Virus record (IMG/VR): IMGVR_UViG_3300042868_005134
Location: 62,001 to 126,000 of that record
Reading direction: 5' to 3' (one strand)
DNA length: 64,000 bases
Shown: piece by piece, positions 1 through 64,000 of the stretch
How the letters are laid out: the number at the start of each line of letters is the position of its first letter
Position numbering within the stretch: the stretch's first letter is position 1
Translations under genes and position numbers: made by a program
Notes under the pieces: generated by a model
The model's input: the letters and a program-made list of their open reading frames with translations, nothing else
Told to the model about the DNA's origin: nothing
Database searches by the model: none

Positions 1-1179
1 GCCAACATCTCCTTGTGATCCAGTATACCCTACATCTCCTTGACTTCCTGTATAGCCAGTATCACCAAATGATCCAGTATACCCTACATCTCCTTGACTT
101 CCTGTATAGCCAGTATCACCAAATGATCCAGTATACCCTACATCTCCTTGACTTCCTGTATATCCTTTTGGTCCTACAATATTACCTACATCTGACCAAA
201 AATTTCCGACCCATACGTTTAAATGTCCGTTATCCAAAGTGATATACCCGTCGCCTGTATCTCCTGTGTAAGATGCCGGGAGGTCTGTATATGTAGCAGT
301 ACTTCCTACAATTTTTACAGAAGTGCCGTCTACGCCCGCACTACCAGTATAGCCAGTATCACCAAATGATCCAGTGTACCCAACATCTCCTTGTGATCCA
401 GTATAGCCAGTATCACCTTTTGATCCAGTGTAACCGATATCTCCTTGGTCACCCTGACTACCAGAATACCCCTGACTACCTAGGAATCCTCTAGATCCTG
501 TATAACCAATTACACCCTGTGGACCTTGCTGCCCCTGACTACCAGTAAAACCTCTAAAACCTTGTTCACCTGAAATACCAGTATCACCTTTTGATCCAGT
601 GTAACCCAAACTACCTGAATAACCATTACTGCCGGTAAATCCATCTCCTCCCTTACTTCCAACGAAACCAGTACTGCCGGTAAATCCTTCACTGCCTGTA
701 TAGCCTATGTTGCCTTGGCTACCCGTAAATCCAGTGATACCTCGACTACCAGTAAATCCACTAATAGGTGTCTGAGCTGCACCAATATCAAGCCATTGAG
801 ATCCGGTCCAAATGTATAGATGTGTATCGTCTATACTGACAAGTGCATCGCCAAGATCACCAACGTAGTTTTGCGGTAAATCGGCTTCGGTATTGACACT
901 GCCTACTAGTTTAAAAGAACTACCCGATGAAGCATCAACAAATTCTAAAGAATCTTCTGTGGCATTTACTGCTAGAAATTTTCCAGCGGCGCCCAAATAC
1001 GAACTTGGTGTATCTGGAAGTTGAAGAAGAGTAAAAATGGGCAGGCCGCCCGAGGTGACACCGTTACCTAGTCTAAACTCTCCGGTTTCGACATTAAAAA
1101 CTATTTGGCCTTCTTCGGCTACATAATCTTCAAAGTCACTCTTTACTAAACCTGCTTTTATCTTTCGAAAGAATGCCAT
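1..1179 (-). CDS. Collagen-like (Gly-X-Y) tail fibre protein, runs off the left edge
   Basis: Not in ORF track (no stop in window). ATG at 1179 with SD AGGAGCGAAA (1180-1189); reads MAFFRKIKAGLVK...FRLGNGVTSGG then GYTGSQGD-type repeats. Confidence 0.85.
   Translation of the reverse strand, partial: MAFFRKIKAGLVKSDFEDYVAEEGQIVFNVETGEFRLGNGVTSGGLPIFTLLQLPDTPSSYLGAAGKFLAVNATEDSLEFVDASSGSSFKLVGSVNTEADLPQNYVGDLGDALVSIDDTHLYIWTGSQWLDIGAAQTPISGFTGSRGITGFTGSQGNIGYTGSEGFTGSTGFVGSKGGDGFTGSNGYSGSLGYTGSKGDTGISGEQGFRGFTGSQGQQGPQGVIGYTGSRGFLGSQGYSGSQGDQGDIGYTGSKGDTGYTGSQGDVGYTGSFGDTGYTGSAGVDGTSVKIVGSTATYTDLPASYTGDTGDGYITLDNGHLNVWVGNFWSDVGNIVGPKGYTGSQGDVGYTGSFGDTGYTGSQGDVGYTGSFGDTGYTGSQGDVGYTGSQGDVG
17..159. 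repeat. 54-bp tandem repeat (about 2.6 copies) within the collagen-like coding region
   Basis: gatccagtataccctacatctccttgacttcctgtatagccagtatcaccaaat at 17-70 and 71-124, partial 125-159. Confidence 0.9.
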
Positions 1180-1197
1180 TTTCGCTCCTGGCCGTTC

Positions 1198-1467
1198 TTA
1201 TCTAGTAAACGGGCTTCTTAATGGACTTAGTGGAGGTGATGGTTCTGTTTCGTTCTGTGTCAGGTCTTGGATGACCGGACTTAGTTTGCCTACCTGCGCT
1301 TTCTTTAATTCCAACTCCTGTTGTAGTGGACTAACCATTACGGGATTGTCGTCTAATTCTGCTGGATCTGTCGCCTGGTCGGTTCCGGACATGTCTATCT
1401 CAGGATCGCCGTCGCCGTTGATCTTGATAGTGATTGGTACATTAATGGTAAATTCTCTTGCTCTCAT
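1198..1467 (-). CDS. Hypothetical protein, paralogue of 4216-4560
   Basis: Shared motif PV..sPLQ.eLE.kK..G; lies upstream of a fibre gene. Confidence 0.7.
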   Translation of the reverse strand: MRAREFTINVPITIKINGDGDPEIDMSGTDQATDPAELDDNPVMVSPLQQELELKKAQVGKLSPVIQDLTQNETEPSPPLSPLRSPFTR

Positions 1468-1500
1468 ATGTTTTTCCAGTATTAGATATTTATCGTATAG

Positions 1501-1529
1501 TTGACATGCTCAGTGAAAGACTGTATAAT
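1501..1529 (+). promoter_or_regulatory. sigma70 promoter, leaderless start at 1535
   Basis: TTGACA 1501-1506, 17 bp, TATAAT 1524-1529; ATG begins 6 nt after the -10 hexamer. Confidence 0.85.
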
Positions 1530-1534
1530 AACTT

Positions 1535-1849
1535 ATGCGAATAAAACCTAACGAAAGTATTGCTGATTGGGCCAAAAGAGTCCAACAATACGAGTACGGC
1601 TACGCACTACAGCAAGTGGCCAAAGGTCAAGATGTAAATTTGGTTATGGAAGCAATGTCTGCTAGGATTGTTCAAAAAATGATACATCCCATGGTAAAAG
1701 CCTTACAAACTGGTACAGAAATTAGTCCTGAAGAGTTTGAAAAACATAAAACTCAGTATAACGAAGCTTATGCCAAACGCAGTCCCGTTGCTGACCACGT
1801 GGTTGATGACTCAGACGAGACTGATCAACTGGGTAACACCAAAGACTAA
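1535..1849 (+). CDS. Stand-alone protein resembling the glutamyl-tRNA reductase (HemA) C-terminal dimerisation domain
   Basis: ALQQVAKGQDVNLVMEAMSARIVQKMIHPMVKALQ resembles the HemA C-terminus; own consensus promoter. Confidence 0.55.
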   Translation: MRIKPNESIADWAKRVQQYEYGYALQQVAKGQDVNLVMEAMSARIVQKMIHPMVKALQTGTEISPEEFEKHKTQYNEAYAKRSPVADHVVDDSDETDQLGNTKD

Positions 1850-2041
1850 CATCTGCTTAGATTCCAAGCTATCTGCTTCTGCTTCCAAAGCGTCAGTTCT
1901 AACCAAGTCTTCCAGTATGGCTCGATATTCATCTGTGCTCACTTGTCCTGCTTGGTGTGCCGCTACTAATTGTAACGCATACTGAGCACGTTGGGCAGCA
2001 GGACTGTTGCCTGCGGCCAATTGTTGTAACGCTTGAGTCAT
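1811..2041 (-). CDS. Hypothetical protein
   Basis: Coupled (TAATG) to the upstream lipoprotein gene. Confidence 0.65.
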   Translation of the reverse strand: MTQALQQLAAGNSPAAQRAQYALQLVAAHQAGQVSTDEYRAILEDLVRTDALEAEADSLESKQMLVFGVTQLISLV

Positions 2042-2427
2042 TAGAATCTCCCTTGTACGGTTTTGGCAGCGATATCAGCCTGCTGTATCATCAGCTTCTT
2101 CTTGATGTCGCAATAGATAGCACTGACTGGTTGCGGCCTGTCTGAGAACTCTTTAACAGTGGATCGCATGGTGTCCAACAACTTGTTGACATCTTTAGTA
2201 TCTTTGCTTTCACTGTACAATTGAAACCATTGTAAGTTGGTTGTGATAGCTTTTAGCTGTGCTGTTTGATCCTGCTTACAATCAAAGTTATGTGTTTGTT
2301 GTCTAAGATCCGTTACCACTTTAGCTTGGTTAACATCCCAACGACTGGGAATCCAATCCTTAACAGATTGAACTGTTGAGCAACCTTGTAATAAAACTAT
2401 CGCTGATAAAATTACAAGATGTTTCAT
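2041..2427 (-). CDS. Putative lipoprotein
   Basis: Probable start MKHLVILSAIVLLQGC with lipobox LQGC. Confidence 0.7.
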   Translation of the reverse strand: MKHLVILSAIVLLQGCSTVQSVKDWIPSRWDVNQAKVVTDLRQQTHNFDCKQDQTAQLKAITTNLQWFQLYSESKDTKDVNKLLDTMRSTVKEFSDRPQPVSAIYCDIKKKLMIQQADIAAKTVQGRF

Positions 2428-2428
2428 G

Positions 2429-2869
2429 TCAGTTACACCAGCTTTGTTTAGCTTCGCCGTAATACTCGCGGGCAAACCCGTTAGCAATTAACTGAGCACG
2501 TAAGCTCTTACCATTTAGAATGAGGTCGCCCAGTACACGGCCACCGAACTTATCCCAACTGTATAAAATGACTTGTCGCTGTTGGCTGGCGTTAATGAGA
2601 CCTTTAGTGAAAGCGCTAGCGGCTTCGCCACGAGACTTTTCGCTGTCGCATTGACCTCTAAATCCTTTTTCCGGAGTATCGACGCCATAGACTCGTACCG
2701 CAAGTTCGGGCTTAAGGGGCAAGGGTAGAAAGGGTGCGGCGATAACAACTGTATCGCCATCCGTTACTCTGATAATTTGTGCGTCATATGTCACGCCCTG
2801 TGGTGTTTTTTGTGCTAGGGCAGGAATTGCTGCAATTGCTAATAATAGAGATAGTAATAGTTTTTTCAT
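2429..2869 (-). CDS. Thermonuclease (SNase) family nuclease with signal peptide
   Basis: VTDGDT, RVYGVDTPE, DKFGGRVLG motifs; N-terminal signal peptide. Confidence 0.9.
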   Translation of the reverse strand: MKKLLLSLLLAIAAIPALAQKTPQGVTYDAQIIRVTDGDTVVIAAPFLPLPLKPELAVRVYGVDTPEKGFRGQCDSEKSRGEAASAFTKGLINASQQRQVILYSWDKFGGRVLGDLILNGKSLRAQLIANGFAREYYGEAKQSWCN

Positions 2870-2900
2870 AATTTGTATTTAAGTCAGTGTTGATATTTCG

Positions 2901-4205
2901 TTATCTTGGAGGTTCTTCATCAGGTGGGGGAGTTGGATCTGCTGCGATGTAGGTTATGGTGCCTATCATGACATAGTCTTGATCTGGGAAAGTAAGGTTA
3001 GTTTCATTCAGTAGTGCGATATAGGCACTGGGACCTGAAGCCAAGCCATGCCAATACAGATCTACCTTGGTACTGCCACCTAATACCTTGCCAGACACAT
3101 GTGTTGGTGTAAGACCAAACTCAAAATAATCCAACACAAGATTGCCTATGTGTTCTGACACGCCTGCTCCTCCTGTGGTGTCAAAGGCTGTGAATGGTAG
3201 ATCTATCAGCTGTATTGAAGTAGGTATAGCAATGGTGTGTGCGCTGACTTGTATGGTAAAATAGCAGGTCACATGCTTGCCAGTTTTCACATAACGGCCT
3301 TCTTGTTTGGCATAGGTAAAAGAGCCAAAACCTGTGTTGGTTTTTAATGCGGGAGTCCATGTGCCCAACAGTTGGGTAATGCCAGTGATAGTAACATCGG
3401 CCACACCAGCATTATAAACTGCTGACACTGTGTCGCCAATGAAATTAATTGCTGTAACTGGCAGGCTCAAAGACAAGCCTTCGTCTTTGACTATGATGGT
3501 GTTGCTGGCCGCTGCTGCTGGAATGGTCACTGTGACGTCATTGGACATGGATACTGTGGCAGTGACTCCTGCACCCACAAAATTAATCATATTTGGATGA
3601 CTGGTCAACACAGAATTTTCATCTCTAATTTCTATGCCTCTAACTTTTACCTCTACATTACCTGGAGTAGGCACTGTGGCAATGACACCTGGGCCAACAA
3701 AGTCCAAGGTAGAAACAGCAGTGCTTAAAGTTGTGCCTTCGTCTTTGGCCGCGATGGTGTTGCTGGCTGCGGCAGCTGCTGGAATGGTCACTGTGACCAC
3801 ATTTCCCACAGCAGTGGCAGTGACTCCTGCGCCAACAAAATTCATGCTGTTGGCTGTAGCCGCAACAATGGAGCCTTCGTCACTGACTGCGACTCCAGCA
3901 ATGCCGCCTGGAATGGTCACATCCACATCACCAGTAAGTGGATTGCCCACTGTGGCTGTGACTCCTGCACCTATAAAGTTAAGGCTGCTGGCAGCAGCAG
4001 TCAAAATAAGATTTTCATCTTTGACCAATATGATACCACTGCCGCCACCGCCGCCCAGTATGATTATGCCACCAGGAGTTACTCCGTCACCTATACGCAG
4101 AGTGTGCGTGACTTTGTCATACCAAATTCTATCTTCTTGACCTATTCTGGTGGATCCGTCGCCGTAGTTGCGTCTACCTGAAAAAATATCTTGTGTAAAC
4201 GGCAT
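2901..4205 (-). CDS. Tail fibre/virion appendage protein with DEG...NF(V/I)GAGVTAT repeats
   Basis: Five ~45-aa repeats; N-terminal LRIGDGVTPGG motif; C-terminal GRYVKTGKHVT fibre-like domain. Confidence 0.75.
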   Translation of the reverse strand: MPFTQDIFSGRRNYGDGSTRIGQEDRIWYDKVTHTLRIGDGVTPGGIIILGGGGGSGIILVKDENLILTAAASSLNFIGAGVTATVGNPLTGDVDVTIPGGIAGVAVSDEGSIVAATANSMNFVGAGVTATAVGNVVTVTIPAAAAASNTIAAKDEGTTLSTAVSTLDFVGPGVIATVPTPGNVEVKVRGIEIRDENSVLTSHPNMINFVGAGVTATVSMSNDVTVTIPAAAASNTIIVKDEGLSLSLPVTAINFIGDTVSAVYNAGVADVTITGITQLLGTWTPALKTNTGFGSFTYAKQEGRYVKTGKHVTCYFTIQVSAHTIAIPTSIQLIDLPFTAFDTTGGAGVSEHIGNLVLDYFEFGLTPTHVSGKVLGGSTKVDLYWHGLASGPSAYIALLNETNLTFPDQDYVMIGTITYIAADPTPPPDEEPPR

Positions 4206-4215
4206 GGTTTATTCC

Positions 4216-4560
4216 TTAGCCAAGTGGGTCTTCGTTGTCAGTTTCGTGTTGCATCACGGCCTTGATTCCTGTGAGTTTTTTGATGTCTTGTAACTCATCT
4301 GTTTCTTCATCATAAAAACTGTCAACCCCTGCTGATTTTTTTAAAATTTCCAACTTGGCCTGTAAAGGAGGAAGTAGAACAGGACTAGGATCTAATTCAA
4401 CATCGCCGTTAGCTGAATCGGCGCCGTCATCTACATCTTGTTGAAAGTGATCGTCAGTTGGGGCAGTGTTTCTTGGACGAGTTGTGTCATCGCCGCCTTG
4501 AGCGTTACCGTCCAGCTCGTCTGCTAGATTGCGTAGTATGTCTGCCATTTTCATATACAA
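4216..4560 (-). CDS. Hypothetical protein, paralogue of 1198-1467
   Basis: SPVLLPPLQAKLEILKKSAG motif. Confidence 0.7.
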   Translation of the reverse strand: MYMKMADILRNLADELDGNAQGGDDTTRPRNTAPTDDHFQQDVDDGADSANGDVELDPSPVLLPPLQAKLEILKKSAGVDSFYDEETDELQDIKKLTGIKAVMQHETDNEDPLG

Positions 4561-4651
4561 TATCCTATTAACTAATATTTATCACTGGGTCACGGTTTCC
4601 ACTGTAGAAATTTTTTCGTATTAGTGCTATAAACTGCTAATATTTAGTCAT

Positions 4652-4674
4652 AAAAATAGGACCTTTCGATCCTA
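4652..4674 (-). terminator. Intrinsic terminator after the glycosyltransferase gene
   Basis: Minus strand TAGGATC-GAAA-GGTCCTA-TTTTT. Confidence 0.65.
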
Positions 4675-4722
4675 CTGCTGACTATTTGTCCTATTGTACG
4701 CCGTCAGCCCGGCGAGTAATAA

Positions 4723-5433
4723 TTAACTCCAATACTTAGATGAATCTAACTTGTCCCAGTATGCTTTATTATTGCGATTGACAAAGTTCTTAACTAGATA
4801 CTTGGCCATGCCCATGTAGCCCATCTTCTTGAATCTGCGGCTGTCTTGGCCAAAGTGATGACGAATGATTCTAAACTTTTTAGGACTGTATTTGCGGCTC
4901 AAGAAGAAGTCCTCGCTGGTTGAAAACTGTTCAGGAAAGCCACCAAATTCTTCAAAACGGTCTCTACGTGTCAGCATGAATGCTCCCACAGCAAATGGTG
5001 AGAAGAATTTCAATGCGTGGTTTATAGTGTTAAAAATAACAAAACCAATCTTGGCTCTTGGATCCCGATCATAGCATTTGATTTTTAACCCTATGAGATC
5101 CAAGTTCTTTGATTCCATTGTGTTAACAGCATCATGAATCACAGTATCTTTAAAGAAACGCACGTCAGCATCGATGAACAGAATGTAGGGCGTAGTGACT
5201 AGACGTGCTCCATTATTCTTAGCCAATGACACAGGGCCGCCGTCAATAACTTCAACATTCAGTTCACCTTTCATTATTTCTATAACTTCACGGGTGTTGT
5301 CAGTTGAGCAGTCAGCAATGATAATTCTAGTATCTCCTATAGACTGTTGGCGTAAGTGCATTAATAAGTGAGCAATGTAGTTTTCCTCATTCTTACAGGG
5401 CACAACAATAGTAATTTTATCATTGAGATTCAT
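4723..5433 (-). CDS. Glycosyltransferase family 2
   Basis: IVVPCKNEE, DCSTDNT, FIDAD, GGFPE..SED motifs. Confidence 0.9.
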   Translation of the reverse strand: MNLNDKITIVVPCKNEENYIAHLLMHLRQQSIGDTRIIIADCSTDNTREVIEIMKGELNVEVIDGGPVSLAKNNGARLVTTPYILFIDADVRFFKDTVIHDAVNTMESKNLDLIGLKIKCYDRDPRAKIGFVIFNTINHALKFFSPFAVGAFMLTRRDRFEEFGGFPEQFSTSEDFFLSRKYSPKKFRIIRHHFGQDSRRFKKMGYMGMAKYLVKNFVNRNNKAYWDKLDSSKYWS

Positions 5434-6184
5434 GATTGTCTTTCTCCTTGGTCCAAGTTATGATTTCCCAGCGACCACTGTGGTGTTCTACCAATGCGGT
5501 ACACGACTCAACCCAGTCGCCATCATTCATATAAGTTACACCGTTAATCTCTTTGATCTCTGCGTGATGTATGTGTCCACATATAACGCCATCAAAGCCA
5601 CGCTTCTTACAGTAGTTGGCCAAATTTTCTTCAAACTTGAACACAAAGTCTACTGCTTTTTTAACCTTGTACTTAAGATAACGGCTAAGGCTAAAGTACC
5701 CAAAACCCATACGGCGACGAATCCAATTAAACTTATTGTTGAGTGTAAGAATAAAGTCATATGCTCGATCTCCCAGGAATGCTATCCATGGTGCAAGACG
5801 AGTAATACCGTCGAACAAATCTCCGTGTACTACCAAATAGTGTTTGCCATCTGCACCTATGTGTTCTGTTTGATTTTGTATTTCAATGAGACCAAACGAA
5901 AAACCATAAGGTATCATTGGTCTTAAAAACTCGTCATGATTGCCTGCTACATAAACAACTCTAGTACCACGCTTGGCATGCCCTAGTACTCTACGAACAA
6001 CATTGGTATGGCTCTGTTTCCAACGCCATTTGTTTTGTTGTATCTTCCAGGCATCTATTATATCGCCTACTAGATATAATGTATCACAACTGTTGTGTTT
6101 GAGGAAGTTGTTGAGCTTGTCCGCTTGACAGTCTTTGGTTCCGAGATGTACATCACTAACAAAGATCGAGCGGTATGTCTTCAT
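5420..6184 (-). CDS. Metallophosphoesterase, UDP-2,3-diacylglucosamine hydrolase (LpxH)-like
   Basis: SDVHLG, GDIID, GNHD, HGD, CGHIH, NDGDW motifs. Confidence 0.9.
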   Translation of the reverse strand: MKTYRSIFVSDVHLGTKDCQADKLNNFLKHNSCDTLYLVGDIIDAWKIQQNKWRWKQSHTNVVRRVLGHAKRGTRVVYVAGNHDEFLRPMIPYGFSFGLIEIQNQTEHIGADGKHYLVVHGDLFDGITRLAPWIAFLGDRAYDFILTLNNKFNWIRRRMGFGYFSLSRYLKYKVKKAVDFVFKFEENLANYCKKRGFDGVICGHIHHAEIKEINGVTYMNDGDWVESCTALVEHHSGRWEIITWTKEKDNHESQ

Positions 6185-6227
6185 ATACCATATTTACCGC
6201 CTAATCGATTACAATAAGATTACAAAG

Positions 6228-6665
6228 TTAAAAACTGTTATTGAACCAGCCTATCTTTCGGCCGTTGGTTATGCGTTTGTCATGTTCTTCCACACTGCTG
6301 GGATAACGCCAAGCCCATACAGCAACCATGGCCATGAAGATGCCTGTGTAAACAACACCTCGCATTGGCACACTGCCAAAGTACATGATTGCGAGACTCA
6401 CACTCATACTGGCCAACATGAAAAACTTTAGTTTTAAGGGGAACACACGTTTCTGTCCCCAGTTGGTTATGAACGGGCCGAAGGTTTTGTGATTCATAAT
6501 CCATGCGTGCATACGGGGACTACTCTTGGCAAAGCAATAGGCTGAGAACACCACAAAAGGACTATAGGGGATGCCAGGTGTGACAACCCCTATGTAGGCA
6601 AAACCCAAACTGACAAAACCTAAAACTTTCCAAAGAAACTGTTTCAAGCTAGGTACTCCAACCAA
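6228..6665 (-). CDS. YbaN/DUF454-family inner-membrane protein
   Basis: IGVVTPGIPYSPF...YCFAKSSPRMHAW...FGPFI. Confidence 0.85.
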   Translation of the reverse strand: MVGVPSLKQFLWKVLGFVSLGFAYIGVVTPGIPYSPFVVFSAYCFAKSSPRMHAWIMNHKTFGPFITNWGQKRVFPLKLKFFMLASMSVSLAIMYFGSVPMRGVVYTGIFMAMVAVWAWRYPSSVEEHDKRITNGRKIGWFNNSF

Positions 6666-7156
6666 CTTTCGTGTTTGACGTTGAACGGCAACTTCTTGCG
6701 CTTGTTGACCAGTTCATAGAAGTCTGGCTTGTATGGCTTGTATCTAGGCTTCATCTTGGTACTGGCGCCTTTGTTGGCATTACAAGTTCCGCAGGCCGTG
6801 ACAGTGTTATCAAAGGTTGTTTTACCACCCTTGCTCACGGGTATAACGTGATCCAAAGTACAGTCTTTCTTCTGTAAGTGTTTTTCACAGTAGGCGCAAA
6901 CATATGAGTCGCGTAGGTACACGTTGCTTCTAGAGAATCTAACAGTGGACTTGGCTTTCATGTAATCTCTCAACATGATGATGCTAGGCACAGGAGTTTC
7001 CCAATTGGCACTGTGTACGATCCAGTTGTCATGCCATGCTAGTACATGGGCCTTGTCTAAGACCATGTATCTAATGGCTTCCTGCCAGTCCACTGTAGAA
7101 ATTGGCAGAAAGCTGACTGGTGCGCCATCGGCGTTAAGTACGAGCGTATCTGACAT
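6644..7156 (-). CDS. HNH endonuclease (McrA-like)
   Basis: LVLNAD, RDSYVCAYC, TLDHVIPVSKGG, ACGTCN. Confidence 0.9.
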   Translation of the reverse strand: MSDTLVLNADGAPVSFLPISTVDWQEAIRYMVLDKAHVLAWHDNWIVHSANWETPVPSIIMLRDYMKAKSTVRFSRSNVYLRDSYVCAYCEKHLQKKDCTLDHVIPVSKGGKTTFDNTVTACGTCNANKGASTKMKPRYKPYKPDFYELVNKRKKLPFNVKHESWLEYLA

Positions 7157-7210
7157 TTTGAATATCCATTAAGTTGTTGCGAATACTGTATTATACAGTC
7201 TTCTTTGTAT

Positions 7211-7759
7211 TTAATCAAGTATTGATTGTGCGAATTCGGATCCTGAATGCTCAATTGATTCGGTCCATTGTGTTTGGCTGTTCAAACCAAATACCAGTTC
7301 ATGATTAGCTGTGGCTATTAGCCAACTGCTGTCATGTCTATAAGGCGGATTACCCTGTAGTTCATTTTCCAATTGATCCGCTGTCCATCCGCATAGTCCC
7401 ACGAATATGCGCCAACGTTTTGGCACATTGCCCATGGCCAAATTGTTTAATATGTCAGCACTTGAACTTAGGCTGAATTGTTCATTTACTCTTAGTGTGT
7501 TGGCACAACTCCATTCACTGCTGTGAAGCATGGTGAATGCTTTGACATTGACTGGGCCGCCCACATGTACAAAACCTTTAACATCCAAGTTCACATTGTG
7601 TTGGCTAGCAAACTCTGATACAGACATTTGACTTGGCTTGTTAAGTACCAGGCCAACTGCTCCACGGCCACTATGCTCTGTTAAAAATATAGTAGATTTT
7701 TCCCAGAAGTTTCCACGTACCTTGGGAGGCGCGATTAATAAATTACCTGTTAAGTTCAT
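7211..7759 (-). CDS. YqgE/AlgH-family protein
   Basis: Start at MNLTGNLLIAPP; GAVGLVLNKP, GGPV, GLCGW..QLENE. Confidence 0.9.
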   Translation of the reverse strand: MNLTGNLLIAPPKVRGNFWEKSTIFLTEHSGRGAVGLVLNKPSQMSVSEFASQHNVNLDVKGFVHVGGPVNVKAFTMLHSSEWSCANTLRVNEQFSLSSSADILNNLAMGNVPKRWRIFVGLCGWTADQLENELQGNPPYRHDSSWLIATANHELVFGLNSQTQWTESIEHSGSEFAQSILD

Positions 7760-7766
7760 GGAATAT

Positions 7767-9200
7767 TTAAGCCGCAAATATAGAGTTACCAACCACTTCG
7801 CCGCCTTTGGCCAGTAATTTATCTTTGTAGCTAATACTAGCACGACCTTTGTATGCCGCGTCAATATTAGATGTAAAGTTAACAATTTTATTTGGTACGC
7901 TTGGTAATATTTCTTTAGCACCAACAAGAATAGCATTAAGTTTTCTTCCGCTTGGAATTGGTAACATATTCAGACGTTTTTCTTTGCCCGAGGCTCCAGT
8001 GACTGGTTCAAACTGATATGGCGCACTGACTACCGAAACTACACTGTTACCCCATGTGCCTCTATTGGTACGATTCAATATTGCTGCCATTACCCATGCC
8101 ATAGCTTTAGTATCAGCTTCTTCTGCGGCTGTAACTTTAACCAGTGCTGTCCATTCCTCATCACTCATTTCTCTACCTAGGTATTTTTCAGCAGATTTTC
8201 TAGCAGATGCTACAGCAGGGTCATCGTTATTCATGATGTCGCCCACGTCCTGTGGATCAGTTGCGCTTACAAATTTACCTTTTACATCAGCTGGTGTGCT
8301 TTTTACAAACGAAATCTTTTTAGTAGCAATCAGTCTGTTCATTGCGCCAATTGTTTCTGGTCCAGGATCTCCGTCCACTGTTAAGCCGTTATCTCGTTGA
8401 AATTGTTTTACAGCGGCGCGGGTTTCTGGGCCTCTGGCGCCGTCAACACCGTGTTTGGGTAATTTGTATCCCAATGCCAACAATACTTTTTGTATGTCAG
8501 CCACAGCTGGATTTATGTTGCCGGTAGGCACACTTAATGATTGTGTTGCTGCCGCATGAGCCATTTTGTCTTCGCCTGGCTTCATGTTGTTGGCCGGGTC
8601 TTGTTTGTCTTTGGTTGTTGGTGCACCAGGTTTTGCGCCAGCAGGTCCAAGTGTAATGCCGCCTTTGGCTTTGACTTGGTTAGCAACATCTTTATATACA
8701 GCCATTGTGGCATGAACGCCGTCTGTTAATGGTTTGCCATTAATGTCAATAATCTCAACATTGATCGCTCCTTTAATTGCACTACGCACATCTTCTTGAT
8801 AGTCACCGCCATAGTATTTGGCTAAACTTGATCCACGGCCTGGTCCATTAGGAAACAGCATAAAGATTACAGTGGCACCCTGTGCCTGTACTTTGCTAAC
8901 TACATTGGCCACGTTGGCTGCAATGGCTTTAGGATCTTTTGGGGGCTTTTTAGACTGCTCCGATGCTTTCATAGCATTGGCAGTATCGTTCGCGCCCTGT
9001 GAAACCAATACTGTAGCACCTTTTGGTACTTTAGCAATATTTGCCAACATGGCGCTATCAGTACTACTTCTGCCGCCTATGGCTAAGTTAGTCCAATCTT
9101 TACCGCCTGCAGTAGCCACAGCCACAGCATGACTATCGCCAATAGTATAAAACTTACCAGCATCTTCTTTAAGAACTATCTTGAATTCATTGAATCTCAT
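7767..9200 (-). CDS. SGNH esterase + peptidoglycan-binding + SleB-like cell-wall hydrolase fusion
   Basis: IGDSHA/GAND/DGVH (SGNH blocks); VDG..GPET.AVKQFQ..GLTVDG (PG-binding); AEE...ILNR...VVSAPYQFEP (Hydrolase_2). Confidence 0.8.
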   Translation of the reverse strand: MRFNEFKIVLKEDAGKFYTIGDSHAVAVATAGGKDWTNLAIGGRSSTDSAMLANIAKVPKGATVLVSQGANDTANAMKASEQSKKPPKDPKAIAANVANVVSKVQAQGATVIFMLFPNGPGRGSSLAKYYGGDYQEDVRSAIKGAINVEIIDINGKPLTDGVHATMAVYKDVANQVKAKGGITLGPAGAKPGAPTTKDKQDPANNMKPGEDKMAHAAATQSLSVPTGNINPAVADIQKVLLALGYKLPKHGVDGARGPETRAAVKQFQRDNGLTVDGDPGPETIGAMNRLIATKKISFVKSTPADVKGKFVSATDPQDVGDIMNNDDPAVASARKSAEKYLGREMSDEEWTALVKVTAAEEADTKAMAWVMAAILNRTNRGTWGNSVVSVVSAPYQFEPVTGASGKEKRLNMLPIPSGRKLNAILVGAKEILPSVPNKIVNFTSNIDAAYKGRASISYKDKLLAKGGEVVGNSIFAA

Positions 9201-9448
9201 TGGCCTTTCCTTGTACCGTAATCTGGTAAGGGGCCACCGTAGGCTTTTCCCTTGATTTTTTTGCCGCCCACAGTGATTCTAACACTGCTTTTGCCGTGTC
9301 CTATCAAATGGCTCTTGTTGCCTTCGCGGGATCTCCAGCCTTGGCTTTTACAGCTGGCAAGATTACTAGCACCCAGATCTGCGTTAGATCTAGCACTTTT
9401 ACATAGTTCTTCGCTGGCTTTTTCTGTTATTATATCACGGACTTTCAT
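9197..9448 (-). CDS. Hypothetical basic protein
   Basis: ORF preceded by ATAAATA; coupled to the next gene. Confidence 0.7.
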   Translation of the reverse strand: MKVRDIITEKASEELCKSARSNADLGASNLASCKSQGWRSREGNKSHLIGHGKSSVRITVGGKKIKGKAYGGPLPDYGTRKGQ

Positions 9449-9459
9449 GTATGTATTTA

Positions 9460-10281
9460 TTAGCTTTCAAGATCAAGCCATTCATATACATTTAGCCAAG
9501 GCCGTTTACCAATAGTTTCTTTTAGATGCTTGAGATCCGCACAGGTTTTGCTACGAAAACGTTGTAGTTCTTGTTGCGGAACTGCTTCATATTCGAGCTC
9601 CACACCTTCCTGTTCTGCGATGTATTCAGCAATGTCTAGAAACGAGTGCGGGAGTCCGCTACCCACATTCCAGATGCCACTACCATTAACAGTGGTCATA
9701 AAGTCCGTGTGTAGTCTACAAACATCGCCCACCCATGTCCAATCTCTGTACACATGTTCAGCATTTTCCCACACAGTGATCTTGCCTTCTTTGCGGGCTT
9801 GCTGGCGCCACTTGTAGATAGCATTGGCACGACGGCCACGCAGGTGCATCCACTTGCCGTACACATTGAAGTAACGAAACCCTTGTACCATGATAGTAGG
9901 CTCTTGTTGGAATACCCAGCGGTCAAACAAGTACTTGCTCCAAGCATATGGAGTCTGTGGATGACAGGGAGCGAACTCACTGAAGTCTTTGGTTTGTCCG
10001 TACACTGTGCTACTGCTGGCATACTGTAAGTTTACACCGTTGTACTGGCAAGCAGTGAATATCTCTTGACTGAATTCGAAGTTTTGTTTCAGTACAAGAT
10101 CAACATCTGTATTGGAAACGTCTGCTAGTGCTCCAAGATGAATAACCCAGTCGTAGGGTTTTACATCAGGAAAGTCATCATGTATCCATTCCCACCCGTC
10201 AGCATCGTGTCCTTGCTGATGTAACCAACTCATTATATTTCTGCCAATGAATCCTTCATGGCCTGTTACTAGGATTTTCAT
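9460..10281 (-). CDS. NAD-dependent epimerase, ADP-L-glycero-D-manno-heptose-6-epimerase-like
   Basis: TGHEGFIG, YASS, YAWSK, GFRYFNVYG, WNVGSG. Confidence 0.85.
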   Translation of the reverse strand: MKILVTGHEGFIGRNIMSWLHQQGHDADGWEWIHDDFPDVKPYDWVIHLGALADVSNTDVDLVLKQNFEFSQEIFTACQYNGVNLQYASSSTVYGQTKDFSEFAPCHPQTPYAWSKYLFDRWVFQQEPTIMVQGFRYFNVYGKWMHLRGRRANAIYKWRQQARKEGKITVWENAEHVYRDWTWVGDVCRLHTDFMTTVNGSGIWNVGSGLPHSFLDIAEYIAEQEGVELEYEAVPQQELQRFRSKTCADLKHLKETIGKRPWLNVYEWLDLES

Positions 10282-11192
10282 ACTGTTGCAAAGAGTGTTT
10301 TAGGTAACTGTACTTTCTTAACTCTAGGTTGCGTAACCACAGGAGCCGTAGGCACATAATTCATAATAAGGATCTCAGTGCCTTTGCTTTTGGTTTTATA
10401 GTTGGCATTGTTGCCACTTCTAGTGGCAGCACTACGATAGACACTTTGCTTGTGCCACGTGAATTTGTCTTCTGGATAGAATACTTTTAGGTCATCAAAG
10501 TCATAATAGCTGAGAGCAAACTTGCCTTTGATATTGGCCAGTGTGTCAGCAAGCTGTTGGTGCTTTTCTCTAGGAAAGTCTTTGCTGTAGTAAAATTCCA
10601 TGTTGTAGTAGGGAGGATCAACATAAAAGAATGTGTCGGGGCTGTCATACTTCTTGATCAAGTCAACGCAATCCATTTGCTCTACACCTGTAATCTCTTT
10701 AAGTCTATCTGTGATAGTGTCGTTGGCTAACTTCTTACGTAGTGTATCGTACTTGCTGGGATACTTGCCTCCGGCTTTGGTCTCAGTAAAGTAGGGAACA
10801 TTTTTAGTGCTTAGTGGTGTACCTGCGAACACCTGTGTTTGTAGATACAAATACTTTACAGCCAAGTCGATGTCACCCAGTGTAACCTTAGTCCAATCTA
10901 ATTGACCAAACAGTTCCTGCTGATACTGTCGATACAGTGCGACATCGCTCTTGGGTGTGGCAGTCATCTTGGCTAACACTGCCGAAGGGTCTGTTCTTAA
11001 ACATTCATACACATTAGCCAACAGGGGATTGAAGTCGTTATAGACTCTAGTTGTAGCCGTTGCTACCTTTGGACTTTTAACACTGACCCAGCCTGCTCCG
11101 CCAAACACTTCAACAAACGTGCCGAATTGATGTGGAAACAAGGGATCCATCCAACCCACATGATGTGCTTTACCACCGATATATGGAAACAT
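10278..11192 (-). CDS. DNA adenine methyltransferase (Dam/D12 class)
   Basis: YIGGK, EVFGGAG, YNDFN, DPPY. Confidence 0.92.
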   Translation of the reverse strand: MFPYIGGKAHHVGWMDPLFPHQFGTFVEVFGGAGWVSVKSPKVATATTRVYNDFNPLLANVYECLRTDPSAVLAKMTATPKSDVALYRQYQQELFGQLDWTKVTLGDIDLAVKYLYLQTQVFAGTPLSTKNVPYFTETKAGGKYPSKYDTLRKKLANDTITDRLKEITGVEQMDCVDLIKKYDSPDTFFYVDPPYYNMEFYYSKDFPREKHQQLADTLANIKGKFALSYYDFDDLKVFYPEDKFTWHKQSVYRSAATRSGNNANYKTKSKGTEILIMNYVPTAPVVTQPRVKKVQLPKTLFATV

Positions 11193-11201
11193 AATTTTGC
11201 C

Positions 11202-12038
11202 TTATTTAATAAATGCGTTGCCTATAAAAACATTGAAGCAGGCAGTGGCGCCTCCTTGACAGATGTTCTTCCAATGTACACTAAATCGAATTACATCTTT
11301 ACCGTTGGCATTGTAAAACTTAATGCTCTGACCCGATGCCGCAATCTTGGCGATTGTTCTATCCATGTCAGCAAAGTTATAAAACTCCACAGTTTGGTAT
11401 TCCGTTTCGAAATGTTGTACCACACAGTAAGATATATCTTGCTTGGGTGCTTCAGCACCTGTCACATTTAAAATACGTCCCACTAAACTATTTACTTCTG
11501 TAAGATGGTTGTTCAATTCTTTAGCCGCATACTGTGCGTAGGCCATTTGACCCGGCTTGGTAATGTCGGCTATTTGTGTATGTACATCGCCTTTTCTCGG
11601 AAACTTCCTAAGCTCATTACCGTAGTCTGTAGCAGTCTTAAGTTTACGTCCAATCAAAGATTCTACAAGAGCGTATCGTTGTAGCTTGTAAGACTCTTCA
11701 AACTCTAGATACGGCAGTATGTTTTTAGACACACTCTTATAAAAAGTTTTAGCACCTAGGTTCTTGGCTGTGCCACTGCCGCCTGTCTTGCTCATTTTGA
11801 GTTCGACTCGTTCTCGACGACCACTGGCTAATATCACATGAACATCGCCTGGATCTTTATAGTTGTTGCCGCCACTCCATTCAGCACGGACCAGTAGGTC
11901 GTTGGGATTGACTACAGCTATCTTATTTTGGATAGCTGTAACAATACGTTGTATGTAGTCAGTTACTGGCAGACCGTTAAGTCCATCAGTAACTAATATT
12001 TCGGCTTCTTCAGCCCAGTCTCTTTCGTGTTTGCCCAT
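11202..12038 (-). CDS. Putative PD-(D/E)XK restriction endonuclease
   Basis: PGDVHV...RVELKMS pattern; directly upstream of the MTase. Confidence 0.55.
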   Translation of the reverse strand: MGKHERDWAEEAEILVTDGLNGLPVTDYIQRIVTAIQNKIAVVNPNDLLVRAEWSGGNNYKDPGDVHVILASGRRERVELKMSKTGGSGTAKNLGAKTFYKSVSKNILPYLEFEESYKLQRYALVESLIGRKLKTATDYGNELRKFPRKGDVHTQIADITKPGQMAYAQYAAKELNNHLTEVNSLVGRILNVTGAEAPKQDISYCVVQHFETEYQTVEFYNFADMDRTIAKIAASGQSIKFYNANGKDVIRFSVHWKNICQGGATACFNVFIGNAFIK

Positions 12039-12076
12039 AGTAACTATTATACAATATATTTGTAGTTTGTCAACTA

Positions 12077-12541
12077 TTATGAAGCAGTGCCTTTACGCCA
12101 GTCTTCGTTGATAATAGTTTTATCTGAGTTACAATTCAAACACATGGATCGAATGTTTTCTTCAGAGTCGTCACCACCGTCTGCTTGCCTAACCTGATGA
12201 TCGCCTATAATACGATTACGACACAGTCTATTAAACAGCACAGGGCTGGTTGTTTCTAATGTGGGATACTTTAGTCTAACCTGTTCAGATACATCTACAC
12301 CACACTCATCGCACTGCCATTTGCGATGCAATGTGTGCAGTCTGTCTATTTTGCCAGGGCCACCGTATTCAACAAGTTTAAGACTGTGCTCTCTACACAG
12401 TAGATCACTGCCAGGACCCTCAAACATGGACAACGGATTTTTACATCCGTCCATACAACAGATTCGATTTTGACGAATCTGTTCTTTGAGGACACTCTGA
12501 CCTTTTAATTTGTCTTTGCTAGGATCACGTAGTATAGACAT
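12077..12541 (-). CDS. HNH endonuclease
   Basis: CDEC...GDHQVRQADGG...NIRSMCLNCN. Confidence 0.8.
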   Translation of the reverse strand: MSILRDPSKDKLKGQSVLKEQIRQNRICCMDGCKNPLSMFEGPGSDLLCREHSLKLVEYGGPGKIDRLHTLHRKWQCDECGVDVSEQVRLKYPTLETTSPVLFNRLCRNRIIGDHQVRQADGGDDSEENIRSMCLNCNSDKTIINEDWRKGTAS

Positions 12542-12542
12542 A

Positions 12543-13727
12543 TTACCACAAGTCCGCTTTGTTAACTACAGTAAAACCATTGTTAGGTACAAACTTAGGC
12601 ACTTTCAACTTGGTACTCTTCTTAAGTTGTGCAATAAGGAATGGAATACCTGTACGCATTTCTGTTGTAAAGCCACGTATGATTAAATTGCCATCCTTGT
12701 CCACGTCAGTACTACCTTGATTGGCAGTCATGTACCAAGACCCATAAGCCAAACGTACCTTAGCCCAAAATGTGCCAGTAGGACTAAAGTCAGCGTCAAA
12801 GTTGCTACGTGTGAAGTTGACAAACTCCAACAAGTAAGCCTTGTCTACCGTAATGTCTTGTTCGTAGCAAAGATTAAAGAACTCGTATAATTGTCTAGCT
12901 TCCTTGGCGTCTACTGGACGTTCCACTGCCAAGTAACTCCAATATTCTGCAAACATGCGAGTAACCTCTGGATGTTTACGTGTCTTAAGGCTCTTACTCA
13001 TAACAGTGTCAGCCAGCAAGGTAAATGCTCCAGGCTTGTCGTCATCACCTAGTTTACTATGTGTGGCAAACAGGCCAGCGGCGGCAAAGTAGTCGTTTTT
13101 CTTGGCAGTGTCAACCCATTCCTCGTCGGTGGCTCCATCTACTTTGGTGCCCGAAACCATTTGTCCATACTTGTCAAAGAAATCCAGTTCCTGCTTGGCA
13201 GTTCCGTTAAGCAAAATAAAGTTACGACGAATTTCTAACTTGTGCTTGACGTTGTAGACAACTACGGGAATCATAGCACTAGCAGTTTGTTCGCCAAATA
13301 CTCTAGTAAGGATAATATAAAGGCTGATGGCAGTGTGTTGCCCGTCCCATGCTATGTAATAGCCAGGTTTTTCGGGATCCTCATATACCTGTATGGCCAT
13401 GGCCATTGTGCTCTTAAAGTACTGTAGGATTTTGAGTATGTGTCGCAGATTCAAACTGCGTTGCATGGTAGTATCAATTAAGACCTTGTCCATGGAGACC
13501 ATAATGGCTTTACATAGTTCGAGATGCTTGAATGTAGTCCATTCTTTATGGCGTCGTTTGAACTCGTCTGTCATGCCATCTATCATGGCAACAAACAATG
13601 GTGCGTGTTTGAGTGCTTCGTTTAGTCGTTGCTGTAACGATATGAAGTTAGAGGCGCTGTTTAGATATCGTGAATTGACGATATCAGCGTGAGATAATGC
13701 TGTCATATAATTTCCTAATGTTGGCAT
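12543..13727 (-). CDS. ParB/Srx-like (DGQH motif) protein
   Basis: IDTTMQR and WDGQHT motifs; sigma70 promoter TTGACT(13819-13814)-17-TATAAT(13796-13791). Confidence 0.65.
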   Translation of the reverse strand: MPTLGNYMTALSHADIVNSRYLNSASNFISLQQRLNEALKHAPLFVAMIDGMTDEFKRRHKEWTTFKHLELCKAIMVSMDKVLIDTTMQRSLNLRHILKILQYFKSTMAMAIQVYEDPEKPGYYIAWDGQHTAISLYIILTRVFGEQTASAMIPVVVYNVKHKLEIRRNFILLNGTAKQELDFFDKYGQMVSGTKVDGATDEEWVDTAKKNDYFAAAGLFATHSKLGDDDKPGAFTLLADTVMSKSLKTRKHPEVTRMFAEYWSYLAVERPVDAKEARQLYEFFNLCYEQDITVDKAYLLEFVNFTRSNFDADFSPTGTFWAKVRLAYGSWYMTANQGSTDVDKDGNLIIRGFTTEMRTGIPFLIAQLKKSTKLKVPKFVPNNGFTVVNKADLW

Positions 13728-13820
13728 ACTTGCCGTTTTGTGGTCATACTCGACCTGTGTTATCTAGCGGAAATGCTACATAACAAGTTTATTATATGTT
13801 CAAACAATTCTTTAGTCAAC

Positions 13821-13846
13821 AAAAAAGGCTACCTAAGTAGCCTTTG
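13821..13846 (-). terminator. Intrinsic terminator
   Basis: AAAGGCTAC-TTAG-GTAGCCTTTTTT on the minus strand. Confidence 0.75.
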
Positions 13847-13864
13847 ATTATTAAACTTTAAAGA

Positions 13865-14137
13865 TTAAAGTGTAATGCCCATTTGCTTGGCTTTGTAACC
13901 AAGAGCAACGATTTCACGGCTTGGCTTGCCCATTTCGTACTCAGTAACCTTGACACTGTTACCAGCAACACGGCTCTTGGTATAAACTGCGTAACCATTG
14001 TGACGGATACGGCTTGCTTCTGCAGCAATGTTCTTGATACCAAAACGCTTGGTTGCTTCTGATTGGGTAACTTTCTCGCCATTGTACAATGCGTCGAAAA
14101 GTTTGAATGTCTTAGTTTCTTTAGAGATAAATTTCAT
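13865..14137 (-). CDS. Small winged-helix-like DNA-binding protein
   Basis: VTQSEATKRFGIKNIAAEASRIRHNGY; own promoter TTGACC-17-TATACT (14212-14184) and terminator. Confidence 0.65.
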   Translation of the reverse strand: MKFISKETKTFKLFDALYNGEKVTQSEATKRFGIKNIAAEASRIRHNGYAVYTKSRVAGNSVKVTEYEMGKPSREIVALGYKAKQMGITL

Positions 14138-14230
14138 TTTAAGTTTCCTTGTTAGTGTTAGCTTTACTCGCTAACGTTCTATAAGTATAAACTATGTAGA
14201 ACTAAAGGTCAATGAAAACGGCAAGATAAC

Positions 14231-14581
14231 TTATACCTTAATGTCCAAAGCGTCCACTTGTTCTTTTGATAAGTGGCCTTTGAAATTCATATCTGGAAAA
14301 CGTTTGTTAACCAAATCCAATGCTTCTTGTAAGGTAGTACCCTGAGCAAGAAATTCATTCGTTTTATCGTTAAACAAATAAATCACGTCAGCATGTCGTT
14401 CAACTCTTAATGGATTGAAATCTGTTGATTCGCCAGCTGAGTCTTCTCGTTTGTATTTTTCCAGTAACTTAATTACACCGTCTGGATTACTCAACAGTCT
14501 AGCTATCAATCTGTAATTGGCAAACCAATAGCCTATCAAGAAGCCGCCAAACATCAACAATAAAGTTTCAATAATGTCCAC
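14231..14581 (-). CDS. Hypothetical membrane-anchored protein
   Basis: N-terminal TM helix; FLAQG motif. Confidence 0.7.
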   Translation of the reverse strand: MDIIETLLLMFGGFLIGYWFANYRLIARLLSNPDGVIKLLEKYKREDSAGESTDFNPLRVERHADVIYLFNDKTNEFLAQGTTLQEALDLVNKRFPDMNFKGHLSKEQVDALDIKV

Positions 14582-14759
14582 TGTTCATATCCTTAACAAA
14601 ACGACTGACAAATGCTTCGATCAAACAGTTATAATGTTTATCCGTACCATAACGACTATAATGAATCCAAGTACCTTGTTGATCATGTACTATATCATTA
14701 ACTACAAAATGACTACCTTCTCTAATTGTCCATTTTGATCCAATTGTAACTTGTTCCAT
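14568..14759 (-). CDS. Hypothetical protein
   Basis: ORF in operon with SD AAGGA. Confidence 0.6.
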   Translation of the reverse strand: MEQVTIGSKWTIREGSHFVVNDIVHDQQGTWIHYSRYGTDKHYNCLIEAFVSRFVKDMNSGHY

Positions 14760-14804
14760 ACTTGTCCTTTTCAGTATTTATTTTACTGTCAATTTTGTAC
14801 TGTG

Positions 14805-15182
14805 TCAATGACCGTTTCCCCATTTGAGCACCCAGAAGGTGTAATCCTTCGCAGTTAATTTTGCCACTACTATGTATTCCAAATGGTAACCAACATGGTC
14901 AGTGTATCTACGCCACTCTGGCTGATCCACAGCATGATTCATGACCCATTGTCCCATTTCACTTTGTTGCCATTCCCAAAGTGGTTGGGCGGCATAGAGA
15001 TCTGGGTCTTCTACATCGCCCATCTTAAAACGGTGTACTACCACAGTCTTAACTTCCACAACTCGATCATGGACTAGATTGAACTGATTGGGATAAGTTT
15101 TCTGTAGAGTCAACCAATCTCTTGAAGGTTTTGAAGTTGTCTCTAGCTTTGCCAAGTCCTGGGTATTTTTCGCATAGCTCAT
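14805..15182 (-). CDS. Hypothetical protein, C-terminal FxL(K/R)W family (true start probably downstream of 15182)
   Basis: Ends YTFWVLKWGNGH. Confidence 0.65.
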   Translation of the reverse strand: MSYAKNTQDLAKLETTSKPSRDWLTLQKTYPNQFNLVHDRVVEVKTVVVHRFKMGDVEDPDLYAAQPLWEWQQSEMGQWVMNHAVDQPEWRRYTDHVGYHLEYIVVAKLTAKDYTFWVLKWGNGH

Positions 15183-15462
15183 CTAGTTGTTGTTCCTCTT
15201 GCATTTTCTTTTTGGCCCAATTCAAGATAGCCTGGGCCTCCACAGTTAGTTCAACTGTGGCATAGCTTGACTCTAGTTGTTTCCACATGTTGCCATCATT
15301 AACTTCTATACAGTTCATGTTGCCATTGTATCGCATCATGCCTGAACCTACTGCACCTGGGCTGATGTAGGGATTACTTGGACTGCCGCCACTTACTGTA
15401 ATGTACTGACTGGGTGTTATTCCTTTAATCATTCTTCTCCACTCCAACGTAGAATAAACCAA
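15067..15462 (-). CDS. Hypothetical protein
   Basis: GMMRYN...IEVNDG..W motif, coiled C-terminus. Confidence 0.7.
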   Translation of the reverse strand: MVYSTLEWRRMIKGITPSQYITVSGGSPSNPYISPGAVGSGMMRYNGNMNCIEVNDGNMWKQLESSYATVELTVEAQAILNWAKKKMQEEQQLDELCEKYPGLGKARDNFKTFKRLVDSTENLSQSVQSSP

Positions 15463-15665
15463 TCTCGTTGACTGGGTTTTCGAAAGCTAAACAGTCGCTC
15501 GGACATACGCATGCCTTTGCCAAATTCACTGTTACACCAATCTTCCATTTCTTTTAATCGTTCTTCAGAGATAGACTCATCTTCATCTGCCTCGATAACT
15601 ATGCCGGGCAGTCTAAACATTCCCACTTCACATGTTTTCATTTTCATAATGTTTCCTCCAACCAA
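15429..15665 (-). CDS. Hypothetical protein, FxL(K/R)W family
   Basis: Ends RDWFILRWSGEE. Confidence 0.7.
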   Translation of the reverse strand: MVGGNIMKMKTCEVGMFRLPGIVIEADEDESISEERLKEMEDWCNSEFGKGMRMSERLFSFRKPSQRDWFILRWSGEE

Positions 15666-16132
15666 AGTTTACAGGCTTCCCATGTGCGGTAGATATGTGC
15701 TTGGCCGCCTGCTTGAATCCATTCTGTACAGTTGCTTGTGCGGTCATCAATCAAGATATCACCCGGCTTACAATGACGCCACTTGTCGTGACTAAATGGT
15801 CCAAGGAACACTGTGATGTCTGGAAAGTGTTCGTGCGCCCACCAAACTTTATCGCTGGAAGCATAAGGCATACTATAGTCGTGTGGCAATGCTGTTAGAA
15901 AGAATAGTCCGTCTGCCTTACCAGATACTACCGCATCGCGACAATATTCAACAAGTTCTACTGCACCGTGCTTCAATGGTAGTGTGCGATAAAAGTGGCT
16001 GTCTTGTTTAACACGATCCCAATCCTCTTTAGGAATACGTTCGTTGTCTTTGTTCCAACGCATCTTGAGAAAGTCCTGAGCGGCGGTGTGCCAATCGGCA
16101 ACAACATCATCCATGTCTAGATATATAATCAT
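15644..16132 (-). CDS. 5'(3')-deoxyribonucleotidase (HAD, NT5C-like)
   Basis: YLDMDDVVAD, FLTA, ILIDDR...W...GG. Confidence 0.85.
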   Translation of the reverse strand: MIIYLDMDDVVADWHTAAQDFLKMRWNKDNERIPKEDWDRVKQDSHFYRTLPLKHGAVELVEYCRDAVVSGKADGLFFLTALPHDYSMPYASSDKVWWAHEHFPDITVFLGPFSHDKWRHCKPGDILIDDRTSNCTEWIQAGGQAHIYRTWEACKLWLEETL

Positions 16133-16533
16133 TTTCTTGCTAACTCCAATAACATAACATACTTTTGATAGGCTTTTTCCACTGCGGGGTTAGAATCTCG
16201 CACCTGTCTATCTTCACGTTGCTGTGCCCATAATCGTTTACCTTGCCGGGCATCGGTGCTGAGTCGTTGCATGTGTTCCTGCTCTGCAACTAATCTTGCT
16301 AGGTTGTCTGAAGTCAAATGAATAGCCTTCATGGGAGTGATCTTGGTTTCCATTCGGAAATCGTCACTAGAGCAAACATCACGGTAGTAAGGTGCGGGTC
16401 TCACATACTGATTGTACACACGACTGTCTTCAACACGGCACTCAAACTTGCCAATAAAATACTCCAAGTCTCCAGCATTGTCTCTATGTTTGACATAGTT
16501 GTGTCTCATGAGCTCCACCTTAATACAAACCAC
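16129..16533 (-). CDS. Hypothetical protein
   Basis: C-terminal NPAVEKAYQKY motif; operonic. Confidence 0.65.
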   Translation of the reverse strand: MVCIKVELMRHNYVKHRDNAGDLEYFIGKFECRVEDSRVYNQYVRPAPYYRDVCSSDDFRMETKITPMKAIHLTSDNLARLVAEQEHMQRLSTDARQGKRLWAQQREDRQVRDSNPAVEKAYQKYVMLLELARK

Positions 16534-16709
16534 ATGGCATCTTTTTCGTTGCCAAAAAAATAATCAATTCTTTTGGCATCGTATGAATTGCCATATTTGT
16601 GTATGTCGTTAGTGATGTAACTTGGGCAATATCGTTTGGCCCATTCTAAAGGGGCCCATAACGGATCGTAGGGTAAAGTAACTGTCATGACCACCTCAAC
16701 ACAAACCAA
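16506..16709 (-). CDS. Hypothetical protein, FxL(K/R)W family
   Basis: Ends DAMWFVLRWSS. Confidence 0.7.
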   Translation of the reverse strand: MVCVEVVMTVTLPYDPLWAPLEWAKRYCPSYITNDIHKYGNSYDAKRIDYFFGNEKDAMWFVLRWSS

Positions 16710-16912
16710 GTATAATCTTTTTCGTTCTTAAAAGAAAAGGTAGTATTACCAAACATACTATCAATAGTCCACAGGTTGGTGCCCATGCCTTCCCATGTAC
16801 GGGCTTTACCAAATGTCCAACATCCTGGTCCTACATTCTCTTTACACCATTTTTCCATTTCGCTTTGTAGATGATATCTAGTGTTATCAAATGTTATATC
16901 GAGTTCTTTCAT
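16685..16912 (-). CDS. Hypothetical protein, FxL(K/R)W family
   Basis: Ends DYTWFVLRWS. Confidence 0.7.
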   Translation of the reverse strand: MKELDITFDNTRYHLQSEMEKWCKENVGPGCWTFGKARTWEGMGTNLWTIDSMFGNTTFSFKNEKDYTWFVLRWS

Positions 16913-16913
16913 G

Positions 16914-17285
16914 TTAATTCCATCTTAATAAAAACCAATCACGATCTTTTTGTTCTTTAAACCAAAACTTACGATTGTTCATATACCAACGCTGTAATGG
17001 CTGTGGGGTTAGATTTTTAGTCTCATTCCATAAACTGCCAGTCTCTCCAAACGTATCCAGACACCAAGTTTCCATGTCTAACCAACTGCCACCTTCGGGC
17101 TGCACTGTATAGTATTGATGGCCGTATACTTTGCCTTCTGCGCAAATTAATGCTTCAACAGGACGTTGTCGTATATCGTCAATTAGTCTGCTGTATGCAG
17201 TACGGCCTTTGTTTGCGTATTGATTTACCATAGCTTCGAATCCTGCTTGTTCGTGATTGTTTATAGCCATTTTAATTTGAACCAA
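16914..17285 (-). CDS. Hypothetical protein, FxL(K/R)W family
   Basis: Ends DRDWFLLRWN. Confidence 0.7.
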   Translation of the reverse strand: MVQIKMAINNHEQAGFEAMVNQYANKGRTAYSRLIDDIRQRPVEALICAEGKVYGHQYYTVQPEGGSWLDMETWCLDTFGETGSLWNETKNLTPQPLQRWYMNNRKFWFKEQKDRDWFLLRWN

Positions 17286-17662
17286 TTGACTTCCTTGTCA
17301 GTTGTCATGTAGATTTTAGTTTCACCAAACTCAGTGTGCCATGTCCAATGTGTGTTTAGACTAGACGCATCTGTTTTGGCTATTTCCAAATAACTTGAAC
17401 GTTCACAACTCATGCCCCAAGTCTGTATACACCAAGCTCTTACTTCGTTAAAGTCAGTTAGTCGTTTGGACAGTCTAACTTGTAGTCCCCCAATGACTGG
17501 TATGTTGTATCGCTCTGCTGTGATATCGGCTACATAATGGAACAGTTTACTGCCCGTGAATCGTGCGTCTGTTTTACGTATCTTTATTTTCATAGTGGAT
17601 ATTGTTTTATTAACTAGAACAATCGTTTGACCTAGTACCGTGATTGAACCTTTCATGACCAT
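17261..17662 (-). CDS. Hypothetical protein, FxL(K/R)W family
   Basis: Ends EVNWFKLKWL. Confidence 0.7.
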   Translation of the reverse strand: MVMKGSITVLGQTIVLVNKTISTMKIKIRKTDARFTGSKLFHYVADITAERYNIPVIGGLQVRLSKRLTDFNEVRAWCIQTWGMSCERSSYLEIAKTDASSLNTHWTWHTEFGETKIYMTTDKEVNWFKLKWL

Positions 17663-17934
17663 TTTAACGCAAACAATGTTGCGTATTTTTCTGTATAAAA
17701 AGTAAACACAGTATGCCTATCGGTAATTGAATGTCCGTTGATAGGATCAAACGTGGCCTTACGATAGGCAAAGTCAAAGTCAACACCTTGTACCAAACCT
17801 TGGCTTCTCAATGAGCGCACTATGTTCATGACTTCGTCTACTTTTTTGTGTAAAATGGCCACTTCAACTGCCAACTGTATGATCCTTTGTGAGCTGACAA
17901 ACCATTTGAAAACGTTCGAATGCTTTGCGTACAC
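17653..17934 (-). CDS. Hypothetical protein, FxL(K/R)W family
   Basis: Ends YATLFALKWS. Confidence 0.65.
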   Translation of the reverse strand: MYAKHSNVFKWFVSSQRIIQLAVEVAILHKKVDEVMNIVRSLRSQGLVQGVDFDFAYRKATFDPINGHSITDRHTVFTFYTEKYATLFALKWS

Positions 17935-18328
17935 TTGGATTTTGTAGTAGCTGTTCGGCTTCTAACATCATGGCCTTGACACCTGCTTCGGCACAGTCGT
18001 GTACACTAAGTCCATGGAGCGTGGCCAGTTCGTCACCAAATGCTTTAGCCAATTGTTCCCATGCTTGTTTTTGTGTAGGAGTTATTGGAGTTTGTTTCGG
18101 CCGTAGTTCGCTGGCCTTGCTAATGGCTCGACAGATAGCATCTTCGGCTACACGACCAGCTGCAATCATGGCAGCATAGTTTGGATCGATGTTGAATCTA
18201 CGGCTGGTGCCGCCTGGGTAACTCATAACCAAATGGTTACCTTTAGGAAAACTGTCTAGAAACTCGTTGTCGTACTCAGCAACTGGAACGTATTTGCGGC
18301 CTTGTTTTTCGTAATAGATTTTTTTCAT
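17864..18328 (-). CDS. Hypothetical protein
   Basis: YEKQGRKYVPV N-terminus; NPSVRKAFERF C-terminus. Confidence 0.75.
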   Translation of the reverse strand: MKKIYYEKQGRKYVPVAEYDNEFLDSFPKGNHLVMSYPGGTSRRFNIDPNYAAMIAAGRVAEDAICRAISKASELRPKQTPITPTQKQAWEQLAKAFGDELATLHGLSVHDCAEAGVKAMMLEAEQLLQNPSVRKAFERFQMVCQLTKDHTVGS

Positions 18329-18336
18329 ATGTCATA

Positions 18337-19104
18337 TCAATTGAGTTTACCCATGATATGATTATACATTATATCTTTGACTTTGTCAAGCCTAGCCTGT
18401 TTGGTTTGATAACCTAAAACCACAATGTAGTGTGTTTGACCCGCTTGTTCTACAACCATGCTGACACACCATCCAGCTGGAGTTGTCAATCCAGTCTTGC
18501 TGATCTGAACGTTTTTGAATTCGGTGAGCACAGGCTTGTTGGTATTGTCAAATTTTAACTCTGACAGTTTCTTTTTGTTTTCCCATGTGACACTGCTATT
18601 AATTCTAGTAGTAATATCTTTAATAATGGCAATCTTGTGTACTTGCTCAAGCAAGTTGAGCAAGTCTCTTGCGGTGCTCACATTGAGCTTGCTGAGTCCT
18701 GACGCATCATCAAAATGAGTATGTGTCATACCCAACTGAGTTGCCTTGGCATTCATGGCACCAATAAAGGCAGTTCTGCCGCCAGGATAATCCTGTGCCA
18801 AACTTTCAGCGGCACTGTTGTCACTGCGTACCAACATGGCTGTTAGTAGTTCCAGTCTGGTATAACTGCGTTTGGGCAACACAGTACTCCAACGATTGAT
18901 TAACTGTGCTCTGCTTTCCAAACTTAACCCTGACTCTAGTGCTACCACGGCAGTCATCAGCTTGGTAATGCTGGCAATGGGTCTAACTTGATCAGTGTTT
19001 TGATTGATTACAGCAGTGTGTTTGCTGTGATTAAAAACAAACACACTGGGCTCTGCGTGAACAGGCCCAGTGATGAGAGCTAGAAACAGTAACAAATAAC
19101 GCAT
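18337..19104 (-). CDS. D-alanyl-D-alanine endo/carboxypeptidase (peptidase S11, PBP7-like), secreted
   Basis: SxxK (ASITK), SxN (SDN), KTG; signal peptide. Confidence 0.92.
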   Translation of the reverse strand: MRYLLLFLALITGPVHAEPSVFVFNHSKHTAVINQNTDQVRPIASITKLMTAVVALESGLSLESRAQLINRWSTVLPKRSYTRLELLTAMLVRSDNSAAESLAQDYPGGRTAFIGAMNAKATQLGMTHTHFDDASGLSKLNVSTARDLLNLLEQVHKIAIIKDITTRINSSVTWENKKKLSELKFDNTNKPVLTEFKNVQISKTGLTTPAGWCVSMVVEQAGQTHYIVVLGYQTKQARLDKVKDIMYNHIMGKLN

Positions 19105-19114
19105 GGTGCGTTAT

Positions 19115-19660
19115 TTACCCTAAATCTTGCGGGTAGTCCTCTATGAATTTGCCTAATTTATGATCTTCAAGAGCTTTGACAAGGGCATGTTCAACAAACT
19201 CGTTGAATGTGATATCCATGTCATGTGCCATTTTCATGTATTGAAGTAACTCTGTGTCTGAAAAGTCAACTGGCACTTGAACACGAGTATCATAGTCTTC
19301 GCCTTCTTGAATAGCCAATGCTTTTTGGAAGAAGTCATCATCTACATCCAAATCTACATATTCAACATCATCCCATGCTTGGCTCATCCAACTGTCACGT
19401 TGTGTGGCTTCGGCAGTATATGCTTCGAGATAGTCAGGATTGATTCTGCGATAGGCACGTTCATTTTTATAATCGTGTGCCTGTACTTCGTACACAGCCT
19501 GTGTCTTGTTGTCAAAGATGATGCTAAAGCTGGCACCATCTTGCTCACCGTCCCAACTGTCCAAACTGTAGGCATTTGCGCCATAGCATTGCCATCCATA
19601 TGTACTACCTTCTGTAATGCGGTAATCAACCAATTCCATCCATTCTTTTAACGAGATCAT
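19115..19660 (-). CDS. Hypothetical protein
   Basis: Long acidic ORF in operon. Confidence 0.75.
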   Translation of the reverse strand: MISLKEWMELVDYRITEGSTYGWQCYGANAYSLDSWDGEQDGASFSIIFDNKTQAVYEVQAHDYKNERAYRRINPDYLEAYTAEATQRDSWMSQAWDDVEYVDLDVDDDFFQKALAIQEGEDYDTRVQVPVDFSDTELLQYMKMAHDMDITFNEFVEHALVKALEDHKLGKFIEDYPQDLG

Positions 19661-19971
19661 TTTATTAATTCCTCTTCTCTATGTGTTTTAAAAACATTCT
19701 GTCCACAGCGCCTAATTGCGTCTGCTAACTCTTGCGGTTGCTCTTCAGCATACTCATTCAACTCATCCAAACTAATCTCACTTTCAAATGCCCAAATCTC
19801 TGGAAATCTCTGTGGGTTAGCTCTTGCCCTTAGTATAGCATGTCTGGGTATAGGGAAGTCAACCTTGTCGTCACCTTTTAACACAGCCCAAAACTTTTTC
19901 TTTTCATAGTCGGTAACATCGAATATCCATTCAAATCCCAACGTGTCAAAATATGCCATGTATGCGTTCAT
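19657..19971 (-). CDS. Hypothetical protein
   Basis: Start at MNAYM (ATGA overlap); RARANPQR..EIW. Confidence 0.7.
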   Translation of the reverse strand: MNAYMAYFDTLGFEWIFDVTDYEKKKFWAVLKGDDKVDFPIPRHAILRARANPQRFPEIWAFESEISLDELNEYAEEQPQELADAIRRCGQNVFKTHREEELIK

Positions 19972-20162
19972 TCTTGTGTCCTCTGTGGGTAATAGTAATA
20001 ACAATACGGCCTGTTGGTGTTCCAATCTCCAGCCATGCCATCCAAATCTTGTAGACTTGATACAGCACGAGCCGTCATGTTGGCATGCACAATCCATGGA
20101 GTGTCACGCCTTGCCCGCAGGTATTGCCTAAGATAGATCCGGCTTTGTTCCAGTTGGTTCAT
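19968..20162 (-). CDS. Hypothetical protein
   Basis: Start MNQLEQ, ATGA overlap with the upstream peptide. Confidence 0.5.
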   Translation of the reverse strand: MNQLEQSRIYLRQYLRARRDTPWIVHANMTARAVSSLQDLDGMAGDWNTNRPYCYYYYPQRTQE

Positions 20163-20260
20163 TCTGTAGTTGTCCTGGAATCTATATTTGAACGGTATGC
20201 CATGTATAGCACACCCACTATGTATCCTGCCAAGAATCCCCAAAATAAATCCCAAGTCAT
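20159..20260 (-). CDS. 33-aa membrane peptide (not in ORF track)
   Basis: MTWDLFWGFLAGYIVGVLYMAYRSNIDSRTTTE; ATGA overlaps on both sides, GGAG SD. Confidence 0.55.
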   Translation of the reverse strand: MTWDLFWGFLAGYIVGVLYMAYRSNIDSRTTTE

Positions 20261-20517
20261 TCTTCAACTCCGAAATGTTCTTTAATCGCTACATAACTAT
20301 CAACCCCGCACTGGACATAACCATCCCGATGCGTGTCCTTCATCATAAGTTCATCTTCTAGCACGGGCAGATATTGTTCTCTTACTTGATTCATGCATTC
20401 CTTGACAATCAACTTGGCGAACATTCTATAATCAAAATCCCGCAACCCTTCACGATCACTTCCGTAAGGCGCAATTAGGCCAGCCTCTCTAGCAAGTTGG
20501 TTAATTCGTTCGTTCAT
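20257..20517 (-). CDS. Hypothetical protein, MNERI...EHFGVE family
   Basis: Family motifs FAKLIVKEC, IKEHFGVEE. Confidence 0.75.
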   Translation of the reverse strand: MNERINQLAREAGLIAPYGSDREGLRDFDYRMFAKLIVKECMNQVREQYLPVLEDELMMKDTHRDGYVQCGVDSYVAIKEHFGVEE

Positions 20518-20705
20518 TCTTCAACTCCGAAATGTTCTCTAATCTCTTCGTAAATGTCCAATGCATCATGGTTGGCAGCAACATTAGCACATTCCCTCAC
20601 AATCAACTCGGCGAACTTTTTGCAAAATTCATCAGGAATGTTCCAAGGACCAGAGGGCATGTCTTCAACAGCCTTATCAGCAAGTTCTAGAATTCGTTTG
20701 TTCAT
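20514..20705 (-). CDS. Hypothetical protein, MNERI...EHFGVE family
   Basis: MNKRILELA...FAELIVREC...IREHFGVEE. Confidence 0.75.
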   Translation of the reverse strand: MNKRILELADKAVEDMPSGPWNIPDEFCKKFAELIVRECANVAANHDALDIYEEIREHFGVEE

Positions 20706-20938
20706 AGTTTCTCTCCACAATGTGGACACAGTTTGGTATTGACTTTACGCATTTCTTTCAGTGTCTTGTTGAGTTTACGAGCATCGGTCAAGTGACTTTT
20801 GATTATCTTACGGTCTCGTTCGTGTTTGGCCTTGCCCAGTTCAACTTTAAGGTGCATCTTCATTTTGGCTAGTCGACCCTCAAAGATTTCAATAAAGCCC
20901 GTTATGCCCGGACCTTTGTCTGCTGGCGTACCACTCAT
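20702..20938 (-). CDS. Hypothetical coiled-coil protein with C-terminal CPHCG
   Basis: ORF with ATGA coupling. Confidence 0.7.
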   Translation of the reverse strand: MSGTPADKGPGITGFIEIFEGRLAKMKMHLKVELGKAKHERDRKIIKSHLTDARKLNKTLKEMRKVNTKLCPHCGEKL

Positions 20939-21315
20939 AGTTCAACCCCTTCAACCGGTTCTTCTACAGGTTGATCAGGTATGTTGTTGGAGTCACCATC
21001 GGTGGCAATGACAAATCCCAAGTCCAGCATAATTTTTTGTTCGTCCCAGACACAGTGAGGGCGGAATACAAACAGTCGACGAGTAAGATTGTCTTTGGAA
21101 TAGTATATTCTGTAGCTGACACGCACCGCTTTCAACCGTTGTTCAAGTTCGGCTATTGTAACACCTTGCGACCATTCGTCGGCAACCGATTCTCTAGTCT
21201 GCTCAAAGTAGAAATCCGTCATACGCTGTATGGCAGTACCCCTGGGCCAAAACATATTTTGTTGGCACCATGCCATTGTGCGGTCCAGCATTTCTGTTGT
21301 GATTTCATTAGTCAT
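20935..21315 (-). CDS. Hypothetical protein
   Basis: Coupled ORF ending VEGVEL. Confidence 0.7.
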   Translation of the reverse strand: MTNEITTEMLDRTMAWCQQNMFWPRGTAIQRMTDFYFEQTRESVADEWSQGVTIAELEQRLKAVRVSYRIYYSKDNLTRRLFVFRPHCVWDEQKIMLDLGFVIATDGDSNNIPDQPVEEPVEGVEL

Positions 21316-21572
21316 AGTTCAACTCCGAAATGTTCTTTAATCATCTTTGCTGCCGTTGACCTACCTGCTGCCATCCATCCAGCAACTTCTGCAGTTGAGA
21401 TTGTGCCGCTATCTTTGAACACAGCAACTTTTATACATTCAAACACAATCAACTGGGCGAACTTTTCTTTATCAAACTTATAGTGTTGAACGGTCTTGTG
21501 ATTATATTCATCAAAAGTTTCGTAATCAAGTTCATTAGCCTGCTCAATAAGCACTTTAATTCGTTCGTTCAC
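21312..21572 (-). CDS. Hypothetical protein, MNERI...EHFGVE family
   Basis: FAQLIVFEC...IKEHFGVEL. Confidence 0.75.
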   Translation of the reverse strand: MNERIKVLIEQANELDYETFDEYNHKTVQHYKFDKEKFAQLIVFECIKVAVFKDSGTISTAEVAGWMAAGRSTAAKMIKEHFGVEL

Positions 21573-21766
21573 GGTGTGTCCTTGAACTGCCCATCAGCTA
21601 TAATGGTTTCAAAGGTGCTCCACAGCAGTTTGAATTTGAATTCATACACGCAGGCCAAGCTAGTCATGTCTGCGGTATTGGCACCTTGAGACTCCATCAT
21701 GGCAATATCATCAGTGATCTTCCAGCAGTCCATGATTTGTTGTTCTAAATCAAATCTATCAGTCAT
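21569..21766 (-). CDS. Hypothetical protein
   Basis: DRFDLEQQIMDCW motif. Confidence 0.7.
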   Translation of the reverse strand: MTDRFDLEQQIMDCWKITDDIAMMESQGANTADMTSLACVYEFKFKLLWSTFETIIADGQFKDTP

Positions 21767-21959
21767 AAGTTACTCCAAAGTGTTGTTTAATTTTTACAGC
21801 AAGTTTATCATACAAAATCCAGCGGCCATAAAGATCCACTATACTTGCACATTCTGCCACAATCAACCGGGCGAATTCCAGTTCCACAGGGCTCAACGCA
21901 GTTTCCGATGGAAACTTTAGGCCAGACTTTTTAGCAAGTTCTAAGATGCGTTCATTCAT
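21759..21959 (-). CDS. Hypothetical protein, MNERI...EHFGVE family
   Basis: FARLIVAEC...IKQHFGV. Confidence 0.75.
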   Translation of the reverse strand: MNERILELAKKSGLKFPSETALSPVELEFARLIVAECASIVDLYGRWILYDKLAVKIKQHFGVTYD

Positions 21960-22312
21960 TCTTCAACTCCTTCTACCCGTTGGCCTTCTTTAAGGGTACG
22001 CAAGAGTTGACGGTTACGTTCTTTTTGTTCGGCTTTGAAACGCTTTTCGTCATCACTGACACGCAACATCCTGTCGTAGTCACGGGCCCATTGTACGCCA
22101 GCCAGCCAATCTTCAAGCCGTTCTAGGCTACCCACAAACAGTTCCGCATCACGTGTGTACATGGGTAAAGCATCTGCATCCCGGGGCACAAGGCCAAGGG
22201 CTCCGTGATTGTCCGTCCACTCCGTGTGCTTGCTCTTGGCAAACTTGAAGCCCAAGTGGCTTACTTGTTCTTCAATGCGCTTGATTTGTTGGATTGTGTT
22301 CCAGCCCGTCAT
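21956..22312 (-). CDS. Hypothetical protein
   Basis: Start MTGWNT; ends VEGVEE. Confidence 0.7.
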   Translation of the reverse strand: MTGWNTIQQIKRIEEQVSHLGFKFAKSKHTEWTDNHGALGLVPRDADALPMYTRDAELFVGSLERLEDWLAGVQWARDYDRMLRVSDDEKRFKAEQKERNRQLLRTLKEGQRVEGVEE

Positions 22313-22530
22313 GTAATTCTCCCCAGTCCCAACCAAATCAGTTGATCCAGCTCAGTTTGATAATCTTGACCCAATCTGCGCCGTTCGTAGATGGCCTGTA
22401 AGATTTCCTTGCCATCACCATATTCGCCTGTACCAGCGCCACGGCTAGCCAATTCTTCAATGAGGTCATCAGTGTCAAATTCACTGAGCTCCACATCCAC
22501 TTCAACTTCTGTGTATATTGTCTTGTACAT
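22309..22530 (-). CDS. Hypothetical protein
   Basis: SD AAGGAG; DVELSEFDTDDLIEEL. Confidence 0.7.
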   Translation of the reverse strand: MYKTIYTEVEVDVELSEFDTDDLIEELASRGAGTGEYGDGKEILQAIYERRRLGQDYQTELDQLIWLGLGRIT

Positions 22531-22531
22531 G

Positions 22532-22771
22532 TTAACTCCTTATGCCTCGAATATCATCGTAACCGACCCTGATATAACTCACCCATTCAGAGCCAATCCT
22601 CATAGGTAGGTCCAAGTGTATGCTGACCCTGGCGCCTTCCAGTTCGTTCACCATGTTGTCTCCATAGGCTGTACCCACGTAGGGTATGCCTTGATACCGA
22701 CCCTCTACCCTCGCCCCAAAAGCATACCGAGGTTTGGGCCTATTGGCCTCAAAGTATTCTGCCAAGTTCAT
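22532..22771 (-). CDS. Hypothetical protein
   Basis: Coupled ORF. Confidence 0.7.
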   Translation of the reverse strand: MNLAEYFEANRPKPRYAFGARVEGRYQGIPYVGTAYGDNMVNELEGARVSIHLDLPMRIGSEWVSYIRVGYDDIRGIRS

Positions 22772-23103
22772 GCCAGCTCCCTAACATGCTTACACACGCC
22801 CCTGAATGTGTAGCCCTGGCAGGTACAGGTCTTCGTGCGTGTGTTCACTGTGTACACACTGCCATTGCTACCCGCTACCTCTTGAACATCAGGGTCCGCT
22901 TGAACACTGCCAACATCAAATGGGTCGGCCTCCAAGCGAACAAACTTGCGTCCCGAACGGCTGATGGTGATGGGTTTCTTAAACCAAAAGGGTGTCGTGG
23001 TGCCCTGACGCACATAGGCCCACATAGTGTTACCCTCAAAGAGGTACACATGATTGGCAGCGACGCTGTCTTTCCATGCCGTGACTTCTTGTACAGCTTC
23101 CAT
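22768..23103 (-). CDS. SWIM zinc-finger protein
   Basis: GSNG..YTV...CTCQGYTFRGVCKH. Confidence 0.8.
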   Translation of the reverse strand: MEAVQEVTAWKDSVAANHVYLFEGNTMWAYVRQGTTTPFWFKKPITISRSGRKFVRLEADPFDVGSVQADPDVQEVAGSNGSVYTVNTRTKTCTCQGYTFRGVCKHVRELA

Positions 23104-23112
23104 GTGACTCTT

Positions 23113-23328
23113 TCAATAACAGTTGTTTCTGATGTCAATGCCCTGTCGGCATAATGAATTTCTACGCTGTGCTTCATGCTCAAAATTGGGCAGTTGTTGC
23201 CAAGTTTCGCCGCAACGAATGCAGGGGTCATAGGGCTTGTAGCCCATGGAGGCCTTCTTTAAGCTGTAGTAGTCCACACTAGAACACCCAGCCAAAAGCA
23301 CCGCAACAGTAGTGATTAAGTATCTCAT
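23113..23328 (-). CDS. Small lipoprotein, leaderless first gene of the leftward operon
   Basis: Lipobox LAGC; promoter TTGACA(23363-23358)-17-TATAAT(23340-23335). Confidence 0.7.
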   Translation of the reverse strand: MRYLITTVAVLLAGCSSVDYYSLKKASMGYKPYDPCIRCGETWQQLPNFEHEAQRRNSLCRQGIDIRNNCY

Positions 23329-23378
23329 GTGCTAATTATACATGCTTATAGACAAGTTGTCAACAGTTAAATATGATT

Positions 23379-23552
23379 ATGAGCAACCAAACCAAAGAAC
23401 AAGAAGTCCAGGGTTTTCTAATGAAGATTCTCAATCACACGGGCAAACTGTACACTTTGGGCCTCATGATGGGCATTTTGACTAGACTGAGTAAGTCAGA
23501 CTACAACCTATATCAAGAGCTCAAACAGCGTAGTCAAGACATCAATAAATGA
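23379..23552 (+). CDS. 57-aa hypothetical protein (not in ORF track)
   Basis: MSNQTKEQEVQGFLMKILNHTGKLYTLG...; TAAATA just upstream. Confidence 0.5.
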   Translation: MSNQTKEQEVQGFLMKILNHTGKLYTLGLMMGILTRLSKSDYNLYQELKQRSQDINK

Positions 23553-23745
23553 CTAGATGAGCCCCGTAGCGTAACAATAGCCAAGTCAACTGCCGACAGG
23601 GCTCACACTCAATACGCCAAGTCCAATAACTATCTCCCACATAGACATAGGCGCCGGGACACATAACAATTGAATTGATTTGACAATAATGATAGATTTC
23701 ATCAATAACAGGATTGTTACTGGCAACGGTTACACATATACGCAT
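23542..23745 (-). CDS. Hypothetical protein, FxL(K/R)W-like C-terminus
   Basis: Ends LTWLLLRYG; TAAATA upstream. Confidence 0.55.
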   Translation of the reverse strand: MRICVTVASNNPVIDEIYHYCQINSIVMCPGAYVYVGDSYWTWRIECEPCRQLTWLLLRYGAHLVIY

Positions 23746-23764
23746 AGTAGCTGTATTTACAAAG

Positions 23765-24081
23765 AGACCCCGCTGCGCACCGGTTTGAACGCATGTAGTA
23801 GCAATCTATATAGTGAAGATTCGTATAGTGTCTAGAACTCATATAGCAGTAGTCTATATAGTGTAGAGATACACGGGCACTACGCTGACACATGCCAAGG
23901 CTGCGAAGCAGCCAGCGCCTGGCAGCGTTTTTGAGCACCTTATACACACAGTCAAACAGAGTACACACACAGCGCACAAAAGACCCCGCTGTGAGGTTCT
24001 GCTCGAACTAACACTACACGCACAGAGACCCCGCTGCGCGACCCGGGGTCCTCACACTATACAGCATGATAGACCCCGCTG
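23765..24081. repeat. Four direct repeats of AGACCCCGCTG (iteron-like)
   Basis: Copies at 23765, 23981, 24026, 24071. Confidence 0.85.
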
Positions 24082-24547
24082 TAGCTATCTAGGATTGAGC
24101 ACTGTGGCGGCATGATTAGAGTATTTGAACTATGCCTCTCTGCCCCACCGTGTTGAAAAATTTTTAACTCTAAGCCGCGGTATTCTGATTCGCGAAAGTG
24201 ACATGTATTCTAGAATCAGTCACACAAAATCACACTTTCTCACACTTTTAGACACTTTTTGGTCCCACCAACCGCACTCGTTGACTCTATACGCAAGGTG
24301 GTGGTAGTCTAGTTGCACTAGATCGCACTATAGAAGAATATAATTCACTATAGACAACTATAATTCAGTATAAAGCACTCTAATTCATATGCCAGTAGGG
24401 TGTCCACTGACTCAAACTGTCTTATACAGTGTTCAACCCAACACTACAGTAGAGTACTGTATACGCTGTAGTCACTATATAGACCTTTCACACTATATAG
24501 AATACTCTCGCACTGTGTGATATATACACTATACAAGGACTTACTAT

Positions 24548-24754
24548 ATGCGCTTTGAACCACTTGCTCACTTGACTTACTCAACTCATCAGGTATTCTT
24601 ATCAAGAGAACTGGAGAGGGGCCATATACACTGTTTCAAGTATGATGACAATCGCTGTGATTATCAAGTATTTGAGCCCCGGGATTGGGACGCGGGAAGT
24701 CATTATGTTCTCGAGGCGCTTCCCAAATGGGGATGGGGTTTTGTAGAGGATTAA
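24548..24754 (+). CDS. Hypothetical protein
   Basis: SD AAGGA upstream of ATG. Confidence 0.55.
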   Translation: MRFEPLAHLTYSTHQVFLSRELERGHIHCFKYDDNRCDYQVFEPRDWDAGSHYVLEALPKWGWGFVED

Positions 24755-24759
24755 TATTA

Positions 24760-24889
24760 TGTGGATAACCGTGTGGACAACCTTTATCCACAAGTTATTC
24801 AACTGTTATCCACATGTGAGCAAGCTGTGGATAACTTGAGTTTTAAATTTCTGCCCCAAATCCAAATAGTTATCCACAGCTTATCCACA
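24760..24889. promoter_or_regulatory. DnaA-box cluster (putative origin or DnaA sink)
   Basis: Perfect TTATCCACA/TGTGGATAA at 24760, 24784, 24806, 24826, 24870, 24881; one-mismatch box at 24772. Confidence 0.85.
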
Positions 24890-24944
24890 TAGCTACGCTC
24901 GCCCGCAGTCGCCGTCCACCCCCACTATGTTCGAACATGTCATT

Positions 24945-24973
24945 ATTATAACACGTTTTGAGCATTCAGTCAA
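24945..24973 (-). promoter_or_regulatory. Leftward sigma70 promoter firing into the DnaA-box cluster
   Basis: TTGACT(24973-24968)-17-TATAAT(24950-24945). Confidence 0.75.
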
Positions 24974-25066
24974 CTCGATCGCAAAGACCCTGATCGCAGT
25001 GTGGGTATCTTTTTGAGTTGACTGTTTGGCTCTTTTGCAGTATAATTAGTTTTTAAGGGAGCTAAA

Positions 25067-25207
25067 ATGCAAACATACAAACAGCAACTCGACATCGCCA
25101 TGCTACAATTACAAGCATTAATTGACGAAGAATTTGAGTACAACGAAAGTATACAAGACGCTTTTAATGCGCTCGCTTGTGCGCTAGACGAAGTTGTTGC
25201 GGAATAA
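25067..25207 (+). CDS. 46-aa acidic early protein (not in ORF track)
   Basis: MQTYKQQLDIAMLQLQALIDEEFEYNESIQDAFNALACALDEVVAE; promoter plus SD GGGAGC. Confidence 0.7.
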   Translation: MQTYKQQLDIAMLQLQALIDEEFEYNESIQDAFNALACALDEVVAE

Positions 25208-25265
25208 CAACATGCGAATGCGGGGCCCGGTTGACATTTTGGCTAGACCTTGCTATAATACACAC

Positions 25266-25595
25266 ATGACAAAGACAAAACGAACAGCAAGAAGCGACAG
25301 CAACTACGTGATCTACGCTATGACTAGCGAGCGTGGGGACTCATACGTGGGCTTGACACGCAAGGGCTCAGTCACAGTGAACAAGGCAGTACTAGAGCGC
25401 TGGCGCAAGCACAAGAGCCGAGCACGTAACGAGAACCGCATGTGGGCTCTCTATGTGTATCTCAAGACTGGCGGGCTTGACATGACTTGGACGCACACTG
25501 TCATAGACGTCATACGTGGCCGCAAAGAGGCTTATGCCTACGAGCGCGAGCTGGTCAAAATGATAGAGCCCGAGCTCAACGACCAGTACTTGTAA
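25266..25595 (+). CDS. GIY-YIG-like nuclease, leaderless
   Basis: VIYAM...YVGLT...ERWRKH...E..L...P.LN; ATG begins 7 nt after TATAAT. Confidence 0.75.
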   Translation: MTKTKRTARSDSNYVIYAMTSERGDSYVGLTRKGSVTVNKAVLERWRKHKSRARNENRMWALYVYLKTGGLDMTWTHTVIDVIRGRKEAYAYERELVKMIEPELNDQYL

Positions 25596-25669
25596 AAGCC
25601 TTATGGTTGACAGGGTCTCGGAATCCTGTTATAATTAAGGCTACAGTAAACAACTAAGGAGCGAAACTT

Positions 25670-25879
25670 ATGCGTGAAATGACTAGCAAACTGATTGCAA
25701 TGATGGACGAAGGCCTCATCAGTGCAGAAGCTGTGGCAGAGATGGCCCTGGCTTACATGAGCGAAGATGACGTGGCAGAGATGATGCGAGCTAACGACAT
25801 CCTCCTGGACGAAGAAGACGAGGATGACGGACAGCCCGACGAAGCCCAGGAGTGGGAATCTTTTGACGCAGACTGCTAA
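25670..25879 (+). CDS. Acidic early hypothetical protein
   Basis: Promoter plus SD GGAGCGAA; ends DGQPDEAQEWESFDADC. Confidence 0.85.
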   Translation: MREMTSKLIAMMDEGLISAEAVAEMALAYMSEDDVAEMMRANDILLDEEDEDDGQPDEAQEWESFDADC

Positions 25880-25889
25880 GGAGATGGCT

Positions 25890-26033
25890 ATGCAAGCATG
25901 GGACGTCTTACGCAATGGCAAGATCATTGACACTGTATTCTACGACAAGGACTGTACACTGTGGTATGTGCGCCAGGGGCTCATTGAGCACGATGGCTAC
26001 CCGGTTGACATTGTAGTCCAAAAGGCAGTATAA
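25890..26033 (+). CDS. Early hypothetical protein
   Basis: MQAWDVLRNGKIIDTVFY; SD AAGGAG. Confidence 0.7.
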   Translation: MQAWDVLRNGKIIDTVFYDKDCTLWYVRQGLIEHDGYPVDIVVQKAV

Positions 26034-26061
26034 TATACACTTACACACACTAGGAGCGCAT

Positions 26062-26346
26062 ATGAAAGTCAATCACACACTGTACATCTACAAGGCAGAC
26101 AAGCGGTGCAAAAGCGGTGAACGTCTGTTGTCAACCACTGTATGGCAGAACAGAGATGCCGCTGAGATGGCTCGTGAGGTGCGTGAGTTAGAGTACCAAA
26201 CGTGGCCCAAGCGGCAGGGCTACCGCATGGAGTTTGTGCCCACAATGAAGACTGTGAAGAACTTGATGACGGGTGTGGAGATAGAGATAGCACATGACAC
26301 TCCTCGCAGTTGCGACCCATCAAGCGAACTCTACTGGAGCATGTGA
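26062..26346 (+). CDS. Early hypothetical protein
   Basis: Promoter plus GGAGCG; ends TPRSCDPSSELYWSM. Confidence 0.85.
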   Translation: MKVNHTLYIYKADKRCKSGERLLSTTVWQNRDAAEMAREVRELEYQTWPKRQGYRMEFVPTMKTVKNLMTGVEIEIAHDTPRSCDPSSELYWSM

Positions 26347-26546
26347 TGGTCAAATGGGAATGTCAGATGTTCTACAAGGACAAGCTCTATTCAGGACACT
26401 ATTGGACTGATGAGCTTAGTCTGGCCCGTGCCCGCAGAAAGGTTGCGGAATTACAACGATATCATCCTGCCATGCGATTCACATTGACTGATTGGCAAAA
26501 AGGCAGTATAATTGACTTACGCAAACAAACAAAGGAGCTGGCATGA
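26346..26546 (+). CDS. Early hypothetical protein
   Basis: TGATG coupling to the upstream gene. Confidence 0.6.
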   Translation: MVKWECQMFYKDKLYSGHYWTDELSLARARRKVAELQRYHPAMRFTLTDWQKGSIIDLRKQTKELA

Positions 26547-26923
26547 CACGCTATTACGACACACTGGCAGAATTTGAAAGAGACGGCTATGACATCATCG
26601 TGGACAAAAGCTATGAAGACCTCAACCCTCGCGACTGCTTCGACGACTCAGTCTGTGACATTGACGAGATCATCAAGGACATCGATCGCGGCCACCTCGA
26701 ATGGTTCATGCTCAGGGTCCGGGTACTGGTCGAGGGACTTGAGTTGGGCTCAGCTTACCTCGGCGGATGCTTATACGAGGACCCCCGAGAGATCCTTACT
26801 GACGGGACTGCCGAGGACTTCATTGCTGAGGCGATGGTAGAGGCCAAGAGCCAAGTGTACAGACTGAGCCGCAAGTTCACTGAGTTGAGCTATGCTGTGG
26901 ATCGTGAAGGTGTCACGGTATAA
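26543..26923 (+). CDS. Early hypothetical protein
   Basis: Promoter plus GGAGC; GSAYLGGCLY. Confidence 0.85.
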   Translation: MTRYYDTLAEFERDGYDIIVDKSYEDLNPRDCFDDSVCDIDEIIKDIDRGHLEWFMLRVRVLVEGLELGSAYLGGCLYEDPREILTDGTAEDFIAEAMVEAKSQVYRLSRKFTELSYAVDREGVTV

Positions 26924-27013
26924 CCCTGACAGCAGTAGGGTCTTTGCTTTTTGAGTTGACACTCTGCCCAAAAGGCAGTATAATAAACACTTAAACAGCA
27001 AAAAGGAAACGCA

Positions 27014-27274
27014 ATGTCTACAGTGTATAACGCAAACACAGCAAAAGCTAAAGTAATTTATTACAAAGACAAAGAGACATACAAGATTATCTTTGCTTTT
27101 AATGTACACAAAAAAGTAAAAGATAACGGGGACATTGTACACATGTTCCCTACACAAGCAAAATGCGCTTATGTAAGCGGAGATATTAACTACGAGACAC
27201 TACAAGCAGACAAAGAGCGCATTATAGAGCAAGCTAAAAAAACAATGCGCACAAACAGCGTGGAGTTTGTATAA
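27014..27274 (+). CDS. Early hypothetical protein
   Basis: Promoter plus SD AAGGAA. Confidence 0.8.
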   Translation: MSTVYNANTAKAKVIYYKDKETYKIIFAFNVHKKVKDNGDIVHMFPTQAKCAYVSGDINYETLQADKERIIEQAKKTMRTNSVEFV

Positions 27275-27365
27275 CCCTTCAGCCCGTAAGGGCTTTTTAT
27301 AGCACACTTGACATTTTGACTAGAGTGCGCTATAATAAGTTTTTAACAAGCACTAGGAGCGAACT

Positions 27366-27767
27366 ATGCAAATCTTTACTACACTACACACCGACGGCAT
27401 GGGCTATTGGAGTCGCACTGCTACAGCAGTAGACATTACCAAATTGGACTTGCAGTACATTAACAACGAGAGAGACTTCGGCGAGCTGTGTGTATACTTT
27501 ACAACAGACGAGCTGGGATGCAATTGCTGGGAAACTGAAGTTGACGGTCTCATTTACACAGACAAACTGTTTATGACTGAGCTACGTGCTTATTTGCAAA
27601 CAATTGGTTTCTCTGAAGCAGAAGCCGACGACGTTAGCTACAGCGAGCAGGGCATGCAGGGAGACGAGTACGTTAGCTGTGACGTGGGAGCTGTGTTTAT
27701 AGCGGGCTTGGAGCGTTTGGACCCTGCGCATGTTGCAGCAGTATACAAGGAGTGCGAGGATGTTTAA
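27366..27767 (+). CDS. Early hypothetical protein
   Basis: Promoter plus GGAGCGAA; GLIYTD and YSEQGMQG motifs. Confidence 0.85.
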   Translation: MQIFTTLHTDGMGYWSRTATAVDITKLDLQYINNERDFGELCVYFTTDELGCNCWETEVDGLIYTDKLFMTELRAYLQTIGFSEAEADDVSYSEQGMQGDEYVSCDVGAVFIAGLERLDPAHVAAVYKECEDV

Positions 27768-27945
27768 CGACAAGCAAAACAAACTGATGCTGGCGGCTGT
27801 CGAAGCATTACACAAAGCAGACGCATTAATGCAAGAGGCACTAGGTGCCAGCGACGAGTGCTACGACTTACACTGCGGCATCGAAAGCATGGCCGACGAC
27901 CTGCTTGAGCTTATACAAGAGAACAACCCTGCGGAGATGGAATGA
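27760..27945 (+). CDS. Early hypothetical protein
   Basis: Start MFNDKQ with SD. Confidence 0.7.
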   Translation: MFNDKQNKLMLAAVEALHKADALMQEALGASDECYDLHCGIESMADDLLELIQENNPAEME

Positions 27946-28178
27946 CACGTACACAAATAGACGAGGCACTACAGTGGGCGGGCGCTGCAGCAATCATTGC
28001 GGGCCATGTGCTTAACGCTGTAGGGCCCAGCATGTACCCCTACAATATTGCTGTGTTCGCTGTGGGCACAGTACTATTTTTGACGTGGGCCGCGCGAGTG
28101 CGCAATGTACCGCAGGCCGTTGTCAACGTTGTAGCATTGACCATTGGGCTAGTAGGGTTATACAACGCATACAGTTGA
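27942..28178 (+). CDS. Small three-TM membrane protein
   Basis: Hydrophobic; YPYNI motif. Confidence 0.75.
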   Translation: MTRTQIDEALQWAGAAAIIAGHVLNAVGPSMYPYNIAVFAVGTVLFLTWAARVRNVPQAVVNVVALTIGLVGLYNAYS

Positions 28179-28230
28179 CATTTTGGGCAGGGCCTGTTAT
28201 AATACATACATAGCAACAAAGGAGCACACG

Positions 28231-28386
28231 ATGAGAGACGTAATACTAGCAAAGCTGGCAGAGGTAGAAGACTTGCTACAGGCTGCAACGCTGGACGGCG
28301 AGAGCTTGACAGAGATGGCGTGCTTTAGCGAACTAGAAGGTGCGCTTAACACACTAGTACAAGCGGTTGACTACTACGTAGATTGA
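28231..28386 (+). CDS. Early hypothetical protein
   Basis: Start MRDVIL after promoter plus GGAGC. Confidence 0.75.
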   Translation: MRDVILAKLAEVEDLLQAATLDGESLTEMACFSELEGALNTLVQAVDYYVD

Positions 28387-28421
28387 TGCTATAATTAAGA
28401 CTTATTAACAAGGAGCGAACC

Positions 28422-28688
28422 ATGTTAGACATTAGTAAAATTGCCAAAGTGTACAGCGGCAAGCTGGGCACCTGTATGTGCGGATGCGCCGGCAAGTACA
28501 GCTACACGGCAGAAGGTGCTGTGTCAGACAACCCGGGCTATGACGTAAGCGACAGCGTGAACGAGCGCAGTGTACGCATTATCGCTGGCAAGGTCATTGG
28601 CAATGCCAATGCAGTCAACGACGGCAACTTTGTTTATGTAGAGGATGGCAATCGCATCCGTGTTGTTTATTTTAAGGAGCAAGCATGA
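28422..28688 (+). CDS. Early hypothetical protein with CMCGCAG motif
   Basis: Promoter plus GGAGCGAA. Confidence 0.85.
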   Translation: MLDISKIAKVYSGKLGTCMCGCAGKYSYTAEGAVSDNPGYDVSDSVNERSVRIIAGKVIGNANAVNDGNFVYVEDGNRIRVVYFKEQA

Positions 28689-28939
28689 AAGTATCCCAAC
28701 TCATAGAGCAGTTGCAGGACATGAATCCCGAAGCAGACGTACACTTTGCCTATAACTATGGCGACCACTGGCGTACAGAGGTAGCCCCTAGTGTAGGCCG
28801 TGTTGACGAGGGTGCAGTAGTCTACAGCGAGTACCACCGCATGGACAAGATACTTGACGCTGACGGCGACTGCGAGTTTGACGATGACGGCAATGAAGTT
28901 GTCGATGAGTCCACACGCCGCGTAGTGGTATTGAGTTGA
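28685..28939 (+). CDS. Early hypothetical protein
   Basis: MKVSQLIEQLQ..NPEADV; GGAGC. Confidence 0.8.
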   Translation: MKVSQLIEQLQDMNPEADVHFAYNYGDHWRTEVAPSVGRVDEGAVVYSEYHRMDKILDADGDCEFDDDGNEVVDESTRRVVVLS

Positions 28940-28992
28940 CATAGTGAGCAAGTGAACGTATACTATAGACTAAGTTAACAAAAGGAGCAGAG

Positions 28993-29247
28993 ATGATTAC
29001 AGCAGACACACTTGAAGCATTGACTACATACAGCCCACAGTTCCTAACTCGTGCGGCACAGAACGCAGGATACAAGGGCCCGGAGTTCAGCTCTTGTAAG
29101 TTCATTGGCATTACCAATGGTGGTCAGTTCTGCTACACTGCTGTCTTTCATGTGAAAGGCGGCACTGACAGCACAAAGATCTTCTTGTCCTATGACCATG
29201 CTGAGGACAAGGTTATTGCTGACTACCATTTGACAGAGTTGGCATAA
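28993..29247 (+). CDS. Early hypothetical protein
   Basis: Promoter plus GGAGC. Confidence 0.8.
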   Translation: MITADTLEALTTYSPQFLTRAAQNAGYKGPEFSSCKFIGITNGGQFCYTAVFHVKGGTDSTKIFLSYDHAEDKVIADYHLTELA

Positions 29248-29264
29248 GGCGTTATAATTGAAGC

Positions 29265-29440
29265 ATATTAAGTAAAAAGGTTACCTACACCGTTAGGGAC
29301 TGTAAGAGAGGAGCACAGAGGGCACTCTACGCAATCTTACAGTCCATGAAATAGGGCAATAATGCCTGGAGACGCGGCGGAGTATGTAGGAAGTAATGAC
29401 CGTCAAGGCCCGTGAGAGATGCGCTTACAGGTAGACATAG
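29265..29440 (+). ncRNA. Candidate structured ncRNA occupying a promoter cassette
   Basis: Promoter 29230-29258 with no ORF; 11-bp stem 29297-29307/29335-29345; outer stem CCTACA/TGTAGG. Confidence 0.55.
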
Positions 29441-29501
29441 ATTGACAATGGTTCCTTTTTATGTTATAATACATACATCAACAACGCAATAGGAGCGAAC
29501 T

Positions 29502-29711
29502 ATGTCAGCATTGGTAGAAGGCAAAGTGGTTAATGTTGGAGACTACGTGGGCTTTAAATCAGACATCGAGCAGTACGGCAAAATTGTAGAGATCAAACAG
29601 AGCTACATGGGTGCCAGCCTAGTACTAGAGAACGCAAGTGGCTTCTCTGGGGGCTACATAGGCGGGCAAACAATAACCACAGAGCTAGCCAGGGATTGTT
29701 GGATTGATTGA
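29502..29711 (+). CDS. Early hypothetical protein (SH3-like pattern)
   Basis: VGDYVGFKSDIEQYGKI; GGAGCGAA. Confidence 0.85.
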   Translation: MSALVEGKVVNVGDYVGFKSDIEQYGKIVEIKQSYMGASLVLENASGFSGGYIGGQTITTELARDCWID

Positions 29712-29764
29712 CACAACGCCTAATTCATTGTATAATATACACTTACACACACTAGGAGCACACA

Positions 29765-30202
29765 ATGGGAACACGAAGCACAATCGCATTGGAATTCGCA
29801 GACGGCACAGTAGAGCAAGTCTACTGCCACTGGGACGGCTATCTTGAGCACAACGGCAAAATCCTTGCTGAACACTATAGCGACCCGTTTGTTCTGCAGA
29901 AGCTGATTGACTTGGGTGATATGTCCAGCTTGGGCGAGCGCATTGGCACACAGCACGCCTTTGAAAAAGCTCCCGAAGGCGAGTGTACTTTCTACAAGCG
30001 AGATCGCAACGAAGACGGGTGCGGCAAGAAGTCGTTCGTTGACTTCCAGGACTATTTGGCTCATCACCAGTATGAGGAATACGACTACATCCTGCGCAAC
30101 ATTAACGGCAAGGCCACTTGGTTCGTATCGGATCATGACGGAGCCTATGTTGAATTGACGCAGGCTATTATGGACAAACAAGACAACGAGGCCACAGCAT
30201 GA
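29765..30202 (+). CDS. Conserved phage hypothetical protein
   Basis: MGTRS...YCHWDGY...EEYDY. Confidence 0.85.
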   Translation: MGTRSTIALEFADGTVEQVYCHWDGYLEHNGKILAEHYSDPFVLQKLIDLGDMSSLGERIGTQHAFEKAPEGECTFYKRDRNEDGCGKKSFVDFQDYLAHHQYEEYDYILRNINGKATWFVSDHDGAYVELTQAIMDKQDNEATA

Positions 30203-30255
30203 CAGGTTTCAACAGCAAACGGGCCATGGCCCAGGACAAACTTAAGGAGCAGGAT

Positions 30256-30432
30256 ATGAGCAAAATGGCAGAACTGGCATACGACATTGAGCAACTGTAC
30301 ATTGACGGCTTCAACAGTCGAGCAATCGCAGAGGAACTTGGTTGCCCACTTGAGATTGTATTGGGTGCGCTGGCTGAGATGAATGTGGAGGATGCTGAGC
30401 CCTTTGATCCTTACGCAACTGTAAACAGTTAA
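30256..30432 (+). CDS. Small HTH-like early protein
   Basis: Start MSKMAEL after AAGGAGC; SRAIAEELGCPLEIV. Confidence 0.75.
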   Translation: MSKMAELAYDIEQLYIDGFNSRAIAEELGCPLEIVLGALAEMNVEDAEPFDPYATVNS

Positions 30433-30433
30433 T

Positions 30434-30500
30434 GCCACCGTCCGGGCCACTAGGCCTTGCAACTCGCCCTGGCACTTCGCCCGGACTGTGTGGCTTTTTT
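30434..30500 (+). terminator. Long hairpin terminator with large internal insert
   Basis: GCCAC-CGTCCGGGC...GCCCGGAC-TGTGTGGC followed by TTTTTT. Confidence 0.65.
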
Positions 30501-30569
30501 ACAACACTGTGATTTGACACTTTGAGCTTTTGGTTGTATAATTAACACATAGACAGCAAGGAGCACACA

Positions 30570-30713
30570 GTGAAGATTGTAATCAAAGTACCAAAGAAGC
30601 ACAGAGAGCATTTTGTTCTCTTTGCCCAAAATACACCCTTCAAGCAAAAGGTTGTGGAGAGCAAGATCAAATACAAACGTCAACCCAAACACCGAGGCAA
30701 ACACAATGATTGA
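30570..30713 (+). CDS. 47-aa basic peptide, ArfA-like (not in ORF track)
   Basis: GTG start after promoter plus GGAGC; MKIVIKVPKKHREHFVLFAQNTPFKQKVVESKIKYKRQPKHRGKHND. Confidence 0.65.
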   Translation: MKIVIKVPKKHREHFVLFAQNTPFKQKVVESKIKYKRQPKHRGKHND

Positions 30714-30924
30714 GATCCAAGGATTTAGCCCTAAGCAAAAGGCACTGGCAGACATCATGTGGGCCATCAGCACCAAGGAAGGCGTTGATGCGTTCATCGC
30801 AACCCTGCCAAAGGCAGAGCGCCGTGAGTGCGAATTGGTTAAAGAGATGTTGGTCTTGGCCTTCCTGGACGATATTGTTAATACCCAGGAAGCTGACATG
30901 GTTATTGACAAGTTTCGTCTTTGA
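30706..30924 (+). CDS. Early hypothetical protein
   Basis: Start MIEIQGFS. Confidence 0.75.
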   Translation: MIEIQGFSPKQKALADIMWAISTKEGVDAFIATLPKAERRECELVKEMLVLAFLDDIVNTQEADMVIDKFRL

Positions 30925-30965
30925 TGTTATAATACATACTTACACACAGCAACTAGGAGCAACAC

Positions 30966-31235
30966 ATGAAAGCACTACAAGAGTTCATTGCCCAGAAGAA
31001 TCACTGGAATTCATTCTTCAAAGGCGAGCAGTATGAGATTGCCACTGCCAAAGGTCGTCAGCGTGTGGCAGACATGATTGATTCAGCTTTGAGCCCAGAG
31101 AACTTGACCTGCGATGGCGAACTGAGCCGCACAGAAGTCAATCGACGCTACAAGGAACTGATGACTGCGGCCAAGCAGTTGAAGAAGTTGGATCCTAAGG
31201 TTTCTTTCTACGAATACGATGCGGAGGTGGCATGA
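30966..31235 (+). CDS. Early hypothetical protein
   Basis: LSPENLTCDGE motif; promoter plus GGAGC. Confidence 0.85.
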   Translation: MKALQEFIAQKNHWNSFFKGEQYEIATAKGRQRVADMIDSALSPENLTCDGELSRTEVNRRYKELMTAAKQLKKLDPKVSFYEYDAEVA

Positions 31236-31408
31236 TGCCAGTGGCGTTGGAAAGCAACATCCCAATCGAAGAGCTCGAGTTGGTTCGAGCTGAGTATCGC
31301 AACAAAGGCATCAGGATCCGAGTGCGGTATCGTGGTCCTAGACATGATTGGATGCGATTGTATTGTTTGAAGCGGAACGCCCGTGCGTTCAGTGTTTATC
31401 TTAAATAA
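31232..31408 (+). CDS. 58-aa basic protein (not in ORF track)
   Basis: MMPVALESNIPIEEL...RVRYRGPR...AFSVYLK; SD GGAGG. Confidence 0.7.
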   Translation: MMPVALESNIPIEELELVRAEYRNKGIRIRVRYRGPRHDWMRLYCLKRNARAFSVYLK

Positions 31409-31417
31409 GGAGCAACT

Positions 31418-32044
31418 ATGCCTAATTGGTGCAACAACTCAGTGGTTCTAAAACACAACGACCCAGCCATGATTGAACGGGCCCGCAAGGCTTTCAATGG
31501 CGAAGGCCTGCTACAAGAGTTCATTCCAGTGCCGCAGGCTCTGCGTGACACGGTGTCAGGCAGTATGGGCGAGGACAAGCGAGAAGCACACGAAGCACAA
31601 CAAAAAGCCAATGTGGAACAGTATGGCTACGCTAACTGGTATGACTTCTGTGTCAACGAGTGGGGTACCAAGTGGGAGATTGGTGCTGATGGTAATCCAG
31701 CACAGGACATCCCGGGTGGATTGATGTTGGGCTTTGATTCAGCATGGAGTCCTCCTATTGCGGCTTACGAGAAGCTCTTGGAGATGGGCTTCGAGATCGA
31801 AGCCATGTATTACGAACCAGGCATGGCTTATGCCGGCGTCTGGGACAATGGCCACGATGACTACTACGAGTATGGTGGACTGGACAGCGCAGGCATTGCT
31901 GAAACTTTGCCCGCAGAACTAGACGAGGCCTTTGGCATTAGCGAAAGTGTCGCAGAGTGGGAAGCAGAGCAAGAAGAAGAAAACATCGACATCGATCTTG
32001 ATGGCGGGTTGAGTGCTATTAACGAACAGGAACAACAAAAATGA
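31418..32044 (+). CDS. DUF1281/YubB-like ferredoxin-fold protein
   Basis: MPNWCNN, WYDFC..WGTKW, FDSAWSPP, YYEPG. Confidence 0.8.
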   Translation: MPNWCNNSVVLKHNDPAMIERARKAFNGEGLLQEFIPVPQALRDTVSGSMGEDKREAHEAQQKANVEQYGYANWYDFCVNEWGTKWEIGADGNPAQDIPGGLMLGFDSAWSPPIAAYEKLLEMGFEIEAMYYEPGMAYAGVWDNGHDDYYEYGGLDSAGIAETLPAELDEAFGISESVAEWEAEQEEENIDIDLDGGLSAINEQEQQK

Positions 32045-32172
32045 AGACTAATCGACAACTTAACAAAGACCATGCGGGTCGCGAACTGCTTAAGGTTCGT
32101 CCCAAACAACCAGCTTGGGATTTCAAATCATTAGAGGCCGTGATTCGTCAGTGGATCACGCAGGCTAAATGA
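32041..32172 (+). CDS. 43-aa hypothetical peptide (not in ORF track)
   Basis: ATGA overlaps at both ends. Confidence 0.55.
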   Translation: MKTNRQLNKDHAGRELLKVRPKQPAWDFKSLEAVIRQWITQAK

Positions 32173-32426
32173 GCAGGCTAGCACTCTACGGTAGACCATA
32201 TGTGGTGTTCGATGCTACCAATCGAGAGCACAGACAATGGTTCGCCAACTTCAACAAGTCGGGTGCGTGGGGCAACTGTCCGGTTCGTTTTGTAGTTGAT
32301 GACGACCATGGCGATTTGATTACCATGATTCAAAGGCATTTGATCCAGTTCTATGTGGACAAAGAGTTCGCCAAGGATCGGGTGCGCCCAAAAAGTGTTG
32401 TGAAAACACAACGGAAAAAGACTTAG
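32169..32426 (+). CDS. Hypothetical protein
   Basis: RPYVVFDATNREHR...WGNCPVRF. Confidence 0.75.
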   Translation: MSRLALYGRPYVVFDATNREHRQWFANFNKSGAWGNCPVRFVVDDDHGDLITMIQRHLIQFYVDKEFAKDRVRPKSVVKTQRKKT

Positions 32427-32492
32427 GATTGAGTTGACAGGTTAGGGTTTTGGCAGTATAATTACTACTTCAACAACGCAATAGGAACTAAG

Positions 32493-32822
32493 ATGCTCGC
32501 ACTAGACAACATTGAAAGCGTACACAACATGGCTACCCAAGCGGCTGCAAAAGCCACTGAGGACTTCCTTGCCAAACACGGTGACCGAGACGCTTGTGGT
32601 TTTGCTTGGGTCACAGTCTACGAGAAGGGCTCAACCAAGTTGGGTCGCGCATTGAAGGCAGTGGGCTTCAAGCCTGCATACGGCGGCGGACTTCAGCTGT
32701 GGAATCCAAGCGGTAGCTGGACCCAGTGTATCACTGCCAAGGAAGAAGGCGCAGAGGCCTACGCAAAGGTGCTTCAGTCTTTTGGTATTGAGAAGGCTTA
32801 CGCAGGGTCCAGAATGGACTAA
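32493..32822 (+). CDS. Early hypothetical protein
   Basis: ACGFAWV...KEEGAEAYA...SRMD. Confidence 0.85.
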   Translation: MLALDNIESVHNMATQAAAKATEDFLAKHGDRDACGFAWVTVYEKGSTKLGRALKAVGFKPAYGGGLQLWNPSGSWTQCITAKEEGAEAYAKVLQSFGIEKAYAGSRMD

Positions 32823-32940
32823 ACGAATATGGTTTGGTTAGCCAAAAGACATTGACAATTGGCTAACCAGACTGTATAATAAGAACATGCTGAGAAGATA
32901 GGCTTTGAGGCATTAATTTTACACACAGAGGAAATTTAAA

Positions 32941-33297
32941 ATGGCTACAGATAAATTGTTTACGGTTGCTGGTACTTCAGCTCTCAATGGCGTGACCAAG
33001 GTGCGCTTTGCTAACGATCAGATGCGAGTCAAAGTACTTGCCAAGTCTGGTCATACAGATATCAACCTCGTCGAGCTTCCTGAAGCTATGACCAAGTTGG
33101 ACGCAGTCAAGTTCATTAAGAACCTTGATGAGTTCACCAATGTGGTTGAGCAAGTGGCAATTGCCGACTATCTGGATCGCAAGGATGAAGCTCCTGCCAA
33201 GGTTGTTGCCAAAGTCAAGACAGCTCCTGTCAAGACTAAAGCTGCTCCTAAGGCCAAGGCAGTGTCAACTGAAGGCATGGAAGACGCTCCGTTCTAA
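32941..33297 (+). CDS. Hypothetical protein with Lys/Ala-rich tail (possible nucleoid-binding protein)
   Basis: FTVAGTS..KVRFAND; PAKVVAKVKTAPVKTKAAPKAKA. Confidence 0.8.
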   Translation: MATDKLFTVAGTSALNGVTKVRFANDQMRVKVLAKSGHTDINLVELPEAMTKLDAVKFIKNLDEFTNVVEQVAIADYLDRKDEAPAKVVAKVKTAPVKTKAAPKAKAVSTEGMEDAPF

Positions 33298-33335
33298 ACT
33301 GCCGCACCGTATCGCACACTGAGATAATTACTAGT

Positions 33336-33518
33336 ATGCGATACGGTGTTTCATTTTCGGACGATTACATGGGCGGGTGCGTGGTCATCCGTGATTTCAA
33401 AAGCGAACCAGTTGGGCGGGTGCTCTGCTGTATAGTTCGTGACAATAGGTACGAAGCTGAACAAACAGCACAATACCTGTGCGATTTACTCAACAAAGAT
33501 TTAAACAATCAATCATGA
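33336..33518 (+). CDS. Hypothetical protein
   Basis: ORF coupled to the next gene. Confidence 0.55.
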   Translation: MRYGVSFSDDYMGGCVVIRDFKSEPVGRVLCCIVRDNRYEAEQTAQYLCDLLNKDLNNQS

Positions 33519-33706
33519 GCAACTGGGTTCAATACGAAGTATGGTCCGAGGATGGTAGCGGGCAATCGGAACTGATAGACACTACCGCAAGCAGAAAAGA
33601 TGCTTTAAGCATCGCAGAGCGAACACACCGAGAAACAAATGCCATTGTCACTGTCTATGAAGAGACTGTGGACGGTGATTATGAATTGATCAAAGAGTTT
33701 AGTTAA
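33515..33706 (+). CDS. Hypothetical protein
   Basis: Start MSNWVQY (ATGA overlap). Confidence 0.65.
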   Translation: MSNWVQYEVWSEDGSGQSELIDTTASRKDALSIAERTHRETNAIVTVYEETVDGDYELIKEFS

Positions 33707-33712
33707 GATATC

Positions 33713-33797
33713 GCGACTGTGGTGAAATAGGTAGACACAAGAGACTTAAAATCTCTCGCCGAAGGGTGTACCGGTTCGATTCCGGTCAGTCGCACCA
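33713..33797 (+). tRNA. tRNA-Leu(TAA)
   Basis: Cloverleaf, AGAGA-CTTAAAA-TCTCT anticodon arm, long variable arm, GGTTCGA, encoded CCA. Confidence 0.95.
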
Positions 33798-33801
33798 TTT
33801 A

Positions 33802-33879
33802 GGGCCGTTAGCTCATGTTGGTTAGAGCAGTGGACTCATAATCCATTGGTGCTGTGTTCGACTCACAGACGGCCCACCA
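33802..33879 (+). tRNA. tRNA with CAT anticodon, most likely Ile2 (lysidine)
   Basis: GGTTAGAGCAG..GACTCATAATC..TTGGT resembles the bacterial Ile2 pattern; encoded CCA. Confidence 0.88.
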
Positions 33880-33882
33880 TAT

Positions 33883-33959
<77 letters not shown>

Positions 33960-34026
33960 ATACCCATTCGGTTGACAGGGTCTTTGTTTGGTGCTATAAT
34001 ACATACATCGCAACAAGGAGCAGGAC

Positions 34027-34242
34027 ATGGGATACAAGGTAATCGCTGGCAAGGACGAAATGGACATGATGCGAGTCAAATACGGTGCTCGTCCTGGACT
34101 AGAAGGTCCTTTCAACTTCTCGGGCAGAGTGTTGTATTACTGCAACAAGGAAGGCGCCTACTACGATCCTACCACAGACTTTTTTGTAGAGGACAGCGAA
34201 ATGACCCTGATCCGTGATGGGTTTTTGAAACAGTTCGCTTGA
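34027..34242 (+). CDS. Early hypothetical protein
   Basis: GLEGPF...LYY..KEG.YYDPTTDF. Confidence 0.85.
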   Translation: MGYKVIAGKDEMDMMRVKYGARPGLEGPFNFSGRVLYYCNKEGAYYDPTTDFFVEDSEMTLIRDGFLKQFA

Positions 34243-34299
34243 CAGGTTGCCCAAATGGCAGTATAATAAACACATACACAGCAACAAGGAGCGAACCAA

Positions 34300-34617
34300 A
34301 TGGCTAAACTATTAATCACTACACAGGTTTACGAGAACTACGGTGCCCATGACTGGGACGGAGAGGGCGAGTGCCCACAGTACTGGAAAGCCAAAGGCGG
34401 CAATGACTATGTGGTCAAGAAGTTCAAAGGCAGCTCTGCTGATGCTACCTTGGCAGTCATGTGCCTGCGAGCACAGATTGAAAGCGACAACGACCACTTC
34501 CGCGAAACGGTAATCGACTTCCGCATTGTCAAGGACGACTACCTTACAGAGTTCGAGCAAAGCCAGATGGACTACGAAGGCTCCATTCGCTACCCAGCCA
34601 AGGAGCTGGCATGGTAA
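34300..34617 (+). CDS. Early hypothetical protein
   Basis: TQVYENYGAHDWDG...YWKAKGG; GGAGCGAA. Confidence 0.85.
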   Translation: MAKLLITTQVYENYGAHDWDGEGECPQYWKAKGGNDYVVKKFKGSSADATLAVMCLRAQIESDNDHFRETVIDFRIVKDDYLTEFEQSQMDYEGSIRYPAKELAW

Positions 34618-34700
34618 ATCCGGCAATCATCAACTTGGCCATTGTGCTCATGCCCGTATGGATCATGCTCGTAGCAATCATCATAGAGGAGATCATGTAA
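34611..34700 (+). CDS. 29-aa hydrophobic peptide (not in ORF track)
   Basis: MVNPAIINLAIVLMPVWIMLVAIIIEEIM; SD AAGGAGC. Confidence 0.5.
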   Translation: MVNPAIINLAIVLMPVWIMLVAIIIEEIM

Positions 34701-34885
34701 TGGATCAAACAATGCGAGTTATTCCCACAGTGGGCGAAGTGGGCTTGGACACAGAAGCCAGCCCGGGCAACGGTTCCTTCTATGTGCGTCTCTACGATGG
34801 ATCCTACGATATGTGTGGCTTTGACACCATTGAAGAAGCCTACGAAGATTTGGTTGACATCGCCAGCAATCGACAGTATAATTAA
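34700..34885 (+). CDS. Early hypothetical protein
   Basis: Start MDQTMRV, SD GAGGAG. Confidence 0.65.
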   Translation: MDQTMRVIPTVGEVGLDTEASPGNGSFYVRLYDGSYDMCGFDTIEEAYEDLVDIASNRQYN

Positions 34886-34910
34886 CACATAAACAAACAA
34901 GGAGCGAACG

Positions 34911-35150
34911 ATGTTTGATAAAGTAACATTTTATACCGTACACGGCAAAAGCTATGCGCAGAAGCATGGCAACCCATTTGACCGTGGCAGTGCCGACAGC
35001 TACTACGGTCGCCCACGTCAGCCACATCAGGGCGGTGTTGGTGGCGGCAGTGGCCCTCGCGTCACAGAGCTCACAGTGGATGAGCAGGAAGCATACCATG
35101 CGGGCTACGACTACAATGAAGCCACTGGCGACAAGAAGAATTGGTATTAA
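34911..35150 (+). CDS. Early hypothetical protein
   Basis: HGNPFDRGSADSYYGR..PH; GGAGCGAA. Confidence 0.85.
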   Translation: MFDKVTFYTVHGKSYAQKHGNPFDRGSADSYYGRPRQPHQGGVGGGSGPRVTELTVDEQEAYHAGYDYNEATGDKKNWY

Positions 35151-35193
35151 CCTTTCGGTTGACTGGGTCTTTATTTGATGCTATAATTAACAC

Positions 35194-35305
35194 AAGAAGA
35201 AGATAAAAGGTGATCCTCGTATGTAAGAACCCAGCTGAAAGGCAAAAAGGGTTGTAACCAAGGGATCCTAAGAGAGTTTGGAGACTCTGCCCATTATGTA
35301 GTTAG
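35194..35305 (+). ncRNA. Second candidate structured ncRNA in a promoter cassette
   Basis: Promoter 35159-35187 with no ORF; nested stems GATCC/GGATC, AACCC/GGGTT, GCT-GAAA-GGC, AGAGTTT/AGACTCT. Confidence 0.5.
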
Positions 35306-35366
35306 GTTGACAACTAGCCAAATTAGTTGTATAATTAACACTTACACACACTAGGGAGCGACCCAA

Positions 35367-35750
35367 ATGACTAAAGTAAATTATGACAGTTTTGCCTCGT
35401 TTGACATTAACGAGTGCTGTGACCACTTTGACAGTGAGAAGCAGAGCAACTGGAAGAAGATAAACAAGTTCATCGTGGCAGATGGACAAGAGTACGCCCA
35501 CATTATGGAGTCAGAGTTTGACTTTGAAGACACAGGTGATGGCGAGTACGAGGCCTTCCAAGCAGGCGTCAAGTATGCGCTTACCAAGATGAACATTGCC
35601 TTTGAAGCGGCCGCCATAGACCTCCAGGTATGCGAGGTGGACTTGGTAGAGAGCATGGGCTTTGTGCTGGTACGTGCTGACGACGAGCCTGAGGACTTTG
35701 TCAAACGAGTGCTCAAAAAGCCCGTCATGATGGTTGACAGCTGGGTCTAA
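35367..35750 (+). CDS. Acidic early hypothetical protein
   Basis: Promoter plus GGGAGCGA. Confidence 0.85.
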   Translation: MTKVNYDSFASFDINECCDHFDSEKQSNWKKINKFIVADGQEYAHIMESEFDFEDTGDGEYEAFQAGVKYALTKMNIAFEAAAIDLQVCEVDLVESMGFVLVRADDEPEDFVKRVLKKPVMMVDSWV

Positions 35751-35792
35751 ACGTGTTATAATAAACACTTAAACAACACACAGGAGCGACCT

Positions 35793-36086
35793 ATGCGTAC
35801 TATACAAGAGATTAACACAGCTATCATCCAAGGTGGTCTTACCAATGATGAGCTGGTCAGCGTGATTGATGCTGTTAAGTTTGCCCGTAGCCGACTGACA
35901 CAGCTGGCCAAGTACACCTTGCGGGTTGGTGACAGCGTCAAGTTTACCAGCTCAAAGACTGGCATGACCCTACAGGGCCGTGTGGAGAAGATTGCCATTA
36001 AATATGTAACTGTGCGTACAGCACAGGGCGCATGGAGAGTGCCCGCCAACATGTTGTCCAAAATGGATGACTTAGTAGCGGCTTGA
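35793..36086 (+). CDS. Early hypothetical protein with SH3/KOW-like C-terminus
   Basis: LRVGDSVKF...GRVEKIAIKYVTV...WRVPANML. Confidence 0.85.
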   Translation: MRTIQEINTAIIQGGLTNDELVSVIDAVKFARSRLTQLAKYTLRVGDSVKFTSSKTGMTLQGRVEKIAIKYVTVRTAQGAWRVPANMLSKMDDLVAA

Positions 36087-36124
36087 TAGTATAATTACTG
36101 TTTTAAACACGATTGGAGCGAACA

Positions 36125-37024
36125 ATGACAGGTAAAGCATATAAAGTTTTGAATCTAGAAACCATGAAGACCACACGTAAAGCCGCCACTGCCACAGTGA
36201 GCACACTGGAAATGGATAAAATCAACAAGGACCTCAGCAACGTCACCGACGAAGACATCATGGGCCGACTACGCGAACGGTTCAGCATCTTGGATGACAT
36301 GACCCGTGCTGTGAAAAAGGGTGATGTACGTGCCATGATTGTAACAGGCCCTCCGGGTGTGGGCAAGAGCTTTGGCGTGGAGAAAGTACTAGCCAAACAC
36401 GATGTGTTCGCCACAGTGGCACAGAACGAGAAGCTGAAGAAGTATGAAGTGGTCAAGGGCGCAATGAGTGCCATTGGCTTGTACAAGAAGCTCTACGAGT
36501 TTAGCGATAAGAAGTGTATCCTTGTATTCGATGACTGTGACAGCGTATTGTTAGACGACTTGAGTCTCAACATTCTCAAGGCCGCATTGGATTCAAGCAA
36601 GAAGCGTATGATCCATTGGAACACTGACAGTCGTTTGTTGCGTAGTGAAGGTGTGCCCAATCAGTTTGAGTTCAAGGGTGGTGCTATCTTTATTACCAAC
36701 ATCAAGTTTGAGCACGTTCGTAGCAAGAAGCTACAGGATCACTTGGCAGCACTAGAGAGCCGTTGCCATTACTTGGACCTTACCATTGATACGGATCGTG
36801 AGAAGCTGTTGCGTATCCGGCAGGTAGTCAGCGAGTGCGGCATGCTGGACGACTATGAGTTTAGCGACTTAGAGAAGGAAGTGCTCATTGACTTCATTGA
36901 TGAGAAGCAGGGCCGCTTGCGTGAGCTCAGCTTGCGCATGGTACTCAAGCTGGCAGACTTGAAGAAGAGTATGCCCGGCAACTGGCGTAGTGTAGCGGAT
37001 GTAACATGTATGCGTAGGGTCTAA
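36125..37024 (+). CDS. AAA-family P-loop ATPase, last gene of the early array
   Basis: Walker A GPPGVGKS, Walker B ILVFDDCD, IFITN, ALESR; SD GGAGCGAA. Confidence 0.9.
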   Translation: MTGKAYKVLNLETMKTTRKAATATVSTLEMDKINKDLSNVTDEDIMGRLRERFSILDDMTRAVKKGDVRAMIVTGPPGVGKSFGVEKVLAKHDVFATVAQNEKLKKYEVVKGAMSAIGLYKKLYEFSDKKCILVFDDCDSVLLDDLSLNILKAALDSSKKRMIHWNTDSRLLRSEGVPNQFEFKGGAIFITNIKFEHVRSKKLQDHLAALESRCHYLDLTIDTDREKLLRIRQVVSECGMLDDYEFSDLEKEVLIDFIDEKQGRLRELSLRMVLKLADLKKSMPGNWRSVADVTCMRRV

Positions 37025-37031
37025 CCCTACA

Positions 37032-37190
37032 TGTACAGTACAGCTAGCAGCCACTAAGAGCTGTATGCTGTACACTAACTGGCCAACGATTCGCTCCCGG
37101 TAACCAGTTCCTGGCCAGTGAGGCGCACTGGCAGACTAGTCCTGACATCATAATTCCGATTCGCTCCCGGTTGTGTCAGGACTTTTTTTT
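37032..37190 (+). ncRNA. Candidate anti-Shine-Dalgarno sRNA (multi-hairpin 3' UTR RNA ending in an intrinsic terminator)
   Basis: 15-nt repeat CGATTCGCTCCCGGT at 37087 and 37157, each in a hairpin loop; terminator stem 37138-37147/37174-37183 plus T8. Confidence 0.7.
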
Positions 37191-37443
37191 GAGTCGAGTG
37201 ATGACTCGGTCGGGAATATAAAAATAAAAACTATTCTCGAGGGGGTCGGGGCTTATAATATTATATGTAATACTGTAGTTATAAGCCCTTAGTGGTTGTA
37301 AATCACCACCCAGAAAGCATAAGTACTTCTTTTAAAATTTTCGTGACAGAGATTTTTTACCCTACAGGACCCATTTGGACTGTGCGAATTCATCGTGTGT
37401 GTTTCAAACCTCTACTGCGAAGCAGTGCGCTAGAGCGTAGCTA

Positions 37444-37713
37444 CTAGCGTTGACAGTGCGTCAAACAAGCTGTTGTCTTGTTGAATTCAATCAAGGTCCA
37501 CGCTCCTGTAGTCAAGTTAACAGTCAACATCACAGTGGTGTTGTTCTGGGCATTATAGCCATGCCATTGTGGAGTTTCCTTGAATTCTTCTGTCATGGCC
37601 TCGAGCACGGTTGCGGTATCCTCACACATGACCCGTTTGCTCAATGTTCGTGGTTCAGCCCACGACACAGTCATACTCACAGTCAACACTACAACAGTCA
37701 ACAAGTTACGCAT
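37444..37713 (-). CDS. Secreted hypothetical protein
   Basis: Signal peptide; ATAAATA directly upstream. Confidence 0.7.
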   Translation of the reverse strand: MRNLLTVVVLTVSMTVSWAEPRTLSKRVMCEDTATVLEAMTEEFKETPQWHGYNAQNNTTVMLTVNLTTGAWTLIEFNKTTACLTHCQR

Positions 37714-37849
37714 ACAGTATTTATACGGTGGTTAGAACTATTTGAAATGTGTGTACTTAATCTTGGGAAATTTTGCTTCAAAATTTTTTGCGCTCCGCTG
37801 GGCGAGTCAGGCTTAACGCAATCCATCAATTGACCAACTAAATAAAATC

Positions 37850-38485
37850 ATGTATAATACACCAGCAAAATATATCTTCTTAGCAGGTGCTCCCGGCAGT
37901 AAATGGAGCAGTGTGGCCAAATATCTTTACAATAGTCCGGATATAGACACCACGGATCAAAATAGTTCCAGGGTATTTTATCATTCAGCTTGGGGCGCAC
38001 CTGAAGCTATGCACATGGGCGCCTACTTTGATCCGGGCATGGAATCCAATTTGCCCCAAGATTTGGATCAATACAGCCGACAAGAGCTGGAAGCAATATT
38101 TGATCGAGAATTCACGGGCACGGGTCTTCGCATTATTAAAAGCCATATCTTTAGCAATCACATTGATTTTATCAAGAGCACTTGGCCTGAATGTGCCATA
38201 GTGTTAGTCTATCGCAACGACTTCGACTGTCTATCATGGTGGATAGGTTGTGGACATTTCAATATTACCTATCCCTTGTACCATGAATATTATAAAGACT
38301 TGCCCACCATGACTGTTAAAATAGCAGAGCAAAATGTGGGTATTTTAGCAGCCATTGAAAAATATCAGCCTGGCAATCTCAAGGACAATTTGGAACTGTG
38401 CGGTATATTAAACATAGCAGTGCCCGTACTCAAAGACACCTACCAAGATTATGCCGAGTCAGATGTACATGTTAGGGTAATCTAA
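37850..38485 (+). CDS. P-loop/sulfotransferase-like protein
   Basis: FLAGAPGSKWS, IIKSH, VLVYR. Confidence 0.65.
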   Translation: MYNTPAKYIFLAGAPGSKWSSVAKYLYNSPDIDTTDQNSSRVFYHSAWGAPEAMHMGAYFDPGMESNLPQDLDQYSRQELEAIFDREFTGTGLRIIKSHIFSNHIDFIKSTWPECAIVLVYRNDFDCLSWWIGCGHFNITYPLYHEYYKDLPTMTVKIAEQNVGILAAIEKYQPGNLKDNLELCGILNIAVPVLKDTYQDYAESDVHVRVI

Positions 38486-38686
38486 TTGGAAAGTAAATTA
38501 AGATCTGTGGCTAAAACTGTCAGTTGGCGCATTACAGGCAGTTTTAGCACGTTTGTGATATCCTATTTGATCCTGGGAGACTTTTCCATAGCAGGATCCA
38601 TTGCCCTAATTCAAATAACAGCCAACACTTTGCTGTACTATCTACATGAAAGATTGTGGGACAATATCAAGTGGCAACGTCACTGA
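38486..38686 (+). CDS. DUF2061-family membrane protein
   Basis: RSVAKTVSWR...YYLHERLW..IKW. Confidence 0.85.
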   Translation: MESKLRSVAKTVSWRITGSFSTFVISYLILGDFSIAGSIALIQITANTLLYYLHERLWDNIKWQRH

Positions 38687-39354
38687 ATAGCCAAACAATG
38701 AGTGGTTAGAGTCTGTACACTCTCCACAGTGATTTCCACATTGAACACTATAAACCAACTGGCAAAGCCCGTGGTAAACAGAGTGTGTTCCAAACAGGTA
38801 TCCATAAAGTAAACTCTGCCCGGTTCAAATGTTATCAATTTGCCATCAAGTATAAAATACATATTGGGAGGGTTACAGTTTTTCAAGGGCACAAACAATC
38901 TAAAACTGCGAATATTCATGCCGCGGTTATCTCTGTGTACTGGAAAGAAGGCACCTTGCTCCATGCGTATAACATGACTGCGCACTATCCAAGGAGTCAT
39001 GGGACCCATCCACGGTTGGGCAAATTCAAATACAGGTGTGGGTGTTTTGATGTCTAGCTCGTTTACCCTGATGCCAGTTTCCCTAGTATATTCCATGAGA
39101 CTGTCCAAGTCAGGCCTGCCACTGAACCCGCCATCCAAACTGGTTATGCTCAGTCCGTATCTAGCAATGGGTTTGCGTGGATTATACTGTTTCCAATCGT
39201 TTCTAAAAGGTTCAATTTCCCTAAGAAAGTCTTCGGGACTTTTAGCCATATTCAGTTGATATAATTTGCCAAATCTAGTTAGGCTGCTGTACAGCAATGT
39301 GGCAGGGTTGTATGAGTCAGGTAATTGTTGCATTTTATATTTAACAATGGACAC
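38680..39354 (-). CDS. 2OG-Fe(II) oxygenase (Asp/Asn beta-hydroxylase-like)
   Basis: FFPVHRD...FEPGRVYFMDT..EHT. Confidence 0.75.
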   Translation of the reverse strand: MSIVKYKMQQLPDSYNPATLLYSSLTRFGKLYQLNMAKSPEDFLREIEPFRNDWKQYNPRKPIARYGLSITSLDGGFSGRPDLDSLMEYTRETGIRVNELDIKTPTPVFEFAQPWMGPMTPWIVRSHVIRMEQGAFFPVHRDNRGMNIRSFRLFVPLKNCNPPNMYFILDGKLITFEPGRVYFMDTCLEHTLFTTGFASWFIVFNVEITVESVQTLTTHCLAIQ

Positions 39355-40215
39355 AAGCTGATAAATATTTCACAACGTTTAAAAAGGTGCAGTGCCGTGG
39401 ATAGACAACTAATCAAACAAACAATGGCCAATGTCATACATCTCACGCCAGCAAGGCAAGCAGAAATATGCTACCGAGTGGTCATATCAGATAGGGACAA
39501 CGAACATATTTCAGTGGTACTAACGCCCAGCTTGGACAACTTTACGTGGACCAGGATTGGAGAGAAAAATCGAGATAGTCTCTACGAAAGCATGGTATTT
39601 CATACTGGATTAGCCTTGGGCAATCTAACAGAGTGGCTGGATCAGTCTGCTGTCAGTTACACAGTGAGTCGCAGTTTTCCGCCAAAACCAGTTGCTGGTC
39701 AGCATAATGCTCGACAAATATTAAGAAACAACATGGATTATATTGCCTATGAAACAGGCACGTGGATAGAACTACAACGTATCAAGCAACAAGGCGTATT
39801 TAAAAATTATCAGTATGACAGTGCTAAATGTCATAGAGATTTGACATTTGTACTTGCAGCAATTTGTCAAGATCTTGAATTTATGAGCAATGAGCATGTT
39901 CGTGCTGTGCTCATGGAATACTTTGATAGAACTGGACATGTTCTAGTTAGACAAAGTGTTGAACTTGCTGCCTATCAATTTGTTAGAAATCTAGTCAGTG
40001 AGATCATGGATCAAACACTGACTAGTCAACGCTATCAAGCACACACTGACTGCCAGCTAAGTGGTCCAGCTGCAGAGCCCGGTACAGTCGAATGGGTTGA
40101 CATTTTACTTGACACTGTGATCACTGTGCTGGGTCAAGGTCTTGATCATATGCCACCCTTGGTAAACAGTGTGCCCAGACAACAAGATCGTATAGAGGTA
40201 ATTGTAAATGCTTAA
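39325..40215 (+). CDS. Hypothetical protein with KCHRDL...AI..DL..SN helical motif (start probably near 39397)
   Basis: Long ORF; YDSAKCHRDL motif. Confidence 0.65.
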   Translation: MLHFIFNNGHKLINISQRLKRCSAVDRQLIKQTMANVIHLTPARQAEICYRVVISDRDNEHISVVLTPSLDNFTWTRIGEKNRDSLYESMVFHTGLALGNLTEWLDQSAVSYTVSRSFPPKPVAGQHNARQILRNNMDYIAYETGTWIELQRIKQQGVFKNYQYDSAKCHRDLTFVLAAICQDLEFMSNEHVRAVLMEYFDRTGHVLVRQSVELAAYQFVRNLVSEIMDQTLTSQRYQAHTDCQLSGPAAEPGTVEWVDILLDTVITVLGQGLDHMPPLVNSVPRQQDRIEVIVNA

Positions 40216-40783
40216 TTTAGAAAAATGGCAAACTTTTAGCCACACTCATCGCACGTTCAATTTTGAAGAAAGATTAGACAGCCATTTGGTACAAGAGCTA
40301 AAAAACTTAACCGTGCCCGTGGCCAATCAGTTTCACGAAATTGTATTCATCGAGGACAAACAGACCATACAAGCTATCTATGATTTAAGCAGTCTTCCTG
40401 CCAATGATCAATTCAAGTTTAAAAACTTTGAAAGTAGAAAGAACAGTCAGCTATTGGCACCGTTGTTAATCATGGCTATACCCCAAGACTACAATCATAC
40501 CAGCATGTCGCTTGTGGGAGAACTTTATAGTCGCTTGGCCCATAGAGCTATCAAGCAAGGTTGTCAAACAGGGTTCTGTATCTGTTACGAAAAGAATCCA
40601 GCAGAAGTACTATTACATCAAGAAAAGTATACCGCGGCCCGTAGACAATTGGAGCAGATTCCTTTTCTTGCTATAGGACATCATGATAGTAGTGTACCAT
40701 TCAACTTTCAACGCAGAGATGTTAACAAGCTGATTGGCAGCTACGAAAAACTATCAGCAGACAGATATATCACTGTAACGTAA
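40208..40783 (+). CDS. Nitroreductase-like protein
   Basis: HRTFNF, NSQLLAP, GCQTGFCIC, LAIGH. Confidence 0.65.
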   Translation: MLNLEKWQTFSHTHRTFNFEERLDSHLVQELKNLTVPVANQFHEIVFIEDKQTIQAIYDLSSLPANDQFKFKNFESRKNSQLLAPLLIMAIPQDYNHTSMSLVGELYSRLAHRAIKQGCQTGFCICYEKNPAEVLLHQEKYTAARRQLEQIPFLAIGHHDSSVPFNFQRRDVNKLIGSYEKLSADRYITVT

Positions 40784-40840
40784 ATGTAACATGTTTTTTC
40801 CCTAGTAGAGATAAGTACGTGTATAACTTCAGGAAATCCC

Positions 40841-41296
40841 ATGCTGCACGTAATTACTACTCTCAACGACCCTTTACTAGAACTCATCAAGGACGACCCG
40901 GTTCGTCCTGAGATCCCCATTGCTGCTAGAGTCTGTGAGGATGCGGCTGAAGTGTTTGTGTTAATTCGAGATGGTGTGCCAGCTGCCGTTACCTGTGTGA
41001 GATACACTCATGATGTTCCAGGCAGTGTGTCGGAATTGGATAACAGTCAATTGGCCCAAGTGGCAGTTTTCTATACTATTTGGAGTTATCGACCGGGTGC
41101 TGGCCGCGAGCTTATTACTCAAGCACAGGCGCATATACAAACAGCCAAATCAGAAATCACTCGTTTTGTCACATTGAGTCCAAAGACTGATATGGCCCGC
41201 ATATTTCATCATAAAAACGGTGCTAGAACTCTTAGGGAAAATCTCGACACTGTTAACTACGAATATCCAGCTGGCGCAACCCTTCGAGCTGTTTAG
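40841..41296 (+). CDS. GNAT-like hypothetical protein
   Basis: DDPVRP, FYTIWSY..GAGR, TLSPKT.MA..FH.KNGA. Confidence 0.7.
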   Translation: MLHVITTLNDPLLELIKDDPVRPEIPIAARVCEDAAEVFVLIRDGVPAAVTCVRYTHDVPGSVSELDNSQLAQVAVFYTIWSYRPGAGRELITQAQAHIQTAKSEITRFVTLSPKTDMARIFHHKNGARTLRENLDTVNYEYPAGATLRAV

Positions 41297-42774
41297 ACAT
41301 CTTGGGGCAAGTTGTTCAACAGCTGACGCAGTTTGGTGCTTTCCACCTTGGCGGCACTGGGTTTGACAATCATGCCTTCTGTAGGGTCACTGCGGCCCGC
41401 GTTGGGACTAGGGTTAAAAGGATCAAATCCTTCTTTAGGCTGACCTTTTTGGAATTCACTCACGGTGCTGTTACGTTTGATATCAGTGAGAATCTGACTG
41501 CTACGTGTGGTAGACTGCGCCGAGTCTTCACTTTGTTCTTCACTGTTAGTAATGCGCAATGTGTCCACATCAAAGTTTAAATCAATTTTCTGTCCCACAC
41601 CACTGCTACTACGTGTCTTCATTAACTGGATTTGATATTTGCCGCGATCACGCATAGCTCTCGATGTAAAGATACCGAACACGTTATCCGCAGTCTGAAT
41701 CTTGCTTAAGCCACCACTAATGTGACTGTGGTCAAATTCAATTTCTTCTACCGCACCACGATTCAACTGTGCCGCAGTGACAAACACACAGTTCTTTTCC
41801 ACTGCTAGGTTACGTAGTTCTTCACTGACATACTTGTCTTTAACAAACAAGTTTTCAGCACTAATCTTCTTGCTCAAGGGCATTAACAAGTCCATATAGT
41901 CCACCAATAGTACATCGCATTTATGTCCCATTTTGACTTCATACTCTTTCAAATAGGCACGTACATCATTGGCTGTTTTGCCGCTCGGCATATATTTGAC
42001 CTGTAGGTGTCCACTCTTTTTGCCAATAACTCTAACCTTCATTTCAACGTCGTCTATTTGACGAAAGATTTCTCTAGTGGGGATTCCTGTTATCATACTG
42101 TCCACACGCATACTCACAAGCTCTTCACTGAGTTCCAGTGTGAGATAAATTACATTAAGCCCGGCGAGTGCGTAATTTACACCAAGGTTGGCCAAAAACA
42201 AACTCTTACCTGCTCCGCTACCGCCAGCAAAGATGTTGAGTTCTCCGCGATTAAACCCACCAAAGAGTTTCTGATCTACTGCTTCCCAGCCTGTACTAAT
42301 CTGTCCATTCTTGTCCTTGATACGCATCAATCTAGCACGGGGATCTAGAAAGTAATCTGTACCCATGTCCTTCTGTAGGCCAATTTGTACTGCTCGTTTG
42401 ATAAGTTCTTCAACTGGGCCGTATTCGCCTTTCTCCAGCAAGTCGGCACTTTCAAGAATGGCTTTCTCCAGACCTTTATGTTTGATAAAGGTTTCAAAAT
42501 CGGCAAGTAGCCAATCAAAGTGTGCTTCTTGAAGACCGTCAGGTATCTTGAACTCCTGTTGTGTGGCGGCGTTAACAATGTCCACTGTGGGAATAATGTT
42601 ATGGTCATCCACGTAGTCTTTTAGGAATTTTGCCACGCCTTGTAGTTTTCTATCAAACAGAGTGCTATCCCAAATGCCTTGGCAGCGAACAAATGTTTCA
42701 GCATCTGCCAGCATCATTTCTAAATATAATTTCTGGATGTCGTATCCGTAATCTGCGTTTTGTCTTGTTGTCAT
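41293..42774 (-). CDS. Replicative DNA helicase (DnaB/T4 gp41-like)
   Basis: GGSGAGKS, TLELSE, VDYMDL, TAAQLNR, KTR. Confidence 0.95.
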   Translation of the reverse strand: MTTRQNADYGYDIQKLYLEMMLADAETFVRCQGIWDSTLFDRKLQGVAKFLKDYVDDHNIIPTVDIVNAATQQEFKIPDGLQEAHFDWLLADFETFIKHKGLEKAILESADLLEKGEYGPVEELIKRAVQIGLQKDMGTDYFLDPRARLMRIKDKNGQISTGWEAVDQKLFGGFNRGELNIFAGGSGAGKSLFLANLGVNYALAGLNVIYLTLELSEELVSMRVDSMITGIPTREIFRQIDDVEMKVRVIGKKSGHLQVKYMPSGKTANDVRAYLKEYEVKMGHKCDVLLVDYMDLLMPLSKKISAENLFVKDKYVSEELRNLAVEKNCVFVTAAQLNRGAVEEIEFDHSHISGGLSKIQTADNVFGIFTSRAMRDRGKYQIQLMKTRSSSGVGQKIDLNFDVDTLRITNSEEQSEDSAQSTTRSSQILTDIKRNSTVSEFQKGQPKEGFDPFNPSPNAGRSDPTEGMIVKPSAAKVESTKLRQLLNNLPQDV

Positions 42775-42792
42775 TTATATATTATACACTCT

Positions 42793-43743
42793 TTAAATTT
42801 TAATAGCAATATGTTTGACTGGTGCCCAGTCTTTTGTTATTCGTTGTTGAGTATGATACAGTACAGCACCCATACTACTACTTGGATCTCCAGGATTAGG
42901 CAAACTCCAAATATATTTAAATTCGGGTTCTACAAAGCGTTTGTTAGCATCACTGTTCATGGCACACCCGCCCATATAAACGAGGCAATCGGCATTGGTT
43001 AATGTTTTAGCCCTATACATAACTTTGTAAATTTCCAGTTCAAATCGTTCCTGTACCGCGGCCGCAATATCGCATTGTTCTTGAATACGTATAGGTTCCG
43101 GACTCCAATTCAATACTCCTCGGTGAAAATTATAGTCTAACACCACCGGTCCTGATTTAAAATATAAACTCAGATCATTTCGAAATCTTTTAGGATCACC
43201 TTGTTTTGCCATCTGCTGTAATAGGTATTCGTCACGTATAGGTTCAAGACCCAGCATTTTTGTAAAGGCACTATAGAACAGACCCAAACTATGTGGATAT
43301 CTCGCACTCCATACTTTTTTCATTTTGCCGTGACGTGCTTCCCAGATTGTAGCACATTCGAATTCTCCTATAGCATCTAGTACCACAACAGCACAGTGAT
43401 TAAAGGGACTAGTATAATATCCAGCGGCAGCATGACTAGCATGATGCGGAGTATACGTAACTGGTATATTTCCCAAACCCCATTTTTTAAGATGACGACT
43501 GGGCAGATTGTCTAATCTAAATGCTGTACTATATTGTTTAGCATATATTTGTCTAGCTTTCTTGACCCAGGGATTTTCATACCAGAAAATACGATCTGGT
43601 TCCCAACCGGTGAACATAGCGTCACTTATTAGTTTGTGTGGATTATCACGAGTCTTATCAACGCTATTATCTATCAGTTGATCGTTGTGAAACACAGCAA
43701 GACTACTGCCGTGATTAAGAGCGTTTATGCCCCACTGTATCAT
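42793..43743 (-). CDS. Carbamoyltransferase N-terminal domain (NodU/CmcH)
   Basis: HHASHAAAGYYTSPF, DAIGE, SLGLFYS, GGCAMN, GD. Confidence 0.88.
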   Translation of the reverse strand: MIQWGINALNHGSSLAVFHNDQLIDNSVDKTRDNPHKLISDAMFTGWEPDRIFWYENPWVKKARQIYAKQYSTAFRLDNLPSRHLKKWGLGNIPVTYTPHHASHAAAGYYTSPFNHCAVVVLDAIGEFECATIWEARHGKMKKVWSARYPHSLGLFYSAFTKMLGLEPIRDEYLLQQMAKQGDPKRFRNDLSLYFKSGPVVLDYNFHRGVLNWSPEPIRIQEQCDIAAAVQERFELEIYKVMYRAKTLTNADCLVYMGGCAMNSDANKRFVEPEFKYIWSLPNPGDPSSSMGAVLYHTQQRITKDWAPVKHIAIKI

Positions 43744-43841
43744 TTGTAAATATACGGATCTTTTTTCCGTAGTTCCTTGCGGCGTTTACGTAATTCAAAA
43801 TAATCTTTTATATTATAGTATATATTTTTTAGCCAAGCCAT
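43740..43841 (-). CDS. 33-aa basic peptide ending KKDPYIYK (not in ORF track)
   Basis: MAWLKNIYYNIKDYFELRKRRKELRKKDPYIYK; overlaps primase end and carbamoyltransferase start. Confidence 0.65.
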   Translation of the reverse strand: MAWLKNIYYNIKDYFELRKRRKELRKKDPYIYK

Positions 43842-44806
43842 TTTTTCATCCTTAGTTGTATTTTTAAAGGCATAGATTCTTTACTACTTGCTATGCTCCA
43901 CAGAGTATATAGCTTTCCGTAAAGTCTCACAGAATCATTCACATCTTTAACACCTTCGGGCCAATCAGGCATGCTAACACTCCATCCCAATTCAATCGCC
44001 TGTTCTGCCATTTTTAATCCTGCCTGATCTCTGTCCGGTACAACTACTATTTCTCGCTGTAGTTGATTTAATAGTGCTATTTGTTGCGGGCCCACTTCGT
44101 TACTCATTACAGCACAACCATCCACACAGATAGCATCTAGCGGTCCTTCTGTTACTATAGTAAATTTACGAGCATAGTCTTGTCGGTCTAAATTAAACAC
44201 ATAACCAGGTTGCTGTTCACTAATGTATTTGACTTTACTATCTCGTATCGATCTGGAGGTATAACCCACAAGTCTACCTTGGTAATAAAATGGCACAATT
44301 AATCTGTTTTGAAACCCATCTTCATCAGTCCAGTGCCACGGGTAATCGTCTACAGTAAAACCTCGTGAATACATATATTCTAAAACGGGTCGTAGTTCTT
44401 CTGGATCACTATCTAACCAAGACAGTATGGGCTTTGAGCCCAAGGGCATTGCTTTATCTATAAAAGTAGGAATGACGTTAACTGTTCCCTTATAAGCAGG
44501 ATCTTCGTTTAGTCTTAGTGCTTCTAAACTACATTTTGTAATTAAATCATCTGCCACATTGAGCCACTGTAACAGTCTTTTAAATTTAATTGAAATCTTT
44601 CTACCAGGTTGCCAACTTGCTTTGAAACCGCAATTAAAACAATGATAGCTTACGCCTTCAGTTATCATTATGCCGCCTCGACCCCTAGTATCGAAGCTAG
44701 ATCCATTGTGATGACAGCAGATAGCATTAAAGCTAATCCACCCGCTGGGGGTTGCTTTTCTCTTGGGAGGTAGGTAAGATGTTACTGTGTCTATGATAAG
44801 GCTCAT
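43829..44806 (-). CDS. DNA primase (T4 gp61-like, Zn finger + TOPRIM)
   Basis: YHCFNCG, TEGPLDA, VPDRDQAG, KDVND. Confidence 0.92.
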   Translation of the reverse strand: MSLIIDTVTSYLPPKRKATPSGWISFNAICCHHNGSSFDTRGRGGIMITEGVSYHCFNCGFKASWQPGRKISIKFKRLLQWLNVADDLITKCSLEALRLNEDPAYKGTVNVIPTFIDKAMPLGSKPILSWLDSDPEELRPVLEYMYSRGFTVDDYPWHWTDEDGFQNRLIVPFYYQGRLVGYTSRSIRDSKVKYISEQQPGYVFNLDRQDYARKFTIVTEGPLDAICVDGCAVMSNEVGPQQIALLNQLQREIVVVPDRDQAGLKMAEQAIELGWSVSMPDWPEGVKDVNDSVRLYGKLYTLWSIASSKESMPLKIQLRMKKWLG

Positions 44807-44815
44807 AGACTAATT

Positions 44816-45643
44816 TTACAATCTAATTGTTATCTTGTCAATGTTTCCGACATTATTAGTTGTTCGAACATATTTGACACGTAACCAATTGGCATCTCTA
44901 TTATATTCCGGATTATCGTATGTTTTTGTAATAGCTGTTGTAGCAGTGGTCACTGCGAATGTTTCTAACGTAGTCCACAAAGTATTTGAACTTACTACGG
45001 CGTCCTCAGTATACTCTACTGTGATTGAACCAGCCAACCCGTCGAATATAAAATCAAGTTCTACGCTGTCGTTGACTGCTGCATCTAGGTAGTTTGGCTG
45101 ACGAATTTCCACAGCATCACTATAATAAGTAATTATTTTTGGTTGTGGATCTGTAACTGTGATAGGAGCAAATCTAGTAATGTAACGTGGCTCAGTATCA
45201 GTGCCCATAGCACTTCCAACTAATTCCATATTGCCTTTAACGCCAAATTGTGTATCCGCATAAAACACAGTTTTAGACGTATCTGAGTTGATTTTATAAA
45301 TTGTAAAATTTAAAAATTGCGGATCTAAATTGACTAGATCAGTTTCTTGAATATTAACTGTTGCCAGGCCTTTGGTAGCACTAGGGGTGACAGTGGCTAC
45401 TAGAAATTCTTTTCCCATGACATCTTGAATACTCATTCTAATAGATTCACCTACACCTAATAGCTCGTCGAGATCTATCCGTTTTTGATCCGAATTTTTT
45501 ACATCCAAGGTAAGTACGTTGTCAACGCCTTGATAAAGTTTTATACGATTTTGATACACAATGTTCCACCTTACAGGAAATAGAGTCACATCCGCGACGA
45601 TGTTTATTCGGTTTGGATATAAATAACTTGAAATTTTTTGCAT
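44816..45643 (-). CDS. Hypothetical (probably virion) protein
   Basis: YQGVDN...KNSDQK; beta-rich. Confidence 0.7.
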   Translation of the reverse strand: MQKISSYLYPNRINIVADVTLFPVRWNIVYQNRIKLYQGVDNVLTLDVKNSDQKRIDLDELLGVGESIRMSIQDVMGKEFLVATVTPSATKGLATVNIQETDLVNLDPQFLNFTIYKINSDTSKTVFYADTQFGVKGNMELVGSAMGTDTEPRYITRFAPITVTDPQPKIITYYSDAVEIRQPNYLDAAVNDSVELDFIFDGLAGSITVEYTEDAVVSSNTLWTTLETFAVTTATTAITKTYDNPEYNRDANWLRVKYVRTTNNVGNIDKITIRL

Positions 45644-45671
45644 TTGGCTAAAAGTCCTTACTACTATTTAT

Positions 45672-46052
45672 ATGGTTAAACTTAGAGATAACATAGAGAA
45701 TCAATTACCCTTTATCAGCGTATTAAATTACGGTGAGCTGGAATATGTGGGAATCATCATCAATCAAGATCAGTTTGTTACGAGTTTTTACGACCTAGAG
45801 TCTATTAAAACTCCTGATGAAAAGACTCTATTATTGGAACTTGGAGAAGTTTGGTGGTGGGAATCAAATCGTCAAATTCCTATAACTATATTTCTTCGTA
45901 AAGAAATTGAACCTTTTAAATATAGCATAAAAACATTCAACAGCAAGGATGTGAGAGTAGTACTCGGGCCAGTGGTCAATCTAATGAATTTAACACTCAA
46001 ACGAATAAAACGAAGGAGTGTTCAATTAGTTAGAAAACCACCAAGTCGTTAA
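45672..46052 (+). CDS. Conserved phage hypothetical protein
   Basis: EYVGIIINQD, LGEVWWWESNRQIPI. Confidence 0.8.
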   Translation: MVKLRDNIENQLPFISVLNYGELEYVGIIINQDQFVTSFYDLESIKTPDEKTLLLELGEVWWWESNRQIPITIFLRKEIEPFKYSIKTFNSKDVRVVLGPVVNLMNLTLKRIKRRSVQLVRKPPSR

Positions 46053-46627
46053 CTATATCCATAACTAATCTGTTCACATATTAAATTCATCTGTACCGCT
46101 ATTGCCATTGCATACGCAATGGCATGCGCCTTCTTAAAATAGTACTCACCATCCTCGGGCTTTGTCCAAATAGTCATCATCACTGTCGTCCAATCTGTCC
46201 CAATCAAGTGTCTCTTGGCGGGTCTTATCATAGCCAAAACTGCCGCTAGTTGGAGTATGCTCGTCGGCTTCATCTGTCGTAGTATTGCCCCGTGGCCGTT
46301 GACGTGAAAAAGTAAACTGCTGAAATCGTCCTGCTCTAAAAGGTCCCATAGTGGTTCAGTCTCCATAAGTTGGGTGAGATGTGCCTCATCTCTGATACCC
46401 TTATAAATGTTAACATTCAAAAAGTCTATTTTAAAGTAGCCTCGTTCTTCTGCCTCTTTGTAATCTATGCCTGATAAGTTATTTACAGGATCGCAAGGAA
46501 TTGTCTGTAAGTAGATGCCAGTATTATGTGTTACTAGTTTAGATTCGTCTCGTCGACTTGCTTTGATGTGTTTTATAACATCAAGGGCCTGGCTGCGGTC
46601 TAAAAAATCAATGTCTATATCTGGCAT
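46049..46627 (-). CDS. Miniature DNA polymerase III alpha (DnaE)-like protein
   Basis: PDIDIDF, GYFKIDFL, LAMIRP, YYFKKAHAIAYA. Confidence 0.88.
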   Translation of the reverse strand: MPDIDIDFLDRSQALDVIKHIKASRRDESKLVTHNTGIYLQTIPCDPVNNLSGIDYKEAEERGYFKIDFLNVNIYKGIRDEAHLTQLMETEPLWDLLEQDDFSSLLFHVNGHGAILRQMKPTSILQLAAVLAMIRPAKRHLIGTDWTTVMMTIWTKPEDGEYYFKKAHAIAYAMAIAVQMNLICEQISYGYS

Positions 46628-46645
46628 TAGTGTTTTGTCTCTGAT

Positions 46646-47344
46646 TCATAAGTTAGACTCTTTAACTACTTCTTTAACAAGTTCAAGATCTGCTCGTTGT
46701 TTTTTAAATTTCTTAACCCATACAGTAGGATCTATAACATTACTTATCGAAGCCAACTGCTCGTCACTAAGTGATGTTAGTAAGTGTTTTCCAGTAGTAC
46801 AATTCAATATTAACCACGGGCTAACTTTACCATCTCGTATATCATATGTTGCTCTATTTACGCTAACATATTTAAAATAGTGACTCCATATACTGTTGTT
46901 GTCGTTGGCCCACGACTGCATATGAGTTACACTTCTGTTTAATGCTGTTTCTACTTGTTCTGTATGAATTAACTCTAATACATATTTTTCGTATAATGCG
47001 TCTCTACACCAATGATCTAGTTTGACACCACTACGTACTACCCAATCAATATAATGGTCGGGGTACAAGGGATTTACGTTACTGACATAACTGCCAAATT
47101 TTACAAATGCATTGTAATATGGGCTTCGAGAAAATTCGTTGTATGTTTTTATAGTTTTGGCGTTTTGTGTTAACTGATAAAATCTAACATACGTTTGATA
47201 GCCTATAACAACATGTTTTTCATCTTTGGACAAATGCCTGCGTTTCTGCTCGCACATGTGTACAGCCAGTGTTTTTTCCTGAGTGTATCCATGCCCACAA
47301 AATTGACAGGTATAAGGTTTATTGTTCACGCCGAAACTTAACAT
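46646..47344 (-). CDS. Conserved hypothetical protein with N-terminal Zn finger
   Basis: CQFC...HMC. Confidence 0.75.
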   Translation of the reverse strand: MLSFGVNNKPYTCQFCGHGYTQEKTLAVHMCEQKRRHLSKDEKHVVIGYQTYVRFYQLTQNAKTIKTYNEFSRSPYYNAFVKFGSYVSNVNPLYPDHYIDWVVRSGVKLDHWCRDALYEKYVLELIHTEQVETALNRSVTHMQSWANDNNSIWSHYFKYVSVNRATYDIRDGKVSPWLILNCTTGKHLLTSLSDEQLASISNVIDPTVWVKKFKKQRADLELVKEVVKESNL

Positions 47345-47820
47345 TAAAATAATTTAGCAATTTCTTCTTTGCTATAACCGAGATCCTCTGCCATAGCTTT
47401 TAACTCTGATAACTCCGATAGTTTTGCCAATAATTCGATTTCGTCATCTTTCATATCAGGATATACTAAATTTAAAAACTTAATACGCTTGTTATCTTTT
47501 TTCTTTTTGAATCCAATCCATTCGTGATAGAATATCTTTTTGCTTTCATGGGCGCACATGCTAAGTAACTGCCACATTAACTTAGGATGATTTTGTAAAT
47601 CATACCAGTATTTGTTAAAGTATTCATTAACAGTAAGAACAAAATGTTCTTGTGTATCTCTAGGTTGACCTTTAACATTACTAATGTATCGATTGAGAAT
47701 AAAGAACTCTTGTTTAAGACTTTTTCTTTGAAGGTCGTCCATTTCGTCCCACATTGTGCGGGCACCCATGTCGGCAGCGGCCATTTTTTCTTTTAGTTCA
47801 ATTTTCTCACTCATCAGCAT
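47344..47820 (-). CDS. Putative clamp-loader small subunit (gp62-like)
   Basis: FILNRYIS...HPKLMWQLL...WI; replication-cluster context. Confidence 0.45.
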   Translation of the reverse strand: MLMSEKIELKEKMAAADMGARTMWDEMDDLQRKSLKQEFFILNRYISNVKGQPRDTQEHFVLTVNEYFNKYWYDLQNHPKLMWQLLSMCAHESKKIFYHEWIGFKKKKDNKRIKFLNLVYPDMKDDEIELLAKLSELSELKAMAEDLGYSKEEIAKLF

Positions 47821-48112
47821 CTTTCGTTAAAGTTCCATTACTGTGTCGCATACGAATAGTTTCCAGTTCTTGGAATTCTCGCTTTTCTTGGATAGTTAAT
47901 TCGTTCCACGTCTTTCTGGGATTAGCACACATAAAACAATCAGGGTTTCCACAATTCATTACATGATGTTTATGGTATCTATGTGGTTGTGCTAGTTTAG
48001 GATTAAACTCAATGACCTTATGTTCTTTAGCTATCTTCATTTGTTTCTTGATAGCGTTATCGTCTTTGAGCAGGCGTTTACTATGTTTGAATTTGTCTTC
48101 TTCTTTACTCAT
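47807..48112 (-). CDS. Hypothetical protein with CGNPDCFMCANPR motif
   Basis: Coupled ORF. Confidence 0.75.
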   Translation of the reverse strand: MSKEEDKFKHSKRLLKDDNAIKKQMKIAKEHKVIEFNPKLAQPHRYHKHHVMNCGNPDCFMCANPRKTWNELTIQEKREFQELETIRMRHSNGTLTKDADE

Positions 48113-48387
48113 AATGGTTTGTCCTTGCTTAATCTATATATCATTATAGCACGATCCAAGGCCTTTTGTAAAGCTGGATTGGATGGAGCCATTCGGCGAA
48201 TTTCACCCCACATTTTACTTTCCATCATATGTTCATGTAACGATCTGCCGTCACCGGTACGAGGGTCTGGCGTATGATCCCAGCCAATTTCTTGTCGGGT
48301 ACTTGAGTCAGCACCGTGTTCTCTAGCATACACAGTGTCCCCGTTGCGTTCGTATATGTATGTGGCGCCAGGCTTAAGAGATCCCAT
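48109..48387 (-). CDS. Hypothetical protein
   Basis: YIYER..TVYARE; NPALQKAL. Confidence 0.75.
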   Translation of the reverse strand: MGSLKPGATYIYERNGDTVYAREHGADSSTRQEIGWDHTPDPRTGDGRSLHEHMMESKMWGEIRRMAPSNPALQKALDRAIMIYRLSKDKPL

Positions 48388-48388
48388 A

Positions 48389-48895
48389 TTATAATATTTT
48401 GCTTAAATCAATTAGTTCCATCTGTCTCGAAATTTCTTTAACAAAATAAGAACATAAGGGTTTAGGTTCTTGTCCAAGCGGTACTGCTAGTAATTGTCCA
48501 TTTTTCATTTTAGGAAAGTACCATTTAACATCATTATAAAAATTTACAATTTCAATTTTTTTAAACTCTACTCTAAAACTACTGAGTGGATTAAAACATA
48601 ATGCTTCGAAGCCGCGGTCGTTTAAACTAGTAAGCGGCAGTATTTCTATATCACAACTGCTTTGCGGATCGCCCACTGCTATGCTCCAATCTAAAGGCAT
48701 AGTAACTTCCTCGTCGCCTATTTTAAGTACCATTGCTGGGCTATTAAAACTTTCTAAGAAAATTAACGGCATGAAGAAAAAATCTGGTTCTTTAGGATCA
48801 CTGTTGTCTAAAACCGCGAACCTCATACTTTCATCTACTTCTTCGGGTAGGTTATTAAGGTCGTATGATAAATTGTCTAATGTAAGTATTTGCAT
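48389..48895 (-). CDS. Conserved hypothetical protein
   Basis: Start MQILTL; DFFFMPLIFLESF, KWYFPK. Confidence 0.75.
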   Translation of the reverse strand: MQILTLDNLSYDLNNLPEEVDESMRFAVLDNSDPKEPDFFFMPLIFLESFNSPAMVLKIGDEEVTMPLDWSIAVGDPQSSCDIEILPLTSLNDRGFEALCFNPLSSFRVEFKKIEIVNFYNDVKWYFPKMKNGQLLAVPLGQEPKPLCSYFVKEISRQMELIDLSKIL

Positions 48896-48933
48896 GTTGT
48901 TATAATACAACATTTAGGTAATGTTGTCAACCT

Positions 48934-50400
48934 TTAATTCCAATCTATTTTGTCTAGAGTAAATGGATACTTGGCTTCTTTGTAGAATTTCTTCCGTGCC
49001 GTAAGATGCCGCTTTGCGTATTTAGACGTCGAGGTAATGTCCCAGATTTGGACAAAGTCCTTGTCGTCTGCTTTTCTAATGCCTCGCCCAATACTTTGTA
49101 TAACGCGGACAAAGCTCTTTCCGGGCTCCAGAAGAACCAAATTAAAAATACGGGGGATATTAATACCCACAGCGGCCACACCGTAAGTCGCCACAATAAT
49201 CTTATTAGTACTAGTTTTAACGTCATCGTATTCTTCTTTTCTATCTTTAGTCTTAACCTCACCAGAAATAAAAACACTGTCAGCTAGCTCGTTAACTATG
49301 AATTTTCCAGTATCGATTCTATTAACAAGCACCAACGTGTTGCCGTTGTCGGCTATACCTTTGATCATTTTACTGATATAAGCCATTCTATCATCATCGG
49401 TAACCAAGTATTTTAATTCTTCTGCGTAGGTTTTAAATTCAGGTAAATCTATCAACTGAGCAATGTTAACGTGACAATTGCTCAGTACACCTTTTTCCTG
49501 TAATTCGTGTGCTTTAATGCCGCCGATTACAGGACCAATACTGGCAAAAATACTTTCGTATTCAAATGCTTCCTTGGGCACTGTACCCGTTAGACCCCAA
49601 CGTACTGGTGCGTTAGCAAGATTTTGTGTAAGCAAATTCTTTAATACTTCAGCTTTTGCCATGTGTACTTCATCAACGATTACGCAAGACACGCCTTCTA
49701 AAAATTCAGCAAGTGACACAATGTCATGTTCTAAGTTTTTACTTTTCTTATCTAGTATGTTAAGACTTTGCCATGTACAAATAGTGTGTGTTTTATTTAG
49801 ATCTTTACGATCACCGTAGTAAACACCCACGTCAAGATCTACGTTAATAAAATCTTCTTCTGTTTGTTCAACAAGACTCTTATTAGGTACAATAGTAATC
49901 GTTCGTCCTAACGGTTCGCATAACTGTGCTAACGTGGCTGTGGTAATTGTTTTACCAGCGCCTGTGGCCACTTCTTGTAAACTTTGCGGATTCTCAAGAA
50001 AGTTATTAATAGTATCTACTTGATAGTCGCGCAACATAATAGGTTGACCTTGTTGCTGATGACCTTTAGGCCAAGTTTTTCCTTGGTCGGCCCAGTAGGA
50101 TTCTGTTACTTTAGAGAACGATAGATTTGTGGGTTGTCTTAAATCTTCTATAGAAGAAACGTCGACTCCTGAGCTATCTAATAGACTTAATATCTTTGGT
50201 AACTGATTGATGTAACCGGTGCCACCGATGCCAAACAATGTTACTTGACCATCCCATCTGCCTAGCTTGTAAGCAGGATGATACTTGGCATAAGGAATAT
50301 CGTACTTGAATGCGTTAGATAGTTTTCTACGCATTTCCACACTGAGACCTTCTATCTTTATGTTAACTTCATCTTTAATTATCAGCTTACACGATGACAT
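48934..50400 (-). CDS. uvsW: SF2 helicase UvsW-like
   Basis: LRDYQ, ATGAGKT, DEVH, GLTGT, QSIGRGIR. Confidence 0.9.
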   Translation of the reverse strand: MSSCKLIIKDEVNIKIEGLSVEMRRKLSNAFKYDIPYAKYHPAYKLGRWDGQVTLFGIGGTGYINQLPKILSLLDSSGVDVSSIEDLRQPTNLSFSKVTESYWADQGKTWPKGHQQQGQPIMLRDYQVDTINNFLENPQSLQEVATGAGKTITTATLAQLCEPLGRTITIVPNKSLVEQTEEDFINVDLDVGVYYGDRKDLNKTHTICTWQSLNILDKKSKNLEHDIVSLAEFLEGVSCVIVDEVHMAKAEVLKNLLTQNLANAPVRWGLTGTVPKEAFEYESIFASIGPVIGGIKAHELQEKGVLSNCHVNIAQLIDLPEFKTYAEELKYLVTDDDRMAYISKMIKGIADNGNTLVLVNRIDTGKFIVNELADSVFISGEVKTKDRKEEYDDVKTSTNKIIVATYGVAAVGINIPRIFNLVLLEPGKSFVRVIQSIGRGIRKADDKDFVQIWDITSTSKYAKRHLTARKKFYKEAKYPFTLDKIDWN

Positions 50401-51562
50401 CAACATTTCCTTGAATGGGCTTCTTATCCCCATAATATATAATTAGATCAACGTCGTTACAGTAAACATAACTTTTACTATTTCTAAAACTTGTTGTAAA
50501 CGATATCACACTTTTAGGCTTCCATTTGTCTTTAATGAAGAATTTAGGTAACTTTCCTGCGGCAATACCAGCCACCTGTGATTGGTTTGAAAGATTTTTA
50601 TTGTACCCCAATTCGGAAATGATTTTGTTAAACCCAGCTGGATCATTGCCTTGATTAAATCTGAAATAAATTCCAATGTGGTCATCGACACCGTTGGTTT
50701 TTAATGCGTCCGAGAGCAAATTTAGTGTTTTTTTGTTCACAGCAGAGTCGTGTCCGTCAAAAATTACTAGCAACGGCAGTCTATTAAGACTTTTTAAACT
50801 GTCAACCACATCTACTAGAGTATGCGATAAACTGTTGATAAAAATATTAGTAGCTGGTCGTTGGGCGATAGCAGTGGTCAATGAAATATTCGGTGTTTTT
50901 TCATAGATTTCGTACTGATATCGGATTTTACGGTCATTAAGTAATAGCACGTTATTGTCAACAAGTGGTCCAATATCACTCTCTAGTAGTTTTTTTAAAT
51001 TTTCATTAGTTGTGTTGCCTATGGCAAAATTGATTTTGGAGGTTGTTAATATGCTATCGATGTCTTCATAAAATTTCATAATTTTCCCGTCAATTTCGAA
51101 ATTTTCTCGAAGAAATTCACCTACTAGTAAATGAATGTTTTTTTCGGTAAGTGCCACTGAAAAATGTCTAGTCCCGTGAGTGGATAATGGTCCTTGTAGT
51201 CGGTTGTTAAGACCGGTGAGTTTGTTACGAAGTCTCTTGTCATAGGTAAACTCGATGATGAGGGCTTCTGAATCTTCGGAATCTATGTAAATTTTACGAA
51301 TTTTTTGAATTACTCTAAAAGGTTCAGACCATAAATTGTTATCAAGCACATTGTGGATGTTGCCAACGATGCCTTCTAGGTGTGTCGTATTTTCTTTGAA
51401 GATTTTAGTCAATAATTTCGATTGACTCTCGGTCAAAAAGGTACTTTGTGTCAGTTGTTGAGATAAACTCAGTAATATTCTCTTGTCTTTTGAAGGAAAT
51501 ACTTTTTCAGTCAAAAAAGCATTGTTAAAAAGGTGTACTAGTAAAGCATCGACAGTCATCAT
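50387..51562 (-). CDS. Hypothetical protein
   Basis: 391-aa ORF with leaderless sigma70 promoter (51596-51568). Confidence 0.8.
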   Translation of the reverse strand: MMTVDALLVHLFNNAFLTEKVFPSKDKRILLSLSQQLTQSTFLTESQSKLLTKIFKENTTHLEGIVGNIHNVLDNNLWSEPFRVIQKIRKIYIDSEDSEALIIEFTYDKRLRNKLTGLNNRLQGPLSTHGTRHFSVALTEKNIHLLVGEFLRENFEIDGKIMKFYEDIDSILTTSKINFAIGNTTNENLKKLLESDIGPLVDNNVLLLNDRKIRYQYEIYEKTPNISLTTAIAQRPATNIFINSLSHTLVDVVDSLKSLNRLPLLVIFDGHDSAVNKKTLNLLSDALKTNGVDDHIGIYFRFNQGNDPAGFNKIISELGYNKNLSNQSQVAGIAAGKLPKFFIKDKWKPKSVISFTTSFRNSKSYVYCNDVDLIIYYGDKKPIQGNVDVIV

Positions 51563-51596
51563 AGTAAATTATAACATACGTTTGTAATAATGTCAA

Positions 51597-52052
51597 TTAT
51601 AGTGTGGCATCTTCCATGCCAGCCACTCGTAATTTTATAATATTGCTAAGTTGCCACTGTTTGATGTCAAGCGCCTTGGTAATGCCCAGCCATTTGTTGC
51701 GTAGCAAGGCAAACTCGTTGATAATTTTTTCATAATCAACAACGTCTGCCTCACCTTCCACAAATTTTTCACAATCCCTTGATGATAAAGCTCGTTGGTA
51801 CGTCTCTAAATACTTTCTGAACATTTGACTTTTCAGTCTACGTAGTTCTATATTCAAATATTCTAATATTGCTTCGATTTCTTGTAGTTGACTAAATCGT
51901 TGTTCCACAATACCCGGCATACTTGCTGAAGCTTTTTCTATGTTGCCCGAAATACGAGCGTCGCCTCTAGCTGCCTGTAATTCGGTTTCATAATATGCCA
52001 CAGCATCTGGAATATTTGAAATATCCTTAGAAACTTTTGAATACCAACTCAT
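51597..52052 (-). CDS. uvsY: Recombination mediator UvsY-like
   Basis: KYLETYQRALSSRD.EKFVEGE...KQWQLSNI.KLR.AG; next to uvsX and uvsW. Confidence 0.8.
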   Translation of the reverse strand: MSWYSKVSKDISNIPDAVAYYETELQAARGDARISGNIEKASASMPGIVEQRFSQLQEIEAILEYLNIELRRLKSQMFRKYLETYQRALSSRDCEKFVEGEADVVDYEKIINEFALLRNKWLGITKALDIKQWQLSNIIKLRVAGMEDATL

Positions 52053-52301
52053 TTAATCCTCGTCTTCATCAAAATCCCAATTATCTTCCTCGTCTACACT
52101 TTCTTCACTATCTTGATCAAGATAATATTCGATTGCTTCGTCAAGATCTGAATCGTGGCCCAGCGAATCTTTTAAAACCTTGTCGCTGATGCCATGATCA
52201 GCAAGCAAATCCACATAGCGTTCAGCTAACGACTCCACTGCTTTTTTGTCAGCATATTCTTTAAATAGAAGCCATATATCGGCAATTTGATTTTCGTTCA
52301 T
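52053..52301 (-). CDS. Acidic hypothetical protein
   Basis: Coupled between uvsX and uvsY. Confidence 0.75.
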   Translation of the reverse strand: MNENQIADIWLLFKEYADKKAVESLAERYVDLLADHGISDKVLKDSLGHDSDLDEAIEYYLDQDSEESVDEEDNWDFDEDED

Positions 52302-53371
52302 TATTCGGTCTCCTGATCTCCGTCACTAGTAGTTATCTCGGAAGGAATAATTTCACCGTGATTAGTAACATCTTTCATGATGACATCTAATCCAGATTTT
52401 TCATTTCGCTCCCATGGCTTACGGAATTGTTTGATAATTTCACCATCTTTGGTAATATAAACAAGACTATTACCTTCTTTCTTTAACATGGTCTTGCCTT
52501 CAAACAAATCAACTAATCCGCTATAAGGACTCATGCCAGTAGTGTATGGAATTTCTACTTGTACAGTTTCAAACGGCTTTGAATACCGTGTTTTCATAAT
52601 TTTACATGCGGCGCGAATACCATTAACTGATGTAGTCTTATTGCCATCAGCATCAGTCTTCAATTTTAATTTACGCATGGCAACAACAATAGAGCTGGCA
52701 TAGATAAAGCCCTGGCCGCCGCTAATCTTGTCATCTGGATCGAACATATCCTGACTTGCGTATGTGTGATTGGTACAAACTAATCCAACATTGTATTGAC
52801 CAATCATATTCACTGTATTACGTACAAGACTGGTAAGTGCTTTAGGTTTACGGCCCATGTCACCTTTCATATCACCTGCTTCGAACTGATTAACATCTGT
52901 AGGAGTCAACAACATGCCCAACGAATCAATAACAAACAGGACCTTAGGTCGGTCTTCCATAGCCTTATACTCTTTCATAAATTCACTAATAGTTTTAGCT
53001 ACGTCGTCAATCATGGCCATGTTAAGTTTCAACAATTTTTTATCGCTAGTATCAACACCTAATGCGTGTAACCACGATTCGTCCAATGCGTTTTCACTGT
53101 CAACTAGAATGACATAGATACCCTGTTCTTGTGCGTTCCTGATAATGTTACCGGAACAAATATAACTTTTGCCGGCACCACTTTCACCGGCAAACACCGT
53201 AACCTTACCCAAAGGAATACCCTTGTTAAAATCACCACTAATTAGATAGTTAAGGGCAAAGTTGCCAGTGCTAATCCAATCTGTTGGGTCGTTAAATCCC
53301 ACGCCCAATCCTTCAATACTCTTTGTTAGAGTTTTTCTAAATTTACTTAAATCAAATGCTTTTGTAGCCAT
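52301..53371 (-). CDS. uvsX: RecA-like recombinase UvsX
   Basis: GESGAGKS, VDSENA, VIDSLG, SGGQG. Confidence 0.93.
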   Translation of the reverse strand: MATKAFDLSKFRKTLTKSIEGLGVGFNDPTDWISTGNFALNYLISGDFNKGIPLGKVTVFAGESGAGKSYICSGNIIRNAQEQGIYVILVDSENALDESWLHALGVDTSDKKLLKLNMAMIDDVAKTISEFMKEYKAMEDRPKVLFVIDSLGMLLTPTDVNQFEAGDMKGDMGRKPKALTSLVRNTVNMIGQYNVGLVCTNHTYASQDMFDPDDKISGGQGFIYASSIVVAMRKLKLKTDADGNKTTSVNGIRAACKIMKTRYSKPFETVQVEIPYTTGMSPYSGLVDLFEGKTMLKKEGNSLVYITKDGEIIKQFRKPWERNEKSGLDVIMKDVTNHGEIIPSEITTSDGDQETE

Positions 53372-53431
53372 TATTCTTCCTTTTATAATTCGGTAGCTTG
53401 TTTTAACCACTACGATCTACTCGTAGGTGGC

Positions 53432-53458
53432 AATGAGGGCACGAGGGCCCTCATTTTT
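53432..53458. terminator. Hairpin/terminator between gp32 and uvsX
   Basis: AATGAGGGC-ACGAGG-GCCCTCATT. Confidence 0.55.
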
Positions 53459-53466
53459 AAAAGCTA

Positions 53467-54438
53467 TTATTGCTTTTGACGATTGCGAATCATCGCAAGA
53501 ATGTCTTCTGCTCTGCCGCCGTTAGCGGAAGGTGCAGCTTCTTGTTTGGGTGCTACTGGAGCTACCTTAGCAACAGTAGTGTCATCTTCCCATGGAGCAT
53601 CTTCAGATTCAGCCACTTTGGTCTTGGCTACTGGATCGCCTGTTGCTTGGCTCATGCCAGCAGGCTTGTAGTATTGGCTCCAGCGATCCATATCAAATGG
53701 TTCGCCTTCAACACTTGCTTCGAACATTTCTTTGATAACCTTAAGTTCGACATCGCCTGGCTTTTTAGGCAGGAAGTCTTTGAGATTATACAGGCCGTGC
53801 TCTTTTAAAGCAGACTGTTCAACATCGCTTAATGGACGTTCACGACGGCTCCACTTGCTAGTAGAGTAGTCAGCATAACCACCTTTGCTAGTCTTGATAA
53901 GTTTGAAGTCAACGCCATGAAGTAGGTCTGTTGGCAGGTTGTCCATTTCTGGATCAAGCAATGCGCCACGAATCAATTGAAAGATTTGTGGGCCGATAAT
54001 GAATCGACGAATTGGGTTCGAAGCTGGATTTTCTTCTTTAAGGCCGTCTTCAACAACAAAACCTTGGAAGATATAGCTACGCTTTTTCCAATACTTATTG
54101 GCCATTTGTTTCAGCGATTCGTCTTTGTACCATGGACGCACTTCTGCTAGAATAGGGCATGTGCCGCCATACATTTCCATACAAGGTACTTGGACTTGGA
54201 CTGGACGACTATCTGTGCTGCCACTAACTCCGGCGAATGGCAATTTAATCATTGCTCGTTCTGCCCAGAAAAATGTGTTGTCAGAGTCACCGTCTGGTAA
54301 GAATCTTACTGTTGCTTCAGATCCTTCTTTGAGATTCCAGAATGGATAAATTGAATTATCACCACCGGAACGTTGATTGTCGGAACCACGTGATTCCTGT
54401 TCTTTGAGCTTTGCTCGGATTTCTGCTAAAGATGCCAT
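53467..54438 (-). CDS. Single-stranded DNA-binding protein (gp32-like)
   Basis: VRFLPD, CPI, YWKKRSY, YADYSTSKW; acidic tail. Confidence 0.88.
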   Translation of the reverse strand: MASLAEIRAKLKEQESRGSDNQRSGGDNSIYPFWNLKEGSEATVRFLPDGDSDNTFFWAERAMIKLPFAGVSGSTDSRPVQVQVPCMEMYGGTCPILAEVRPWYKDESLKQMANKYWKKRSYIFQGFVVEDGLKEENPASNPIRRFIIGPQIFQLIRGALLDPEMDNLPTDLLHGVDFKLIKTSKGGYADYSTSKWSRRERPLSDVEQSALKEHGLYNLKDFLPKKPGDVELKVIKEMFEASVEGEPFDMDRWSQYYKPAGMSQATGDPVAKTKVAESEDAPWEDDTTVAKVAPVAPKQEAAPSANGGRAEDILAMIRNRQKQ

Positions 54439-54574
54439 AATAATCTCCTATTGTTAGCCTTTAATATTTTATGTGCCTATATTGTTTTAGAACCCTCTAA
54501 AACAAAAAACGCATACATGTTATTGTATACGTTTTTATTTATCTTAGCAAGAGAAATCTTGCTTAAAAATGGTT

Positions 54575-56665
54575 TTATCTTGCCAATCCTGCCAGTTGCT
54601 TCATACGATTCATTTCGCCGAGACTGCTCAATTTAGCAATTACTTTTTCAGCAATAGGTCCGGCATTATCACCAAATTTCTTTTCGCAAGCAATTTTTAC
54701 ACCTTCTGCTCCTTTTGGAAAATTTCCTTCAACAGTATTGTACATACTCTTAACAAATTCGATTAACTCATCTGCTTTGTTTCCAAACACGTCTTCGACT
54801 TTCATTCCTGCTTTAGTGATTGCTTCGCCCAATGTCATTTCTTTACCGGCAATTCGAATAATCGTTTCTGCAGTTGCGCCTGCCTTTTTGGCTTTTTTAA
54901 TTGCGTCAGCCATACCTTTTTTAGCAAGATGTTTGGCCATATTTTTAGTCTTAACAGTGTTACCAAATTGATCTTTGTTGTCACTTGACTTTTTATAAGG
55001 TCCATCGAATGGTGGATCTTCTTCTTTCTCTTCTGCCATTGGAGGTGCTACCGGCGCTGGTTCAGCAGGTACAGGTTCAGCTGTCGGTGCTTCCGGTGCG
55101 GCCGCTTCCGGTTCGGGTGATGCCGGTGCCGCGTCCATGCCGCCATCGTCAGCAGGAAATTGGATCTGTGTCAAAATATCTGTGCCGTTTTCTTGGTCTT
55201 TAATTTTGATGTAATCTTTGAGGATATCTCTTACATCATGTTCGGGATCGATATCAGCAAGCTCTTTGAAAACATCTGTTAGTTCGTCATCGTCGATAAT
55301 ATCAGAAAGACTTTCAACAGCATTACTTCCGTCAGTGCCCACAGGCATCGGTTGTGCCACTAGTTGATTTAATTTTTCTACAGCTTCTCGTTTGCTGTTC
55401 TCATCATCACTAAAAATATCAACACGCTCGCCTATAATATGATTGAGTTGTCTTTCGTAGTCGGCAAATTCTTTTATTTGTCCGCCAATTTCTCGCTGAG
55501 CGGAATTGATTGCTCCCCACAAACCGCCCATACTACCTGCCATACCGTTGTTTGGACCTTGAACTCCTAGTTCTTTAGCAACTTGCTCAACAGTCATGCC
55601 TTTGGCTAATAATTCTTTTGCTTTGCGATTTACTTCAAGCCACTCCGGTGAAACACGTTCTGCCAATAAATCATCTGCTGATAATTCCTTAACAGGAATG
55701 TCACCCTCATCTATCAATTTAAAGATATAAGGGAATACATTTTTAAGTTCTTCATTGAATGTACGAATAGTCAATCTATCTATCCAATCATTCATCACAT
55801 CTTCTGGAATCTCTTTAGCATCGATAGCATGAAAATTTTCAGCAAATTCAACGTAACGAGTAGCACTTTGTAAACCATGAATTTCTTTTTTAACAGCGTC
55901 AATCCGTTCCATCACTTTGGTATGTATGCTACCCATTGCTTCGCTGACCATGGGATTTCTAGAAACATAATGTTTAAACATTCGCAGATTGCTTAATTCT
56001 TCGCTAAGACCAATCACATGTCCGCCAATGGAATCGTATGGAGTTCCGCCGTGCGCTACGTGTGTAGCCAATGCTCTAGCACCATTTAAATGTTTGAAAG
56101 GATACTTAAATCTTTCGCCTTGAGCATTTTCAATATAGATGCTTTCAATACGTTGAGCGCGACCTGCCGGGTTCTCAAAATTGACTGGGGCACTATGTTT
56201 AACAATTAACTTAGCATCGCCTAATTGCTGATAGCTAGTTTTGCTAGTGCCATATAATTTACTTTCAGACATAGTGTCTTCTCCGTTGTTCTTTTTAGAC
56301 ATGAATTCGTAGTCTCTTTTATCTAGATTGCTTTTAGAAATATCCCTAGTATCAAAATTCATCAGGCGTTGTTTGGCAAATTCTCGTAATTCTTGAAGGA
56401 AATTGTAAAATTTATTTTTTACAAATTCATCTTTTTCTTCCACAATATCGTTGGAGTAAATTATTACGAGACCGTCTTTTTCTGAAATACTTATATCGAT
56501 AGCTCCTAATGGAACTCGATTATGATGGTAATCAAAATTAAAAAATCTTGCTAATTCAGGTTCATCCGTTGTGTTACGATCTTCGTCGCGAAGTTTTACT
56601 TTGGGAAATTGTGTTCTAATTTTTCCAAATAGTTCTTCAGCAATGTTGCTTAGATTCTTGTTCAT
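54575..56665 (-). CDS. Large hypothetical protein (possible head/scaffold component)
   Basis: 696-aa ORF downstream of terminase; ATAAATA start. Confidence 0.75.
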   Translation of the reverse strand: MNKNLSNIAEELFGKIRTQFPKVKLRDEDRNTTDEPELARFFNFDYHHNRVPLGAIDISISEKDGLVIIYSNDIVEEKDEFVKNKFYNFLQELREFAKQRLMNFDTRDISKSNLDKRDYEFMSKKNNGEDTMSESKLYGTSKTSYQQLGDAKLIVKHSAPVNFENPAGRAQRIESIYIENAQGERFKYPFKHLNGARALATHVAHGGTPYDSIGGHVIGLSEELSNLRMFKHYVSRNPMVSEAMGSIHTKVMERIDAVKKEIHGLQSATRYVEFAENFHAIDAKEIPEDVMNDWIDRLTIRTFNEELKNVFPYIFKLIDEGDIPVKELSADDLLAERVSPEWLEVNRKAKELLAKGMTVEQVAKELGVQGPNNGMAGSMGGLWGAINSAQREIGGQIKEFADYERQLNHIIGERVDIFSDDENSKREAVEKLNQLVAQPMPVGTDGSNAVESLSDIIDDDELTDVFKELADIDPEHDVRDILKDYIKIKDQENGTDILTQIQFPADDGGMDAAPASPEPEAAAPEAPTAEPVPAEPAPVAPPMAEEKEEDPPFDGPYKKSSDNKDQFGNTVKTKNMAKHLAKKGMADAIKKAKKAGATAETIIRIAGKEMTLGEAITKAGMKVEDVFGNKADELIEFVKSMYNTVEGNFPKGAEGVKIACEKKFGDNAGPIAEKVIAKLSSLGEMNRMKQLAGLAR

Positions 56666-56673
56666 ACTGATAT

Positions 56674-58269
56674 TTATCCTAAATTAGACGAAATAAAGAT
56701 AGGCATCGGCATTTCCCAGTCATCGTCTGCGTGTCCTGAATGGCTGCTAATACTGTCAAACACCCGTTCATCCCAGTCCGCTAACACCTGGCTCATGCGT
56801 ACCATTAGCAGTGTGGCACTGACTAAATCGTCTTGTTCTCCCGATTTCGCTTTGAATGTTACACCGGCTGCTATATATGCTTTTAGTTCAGATATCAAGG
56901 GCTTGCTGTTAATTTTCATTTTACCGCTTTCGATTAAGAACTTTAGGCGGGCACTTGCTGAAATCTTACTGCCATGCGTGGTATTAAATCCTTTACGAAA
57001 TTTACGTACATGACCTTTTCGTACTGGTTCGCTCACAAACAAGCCTGCAAAATTTTCTTCGCCTATGTCCTTGATACAAACCAATCCTGCTTCGCCCACT
57101 GTGTTGTTTTCTATAGTCCAATAGAGATTGTTGACAGTTTCACCTGTTTCGTCTTGTATATATTTTAATATTTCCCTAAGAACCTTGATTTGTCCTTGGA
57201 TGGGTGTTAAATTGTGTTGCCACTCGGCCACTTGCGTAAAACTGGGTAATTCAAATACTTCAATTGCAGCACTATTGCCGCCTGTACCTAAACTAGGGTC
57301 TAATGTAACTGCGTACATGCTGTCTCGATTTAATTGTTTATACCAGCGAGTTTGACCCATTCTTTGCGTGGGTTCCTTGCCTTCTAGTCCCGCAAGACAG
57401 ATACTGTTAATAAGTGTTTCGTCGTAGACTAAGAATTCACAATTATATTCTCGGCGAAAACGCTCTTCACCAATACGGCCACGCTCTGTACGTTCCCATA
57501 TTTCATCTCTATCGGGGTGCTCATGCCACTTACAAGTGAATGGAAAAAACCCGTTTATGCCAGTTTCTTGTTCATTACCAAATTCGTCAAACTTCTTGTT
57601 AGCTTCTTTCCAAATAGTGGCAAATGTATCTTCGTCACTGTTAGGAGTTGAGGTAATGATAGCCTTACCACCAGTTGCCAGTGTGGGAGATATTGATGTC
57701 CAAAATTCTTCTGCGATGTTGGGTGGCACAAATGCAAACTCGTCACAGTATAGTAATGATATACTCATACCACGACCAGTGTTGCCCGTAGTTGTTGTAC
57801 TAACAATACGAGACCCGTTGTCAAATTCAATAGAACCTTTATTGTAGTTTGTCACTCCCGATCGAATAAAATCAGGACACAACTCATAGGCATATCGTAT
57901 ACGTTGCATAATTTCTTGCGAACCCGTATACTTGTGAGCTGAGATTAAGATAGTCTGGTCAGGATGGAACATGGCATACCATAGCAAATAGCCAGCAGCA
58001 CATGTTGTCTTGCCCATCTGCCTGGGTAACATGTTAATATTAAATCTATGTCCGTGATATGCATCTAGCAGTCTTGTTTGAAACTCAAATGGGTCAAACA
58101 ACATTTTGCCTTTGACTGGATGCTGTATATAAAAATAATGGCTACAAAAATAATGATATCCGTTATCAGGATCTGAGCAGGCAGCAAGATGCCGAATGTG
58201 TTCTTCGGTGAATGTTTCTCTTGCGTGTGCTTTTTTAGTTAGTACGCCGTCTAGACTTTTATTTGCCAT
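56674..58269 (-). CDS. Terminase large subunit (gp17-like)
   Basis: PRQMGKTT, YCDEFAF, TSTPN, DPSLG, DDLVSA. Confidence 0.95.
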   Translation of the reverse strand: MANKSLDGVLTKKAHARETFTEEHIRHLAACSDPDNGYHYFCSHYFYIQHPVKGKMLFDPFEFQTRLLDAYHGHRFNINMLPRQMGKTTCAAGYLLWYAMFHPDQTILISAHKYTGSQEIMQRIRYAYELCPDFIRSGVTNYNKGSIEFDNGSRIVSTTTTGNTGRGMSISLLYCDEFAFVPPNIAEEFWTSISPTLATGGKAIITSTPNSDEDTFATIWKEANKKFDEFGNEQETGINGFFPFTCKWHEHPDRDEIWERTERGRIGEERFRREYNCEFLVYDETLINSICLAGLEGKEPTQRMGQTRWYKQLNRDSMYAVTLDPSLGTGGNSAAIEVFELPSFTQVAEWQHNLTPIQGQIKVLREILKYIQDETGETVNNLYWTIENNTVGEAGLVCIKDIGEENFAGLFVSEPVRKGHVRKFRKGFNTTHGSKISASARLKFLIESGKMKINSKPLISELKAYIAAGVTFKAKSGEQDDLVSATLLMVRMSQVLADWDERVFDSISSHSGHADDDWEMPMPIFISSNLG

Positions 58270-58283
58270 ATTGTTATTTACTG

Positions 58284-58310
58284 AAAAAAATAGCCTCCGA
58301 AGAGGCTATT
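58284..58310 (-). terminator. Intrinsic terminator with UUCG loop
   Basis: AATAGCCTC-TTCG-GAGGCTATTTTTTT. Confidence 0.85.
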
Positions 58311-58345
58311 TGGCACTATAAACAGAGTGCTAACTGCGACGAATC

Positions 58346-59332
58346 TTATCGTTCCATACGATCGTTATAATCGTTACGCATACGTTCTTTTTTATCTTTC
58401 AATGCTTGTAAACGCTTCTTAGCTGACTCGTCTCCGTCTGCTGCTTTTTTCTTTAAGCTATCTTCTTGTGATTTTTCAAGGCCGCGACGATGTTCAGCAT
58501 CTACTGAGTTAGGATTGTATGCTTCTTTCATTTTTGATAAAAGTTTTTTACCCGGTTCTGCTTTTTTATCAGCGGCCATTTTATCTTTTGCTGCTTGAAC
58601 TTTAGCTTTGGATTCTGAACTGTTCCTGTCAACATACTTGCTGTGTGCTTTTTCCTTAGGGCCTGAACCTTCTCTTAATTTGATATCGCTATACAGACCT
58701 TTGAGCTGTTCAGCAATTCGCTCTGCCATGGGTTGCATTGGGTTGTCGCCGCCTGCCACTTTTGGAAATGTTTGCTTTGGTTTATTTAAATCGCCGCCAC
58801 CTTGTGGCTGAGTAACTGCGTCGATGCCGTAATACATTTCGTCTCCCAATGGCATCCTTTCTTCTTCGTCGTGTCCTGTATCGCCCTGGTCTCCGCCTAA
58901 CGCTTTCATAACAATTGGCATTTCAGAATCCATTCCATCATGTCCGTGATCCATGCCTGGCATTTCTAAATCCATTTGGCCGCCTTCATCGCCGTCTAGA
59001 TTGCGTAGTATATCCATTAGATCACGAATGCCGTTTGCGCCGGCACCGTTCATGCTTAGATTCATTGACACAGAATCTTGCTGCGGAGGTGTTCTCATAC
59101 CCATCATGCTACCAGGCATGTCCATGCCGCATTCTTCAATGAATGATTCATCAACTTCCTTTTCTTTTTCTTTGTCTTTAGGAAAAGCAGCTTTCATTCG
59201 ACTGCCGTAGTACTCGTCTTTACCGCTTTCGATTTCGCCGTCACCGTCGTAATCTTTCTTGGCTTTGTCGCTTTCTTGTACCGATTGTTGATCCAGGGTA
59301 TTTAAGCGTGATAATAATTCTTGAAAATTCAT
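58346..59332 (-). CDS. Acidic low-complexity hypothetical protein (possible internal head protein)
   Basis: DYDGDGEIES..DEY, GGDLNKPK, GGDNPM motifs. Confidence 0.75.
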   Translation of the reverse strand: MNFQELLSRLNTLDQQSVQESDKAKKDYDGDGEIESGKDEYYGSRMKAAFPKDKEKEKEVDESFIEECGMDMPGSMMGMRTPPQQDSVSMNLSMNGAGANGIRDLMDILRNLDGDEGGQMDLEMPGMDHGHDGMDSEMPIVMKALGGDQGDTGHDEEERMPLGDEMYYGIDAVTQPQGGGDLNKPKQTFPKVAGGDNPMQPMAERIAEQLKGLYSDIKLREGSGPKEKAHSKYVDRNSSESKAKVQAAKDKMAADKKAEPGKKLLSKMKEAYNPNSVDAEHRRGLEKSQEDSLKKKAADGDESAKKRLQALKDKKERMRNDYNDRMER

Positions 59333-59343
59333 GATTGTTCCTT

Positions 59344-59946
59344 TTATTTCTTAGTAGAAAATAAACTCTTAGCAGGACCTACCTTAGGCATTGCTTCTGC
59401 TTTTTCTTTGTGCGTACTCTTTGCTAATAGCTTTTCGTTAACACCTTTTATTTGTGTTAACTGTTTATCCTTGGATGCTTTAGCAACGTCTTTCAAGAAA
59501 CTACTAATCATCTTGTCTCCAAACAATCCTTGATTGTTGGACTTTTCATAACCTTGCGACAATAATGCTTGACCTTTGTCATCTAACGTCATGTTTTCTG
59601 CTTCAATGGCAGCGTTTGCTTCTTCGAGCGGTGTACGTACACGAATTGATTCTCTACCAATACCAGTACAGTTTGCTAACAACTCAGATAGCACAGAACT
59701 TGTAGCTGGATAATCTAATTCTACTTCAAACACTGTCATTGAACTGTTCTTAAGTGTGGGAAAGTCTAATAGGTGAGATTGAATAGGAGTATTTTTACCT
59801 TTGGTAAATCTGCTTACTTTGTATTGTTGTAGTGCAGTTTCCATAACATCTTCGCAGTTATCCGGAAGGTCGCCCGCTACTTTAATTTTAAAAGTATATT
59901 TTTTCTCTTCTACACTTTCTTGTAGGTATGCGCTGAATAGTTTCAT
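59344..59946 (-). CDS. Conserved hypothetical protein
   Basis: YLQES..KYTFKIKVAG, TPIQ..DFP. Confidence 0.75.
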   Translation of the reverse strand: MKLFSAYLQESVEEKKYTFKIKVAGDLPDNCEDVMETALQQYKVSRFTKGKNTPIQSHLLDFPTLKNSSMTVFEVELDYPATSSVLSELLANCTGIGRESIRVRTPLEEANAAIEAENMTLDDKGQALLSQGYEKSNNQGLFGDKMISSFLKDVAKASKDKQLTQIKGVNEKLLAKSTHKEKAEAMPKVGPAKSLFSTKK

Positions 59947-59963
59947 ATTATAATCCTGATACC

Positions 59964-60440
59964 TTATTTATTCATATTTTTAAGTTTCTCAATCAAACTA
60001 TTACGGTCTGAAATGATAACTCCACTGCCTGGAATGTCAATGCCTTCTTCTGGGCCAGCTTTTTGATCAAGTTGTTGTTTTTTAAGCTGAAGTTCAATCA
60101 TCTTAAGTTTTTTGTCAATTTTAGCACTTTTTGCATCTATAGCATTTTTAAGCATGCCGCCCGCCACTTCAAAAATACGTCCGCTGTATCTAGCTTCTAC
60201 ATTCATACCCAAATCCATTAGATCATCATAGGCATCTGTAGCTCTTTGTGCTAGTGCGTCAAATTCTGCGTCGGCTGCATCGCCCAGTCCCTTGACAGCG
60301 GGTAAACTAGCGGCAATTTTGTCAAATTCTGATAAATCTCTAAGAAAAGGTGGCGGCATAACTTTTGCCGATTCCTTCTCTGATTCTTTAATCAGTTTCT
60401 TATTTTCAGGTAAGTTGAGCAGTTCTTCTAATTTTTTCAT
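59964..60440 (-). CDS. Putative terminase small subunit (gp16-like)
   Basis: RIFEVAGGMLKNAIDAK helical motif; near the large terminase. Confidence 0.55.
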   Translation of the reverse strand: MKKLEELLNLPENKKLIKESEKESAKVMPPPFLRDLSEFDKIAASLPAVKGLGDAADAEFDALAQRATDAYDDLMDLGMNVEARYSGRIFEVAGGMLKNAIDAKSAKIDKKLKMIELQLKKQQLDQKAGPEEGIDIPGSGVIISDRNSLIEKLKNMNK

Positions 60441-60448
60441 AATAATAC

Positions 60449-60886
60449 TTATCTATTTCTACCGTTAATGAATAAGTCTTGTTCGTTGATTACACGGAAC
60501 TTTATTCCTTGTGCTTTACACCATGCCATGGCAGCTCGCCATTTGGCCACGTTTCTAACATATTGAATTTGATTATTTTTATTCTTGCCTACTTTTTCTC
60601 GTAGTGTTTGATTTTGCGGTTTAACTTCAATTAGCTCCACAAACATTTTGCCATTTTTATCGGCATACTGAATAAAAAAATCCGGAATATAGATAGTTTG
60701 CTTGCCAGTAATAGGACATCTGTAAGGAATACTGATAGCCTCACTAGCCCATTTTTGTATACTAGGATGTGTGTCGCAAAATCTCATGAACGCAAACTCC
60801 CAAGAGCTGCGATATGTTGGAGTTTTCTTTCCTACATATTTCTCTGGGTTTGTTATTGCGAATTTACCTTGAGCAAATCGACTCAT
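60449..60886 (-). CDS. Head completion nuclease (gp4-like)
   Basis: NPEKYVG..YRSSWE, WASE, YIPDF, EVKP. Confidence 0.9.
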   Translation of the reverse strand: MSRFAQGKFAITNPEKYVGKKTPTYRSSWEFAFMRFCDTHPSIQKWASEAISIPYRCPITGKQTIYIPDFFIQYADKNGKMFVELIEVKPQNQTLREKVGKNKNNQIQYVRNVAKWRAAMAWCKAQGIKFRVINEQDLFINGRNR

Positions 60887-61251
60887 ACTCTAATGTTTCT
60901 GCTCTCTGTAGTTTCTTCAATTGTTAATAATTTAAAACCAAGAGTACTAGTTTTTTCTCTATAAGCGTTCAGTACTTGTGTAACCACATTACTAAGTTGA
61001 GCATCATTGAGAGTTTTGATAGTGTCGAGAAGTTCCATAACTTCAACGTTATCTATCTTGGACTGAGTTAGTAATACTATTGCGGTACTACGTGCAGCTT
61101 CTAGATCCCACCCTCTTTTTAAAAAGAATCCTAATACAATATCTATTTGATTAGATGGAAATGTTATTTGCTGTCTAAAATATTTGTCGAAGAAACTTTT
61201 AACTTCTCCGCTGCTATCATCATTAATTTTTGATGGTAAATTATAAGCCAT
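60883..61251 (-). CDS. Hypothetical virion-cluster protein
   Basis: Coupled ORF. Confidence 0.75.
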   Translation of the reverse strand: MAYNLPSKINDDSSGEVKSFFDKYFRQQITFPSNQIDIVLGFFLKRGWDLEAARSTAIVLLTQSKIDNVEVMELLDTIKTLNDAQLSNVVTQVLNAYREKTSTLGFKLLTIEETTESRNIRV

Positions 61252-62321
61252 TATGGTCCGCCGCCTCCACCAAATTGTATAGGTTTAGCAGATGTTGTTG
61301 CTGATGGATTATTCACAGGAAAACTTATTGTGTTTTGTCCACTTAATCCTATTACAGCCGCACTTTGAAGACCGCGGACGGCTGCGCCTGTTAATTCACT
61401 TCTTACACCTGTTGATGTTAACGATTTGGCATTTTGATATGTATTTACTGCAGCGATAGCGGTGCTTATAAAATTTGCCGGACTGTCAAATGCCTTGCCA
61501 GATCCTAATGCGCCAAACACTGCTTCGGCTCCAGCAAGGAAACCACCTTGACCAAACAGTGTTCTTGTGCCGCCACCGTATATACTTAACGGACTTGGCA
61601 TAGTGTCATAATGTTCGACACCAAATCCTGGAGGATTACCTTGGCTCACGTAACCTGTGTTATAGGTAACTGCTTCGTAATCTAGTTGCATGGATTGTTC
61701 AGCACTTTGTCCTGAACTCATGTCCATAGCGTCATGATTCCAACTCTTGATAATAGGATTTACTAATTTGTAACTATACCAAGCCTTTTTTGCCATCTGA
61801 TAAATTGTAATATCATTAAAAAACGGCATACTGCTGTTGTTATCTAGACCGTACCTAGAATTCATAAAAGCAGGAGCTTTCATGGCGTTTCTGTTATAGG
61901 CTGTACCATTTTTGGCAGCTTGACTGTCTCCATAGTAGTAACCAAAATAATTTTGCCATAGCTGACCAACTACACCTAAATTGTCATCATGAAAGGCAAT
62001 ATTAATAGGTTGGTATTCTATTTTATTTTGTACAACTTTTTTCCTGTTATACTGATTTAGTGTTTCAGTTTGTATAGTAAACTTAGGAAGATCACATTTC
62101 TTTACCAGCATATTGATTTCGTTTCTATGCTGATAGGTAAAGTTTAAACTTTTTAATGCGTTGGTATTGATGTTAAACACCACATGAAATAAAAACTTTT
62201 GCTTAGGAGCAAGTCTTAAATCACTGTCTACATGGAGCCGTGAAGCATGTTGAAAATCTCCCACATTTCCGCGGGGATTAGTTGCACCACTTACAAATTG
62301 ATTCCAGGCTTTGCTTGTCAT
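61251..62321 (-). CDS. Tail-tube-fold baseplate/tube initiator protein (gp48/gp54-like)
   Basis: LPKFTI..LNQYNRK, FHDD, LVNPII; adjacent to the tube gene. Confidence 0.65.
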   Translation of the reverse strand: MTSKAWNQFVSGATNPRGNVGDFQHASRLHVDSDLRLAPKQKFLFHVVFNINTNALKSLNFTYQHRNEINMLVKKCDLPKFTIQTETLNQYNRKKVVQNKIEYQPINIAFHDDNLGVVGQLWQNYFGYYYGDSQAAKNGTAYNRNAMKAPAFMNSRYGLDNNSSMPFFNDITIYQMAKKAWYSYKLVNPIIKSWNHDAMDMSSGQSAEQSMQLDYEAVTYNTGYVSQGNPPGFGVEHYDTMPSPLSIYGGGTRTLFGQGGFLAGAEAVFGALGSGKAFDSPANFISTAIAAVNTYQNAKSLTSTGVRSELTGAAVRGLQSAAVIGLSGQNTISFPVNNPSATTSAKPIQFGGGGGP

Positions 62322-62369
62322 GTAATTATTTATCGACTACAGAAAACTACGTAGTTAATGAAAAGTCGT

Positions 62370-62396
62370 AAAAAAAGGCTGCTGCCAGCCTTTTTA
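62370..62396 (-). terminator. Intrinsic terminator after the tail tube gene
   Basis: AAAAAGGCTG-GCAG-CAGCCTTTTTT. Confidence 0.8.
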
Positions 62397-62402
62397 TTTT
62401 GA

Positions 62403-63041
62403 TTAAGTTCGGCCTGGGCCGGTAATCATTGACGATGCTGCTACACTTCGGCCAAGGCCTGTAGTGATACCAACACCTGCGCCGCCACCTACCTGACTTG
62501 CGTTATCATACTTGATGGTCATGGTGATAGTAACTGCTTCGTTAGCACTGTAAGCTAAGTTGTTATAGTTAACGTTTTCTAGATAGCAACCGTATAGTTC
62601 CCATGTTTCTAACACTGTCGGAGCATTGTTGCCGTTGCCGCCGTCTAAGATTTCGTATTTGGTTGTAAACTTATAGTCGATACCAGCTGCTGCAGAACTC
62701 ATTTCTAAGAAGTCGAATTGTTTCTGTAGTTGCTCGCCTACTAGTTTGCTTACGCTACCGTCTACAGAATCGCGAACGTTTAAAGCCACTGCTGTCCAGC
62801 TGTGTCTGCCTGCTAGATAGACTCTGCTGTTGTAAGTAGGGACTTCAATTGCTTCGAATGCCACTGTTGGTCTTGCGATATCGATAACTTGTTTAGTTAG
62901 TTCAGTTGCTTGTCCTCCTGTAACGCCAAAACCAATCAAAGTAACTCTAAAGCGATACTTTAACTTTGGCATCAACAAGCCCTGTGAACCAGCTCCACTT
63001 TCTAGTGGAACTGTAAAGTTGTTTAATGATGAAATTGCCAT
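62403..63041 (-). CDS. Tail tube protein (gp19-like)
   Basis: PKLKYRFRV, YLAGRHSW, ETWELYGC, I.YDNA; follows the sheath gene. Confidence 0.85.
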   Translation of the reverse strand: MAISSLNNFTVPLESGAGSQGLLMPKLKYRFRVTLIGFGVTGGQATELTKQVIDIARPTVAFEAIEVPTYNSRVYLAGRHSWTAVALNVRDSVDGSVSKLVGEQLQKQFDFLEMSSAAAGIDYKFTTKYEILDGGNGNNAPTVLETWELYGCYLENVNYNNLAYSANEAVTITMTIKYDNASQVGGGAGVGITTGLGRSVAASSMITGPGRT

Positions 63042-63069
63042 TTTGTATGTTTCCTTTTATAATTTAGGA

Positions 63070-64000
63070 TTAACCTAACGCAGCGATTTCACCAGTATTC
63101 TTCAAGCGTAGTGGAATAAAGATAAATTCCACAGCCTTGACTGGTTCAATAGCAATGTCTAAGTATAATTCATTTCTATCAATTCTTGCTGGCGTATTGT
63201 TACTTTCGTCGCATACAACAATGTAGTCATACAACGCACGTTGTCCTACAAGTTCTAGCATTAAACTTTCTGCTGCAGATTTGATCTGATCTCTAGTGAT
63301 TTTATCATTAGGTTCAAAGATATATGGTTTAGCCAAAGCACTTAGTTGTCTACGTAAGTAAATTACCAAGCGAGCTACGTTGATACGATCCAATGCACTT
63401 GCTGCCTTGGCGCGGGTCTTTTGTCCGTAGTTAACCAAGCCGGTTCCTGTTAGGAATGTGATTGGATTAATCTTAGCTTCGTACAATGTATCACGTTGTC
63501 CGTTGTTTAGAGCAACACTGTCAAATTCACCTTCGCTAGTAACATAACCAACTGCAGTTGCGTTAGTAATACCACCACGTCGCACACCTGCTGGAGCAAA
63601 CCAAGGATAAGCCACTTGGTCATTCAACGCAATAGTACGTAAAATCATGTGACTTGGAGGAACAACAACATTGTTACCAAAGTTATCGCTTGTGAAGCCC
63701 CATGGATAGAACATACCCATGTATTCGTCGTAGCTGACGCCGCCTAGGTCGTTGTCTTCTAGTGCCAAACGTTGATTTGTACCCCATGCTAGCAAACTGG
63801 TTGCGTCAGGTGTTAAACGAGCCGGAGTATCACCTACCACAAATGCTGTCAAGCCTCTGTCGTAGTTTAATGTGACCAATTCGCCAATTAGTTCTGGATA
63901 ACCAGGGCAAGCTAACAAGTTAAACACACGACTTTCTTCATCGCGAATTTCTTGATTGCTGTTCACTGTTGCTTGAATAGCACGTACAACAACTTTACGC
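63070..64000 (-). CDS. Tail sheath protein (gp18-like), C-terminal part
   Basis: WFAPAG.RRG, INPI, DRINVARL, FEPND, CDESNNT, AVEFI. Confidence 0.95.
   Translation of the reverse strand, partial: RKVVVRAIQATVNSNQEIRDEESRVFNLLACPGYPELIGELVTLNYDRGLTAFVVGDTPARLTPDATSLLAWGTNQRLALEDNDLGGVSYDEYMGMFYPWGFTSDNFGNNVVVPPSHMILRTIALNDQVAYPWFAPAGVRRGGITNATAVGYVTSEGEFDSVALNNGQRDTLYEAKINPITFLTGTGLVNYGQKTRAKAASALDRINVARLVIYLRRQLSALAKPYIFEPNDKITRDQIKSAAESLMLELVGQRALYDYIVVCDESNNTPARIDRNELYLDIAIEPVKAVEFIFIPLRLKNTGEIAALG

What the first reader, a model, noticed from the sequence alone, without database searches (positions are those of the whole stretch)
24760..24889. Dense cluster of perfect host DnaA boxes in a T4-like phage
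Seen: six perfect TTATCCACA boxes in both orientations (24760, 24784, 24806, 24826, 24870, 24881) plus a one-mismatch box (24772) within 130 bp, at the point where gene orientation flips. Established: T4-type phages initiate via R-loops and recombination using their own helicase and primase, without DnaA; DnaA-box clusters in bacteria act as oriC, datA-type sinks or DARS. Inference: either a host-DnaA-dependent first-round origin, or a DNA sponge that titrates DnaA to block host chromosome initiation as phage copy number rises.
Basis: partly seen in the sequence, partly recalled or inferred. Interest (0 to 1): 0.8.

Follow-up and report, generated by a model that had tools for sequence, protein, structure and literature searches.

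The report
Host DnaA-binding array in jumbo phage
A giant lake-water phage carries a real, evolutionarily conserved cluster of binding sites for the host's replication initiator DnaA at the head of its early genes. The cluster lacks the features of a replication origin and more likely acts as a DnaA-dependent barrier to transcription, much like an untested cluster long known in T5-like phages.

Summary
Six perfect TTATCCACA boxes and one 1-mismatch box lie in 24760-24889, with none elsewhere in 64 kb (0.7 expected).

The genome is a ~383 kb freshwater jumbo phage. It is distantly T4-like, and its nearest cultured relatives are the PA5oct group. It is found in at least 18 lake metagenome runs, so it is not a chimera or a captured host oriC.

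Related phage lineages carry arrays at the same place. One box with its flanks is identical in five lineages whose surrounding DNA is 46% identical. Box number, spacing and orientation turn over, but "double boxes" with 2-3 bp spacers, the unit E. coli DnaA binds in vivo, dominate.

The array lies inside a conserved untranslated leftward early transcription unit. Relatives without an array have an intrinsic terminator at that exact spot. There is no AT-rich unwinding element, no excess of DnaA-trios and no IHF site, so oriC-type and datA-type membership are not supported.

My best reading (about 0.35) is a DnaA nucleoprotein barrier, or conditional terminator, at the early-region boundary. An origin auxiliary site, a DnaA sink and a T5-type entry stop remain possible. 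The closest precedent is the untested DnaA-box cluster at the T5 pre-early border.

The parts
24760..24889 (.). DnaA-box array as a whole: 6 perfect boxes, 1 one-mismatch box and 1 decayed box
   Evidence: Arrays occupy the same position in L024, L081, L123, L136, L140, L144, L146, L154, L182, L050, L032 and L132.
24760..24780 (-). Left 'double box': TGTGGATAA-ccg-TGTGGACAA (perfect box plus 1-mismatch box, 3 bp spacer)
   Evidence: Spacers of 2-3 bp are the in vivo binding unit of E. coli DnaA (PMC11317965).
24784..24792 (+). Perfect DnaA box
   Evidence: It reads TTGTCCACA in the close relative L123.
24806..24814 (+). Perfect DnaA box
   Evidence: It reads TTATTCACA in L123.
24815..24823 (-). 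Decayed box (TGTGAGCAA), formerly the partner of the 24826 box
   Evidence: It aligns with a perfect TGTGGATAA in L024, L050 and L032.
24822..24836 (-). Invariant box with flanks, AAGCTGTGGATAACT
   Evidence: It is identical in all five aligned lineages, while mean column identity is 46%.
24870..24889 (+). Right 'double box': TTATCCACA-gc-TTATCCACA (2 bp spacer)
   Evidence: The same 20-mer occurs in at least 120 IMG/VR contigs.
24910..24923 (.). Conserved C-rich element CGCCGTCCACCCCC (a G-rich leader on the leftward transcript)
   Evidence: It is conserved in relatives with and without the array.
24927..24938 (.). Perfect palindrome ATGTTCGAACAT at the predicted start of the leftward transcript; operator-like
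   Evidence: Read directly from the sequence. GTTCGAAC is conserved in relatives.
24945..24973 (-). Leftward sigma70-type promoter (TTGACT-17-TGnTATAAT) that reads into the array
   Evidence: An equivalent leftward promoter is present in L081, L024, L032, L154, L182, L149 and L198.
25018..25046 (+). First rightward early promoter (TTGACT-17-TATAAT)
   Evidence: The GGTTGACAGTTTGGC...TATAAT block is conserved in all five lineages.
24548..24754 (+). Small conserved gene (68 aa) that ends 5 bp before the array and converges on the leftward promoter
   Evidence: tblastn finds homologues in L024, L081, L123, L140, L144, L146, L149, L154, L182 and L198. No family match.
25266..25595 (+). Small GIY-YIG-domain early gene that co-occurs with upstream DnaA boxes across the family
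   Evidence: Pfam PF01541 at 23.4 bits against a 22.6 cutoff. In the unbiased set, 20 of 45 copies have at least one perfect box within 800 bp upstream.
24121..24312 (.). Conserved untranslated DNA blocks to the left of the array: TTTGAACTATGCC, GATTCTGAC, 10-bp-phased CACACTTTT repeats (24219-24262) and GACTCTATACGCAAGGTGG
   Evidence: There is no conserved RNA structure. In L164 and L186 these blocks directly abut perfect boxes.

Best explanation
What it is (confidence about 0.85): a selected, cis-acting array of high-affinity binding sites for the host initiator DnaA. It is an accessory module that some lineages of a freshwater jumbo-phage family carry at the head of their early-gene block.

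How it most likely works (confidence about 0.35): DnaA molecules bind cooperatively to the 'double boxes' and form a nucleoprotein barrier. This barrier sits between two converging transcription units. One is the small + gene 24548-24754. The other is a conserved, untranslated transcript made from the strong leftward early promoter 24973->24945. The barrier stops elongating host RNA polymerase, taking the place of the bidirectional intrinsic terminator that array-less relatives have at the same spot. The boundary of early transcription then depends on how much DnaA is available. That could work as a timer or sensor, as phage copy number rises or the host's DnaA pool changes.

Shown here: the boxes, their conservation and turnover, their position inside the leftward transcription unit, the array-or-terminator alternation, and the lack of origin and datA hallmarks.

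Inferred: DnaA binding, the transcription block, and any timer function.
For: 1. Six perfect boxes lie in 130 bp against 0.7 expected in 64 kb.
2. AAGCTGTGGATAACT is invariant in 5 lineages whose untranslated DNA averages 46% identity.
3. Between close relatives, boxes switch between perfect and 1-mismatch forms and one box arises by an 11 bp insertion, yet about 7-8 sites are kept. This indicates selection on occupancy rather than geometry.
4. Most boxes form tandem pairs 11-12 bp start to start. E. coli DnaA binds in vivo almost only to pairs with 2-3 bp spacers (PMC11317965).
5. The array starts about 50 nt downstream of the predicted start of a leftward sigma70 promoter. That promoter is conserved in relatives and has no coding gene behind it.
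6. Nine array-bearing lineages have no genuine intrinsic terminator between the small gene and the C-rich element. Both array-less lineages with the same scaffold (L149 group, L198) have one there.
7. In more distant relatives, 1-3 boxes sit at the end of a tRNA transcription unit just before the next strong promoter.
8. DnaA bound within transcribed DNA is described as a roadblock (PMC11317965). DnaA binding in datA attenuates read-through from the upstream tRNA operon (PMC10950094).
9. Metatranscriptome contig depth dips over the array relative to both flanks: 26 / 11 / 48. This is weak evidence because the DNA run dips too.
10. Origin and datA hallmarks are absent.
Against: No binding or transcription data exist for this phage, and its host is unknown.

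An intrinsic terminator is simpler to evolve than a DnaA-dependent one, so a conditional function has to be assumed.

The array-or-terminator alternation rests on 9 against 2 lineages that are not phylogenetically independent.

L050 has an array but no detectable leftward promoter. In L032 a second cluster lies upstream of a leftward promoter, not downstream.

The RNA contigs carry no strand or end information, and the depth dip over the array is also seen in DNA.

The adjacent conserved DNA-level repeat blocks would also suit an origin or another DNA-level hub.
Confidence: 0.35

Rival explanations
1. Auxiliary DnaA site of a phage replication origin. The untranslated hub at 24.0-25.0 kb is the first-round origin. 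DnaA bound at the array helps opening or helicase loading, possibly together with the untranslated G-rich leftward transcript acting as an R-loop primer. This would be a T4-type origin with a ColE1/pBR322-like DnaA assist.
For: - The commonest established use of DnaA boxes on extrachromosomal replicons is as origin auxiliaries (general knowledge).
- The array lies in a long untranslated, repeat-rich hub at a divergence of transcription.
- Conserved DNA-level blocks and 10-bp-phased iteron-like repeats lie next to it, with no RNA structure.
- A strong promoter with a conserved non-coding G-rich leader reads into it.
- The phage encodes a DnaB-family helicase and a primase.
- The '----++' two-block orientation recalls the two opposed DnaA subcomplexes of oriC.
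- An auxiliary role would tolerate loss of the array in some relatives.
Against: - No 40-bp stretch with AT of at least 0.75 lies within 150 bp of the array, and the right flank is 65-67% GC.
- DnaA-trio/BUS patterns are not enriched (6/21 against 21% random).
- Box orientation relative to the flanks is not conserved.
- The array is absent in relatives with the same scaffold and in PA5oct.
- GC skew tracks gene orientation.
- T4-type replisomes do not need DnaA (general knowledge).
- In T5, similar boxes lie far from the mapped origins (10.1101/866236).
Confidence: 0.25
2. DnaA sink, or a datA-like inactivator. The array titrates DnaA, or catalytically inactivates DnaA-ATP, as phage genomes accumulate. 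This blocks host chromosome initiation or de-represses DnaA-controlled host genes such as those for nucleotide synthesis.
For: - The evolutionary pattern fits selection on total binding capacity with free geometry.
- High-affinity double boxes dominate.
- datA itself lies downstream of a tRNA operon and is crossed by read-through transcription, as are the box pairs in L134, L170, L190 and L197.
- There is no unwinding element.
Against: - All boxes are at one locus, with none elsewhere in 64 kb.
- Only 6-8 sites per ~383 kb genome.
- No IHF site, the defining datA co-factor site, is present in any of 12 arrays.
- The position is fixed at a regulatory hub across lineages.
- The benefit is unclear for a virulent phage whose early genes include a GIY-YIG nuclease.
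- The array is absent in many relatives.
Confidence: 0.15
3. T5-type DNA-entry stop or membrane anchor. Membrane-associated DnaA catches the array as the DNA enters and pauses or anchors it, so that the early block is expressed first. This is Davison's hypothesis for T5.
For: The parallel with T5-like phages is striking. Both have paired boxes with 2-3 bp spacers in both orientations. Both place them in an untranslated region over 1 kb long that is rich in repeats and inverted repeats. In both, that region borders a block of small early genes with very strong sigma70 promoters.
Against: - The T5 idea is itself untested (PMC10644984).
- The terminase is T4-type, which suggests headful packaging without fixed ends.
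- No terminus-like gap is seen at the far end of the early block, where genes converge without a gap at about 41.3 kb.
- Physical ends could not be examined, because only contigs were available.
Confidence: 0.07
4. The 9-mers are bound by a phage-encoded protein, not by host DnaA.
For: The host is unknown, and the genome is large and mostly unannotated. Only 64 of about 383 kb was examined.
Against: The motif is the exact universal DnaA consensus, including R4-like flanks. It is arranged in the 2-3 bp double-box unit specific to DnaA dimers. The tolerated variants (TTGTCCACA, TTATTCACA) are one-mismatch variants of the consensus; that such variants still bind DnaA is my own knowledge, not tested here. 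No DnaA-like protein was seen among the window proteins scanned.
Confidence: 0.05
5. Artefact: a chance cluster, an assembly chimera, or a recently captured host oriC fragment.
For: None found.
Against: - 0 of 100 shuffles reach 6 boxes.
- The same stretch is held by at least 18 lake-water metagenome runs and by a 383 kb contig.
- Syntenic arrays occur in at least 10 diverged phage lineages.
- The flanks are phage genes and phage promoters, with no dnaA, dnaN or gid genes.
Confidence: 0.01

Closest known systems
DnaA-box cluster in the untranslated 'injection stop signal' region of T5-like phages (Demerecviridae); Heusterspreute 1987 as cited in Davison 2020, bioRxiv 10.1101/866236; BF23 paper PMC10644984
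   Same: It is a virulent phage. About 7-8 consensus or near-consensus boxes occur mostly as pairs with 2-3 bp spacers, in both orientations. They lie in a long untranslated region rich in repeats and inverted repeats, at the border of a block of small early genes driven by very strong host promoters. Function is experimentally untested in both cases.
   Different: There is no sequence homology beyond the boxes. T5 boxes are embedded in fixed inverted repeats with a constant 52 bp spacer and lie in a terminal repeat. Here the geometry is fluid, the array lies inside a leftward transcription unit, distribution across the family is patchy, and genome ends are unknown.
E. coli datA (DnaA-box cluster that promotes DnaA-ATP hydrolysis)
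   Same: It is a cluster of high-affinity DnaA boxes without an unwinding element. It is crossed by read-through transcription, and DnaA binding there attenuates that transcription (PMC10950094). In some relatives the boxes follow tRNA genes, as datA follows glyVXY.
   Different: No IHF-binding site was found in any array. It is phage-borne, and DnaA-ATP hydrolysis could not be tested.
DnaA/DnaA-box transcription roadblocks (cited as refs 27-29 in PMC11317965; datA box 2 in PMC10950094)
   Same: The boxes lie inside a transcribed region downstream of a strong promoter, and there is no alternative terminator.
   Different: Known cases involve one or two boxes. Here there are 6-9, in both orientations, and no transcript ends have been mapped.
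Bacterial oriC DnaA-oligomerisation region with basal unwinding system (PMC8287927)
   Same: Both have tandem double boxes with 2 bp spacers and two oppositely oriented box blocks.
   Different: There is no adjacent AT-rich unwinding element, DnaA-trios are not enriched, the flank is GC-rich, and no dnaA/dnaN neighbourhood is present.
DnaA-stimulated transcriptional activation of ori-lambda (Szalewska-Palasz 1998, as summarised in PMC8203912)
   Same: It is a phage element in which DnaA bound near an early promoter affects early transcription and thereby replication.
   Different: Lambda has a few weak sites and its own initiator (O/P). Here there is a dense array of perfect boxes and no O-like initiator has been identified.

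Membership tests
oriC-type DnaA-dependent origin (DnaA boxes + BUS + DUE) | Cluster of DnaA boxes including tandem pairs | tested here: met
oriC-type DnaA-dependent origin (DnaA boxes + BUS + DUE) | AT-rich DNA unwinding element adjacent to an outward-facing box | tested here: not met
   No 40-bp window with AT of at least 0.75 lies within 150 bp. AT of the right flank is 0.33-0.35 in most lineages.
oriC-type DnaA-dependent origin (DnaA boxes + BUS + DUE) | At least 3 DnaA-trios (NAN) within 16 bp of a box (rule of PMC8287927) | tested here: inconclusive
   6 of 21 array edges pass against 21% of random 60-mers. The rule is too permissive to discriminate, and there is no enrichment.
oriC-type DnaA-dependent origin (DnaA boxes + BUS + DUE) | Replication starts there and depends on DnaA | not testable with these tools
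   Only assembled contigs were available. GC skew follows gene orientation.
datA-type DnaA-inactivating / titrating locus | Cluster of DnaA boxes without an unwinding element | tested here: met
datA-type DnaA-inactivating / titrating locus | Single IHF-binding site essential for activity (PMC10950094) | tested here: not met
   No WATCAANNNNTTR site independent of the boxes was found in the arrays of 12 lineages. Caveat: this is the E. coli consensus and the host is unknown.
datA-type DnaA-inactivating / titrating locus | Stimulates DnaA-ATP hydrolysis / delays host initiation | not testable with these tools
   Needs biochemistry or flow cytometry.
DARS-type DnaA-reactivating sequence | Core of three boxes in a fixed orientation, plus IHF/Fis sites (DARS2) | not tested
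   I had no tool-derived definition of the core geometry. The absence of an IHF site argues against a DARS2-like element.
T5-type DnaA-box cluster at the pre-early border | Boxes mostly in pairs with 2-3 bp spacers, in both orientations | tested here: met
   T5 description.
T5-type DnaA-box cluster at the pre-early border | Embedded in a long untranslated region rich in direct and inverted repeats, bordering small early genes with strong host promoters | tested here: met
T5-type DnaA-box cluster at the pre-early border | Located in a long terminal repeat at the first-step-transfer boundary | not testable with these tools
   No raw reads, so no genome ends.
T5-type DnaA-box cluster at the pre-early border | Sequence homology of the region to T5-like phages | tested here: not met
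   Only box-level matches at E of about 1-5.
DnaA roadblock / DnaA-dependent terminator | Boxes inside a transcribed region downstream of a promoter | tested here: met
   The promoter is predicted and conserved. RNA contigs cover the region. The promoter has not been shown experimentally.
DnaA roadblock / DnaA-dependent terminator | Transcripts end at the boxes in a DnaA-dependent way | not testable with these tools
   Contig depth dips over the array, but it dips in DNA too.
T4-type R-loop origin | Promoter followed by a downstream DNA unwinding element (my own knowledge of oriF/oriG) | tested here: not met
   The promoter is present, but the downstream 40 bp are GC-rich.
Iteron-type theta origin with auxiliary DnaA boxes | Iterons plus an adjacent initiator gene plus an AT-rich region | tested here: inconclusive
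   10-bp-phased CACACTTTT repeats (24219-24262) are conserved, and an AT-rich tandem 20-mer lies at 24326-24365. No initiator gene was recognised, and the AT-rich segment is specific to the window.

The most novel reading that the evidence does not exclude
DnaA double-box arrays are an unrecognised, widespread class of cis-element in virulent phages. They are placed at the boundaries of early regions or near genome termini. Examples seen here are T5-like phages, T7-like Klebsiella Przondoviruses, this freshwater jumbo-phage family, and other uncultured phages with arrays next to terminase genes.

Through these arrays a phage would read or exploit the host's DnaA pool. In this family the array would convert a constitutive terminator into a DnaA-conditional one for an untranslated, G-rich early transcript. 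That transcript's blocked 3' end or R-loop could then prime first-round replication, giving a hybrid of a T4-type R-loop origin and a DnaA-assisted origin.
Probability: 0.2. Interest if true: 0.8.

Novelty: new variant of a known kind. Interest (0 to 1): 0.55.

Why it matters
DnaA is the universal bacterial replication initiator. Virulent phages with their own T4-type replisome are not supposed to need it. Even so, a perfect and strongly conserved DnaA-binding array sits at the control hub of the early region of a giant freshwater phage, and similar arrays occur in T5-like, T7-like and other phages.

The function of the T5 boxes has been an open question since 1987. This family adds comparative leverage: the array alternates with a terminator, the geometry is fluid, and the double-box unit is fixed. 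That narrows the options and suggests concrete tests that can be run in T5 or with cloned fragments.

If phages use DnaA occupancy as a barrier, a timer or an origin aid, that would be a new link between the host replication state and phage early development.

Tried and rejected
- DNA similarity to deposited phages found no match for 23800-25800 (near) or 24300-25300 (distant).
- Rfam and tRNA scans of the region found no credible RNA family.
- GC skew as evidence for an origin was rejected, because the skew follows gene orientation and flips back at about 37-41 kb.
- PA5oct, the nearest cultured relative, has an analogous untranslated gap with an RNA-seq-supported lncRNA but no box cluster in 40 kb.
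- A 14-mer left-hand marker with 2 mismatches was too unspecific to anchor relatives.
- Weak or relaxed boxes (TTWTNCACA) in the phased repeats gave only two 1-mismatch hits, so they are not convincingly enriched.
- The leftward transcript folds well as RNA (z = -4.4), but only because inverted boxes pair. L032 and L050 have one-orientation arrays, so this structure is not the conserved feature.
- The left untranslated segment has no conserved RNA structure and no covariation.
- The BUS/DnaA-trio test showed no enrichment, and the IHF site scan found nothing.
- The idea that the GIY-YIG neighbour is a T4 endonuclease II (DenA) homologue is unsupported: there was no tblastn match in phages and no PDB match.
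- Laying reads to find genome ends gave only Logan contigs, so there is no information on ends or strand.
- The intergenic/intragenic classification of boxes used too permissive an ORF mask and gives only modest support.
- The lambda paper PMC22473 is not held.
- The AAA ATPase 36113-37024 was considered as a DnaC-like loader, but it is the T4-type nrdC.10 homologue.

Full report
**1. Observation.**
The window holds exactly six perfect TTATCCACA sites, at 24760(-), 24784(+), 24806(+), 24826(-), 24870(+) and 24881(+). Dinucleotide-preserving shuffles expect 0.70 in 64 kb, and none of 100 reaches six. A one-mismatch site, TTGTCCACA, lies at 24772(-). With the relaxed consensus TTWTNCACA the same 300 bp remains the densest spot in the window.

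**2. What genome this is.**
There is no nucleotide match in deposited phages. The large terminase (56674-58269) is 55.6% identical to that of the Pseudomonas jumbo phage PA5oct group and about 43% to Rak2-like jumbo phages. The window also encodes:
- a gp41/DnaB-like helicase (41293-42774)
- a Toprim primase (43829-44806)
- a UvsX-like recombinase (52301-53410)
- an SF2 helicase (48934-50433)
- an nrdC.10-type AAA ATPase (36113-37024)

'T4-like' is therefore right only in the distant sense. A 383,411 bp IMG/VR contig carries a 99-100% identical copy. At least 18 lake-water metagenome runs hold 85-100% of the sampled words of 23000-27000. This is a real, recurrent freshwater jumbo phage and not an assembly chimera.

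**3. Local anatomy.**
To the right of the array lies a 16 kb block of small + strand genes. It is driven by an extraordinary density of perfect TTGACA-17-TATAAT promoters, six perfect ones in 2.5 kb. Its GC content is higher than the rest of the window. Metatranscriptome contigs cover this block deeply, leave 22684-23971 empty, and contrast with a DNA run that is even throughout.

The block opens with a back-to-back divergent promoter pair: leftward 24973->24945 and rightward 25018-25046. The leftward promoter has no coding gene behind it. Its predicted transcript starts in a perfect palindrome (ATGTTCGAACAT, 24927-24938). It then runs through a conserved G-rich leader, the complement of CGCCGTCCACCCCC at 24910-24923. 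About 50 nt from its start it enters the DnaA-box array. It then meets the 3' end of a small conserved + strand gene (24548-24754).

Further left, from 23.75 to 24.55 kb, is an untranslated, repeat-rich stretch.

**4. Relatives.**
An exact search for the right-hand double box found at least 120 viral contigs. Eight of them are true relatives of this phage by protein and DNA similarity, and they carry arrays of 2-7 boxes.

In an alignment of the untranslated regions of five lineages, mean identity is 46%. Even so, AAGCTGTGGATAACT (24822-24836) is invariant.

That sample was selected by the boxes themselves. I therefore fetched 80 relatives with a profile of an early gene 5 kb away.
- They contain 90 perfect boxes in 966 kb, against 7.4 expected.
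- Arrays of four or more boxes occur in 9 of the 80 loci, or 7 without the window's own phage. Of 34 loci with at least 7 kb upstream, only 3 have three or more clustered boxes.
- The array is therefore an accessory, patchily distributed module.
- PA5oct has an analogous untranslated gap, with an RNA-seq-annotated lncRNA, but no boxes.

**5. How the array evolves.**
The window and its close relative L123 are 79% identical here. Individual boxes switch between perfect and one-mismatch forms (TTGTCCACA, TTATTCACA), and an 11 bp insertion creates a new box. The total stays at 7-8 sites.

Across lineages the number (4-9), spacing and orientation all vary. Tandem pairs 11-12 bp start to start dominate. 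A common order is a block of one orientation followed by a pair of the other ('----++', 8 of 12 lineages, with the window as a shuffled variant).

Stringer et al. showed by ChIP-seq and mutagenesis that E. coli DnaA binds in vivo almost only to pairs of boxes 2 or 3 bp apart (PMC11317965). The phage arrays are built from exactly this unit. I take this as strong indirect evidence that host DnaA is the ligand.

**6. Position relative to transcription.**
Many relatives share the divergent promoter pair. Lineages that share the scaffold of small gene, C-rich element and leftward promoter fall into two groups.
- Nine have an array between the small gene and the C-rich element and no genuine intrinsic terminator there.
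- Two (the L149 group and L198) have no boxes, and have bidirectional terminator hairpins at that spot.

In more distant relatives the leftward promoter drives ordinary genes. There, one to three boxes lie at the end of a tRNA transcription unit, just before the promoter of the same small GIY-YIG gene that follows the array in the window. In the unbiased set, 20 of 45 copies of that gene have at least one perfect box within 800 bp upstream. A second cluster in L032 abuts another leftward promoter.

Boxes are thus found at boundaries between early transcription units.

**7.
Origin:
- No AT-rich stretch lies within 150 bp.
- The flank next to the right double box is 65-67% GC in most lineages.
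- The published BUS rule (box, spacer of at most 16 bp, at least 3 NAN trios; PMC8287927) is met at 6 of 21 array edges, against 21% of random 60-mers.
- GC skew follows gene orientation.
- Orientation is not conserved, and the array can be lost.

Sink or datA-like element:
- The free geometry fits this idea.
- No IHF site, which is essential for datA (PMC10950094), is present in any of the 12 arrays.
- All sites are at one locus.

Neither hypothesis is excluded. Neither gains specific support.

**8. Best explanation.**
The array is a selected docking site for host DnaA. My preferred mechanism, at about 0.35, is a DnaA nucleoprotein barrier. It would end the untranslated leftward early transcript and the converging small-gene transcript, in place of the intrinsic terminator used by array-less relatives. 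This would make the boundary conditional on DnaA availability.

Precedents are DnaA roadblocks (cited in PMC11317965) and the attenuation of tRNA read-through by DnaA bound in datA (PMC10950094).

The sequence anatomy and the comparative pattern are shown. Binding, blocking and any timer role are inferred.

**9. Rivals.**
- **Origin auxiliary site (0.25).** The neighbouring conserved DNA blocks have no conserved RNA structure and include 10-bp-phased, iteron-like repeats. The G-rich untranslated leader could form an R-loop.
- **DnaA sink (0.15).**
- **T5-type entry stop (0.07).**
- **A phage protein as the ligand (0.05).**
- **Artefact (0.01).**

**10. Closest known.**
T5-like phages carry about eight DnaA boxes, in pairs with 3 bp spacers. 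They lie in the untranslated repeat region at the border of the pre-early genes (10.1101/866236). I saw them directly in Salmonella phage bombadil. Their function has never been tested (PMC10644984).

The jumbo-phage array is an independent, non-homologous example with different geometry and context. I found no paper linking DnaA boxes and jumbo phages. I therefore rate it a new variant of a known kind.

**11. Wider pattern (partly followed).**
Dense arrays also occur in unrelated contigs labelled viral. None is flanked by dnaA or dnaN, and some lie next to phage genes such as a large terminase. T7-like Klebsiella phages carry a double box at the start of the record, apparently in the terminal repeat. 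This suggests a broader class of phage elements that has not been studied.

Noticed in passing
window 25000-37000 (e.g. 25231-25259, 25607-25635, 26005-26034, 26956-26984, 27308-27336); L050 3679-12691: There is an extreme density of perfect 12/12 sigma70 promoters with a conserved extended form (GGTTGACAGTTTGGC...TATAAT), roughly one per small gene: 13 perfect ones in 10 kb of L050. The block also has higher GC (0.47-0.49) than the rest of the window (0.36-0.44).
   Followed up: partly
window 24927-24938 and 24910-24923: A perfect 12-bp palindrome, ATGTTCGAACAT, sits at the predicted start of the leftward early transcript. It is followed by a conserved C-rich element, and both are conserved in relatives with or without the DnaA array. 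It looks like an operator plus a G-rich non-coding leader.
   Followed up: partly
window 24121-24312; L024 2239-2440; L081 6230-5990; L154, L149, L198, L050: Conserved untranslated DNA blocks include three or four CACACTTTT repeats phased at 10 bp, which look iteron-like, bent, or like weak DnaA boxes. No conserved RNA structure was found. In L164 and L186 these blocks directly abut perfect DnaA boxes and a tRNA promoter.
   Followed up: partly
window 23806, 23854 (one orientation) and 24473, 24491 (the other): The motif CACTATATAG occurs only four times in 64 kb. The copies form two inverted pairs flanking a ~600 bp untranslated core. Its function is unknown.
   Followed up: no
window 23760-24082 and 24326-24365: There are four copies of a GACCCCGCTG-containing repeat, some forming strong hairpins such as 24027-24050. 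There is also a window-specific AT-rich tandem 20-mer (CACTATAGAnnAnTATAATT, two copies).
   Followed up: no
L125 (PA5oct NC_071039.1) locus 16900-18710, record 245979-247789: PA5oct has an analogous 1.8 kb gene-poor gap at a strand flip upstream of a small-gene block. A 'putative lncRNA' is annotated there from RNA-seq, but there are no DnaA boxes.
   Followed up: partly
window 25266-25595 and homologues in L128-L201: A small early protein consisting of little more than a GIY-YIG domain (109 aa) is conserved across the family and statistically linked to upstream DnaA boxes. It has no match in deposited phages or in the PDB. It might be a host-DNA nuclease in the manner of T4 EndoII, but that is unsupported.
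   Followed up: partly
L032 5126-5160: A second cluster of three perfect DnaA boxes lies 20 bp upstream of the -35 of a perfect leftward promoter inside the early block of a relative.
   Followed up: no
L206 (Klebsiella phage 175002, PP357452.1) 2-23; hits H97, H98: T7-like Klebsiella Przondoviruses carry a perfect double DnaA box (TGTGGATAAcccTGTGGATAA) at the very start of the record. Relatives show two places per record, which suggests it lies in the direct terminal repeat.
   Followed up: partly
L053 3835-4250 and L008 300-720 (contigs of 159 kb and 95 kb); L113 2752-2876; L103/L005/L110: Unrelated contigs labelled viral have arrays of 6-11 perfect boxes in long untranslated regions, and none is flanked by dnaA or dnaN. 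One array lies directly upstream of a large terminase gene. Another group lies next to a GP88-family gene. L053 and L008 are the same element in opposite orientations.
   Followed up: partly
one search hits H71, H74, H79, H110, H111: Small microviruses from rodent faeces ('bajarodmic virus', Microvirus mar39) carry DnaA double boxes in unannotated DNA.
   Followed up: no
window 42793-43743: A carbamoyltransferase-like (Nol-type) gene sits between the replicative helicase and primase genes.
   Followed up: no
window 7767-9200: A multidomain lysis-type protein combines a GDSL lipase/acylhydrolase-like domain, a peptidoglycan-binding domain and a cell-wall hydrolase domain.
   Followed up: no
window 33713-33959: A tRNA cluster (Leu-TAA, Met-CAT, Arg-TCT) lies inside the early block. 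In several relatives, DnaA boxes lie immediately downstream of the homologous tRNA genes.
   Followed up: partly

Follow-up and report, generated by a model that had tools for sequence, protein, structure and literature searches.

A structured RNA of jumbo phages that matches no Rfam family

An ORF-less locus in an early-type promoter array

The DNA examined here (the window) is a stretch of 64,000 nucleotides, positions 62,001 to 126,000 of the 383-kb IMG/VR virus record IMGVR_UViG_3300042868_005134, which is rated 100% complete. Large ORFs match the large terminase subunit, a tail tube protein, a UvsX-like recombinase and a DnaB-like helicase. The nearest cultured relative by terminase is Pseudomonas phage PA5oct, at 55.6% identity, and the DNA runs that hold the stretch are lake-water metagenomes. 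Between about 25 and 36 kb of the window (25000-36100), the + strand carries an early-type array with 18 perfect (12/12) sigma-70 consensus promoters (TTGACA-17/18-TATAAT) within 11 kb, whereas 20.3 promoter-like sites of any quality were expected and 49 were found. Each promoter is followed by one or a few small ORFs with an AGGAGC-type ribosome-binding site, and many of the promoters overlap the stop codon of the preceding small ORF, as at 29230-29247. In addition, metatranscriptome contigs from related phages over 28400-31000 join one promoter or RBS region to a later one (for example, 29483 to 29745 and 29713 to 30536) and thereby skip whole promoter-plus-ORF cassettes, so the array appears to vary by cassette gain and loss between strains.

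One interval of this array lacks a credible ORF. A sequence-only reading of the DNA had placed a structured RNA of about 175 nt at 29265-29440, and every sequence feature that it described is present. The upstream promoter (29230-29258, +) has TTGACA at 29230-29235, a 17-nt spacer and TATAAT at 29253-29258, and its predicted start near 29265 lies a few nucleotides before the first helix; promoter activity was not tested. An 11-bp perfect stem is formed by 29297-29307 and 29335-29345, an inner hairpin AGAG-GGCA-CTCT lies at 29317-29328, a hairpin GGCA-ATAA-TGCC lies at 29355-29366, and an outer stem CCTACA/TGTAGG is formed by 29284-29289 and 29385-29390. The ribosome-binding-site look-alike AGGAGCAC is found at 29309-29316, with no ATG, GTG or TTG 5-10 nt downstream. 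No + strand ORF of 25 codons or more lies between this promoter and the next; the only one listed, GTG 29412-29492 (26 aa), runs through the next promoter. The sequence folds with an MFE of -52.8 kcal/mol (z = -3.45), and 0 of 200 shuffles fold as well.

The limits proposed by the sequence-only reading are, however, too narrow at the 3' end. Comparison with homologues shows that the element spans 29273-29461 on the + strand (about 190 nt) and overlaps the next sigma-70-type promoter (29442-29470, also a 12/12 match) by about 20 nt. The -35 box of this second promoter is the 3' strand of an RNA helix (P6), its spacer is made of the AAU bulge, the end of P6 and the 3' strand of the closing helix P1, and the trailer supplies its -10 box. 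Only a few homologues, at the IMG/VR loci that we designate L090, L111 and L126, share this arrangement. Most have TGCACA or TGTACA at that position, which is not a promoter, and a long trailer instead.

Homologues, fold and sequence conservation

Relatives of the flanking small proteins exist in IMG/VR, but the ORF-less element is not tied to them. A BLASTN search found a 91% identical copy elsewhere in the array of two related contigs, and split hits in others. From four copies, a 20-nt motif with 16 fixed bases was taken from the 5' core and used to scan IMG/VR, which yielded at least 119 loci. After chance hits were removed, 67 distinct full-length copies of 162-255 nt were obtained. A covariance model (CM) built on 48 of them finds 92 hits in the first 100 sources and 24 more in the rest, at 25-195 bits, and thus at least 116 hits in IMG/VR contigs, 70 of which are distinct in one alignment. 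The homologue set is biased towards sequences that keep the 5' core motif, although one CM hit (L015) lacks it, so the family is wider than the motif. The window copy is the top CM hit (195 bits, E = 2e-54, over 29268-29462), has every invariant position of the family, and is the only copy in the 383-kb genome.

The fold comprises seven helices and two three-way junctions. Helix P1 (29273-29280 with 29454-29461) closes the molecule, with double compensatory changes in five of 8 pairs and 95.6% of cells paired. It is followed by the J1/2 strand UUA (29281-29283), which is identical in 70 of 70 distinct sequences. P2 (29284-29289 with 29385-29390) and P3 (29290-29294 with 29376-29380) are stacked and separated on the 3' side by a 4-nt A-N-N-A bulge (29381-29384). 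Their cells are 92-100% paired, and compensatory changes include C-G to G-C, A-U or U-A at 29288/29386 and G-C to A-U at 29292/29378. The P4 arm (29297-29345) is a variable peripheral arm that consists of the 11-bp stem, of which ten of 11 outer pairs have double changes, an internal loop holding AGGAGCAC, and the inner hairpin. J4/5 (29346-29350) is AUGAA, of which A, G, A and A are invariant in the 48-sequence alignment. The P5 arm (29352-29374) has a closing pair 29352/29374, a stem 29354-29358 / 29363-29367 in which five of 5 pairs have double changes, a tetraloop that is AUAA here but GAAA, GUAA or GCAA in several homologues, and a 3'-side internal loop GGAGAC. J2/6 (29391-29399, AAGUAAUGA) is the most conserved single-stranded segment, with GUAAUGA present in 65 of the 66 copies that have the segment. 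The 3' domain (29400-29451) is formed by P6 (29400-29401 / 29450-29451 and 29402-29406 / 29442-29446, with the AAU bulge at 29447-29449), which encloses the P7 hairpin (29409-29431, loop AGAUGCG at 29417-29423) and a 10-nt purine-rich strand (29432-29441). All P6 and P7 pairs have double changes, for example GUCAA/UUGAC, GUGCA/UGCAC and GUACA/UGUAC.

A lack of covariation, or an intact ORF in homologues, had been specified at the outset as an outcome that would overturn the ncRNA assignment, and both points were examined. On the MAFFT-only alignment, 83.0% of pair cells are canonical against 37-42% when partners are slid by 1-3 columns, with 417 double-change cells against 77-129 and a covariation score of 0.399 against at most 0.103. 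On the CM alignment of 70 distinct sequences, the corresponding values are 86.5% against 37-41%, 625 against 70-145, and 0.406 against at most 0.081. The latter alignment was fitted to the structure of the model and leans towards it; nevertheless, none of 500 shuffles reaches the observed values on four measures, and 1 of 500 does so on the fifth. RNAalifold independently recovers P1-P4, and an independent MFE fold of a divergent copy reproduces the whole design, including a 25-bp P1 (z = -4.6). A mutual-information scan for non-nested pairs gave no pseudoknot and added only the nested pair that closes P5, which is 100% canonical and shows 5 pair types. With regard to coding, the only recurrent start codon is the AUG inside GUAAUGA, which opens frames of 3 to 44 codons with no conserved frame or length. 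Because the element is non-coding, large protein searches, structure prediction and complex prediction were not used. No alternative genetic code was invoked. The RNA strand is fixed as + by constant U-G pairs, which would be A-C on the other strand (that at 29294/29376 is constant in 66/66), and this assignment is supported by the upstream promoter and by the shared orientation with neighbouring tRNAs.

Conservation is concentrated at the junctions, whose strands are close to invariant: UUA, AG (70/70), UU (65/65), AUGAA and GUAAUGA, together with a GGCGG-A strand. The P7 loop is AGAYG in 56 of the 70 distinct sequences. In contrast, P4 is the most variable part, and the 3' domain is replaced by simpler hairpins in divergent members. 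The 5' domain and the two junctions are therefore the functional core. Near-complete genomes of 342-353 kb that carry the RNA have a large terminase only 59-63% identical to that of this phage, yet the RNA core is almost unchanged, and the constraint on the RNA is therefore strong. Five large terminase-related contigs that were tested lack the RNA, but they are only 24-56% complete and so carry no information on its distribution.

An Infernal/Rfam comparison had also been named in advance as a check, and no Rfam 15 family (4227 models) matches the element. At gathering thresholds only three tRNAs are found in the whole window, and at E up to 10 nothing overlaps 29268-29462 in a search of 29150-29550. 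Sixteen homologous loci give only tRNAs and one permuted tmRNA, and a search of locus L041 at E up to 10 gives only one chance lncRNA hit on the opposite strand. ARAGORN finds no tRNA or tmRNA at this place. BLASTN searches of the region and of the RNA alone against INPHARED isolates gave no match at 1e-5 and only chance 22-34-nt matches at E up to 10. CM searches of the cultured phages PA5oct, Phosso, GAP32, T4 and KVP40 found nothing, and Atu_ph07 gave one insignificant 13.9-bit hit. A three-block motif scan of 185,579 prokaryote species genomes gave 0 hits, although the pattern is strict and shows only that close copies are absent. Literature searches found no description of this RNA.

Genomic habitat and expression

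In relatives, the RNA usually lies in or at the head of the phage tRNA array. Of 67 distinct copies, 32 have a same-strand tRNA within 100 nt and 40 have one within 500 nt, and the next gene is most often tRNA-Asp or tRNA-Glu, 10-25 nt away. Three copies lie 5 nt downstream of the end of a tRNA-Glu, some copies sit between two tRNAs inside arrays, and locus L128 (92-519, - strand) has two tandem copies (164.8 and 138.4 bits) that are separated by about 30 nt and followed by a tRNA. Sixteen of the 67 copies have a sigma-70 promoter directly upstream. In the subgroup that lacks one (L037, L041 and similar loci), the RNA is preceded, about 60-100 nt upstream, by a conserved GUUCUUUAAAAA motif and a small hairpin (UAACCCGCAAGGGUUG), and further upstream lies a TGTTATACT extended -10-like box; this may be another processing or promoter signal. 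In some relatives a short conserved element (GGCAUUCAGGUAGNCCCUGAUGUAAGUCCAAUC; L007:2306-2345 and L029:3860-3900) directly follows the trailer, before the ribosome-binding site of the next ORF. This element was not seen near the RNA in the window and was not sought elsewhere.

The phage studied here departs from this pattern. It carries 41 tRNA genes, of which three (a Leu/Met/Arg trio at 33713-33959) lie in the window, 4.2 kb downstream of the RNA, and 38 lie on the minus strand at 355.7-364.3 kb of the genome, about 260 kb away, in two blocks separated by a gap of about 2 kb. It also has a permuted (two-piece) tmRNA with the tag ANANTFEYFETHVALNDERFELAA (genome positions 355745-364320 and 375530-375935 for these features outside the window). 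Relative L041 likewise has a permuted tmRNA inside its tRNA array.

Leader and trailer of the RNA are complementary and extend P1 into a terminal duplex. With at most one mismatch, this A/U-rich duplex has a median of 23 bp, against 6.8 for shuffled trailers, and it is built from several unrelated leader/trailer sequence pairs, which is itself strong covariation. By our reading of the coordinates, the duplex ends about 5 nt before the downstream tRNA in L041, whereas in the copies that follow a tRNA-Glu its 5' strand starts in the 3' CCA of that tRNA. In the window the duplex is only 9-11 bp.

Transcript data had been listed beforehand among the checks on this locus, and four lake or freshwater metatranscriptome assemblies were found to hold fragments of the array from this phage and its relatives. 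They include an 82-nt contig over 29280-29350 and depth over 29338-29504 in three runs. These are assembled contigs, which show presence in RNA libraries but give no ends, strand or level, and DNA carry-over cannot be excluded, so the evidence for expression is weak.

A second ORF-less cassette at 35159-35335 holds another conserved small RNA of about 85-95 nt (about 35209-35291, + strand) under its own promoter, with a GAUCCUC motif and a terminal GAGUUUGGAGACUC hairpin. Thirteen distinct copies were found in IMG/VR loci, and in eight distinct sequence contexts it lies immediately 5' of the RNA studied here, under one promoter. Rfam has no match there at gathering thresholds. RNAalifold predicts a nested fold in which the CCUC is paired, with A-U to G-C changes in two sequences, although this was a single run on 13 sequences without controls.

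Possible roles of the RNA

The observation of a structured, ORF-less element is therefore confirmed, whereas the interpretation offered with it is only partly supported. The proposal of a novel structured ncRNA is strengthened by the homologues, the covariation and the absence of an Rfam match, but the proposal of a decoy for an anti-SD RNA, or of a protein sponge, is not supported. What the analysis itself demonstrates is that the element is transcribable from a consensus sigma-70 promoter, that it folds into P1, a P1/P2/P6 three-way junction, stacked P2 and P3 leading to a P3/P4/P5 junction, and a 3' P6-P7 domain, that its junction strands are nearly invariant, and that its helices covary. 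Beyond this point we rely on inference, namely that the RNA is a stable, trans-acting molecule, which in most relatives would be co-transcribed with the tRNA array, closed by a terminal duplex that abuts the neighbouring tRNAs, and released from it. A duplex of about two helical turns formed by the leader and trailer of a stable RNA is the standard substrate by which 16S and 23S rRNAs are excised by RNase III. By analogy, host dsRNA and tRNA processing enzymes (RNase III, RNase P cutting at the adjacent tRNA, and 3' trimming) would release this RNA, although cleavage was not shown, and the phage has no RNase III gene of its own. In this view, the gene of the present phage has moved into the early promoter array, transcription starts right at a shortened P1 so that the RNA may be born close to its processed form, and the 3' end has been reused as the next promoter. 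The function of the RNA is unknown, and it is inferred more weakly that the conserved core binds a partner from the tRNA or translation apparatus, and that the SD-like AGGAGC is an incidental feature of a variable arm.

We assign a probability of roughly 0.55 to this combined reading. That the element is a conserved structured non-coding RNA is close to certain, that it is a processed, trans-acting stable RNA is somewhat more likely than not, and that it acts on the tRNA or translation apparatus is tentative. No experiment or raw-read data show the ends, abundance or stability of the RNA. In the window there is neither a terminator nor a long terminal duplex, so the RNA may exist only as the 5' part of a longer mRNA, and the adjacency to tRNAs in relatives could be inherited synteny rather than a functional link. 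No partner was identified, and the genome has no Ro60/TROVE, reverse transcriptase, RtcB or RNase III gene. A bolder but unlikely possibility is that the RNA is a phage-made functional partner of the tRNA system with a new activity, such as a tRNA-binding or tRNA-sequestering RNA, or a catalytic RNA that helps mature or protect the phage's own tRNA set. This is suggested by its most frequent position immediately 5' of tRNA-Asp or tRNA-Glu, and by its commonest P7 loop, AGAYG, which displays GAY, the Asp codon. The latter point is only a lead because divergent members lack the loop.

Among the alternatives, a cis-acting leader survives best, although it is unlikely. The fold would then be a riboswitch- or attenuator-like sensor that controls transcription or processing of the downstream tRNA array in relatives, or of ORF 29502-29711 here. 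The RNA is promoter-proximal and at the head of tRNA arrays in many loci, and a P1-closed multi-helix junction with invariant junction nucleotides is typical of aptamers. However, neither a terminator-like hairpin with a U tract nor alternative pairing of the P1 3' strand was seen by eye in the trailers, which are simply the complement of the leader. No riboswitch family matches, and ligand binding was not assayed, so that an aptamer-like core without a visible expression platform leaves membership among riboswitches undecided. The copies between tRNAs and the tandem locus also argue against this reading, as does the fact that the downstream gene in the window has its own consensus promoter inside the 3' end of the RNA.

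A ribozyme that either defines its own ends within the polycistronic tRNA transcript by self-cleavage or acts on the tRNA precursors is less likely still. The short, invariant strands of the three-way junction (UUA / GUAAUGA / UU) and the location in precursor transcripts that need cutting are compatible with this idea. The hammerhead core of CUGANGA, GAA and a NUH cleavage site is nevertheless not present, because the junction strands are UUA, (C/A)AGUAAUGA and UU, such that GUAAUGA replaces CUGANGA and UU replaces GAA. No Rfam ribozyme or RNase P model hits even at E up to 10. The P4 pseudoknot and the conserved regions CR-I and CR-V of RNase P RNA were not found, by a motif comparison made by eye only, and no long-range non-nested covariation was detected.

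A similarly improbable reading is an RNA-only architectural particle resembling ROOL and GOLLD, which are ornate structured RNAs of phages and prophages that are often found near tRNA islands, have no known function or protein partner (PMC12286853), and self-assemble into cages. The genomic habitat is the same, several homologues have GNRA-type tetraloops on P5, and short RNAs can also form large assemblies (bioRxiv 10.64898/2026.07.01.735769). However, the present RNA is three to four times smaller (GOLLD members often exceed 800 nt), its fold differs, no self-complementary loops were seen and the ROOL and GOLLD models do not match; oligomerization was not assessed.

The decoy hypothesis, in which the exposed AGGAGC would titrate ribosomes, an anti-SD small RNA or an SD-binding protein, is very unlikely. 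Although AGGAGCAC lies partly in an internal loop and about a third of homologues have AGGA there, AGGAGC occurs in only 7 of 70 distinct copies, and others carry GAGGAC, GAUGAC, GACGAC, GAUGGA or CGCGAG. The GAUCCUC-bearing RNA is probably the postulated anti-SD RNA, but in four (L029, L036, L071 and L092) of the seven contexts whose P4 loop was read, the loop is GAUGAC or GACGAC, so complementarity is not kept, and the CCUC is itself predicted to be paired. A decayed or very small protein gene starting at the invariant AUG at 29396 is least likely, because although 26 of 67 copies have a 12-codon frame, length changes in P7 shift the frame, substitutions are pairwise compensatory rather than synonymous, and the upstream purines are paired in P2.

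The phage T4 species 1 and species 2 RNAs (rnaC and rnaD; 139 and 119 nt) are small stable RNAs of unknown function that are encoded on the same strand inside a phage tRNA cluster and directly abut a tRNA, and most homologues of the present RNA, which is of the same order of size, are likewise embedded in a tRNA cluster on the same strand. However, the CM scores at most 5.3 bits over the T4 tRNA region with filters off, a whole-genome search found nothing, and rnaC ends in a tRNA-like T-arm sequence that this RNA lacks. Bacterial Y RNAs (YrlA), some of which are phage-encoded, also have a structured module closed by a long duplex of the 5' and 3' ends (PMC4201824). In this case the terminal duplex has no conserved sequence or bulge and differs completely between subgroups, no tRNA-like T-arm was seen, and a Ro60 gene (PF05731) is absent from the 383-kb genome while the control genomes are detected, although a host-encoded Ro60 cannot be excluded. 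A retron is not supported, as there is no RVT_1 anywhere in the genome and the neighbours are small ORFs or tRNAs.

Orphan structured RNAs with this much covariation are uncommon, and past examples have turned out to be ribozymes, riboswitches, RNP scaffolds or self-assembling particles. The present RNA is compact enough for crystallography or cryo-EM, and it is much better conserved than the terminase across a large group of uncultivated freshwater jumbo myoviruses. The window copy adds an oddity of gene architecture in which a strand of an RNA helix is reused as the -35 box of the next promoter. The family also occupies the same unexplained niche, phage tRNA islands, as the T4 species 1/2 RNAs, ROOL and GOLLD. 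A third, unrelated family in that niche suggests that phage tRNA arrays regularly carry RNA cargo with a common purpose that has yet to be identified.

What the first reader, a model, noticed from the sequence alone, without database searches (positions are those of the whole stretch)
37032..37190. Candidate anti-Shine-Dalgarno sRNA complementary to the shared RBS of the whole early gene array
Seen: right after the last early gene (AAA ATPase) is a four-hairpin RNA ending in an intrinsic terminator (stem 37138-37147/37174-37183, T8). It carries a 15-nt repeat CGATTCGCTCCCGGT (37087, 37157), each copy placing ATTCGCTCC in a hairpin loop. TTCGCTCC is the exact reverse complement of GGAGCGAA, the RBS of early genes at 25658, 27356, 28412, 29492, 34288, 34901 and 36115. 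Shorter matches are GGAGCGA (35355, 35783), GGAGCG (26053) and GGAGC (25058, 26534, 28221, 28676, 28984, 29755, 30246, 30560, 30956, 31409, 34017). Established: the 16S anti-SD pairs with AGGAGG, so the consistent C after GGAG and the GAA extension are not explained by ribosome pairing, and loop-displayed C-rich seeds that block SDs are a known bacterial sRNA mechanism. Inference: a 3'-UTR-derived phage RNA accumulates during early transcription and represses translation of about 20 early mRNAs, including its own host gene, acting as a timer or feedback switch. I know of no described phage system like this.
Basis: partly seen in the sequence, partly recalled or inferred. Interest (0 to 1): 0.95.

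Follow-up and report, generated by a model that had tools for sequence, protein, structure and literature searches.

The report
Phage RNA loops complementary to ribosome-binding sites
Right after the last early gene, this uncultured freshwater jumbo phage encodes a four-hairpin RNA whose two invariant loops are the exact complement of the unusual ribosome-binding sequence on its early genes, and both partners are kept in over 80 related phage contigs, so the phage probably uses this RNA to control its own translation.

Summary
Window 37038-37191 folds into four hairpins ending in a T8 terminator. Two of them display the 9-nt loop AUUCGCUCC, the reverse complement of GGAGCGAA(U), which is the ribosome-binding site (RBS) of seven early genes.

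All roughly 80 related loci (ATPase 71-100% identical) carry 2-3 such loops. Stems covary freely, while UCGCUC never varies in 102 distinct loops. Across 597 distinct early promoter-leader-RBS cassettes, GGAG is followed by C in 92% (never G), then G in 71%, and GGAGCGAA occurs in about 42%.

Two outgroups (PA5oct and a 59%-identical ATPase locus) lack both features. Rfam 15 and the isolated-phage collection have no match.

- Pairing between loop and RBS is the best explanation.
- In this window only about ten early genes match by 6 nt or more.
- In related genomes the strongest matches (14-17 nt) are leaders of a few late genes.
- One subclade keeps the loops but mostly lacks the CGAA extension.
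- RNA accumulation and repression are untested.

This is a new variant of a known kind: loop-displayed anti-Shine-Dalgarno RNAs such as S. aureus RNAIII, and phage P1 c4 RNA.

The parts
36125..37024 (+). Last early gene, an AAA ATPase (T4 nrdC.10-like, phrog_1250). Its own RBS is GGAGCGAA at 36115.
   Evidence: The ATG at 36125 follows GGAGCGAAca.
37038..37073 (+). Hairpin 1 (-17.5 kcal/mol), loop CCACUAAGAG. Related hairpins with GCC(R)(Y)UAAGAGC occur in many relatives.
37077..37109 (+). Hairpin 2. A 6-bp outer stem, internal loops CCAA / GUAA and a 2-bp inner stem present the loop.
   Evidence: Alignment A2: 17 distinct homologous hairpins, all 6 outer pairs change on both sides.
37089..37097 (+). 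Loop 1, AUUCGCUCC (anti-RBS seed), inside 15-mer copy 1 (37087-37101).
   Evidence: (P unpaired 0.92).
37111..37134 (+). Hairpin 3 (-12.2 kcal/mol). This is a variable module; relatives have other hairpins here.
37138..37183 (+). Hairpin 4, the intrinsic terminator stem: 11-bp outer stem, 5' internal loop UCAUAAU, inner stem CCG/CGG.
   Evidence: Alignment A1: 20 distinct homologous hairpins, all 9 outer pairs change on both sides.
37159..37167 (+). Loop 2, AUUCGCUCC, inside 15-mer copy 2 (37157-37171).
   Evidence: (P unpaired 0.96).
37184..37191 (+). T8 tract of the terminator.
25658..25665 (+). Early RBS GGAGCGAA (start codon at 25670).
27356..27363 (+). Early RBS GGAGCGAA (start codon at 27366).
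28412..28419 (+). Early RBS GGAGCGAA (start codon at 28422).
29492..29499 (+). Early RBS GGAGCGAA (start codon at 29502).
34288..34295 (+). Early RBS GGAGCGAA (start codon at 34300).
34901..34908 (+). Early RBS GGAGCGAA (start codon at 34911).
36115..36122 (+). Early RBS GGAGCGAA of the ATPase gene.
35354..35361 (+). Early RBS GGGAGCGA (start codon at 35367). Strongest predicted duplex with the loop, -17.1 kcal/mol.
35783..35789 (+). Early RBS GGAGCGA (start codon at 35793).
25018..36095 (+). Early gene array: about 24 consensus sigma-70 promoters (TTGACA-17-TATAAT), each followed by an A/C-rich leader of about 20 nt, (A)AGGAGC and a start codon.

Best explanation
Window 37038-37191 is the conserved 3' end of the last early transcription unit. 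Several strong early promoters with no intervening terminator feed into it, so it is a 3'-UTR-type RNA. It folds into four hairpins. Two of them hold the invariant 9-nt loop AUUCGCUCC open on covarying stems, and the last is also the intrinsic terminator.

The loop is an anti-RBS seed. It base-pairs with the family-specific extended Shine-Dalgarno element (A)GGAGCGAA on phage mRNAs, covering the site where the 30S subunit must bind and so lowering translation. Duplex-directed cleavage may follow. In this window the candidate targets are about ten early mRNAs, including the ATPase mRNA that carries the loops. In related genomes they also include a few late mRNAs whose leaders match 14-17 nt.

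Because the structured 3' fragment should outlive the mRNA bodies, the expected effect is a delayed, dose-dependent brake on the mRNAs that carry the matching RBS.

Shown here: the structure, its conservation and covariation, the complementarity, the conservation of both partners, and their joint absence from outgroups.
Inferred: that the RNA accumulates, that the pairing happens in the cell, and that the effect is repression.
For: Structure:
- The fold has a z-score of -2.85 and the loops are unpaired with P 0.92-0.96.
- 119 distinct hairpins around the motif were found in relatives.
- In MFE folds the core is unpaired and enclosed in 94 of 152 instances, against 9 of 152 with shuffled flanks.
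- Outer stems show changes on both sides at every pair, while the loop is invariant.
- The inner stem covaries: CCG/CGG, GUG/CAC, CUG/CAG, GCG/CGC.

Seed conservation:
- Of 102 distinct stem-closed loops, 92 are AUUCGCUCC.
- Only positions 1, 2 and 9 ever change, and the position-9 change (C to U) still allows a wobble pair. UCGCUC is invariant.
- A scaffold scan that left the loop free recovered 27 canonical loops and 2 near-variants.

Target side:
- In 597 distinct early cassettes, +4 is C in 92% and never G. +5 is G in 71%, although these leaders are otherwise G-poor.
- The contiguous match to the loop complement is exactly 8 nt in 254 cassettes.
- Of 684 cassettes, 330 contain GAGCGA and none contains GGAGG.
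- The minority form GGAGAGCGA keeps GAGCGA, the complement of the invariant loop core.

The conservation gradient along the RBS mirrors the gradient along the loop.

Energetics and specificity:
- Early start regions pair better with the loop than other genes do: -11.8 against -6.5 kcal/mol, Mann-Whitney p = 5e-7.
- They also pair better with the loop than with an E. coli-type anti-SD (-8.35).

Self-avoidance:
- The ~100-aa early gene that carries the loop directly after its stop codon in other lineages has no GGAGC RBS in 25 of 25 distinct loci. Its neighbours do have it.

Strong targets in the same genome:
- Three contigs of 266-353 kb carry both the loops and late leaders that are 14-16 nt complementary to them.

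Phyletic profile:
- Both features are absent from PA5oct and from L420.
Against: - No expression data exist, and no isolate carries the element.
- In the window only 7 RBSs match over 8 nt. Twelve match only over GGAGC, which any CUCC-containing loop would pair with.
- The A's at +6 and +7 are only slightly above the A-rich background of the leaders.
- All seven full matches are promoter-proximal, so shared ancestry of promoter-leader cassettes could contribute.
- Subclade L416/L418/L419 keeps the loops but mostly has GGAGCA-type RBSs. The share of GGAGCGAA per locus ranges from 0 to about 80%.
- No true compensatory change (loop variant matched by an RBS variant) was found, because both sides are almost invariant.
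- The ATPase gene does not avoid the motif.
- A 9-nt hairpin loop can rarely pair over all its bases without strain.
- The host is unknown, so its 16S 3' end could not be read.
Confidence: 0.5

Rival explanations
1. The RNA exists and pairs as described, but its principal targets are a small set of late mRNAs whose leaders are 14-17 nt complementary to loop plus inner stem. These encode a CsgF-like secreted protein, a 93-aa membrane protein, a DUF4337 membrane protein and others. The early RNA would hold back envelope-active late proteins until early transcription stops, or until abundant late leaders titrate it. The 8-nt match to early RBSs would be secondary.
For: - 80 IMG/VR stretches carry TAAATA-N5-20-CCGGGAGCGAATCG, and many of them have a start codon 0-3 nt after the motif.
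- TAAATA precedes terminase, tail tube and a virion protein in the window, so it marks late promoters.
- Loops and leaders occur on the same contig in three large genomes.
- In one subclade a TAAATAC lies on the opposite strand directly beside loop 1. A late antisense transcript could start there, and no ORF follows it.
Against: - None lies in the window.
- This reading does not explain why hundreds of unrelated early genes keep GGAGCG.
- The loci were collected by exact match to the 15-mer, so conservation of the leader flanks is partly built in.
Confidence: 0.17
2. The loops act in cis. They pair with an RBS on the same long early transcript, closing the mRNA on itself to stabilise it or to autoregulate the upstream gene. 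No free trans-acting RNA would be involved.
For: - The element has no promoter of its own and sits at the end of mRNAs that carry several matching RBSs.
- The ATPase RBS is GGAGCGA(A/C) in most loci.
Against: - The ~100-aa gene that carries the loop immediately after its stop codon never has a matching RBS (0 of 25). That is the opposite of what a cis 5'-3' pairing model predicts.
- Two or three loops per transcript face up to seven RBSs.
Confidence: 0.08
3. The two conserved motifs are unrelated in function. CG after GGAG would be kept for another reason. One candidate is escape from a RegB-like nuclease, which in T4 needs GGAG followed by an A-rich, C-free stretch. Another is inheritance and homogenisation of mobile promoter-leader-RBS cassettes. 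The loops would bind a protein or serve only in termination.
For: - T4 RegB/S1 sites exclude C downstream of GGAG (PMC1702504), so a C at +4 would confer resistance.
- The full 8-nt motif is confined to promoter-proximal cassettes in the window.
- The conserved unpaired flanks (UAAAU; CCAA/YAA) suggest a protein contact.
Against: - An exact 8-nt reverse complement between two independently conserved elements has a chance of about 3e-5 for a random 9-nt loop. Even if CUCC is taken as given, it is about 0.004.
- RegB avoidance explains the C but not the G at +5 (71% in G-poor leaders).
- The leader between the -10 element and the SD is not conserved in sequence, so simple cassette copying does not explain the punctate conservation.
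- Both features are lost together in the outgroups.
- The variable positions of loop and RBS correspond.
Confidence: 0.1
4. The 15-bp sequence is a double-stranded DNA site for a phage DNA-binding protein (operator or iteron-like), used in either orientation.
For: - The same 15-mer occurs in both orientations relative to transcription.
- It has a partly palindromic frame, CCG...CGG.
Against: - In the loop orientation it is always embedded in hairpins with covarying stems, and often followed by a T tract.
- In the other orientation it sits at SD distance from start codons.
- Spacing between copies is not constant: 44-102 bp.
Confidence: 0.03

Closest known systems
Staphylococcus aureus RNAIII and other sRNAs with C-rich loops (RsaE/RoxS, mycobacterial 6C)
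   Same: - Several hairpins each display a C-rich loop that pairs with the Shine-Dalgarno region of several mRNAs.
- In RNAIII the terminator hairpin (hairpin 14) is one of the loop carriers.
- The outcome is translational arrest plus degradation (PMC2837412, PMC6486639, PMC2790875; found).
   Different: - Those RNAs are bacterial genes with their own promoters, and they target ordinary host SDs.
- Here the RNA is phage-encoded at an operon's 3' end.
- The target is a phage-private extended SD (GGAGCGAA) shared by a large share of an expression class.
- There is no sequence or Rfam relationship.
Phage P1/P7 c4 antisense RNA (and P22 sar, P4 CI RNA)
   Same: A phage-encoded small RNA, made from the same operon as its targets, whose exposed loop sequences pair with target mRNA and block expression. 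PMC8198154 describes c4 as an antisense RNA needed to repress ant. That it acts at the icd ribosome-binding site through two loops is from my own knowledge.
   Different: - c4 has one target region in one immunity operon of a temperate phage.
- Here dozens of unrelated genes of a lytic-type jumbo phage share the complementary site.
- No match to the Rfam C4 family or any other family was found.
T4 RegB endoribonuclease
   Same: It inactivates early phage mRNAs by acting at the GGAG of their Shine-Dalgarno sequences, giving class-specific translational shut-off (PMC1702504).
   Different: - RegB is a protein nuclease helped by ribosomal protein S1, and its site is GGAG plus an A-rich, C-free stretch.
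- The RBSs here have C directly after GGAG, and the candidate effector is an RNA.
- No RegB-like domain was seen in the ten early proteins scanned.
3'-UTR-derived sRNAs of enterobacteria (e.g. CpxQ, DapZ; from my own knowledge)
   Same: The regulatory RNA shares the terminator of an mRNA, has no promoter of its own, and carries a conserved seed upstream of a long U tail.
   Different: - Those are host RNAs that depend on Hfq and RNase E.
- Processing and chaperone use are unknown here.

Membership tests
Trans-acting anti-SD sRNA with loop-displayed seed (RNAIII-like mode of action) | Stable stem-loops ending in an intrinsic terminator | tested here: met
   Four hairpins, z = -2.85, 11-bp terminator stem plus T8.
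Trans-acting anti-SD sRNA with loop-displayed seed (RNAIII-like mode of action) | Seed is single-stranded and more conserved than the stems that carry it | tested here: met
   P unpaired 0.92-0.96. 92 of 102 loops are identical and UCGCUC is invariant. Every outer-stem pair changes on both sides (those sets were selected for pairing).
Trans-acting anti-SD sRNA with loop-displayed seed (RNAIII-like mode of action) | Seed complementary to the SD region of several mRNAs | tested here: met
   Seven 8-nt matches, two 7-nt and one 6-nt at early RBSs in the window. In relatives, 254 of 597 early cassettes match over exactly 8 nt and late leaders match over 14-17 nt.
Trans-acting anti-SD sRNA with loop-displayed seed (RNAIII-like mode of action) | Compensatory co-variation between seed and targets | tested here: inconclusive
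   Both sides are nearly invariant. Loops vary only at positions facing the weakly conserved RBS positions. Loci with variant loops still have standard RBSs.
Trans-acting anti-SD sRNA with loop-displayed seed (RNAIII-like mode of action) | An RNA of that size accumulates and lowers translation of its targets | not testable with these tools
   No isolate or expression data are available.
3'-UTR-derived sRNA | Lies between a stop codon and the mRNA's own terminator, with no separate promoter | tested here: met
   ATPase stop codon at 37022-37024, terminator at 37138-37191. No +-strand promoter-like site lies between the promoter at 36067-36095 and the element.
3'-UTR-derived sRNA | Released from the mRNA by processing | not testable with these tools
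   Needs 5'-end mapping.
Any Rfam 15 family (including phage C4 RNA, tRNA, known terminator-associated motifs) | Score at or above the family gathering threshold | tested here: not met
   In the whole window only three tRNAs pass. In a permissive scan of 36950-37500 the best hit is anti-hemB at 19.8 bits against a 49.5-bit threshold. ARAGORN finds no tRNA there.
T4 RegB/S1 cleavage site | GGAG followed by 7 A-rich nt from which C is excluded (PMC1702504) | tested here: not met
   C follows GGAG in 92% of 597 cassettes.
Canonical extended Shine-Dalgarno (pairing with a 16S tail of the ...GAUCACCUCCUUA type) | Bases after GGAG continue the complement (G, U, G...) | tested here: not met
   G never follows GGAG (0 of 597). 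The duplex with an E. coli-type tail is weaker than with the loop. The host's own 16S could not be read.

The most novel reading that the evidence does not exclude
The family has evolved a private translation code. An extended SD (GGAG-CGA-AUC) is read in competition by the host ribosome and by a phage RNA whose loop (GAU-UCG-CUCC) looks like the 16S anti-SD (GAU-CAC-CUCC) with its three central bases swapped. As this decoy accumulates it would withdraw the whole SD-led early class from translation. Ribosomes would then be left to the late genes, many of which look leaderless (TAAATA or TATAAT 5-7 nt before the ATG). That would be a phage-encoded, RNA-based switch between two modes of translation initiation.
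Probability: 0.12. Interest if true: 0.92.

Novelty: new variant of a known kind. Interest (0 to 1): 0.78.

Why it matters
If the pairing is functional, a lytic jumbo phage would be marking a whole temporal class of its genes with a private extension of the Shine-Dalgarno sequence. It would then control that class with one small RNA made from the end of the same class of transcripts.

That would be a regulon-scale RNA counterpart of what T4 does with the proteins RegB and RegA. It would also be a natural example of an SD/anti-SD pair that differs from the host's.

The system is directly testable, because both partners are short and defined and should work with reporters in a laboratory strain. 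It also defines a new, widespread RNA motif in freshwater phage metagenomes: 119 distinct hairpins were collected here, and none matches Rfam 15.

Tried and rejected
- Known RNA family. Rfam gathering and permissive scans and ARAGORN found nothing at the site. The 15-mer is 12/15 identical to the T-arm of the phage tRNA-Leu, but position 58 of a T-loop is not kept and no tRNA model fits, so this was rejected.
- Host rRNA origin of the 15-mer. The genome-contig scan gave scattered single hits across all phyla. That is the chance level for 596 Gb (about 1,100 expected), not an rRNA pattern. The test used the 15-mer, so it does not exclude a 16S tail carrying only UUCGCUCC.
- Small ORF on the minus strand (35 codons from 37146). 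Stems covary and lengths differ in relatives, so no reading frame is conserved. Rejected.
- Isolated relatives. There is no DNA match in the isolated-phage collection. The nearest isolates are PA5oct-like phages (TerL 55.6%, ATPase 48%), and they lack both the loops and the RBS motif.
- Search for loop variants with matching RBS variants. Rare variants exist: AAU.., ACU....CUCU, GUU.., CUU... The neighbouring RBSs are still standard, so this test is uninformative.
- The ~100-aa protein next to the loop in other lineages, as a possible RNA partner. It has no Pfam or PHROG match and no sequence match to solved structures. The AlphaFold model has pLDDT 66 and finds no structural match in the PDB. 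This led nowhere.
- Ten early proteins scanned against Pfam for RegB-, Hfq- or ProQ-like domains. Nothing relevant was found.
- Literature. There are no papers combining phage, small RNA, anti-Shine-Dalgarno and early genes. GGAGCGAA as a text string gave only primers. The 'moraphage' aquatic jumbo lineage has predicted Bacteroidota hosts and appears unrelated.
- Additional copies in the window. None was found with up to 2 mismatches.

Full report
**What is in the window**

The window is part of a 383-kb uncultured viral contig, IMGVR_UViG_3300042868_005134 (L002). GC content is 42.6%. There is no nucleotide match among isolated phages. The nearest isolates are PA5oct-like jumbo phages of Pseudomonas (terminase 55.6%, ATPase 48% identical).

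Bases 25,000-37,000 on the + strand form an early-gene array. About 24 consensus sigma-70 promoters (TTGACA-17-TATAAT) are each followed by an A/C-rich leader of about 20 nt, an SD and a small ORF. The array ends with an AAA ATPase gene (36125-37024). The flanking minus-strand genes include a helicase, the large terminase subunit, tail tube and virion proteins.

- The 15-mer CGATTCGCTCCCGGT occurs exactly at 37087 and 37157.
- The RNA fold gives four hairpins (37038-37073, 37077-37109, 37111-37134, 37138-37183) followed by T8, with an energy z-score of -2.85.
- Each 15-mer forms a 2-3-bp inner stem closing the 9-nt loop AUUCGCUCC, which is unpaired with probability 0.92 and 0.96.
- GGAGCGAA, the reverse complement of loop bases 2-9, lies at seven early RBSs and at only one other + strand site.
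- All 22 GGAG-type early RBSs read GGAGC. Among 49 other genes in the window, one has GGAGC and none has GAGCGA.

**Comparative evidence for the RNA**

A protein-guided search returned 80 loci with ATPase homologues of 71-100% identity. Every one whose downstream sequence is present carries one to three copies of TTCGCTCC within about 200 nt of the stop codon. In most loci the last copy lies in the loop of a T-tract terminator; L012 and L416 are exceptions.

- I extracted 119 distinct hairpins with outer stems of 5 bp or more.
- In two fixed-geometry subsets (20 and 17 sequences), every outer-stem pair shows changes on both sides while the loop is invariant. These subsets were selected for pairing, so the evidence lies in the diversity of the stems, not in the 100% pairing.
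- In MFE folds of 152 distinct instances, the core is unpaired and enclosed in 94, against 9 when the flanks are shuffled.
- The inner stem covaries: CCG/CGG, GUG/CAC, CUG/CAG, GCG/CGC.
- Among 102 distinct stem-closed loops, 92 are AUUCGCUCC. Variation is confined to positions 1, 2 and 9, and UCGCUC never changes.
- A scan that fixed the scaffold but left the nine loop bases free found 27 canonical loops, two near-variants and otherwise unrelated chance hits.

The same loop also occurs in a second setting. It sits immediately after the stop codon of a conserved ~100-aa early protein, upstream of a separate terminator. The window's own copy of that gene (32941-33297) has a plain terminator instead.

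**Comparative evidence for the RBS**

In 597 distinct early cassettes from the relatives, aligned at GGAG:
- position -1 is A in 92%;
- +4 is C in 92% and never G;
- +5 is G in 71%, although G is otherwise 1-14% in these leaders;
- +6 and +7 are A in 66-67%, only modestly above the A-rich background.

The contiguous match to the loop complement is exactly 8 nt in 254 cassettes and 9 nt or more in only 6. With a looser cassette definition, 330 of 684 contain GAGCGA and none contains GGAGG. The minority form GGAGAGCGA keeps GAGCGA, the complement of the invariant loop core. So the gradient of conservation along the RBS mirrors that along the loop.

Predicted duplexes between the loop and early start regions average -11.8 kcal/mol. 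Other genes in the window average -6.5 (p = 5e-7). The same early regions against an E. coli-type anti-SD tail average -8.35.

**Three further observations**

1. The ~100-aa gene that carries the loop in its own 3' UTR never has a GGAGC RBS (0 of 25 distinct loci), although its neighbours do. This fits a gene that must escape the loop and argues against a simple cis 5'-3' pairing model. The ATPase gene, however, does carry GGAGCGA in most loci.

2. Related genomes contain late-type leaders of the form TAAATA-N5-20-CCGGGAGCGAAUCG(G), many followed within 0-3 nt by a start codon (80 stretches).
   - These are complementary to loop plus inner stem over 14-17 nt.
   - They precede a few gene families: a CsgF-like secreted protein, a 93-aa membrane protein, a DUF4337 protein and others.
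   - TAAATA is the late-promoter signature here, because it lies 5 nt before the start codons of terminase, tail tube and a virion protein in the window.
   - Three contigs of 266-353 kb carry both loops and such leaders.

3. Two outgroups lack both the loops and the RBS extension: PA5oct and a locus whose ATPase is 59% identical.

- In the window only ten early RBSs match over 6 nt or more.
- All full matches are promoter-proximal, so cassette ancestry may contribute.
- Subclade L416/L418/L419 keeps the loops, but only 3 of 28 cassettes have GGAGCGA. Across loci the share of GGAGCGAA ranges from 0 to about 80%.
- No compensatory change between loop and RBS could be found.
- The C after GGAG has a possible alternative reason. 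T4 RegB/S1 sites need GGAG followed by an A-rich stretch from which C is excluded (PMC1702504). That does not explain the G at +5.
- The host is unknown, so its 16S tail was not examined. The 15-mer itself is not an rRNA sequence.

**Most likely mechanism**

The element is a 3'-UTR-type RNA made from the last early transcription unit. Its two loops are an anti-RBS seed that pairs with (A)GGAGCGAA on phage mRNAs and blocks 30S binding.

- Shown: structure, conservation, complementarity, and co-occurrence of the two partners.
- Inferred: accumulation of the RNA, pairing in vivo, and the direction of the effect.

I put 0.5 on this reading. The rivals are: the variant in which a few late leaders are the main targets, 0.17; unrelated functions of the two motifs, 0.10; cis action, 0.08; a DNA-level protein site, 0.03.

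**Comparison with known systems**

It works like the C-rich-loop sRNAs of Gram-positive bacteria. The closest parallel is S. aureus RNAIII, where the terminator hairpin also carries an anti-SD loop (PMC2837412). It also resembles phage P1 c4 antisense RNA (PMC8198154). It would achieve what T4 RegB achieves with a protein.

It is not a member of any Rfam family. What is new is the scale and the coding. A phage-private SD extension is shared by a large fraction of an expression class across a whole phage family, and it is matched by an invariant loop in the terminator region of that class.

Noticed in passing
window 37195-37450: The non-coding block after the terminator is also conserved in the ATPase-locus relatives. 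It contains GGGGTCGGGGCTTATAAT, a hairpin GTGGTnnTAAATCACCAC, and AAGTACTTC followed by a T-rich run. It has no Rfam hit and no match in isolated phages, and its function is unknown (promoter, origin or another RNA).
   Followed up: partly
window minus strand: starts at 58269, 56665, 62321, 19104; and 12038, 42774, 44806, 51562: Many late and middle genes look leaderless or nearly so. TAAATA lies 5-7 nt before the ATG of terminase, a virion protein, tail tube and a peptidase. TATAAT-like -10 elements lie 6-7 nt before the ATG of four other genes, including the DnaB-like helicase. Early genes, by contrast, have strong SDs, so the mode of translation initiation differs by temporal class.
   Followed up: partly
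window 25018-36095: There is an unusually dense array of about 24 sigma-70 promoters, 19 of them perfect 12/12 consensus matches. One precedes almost every small early gene, sometimes after a short terminator hairpin. This recalls the promoter-early stem-loop cassettes of T4-type phages (from my own knowledge).
   Followed up: partly
window 32941-33297 (and L318-L362): A conserved ~100-aa early protein (MATDK.FAVAGVS...) of unknown fold has a long structured 5' leader and a non-GGAGC RBS. In other lineages the anti-RBS loop sits directly after its stop codon. The AlphaFold model (pLDDT 66) has no structural match in the PDB.
   Followed up: yes
L005-L011, L013-L016, L019, L027, L032, L071 (about 50-100 nt after the ATPase stop): In one subclade the first loop is followed by GTATTTAGC. 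On the opposite strand this reads TAAATAC-N4-5-CCGGGAGCGAAUCGG, a late-type promoter plus leader pointing antisense into the ATPase gene. No ORF follows it, so a late antisense RNA may start there.
   Followed up: partly
L364, L371, L376, L405: Some late leaders carry the motif twice: TAAATA..CCGGGAGCGAATCGG, then GGAGCGAA (GGGGAGCGAA in L376) as the actual RBS a few bases further on, just before the ATG. The first copy is therefore a 5'-terminal element rather than the SD itself.
   Followed up: no
window 33713-33959: Three tRNA genes, Leu(TAA), Met(CAT) and Arg(TCT), lie inside the early region. The 15-mer of the finding is 12/15 identical to the T-arm of the tRNA-Leu (33772-33786).
   Followed up: partly
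window 37051-37058 and 37288-37295: The loop of hairpin 1 (CCACUAAG) is the exact complement of CUUAGUGG in the conserved downstream block. This pairing is not consistently kept in relatives, so it may be chance.
   Followed up: no
window 37850-38485: The first sizeable gene after the non-coding block encodes a 211-aa protein with a P-loop-like GAPGSKWS near its N-terminus. It has no Pfam or PHROG match.
   Followed up: no
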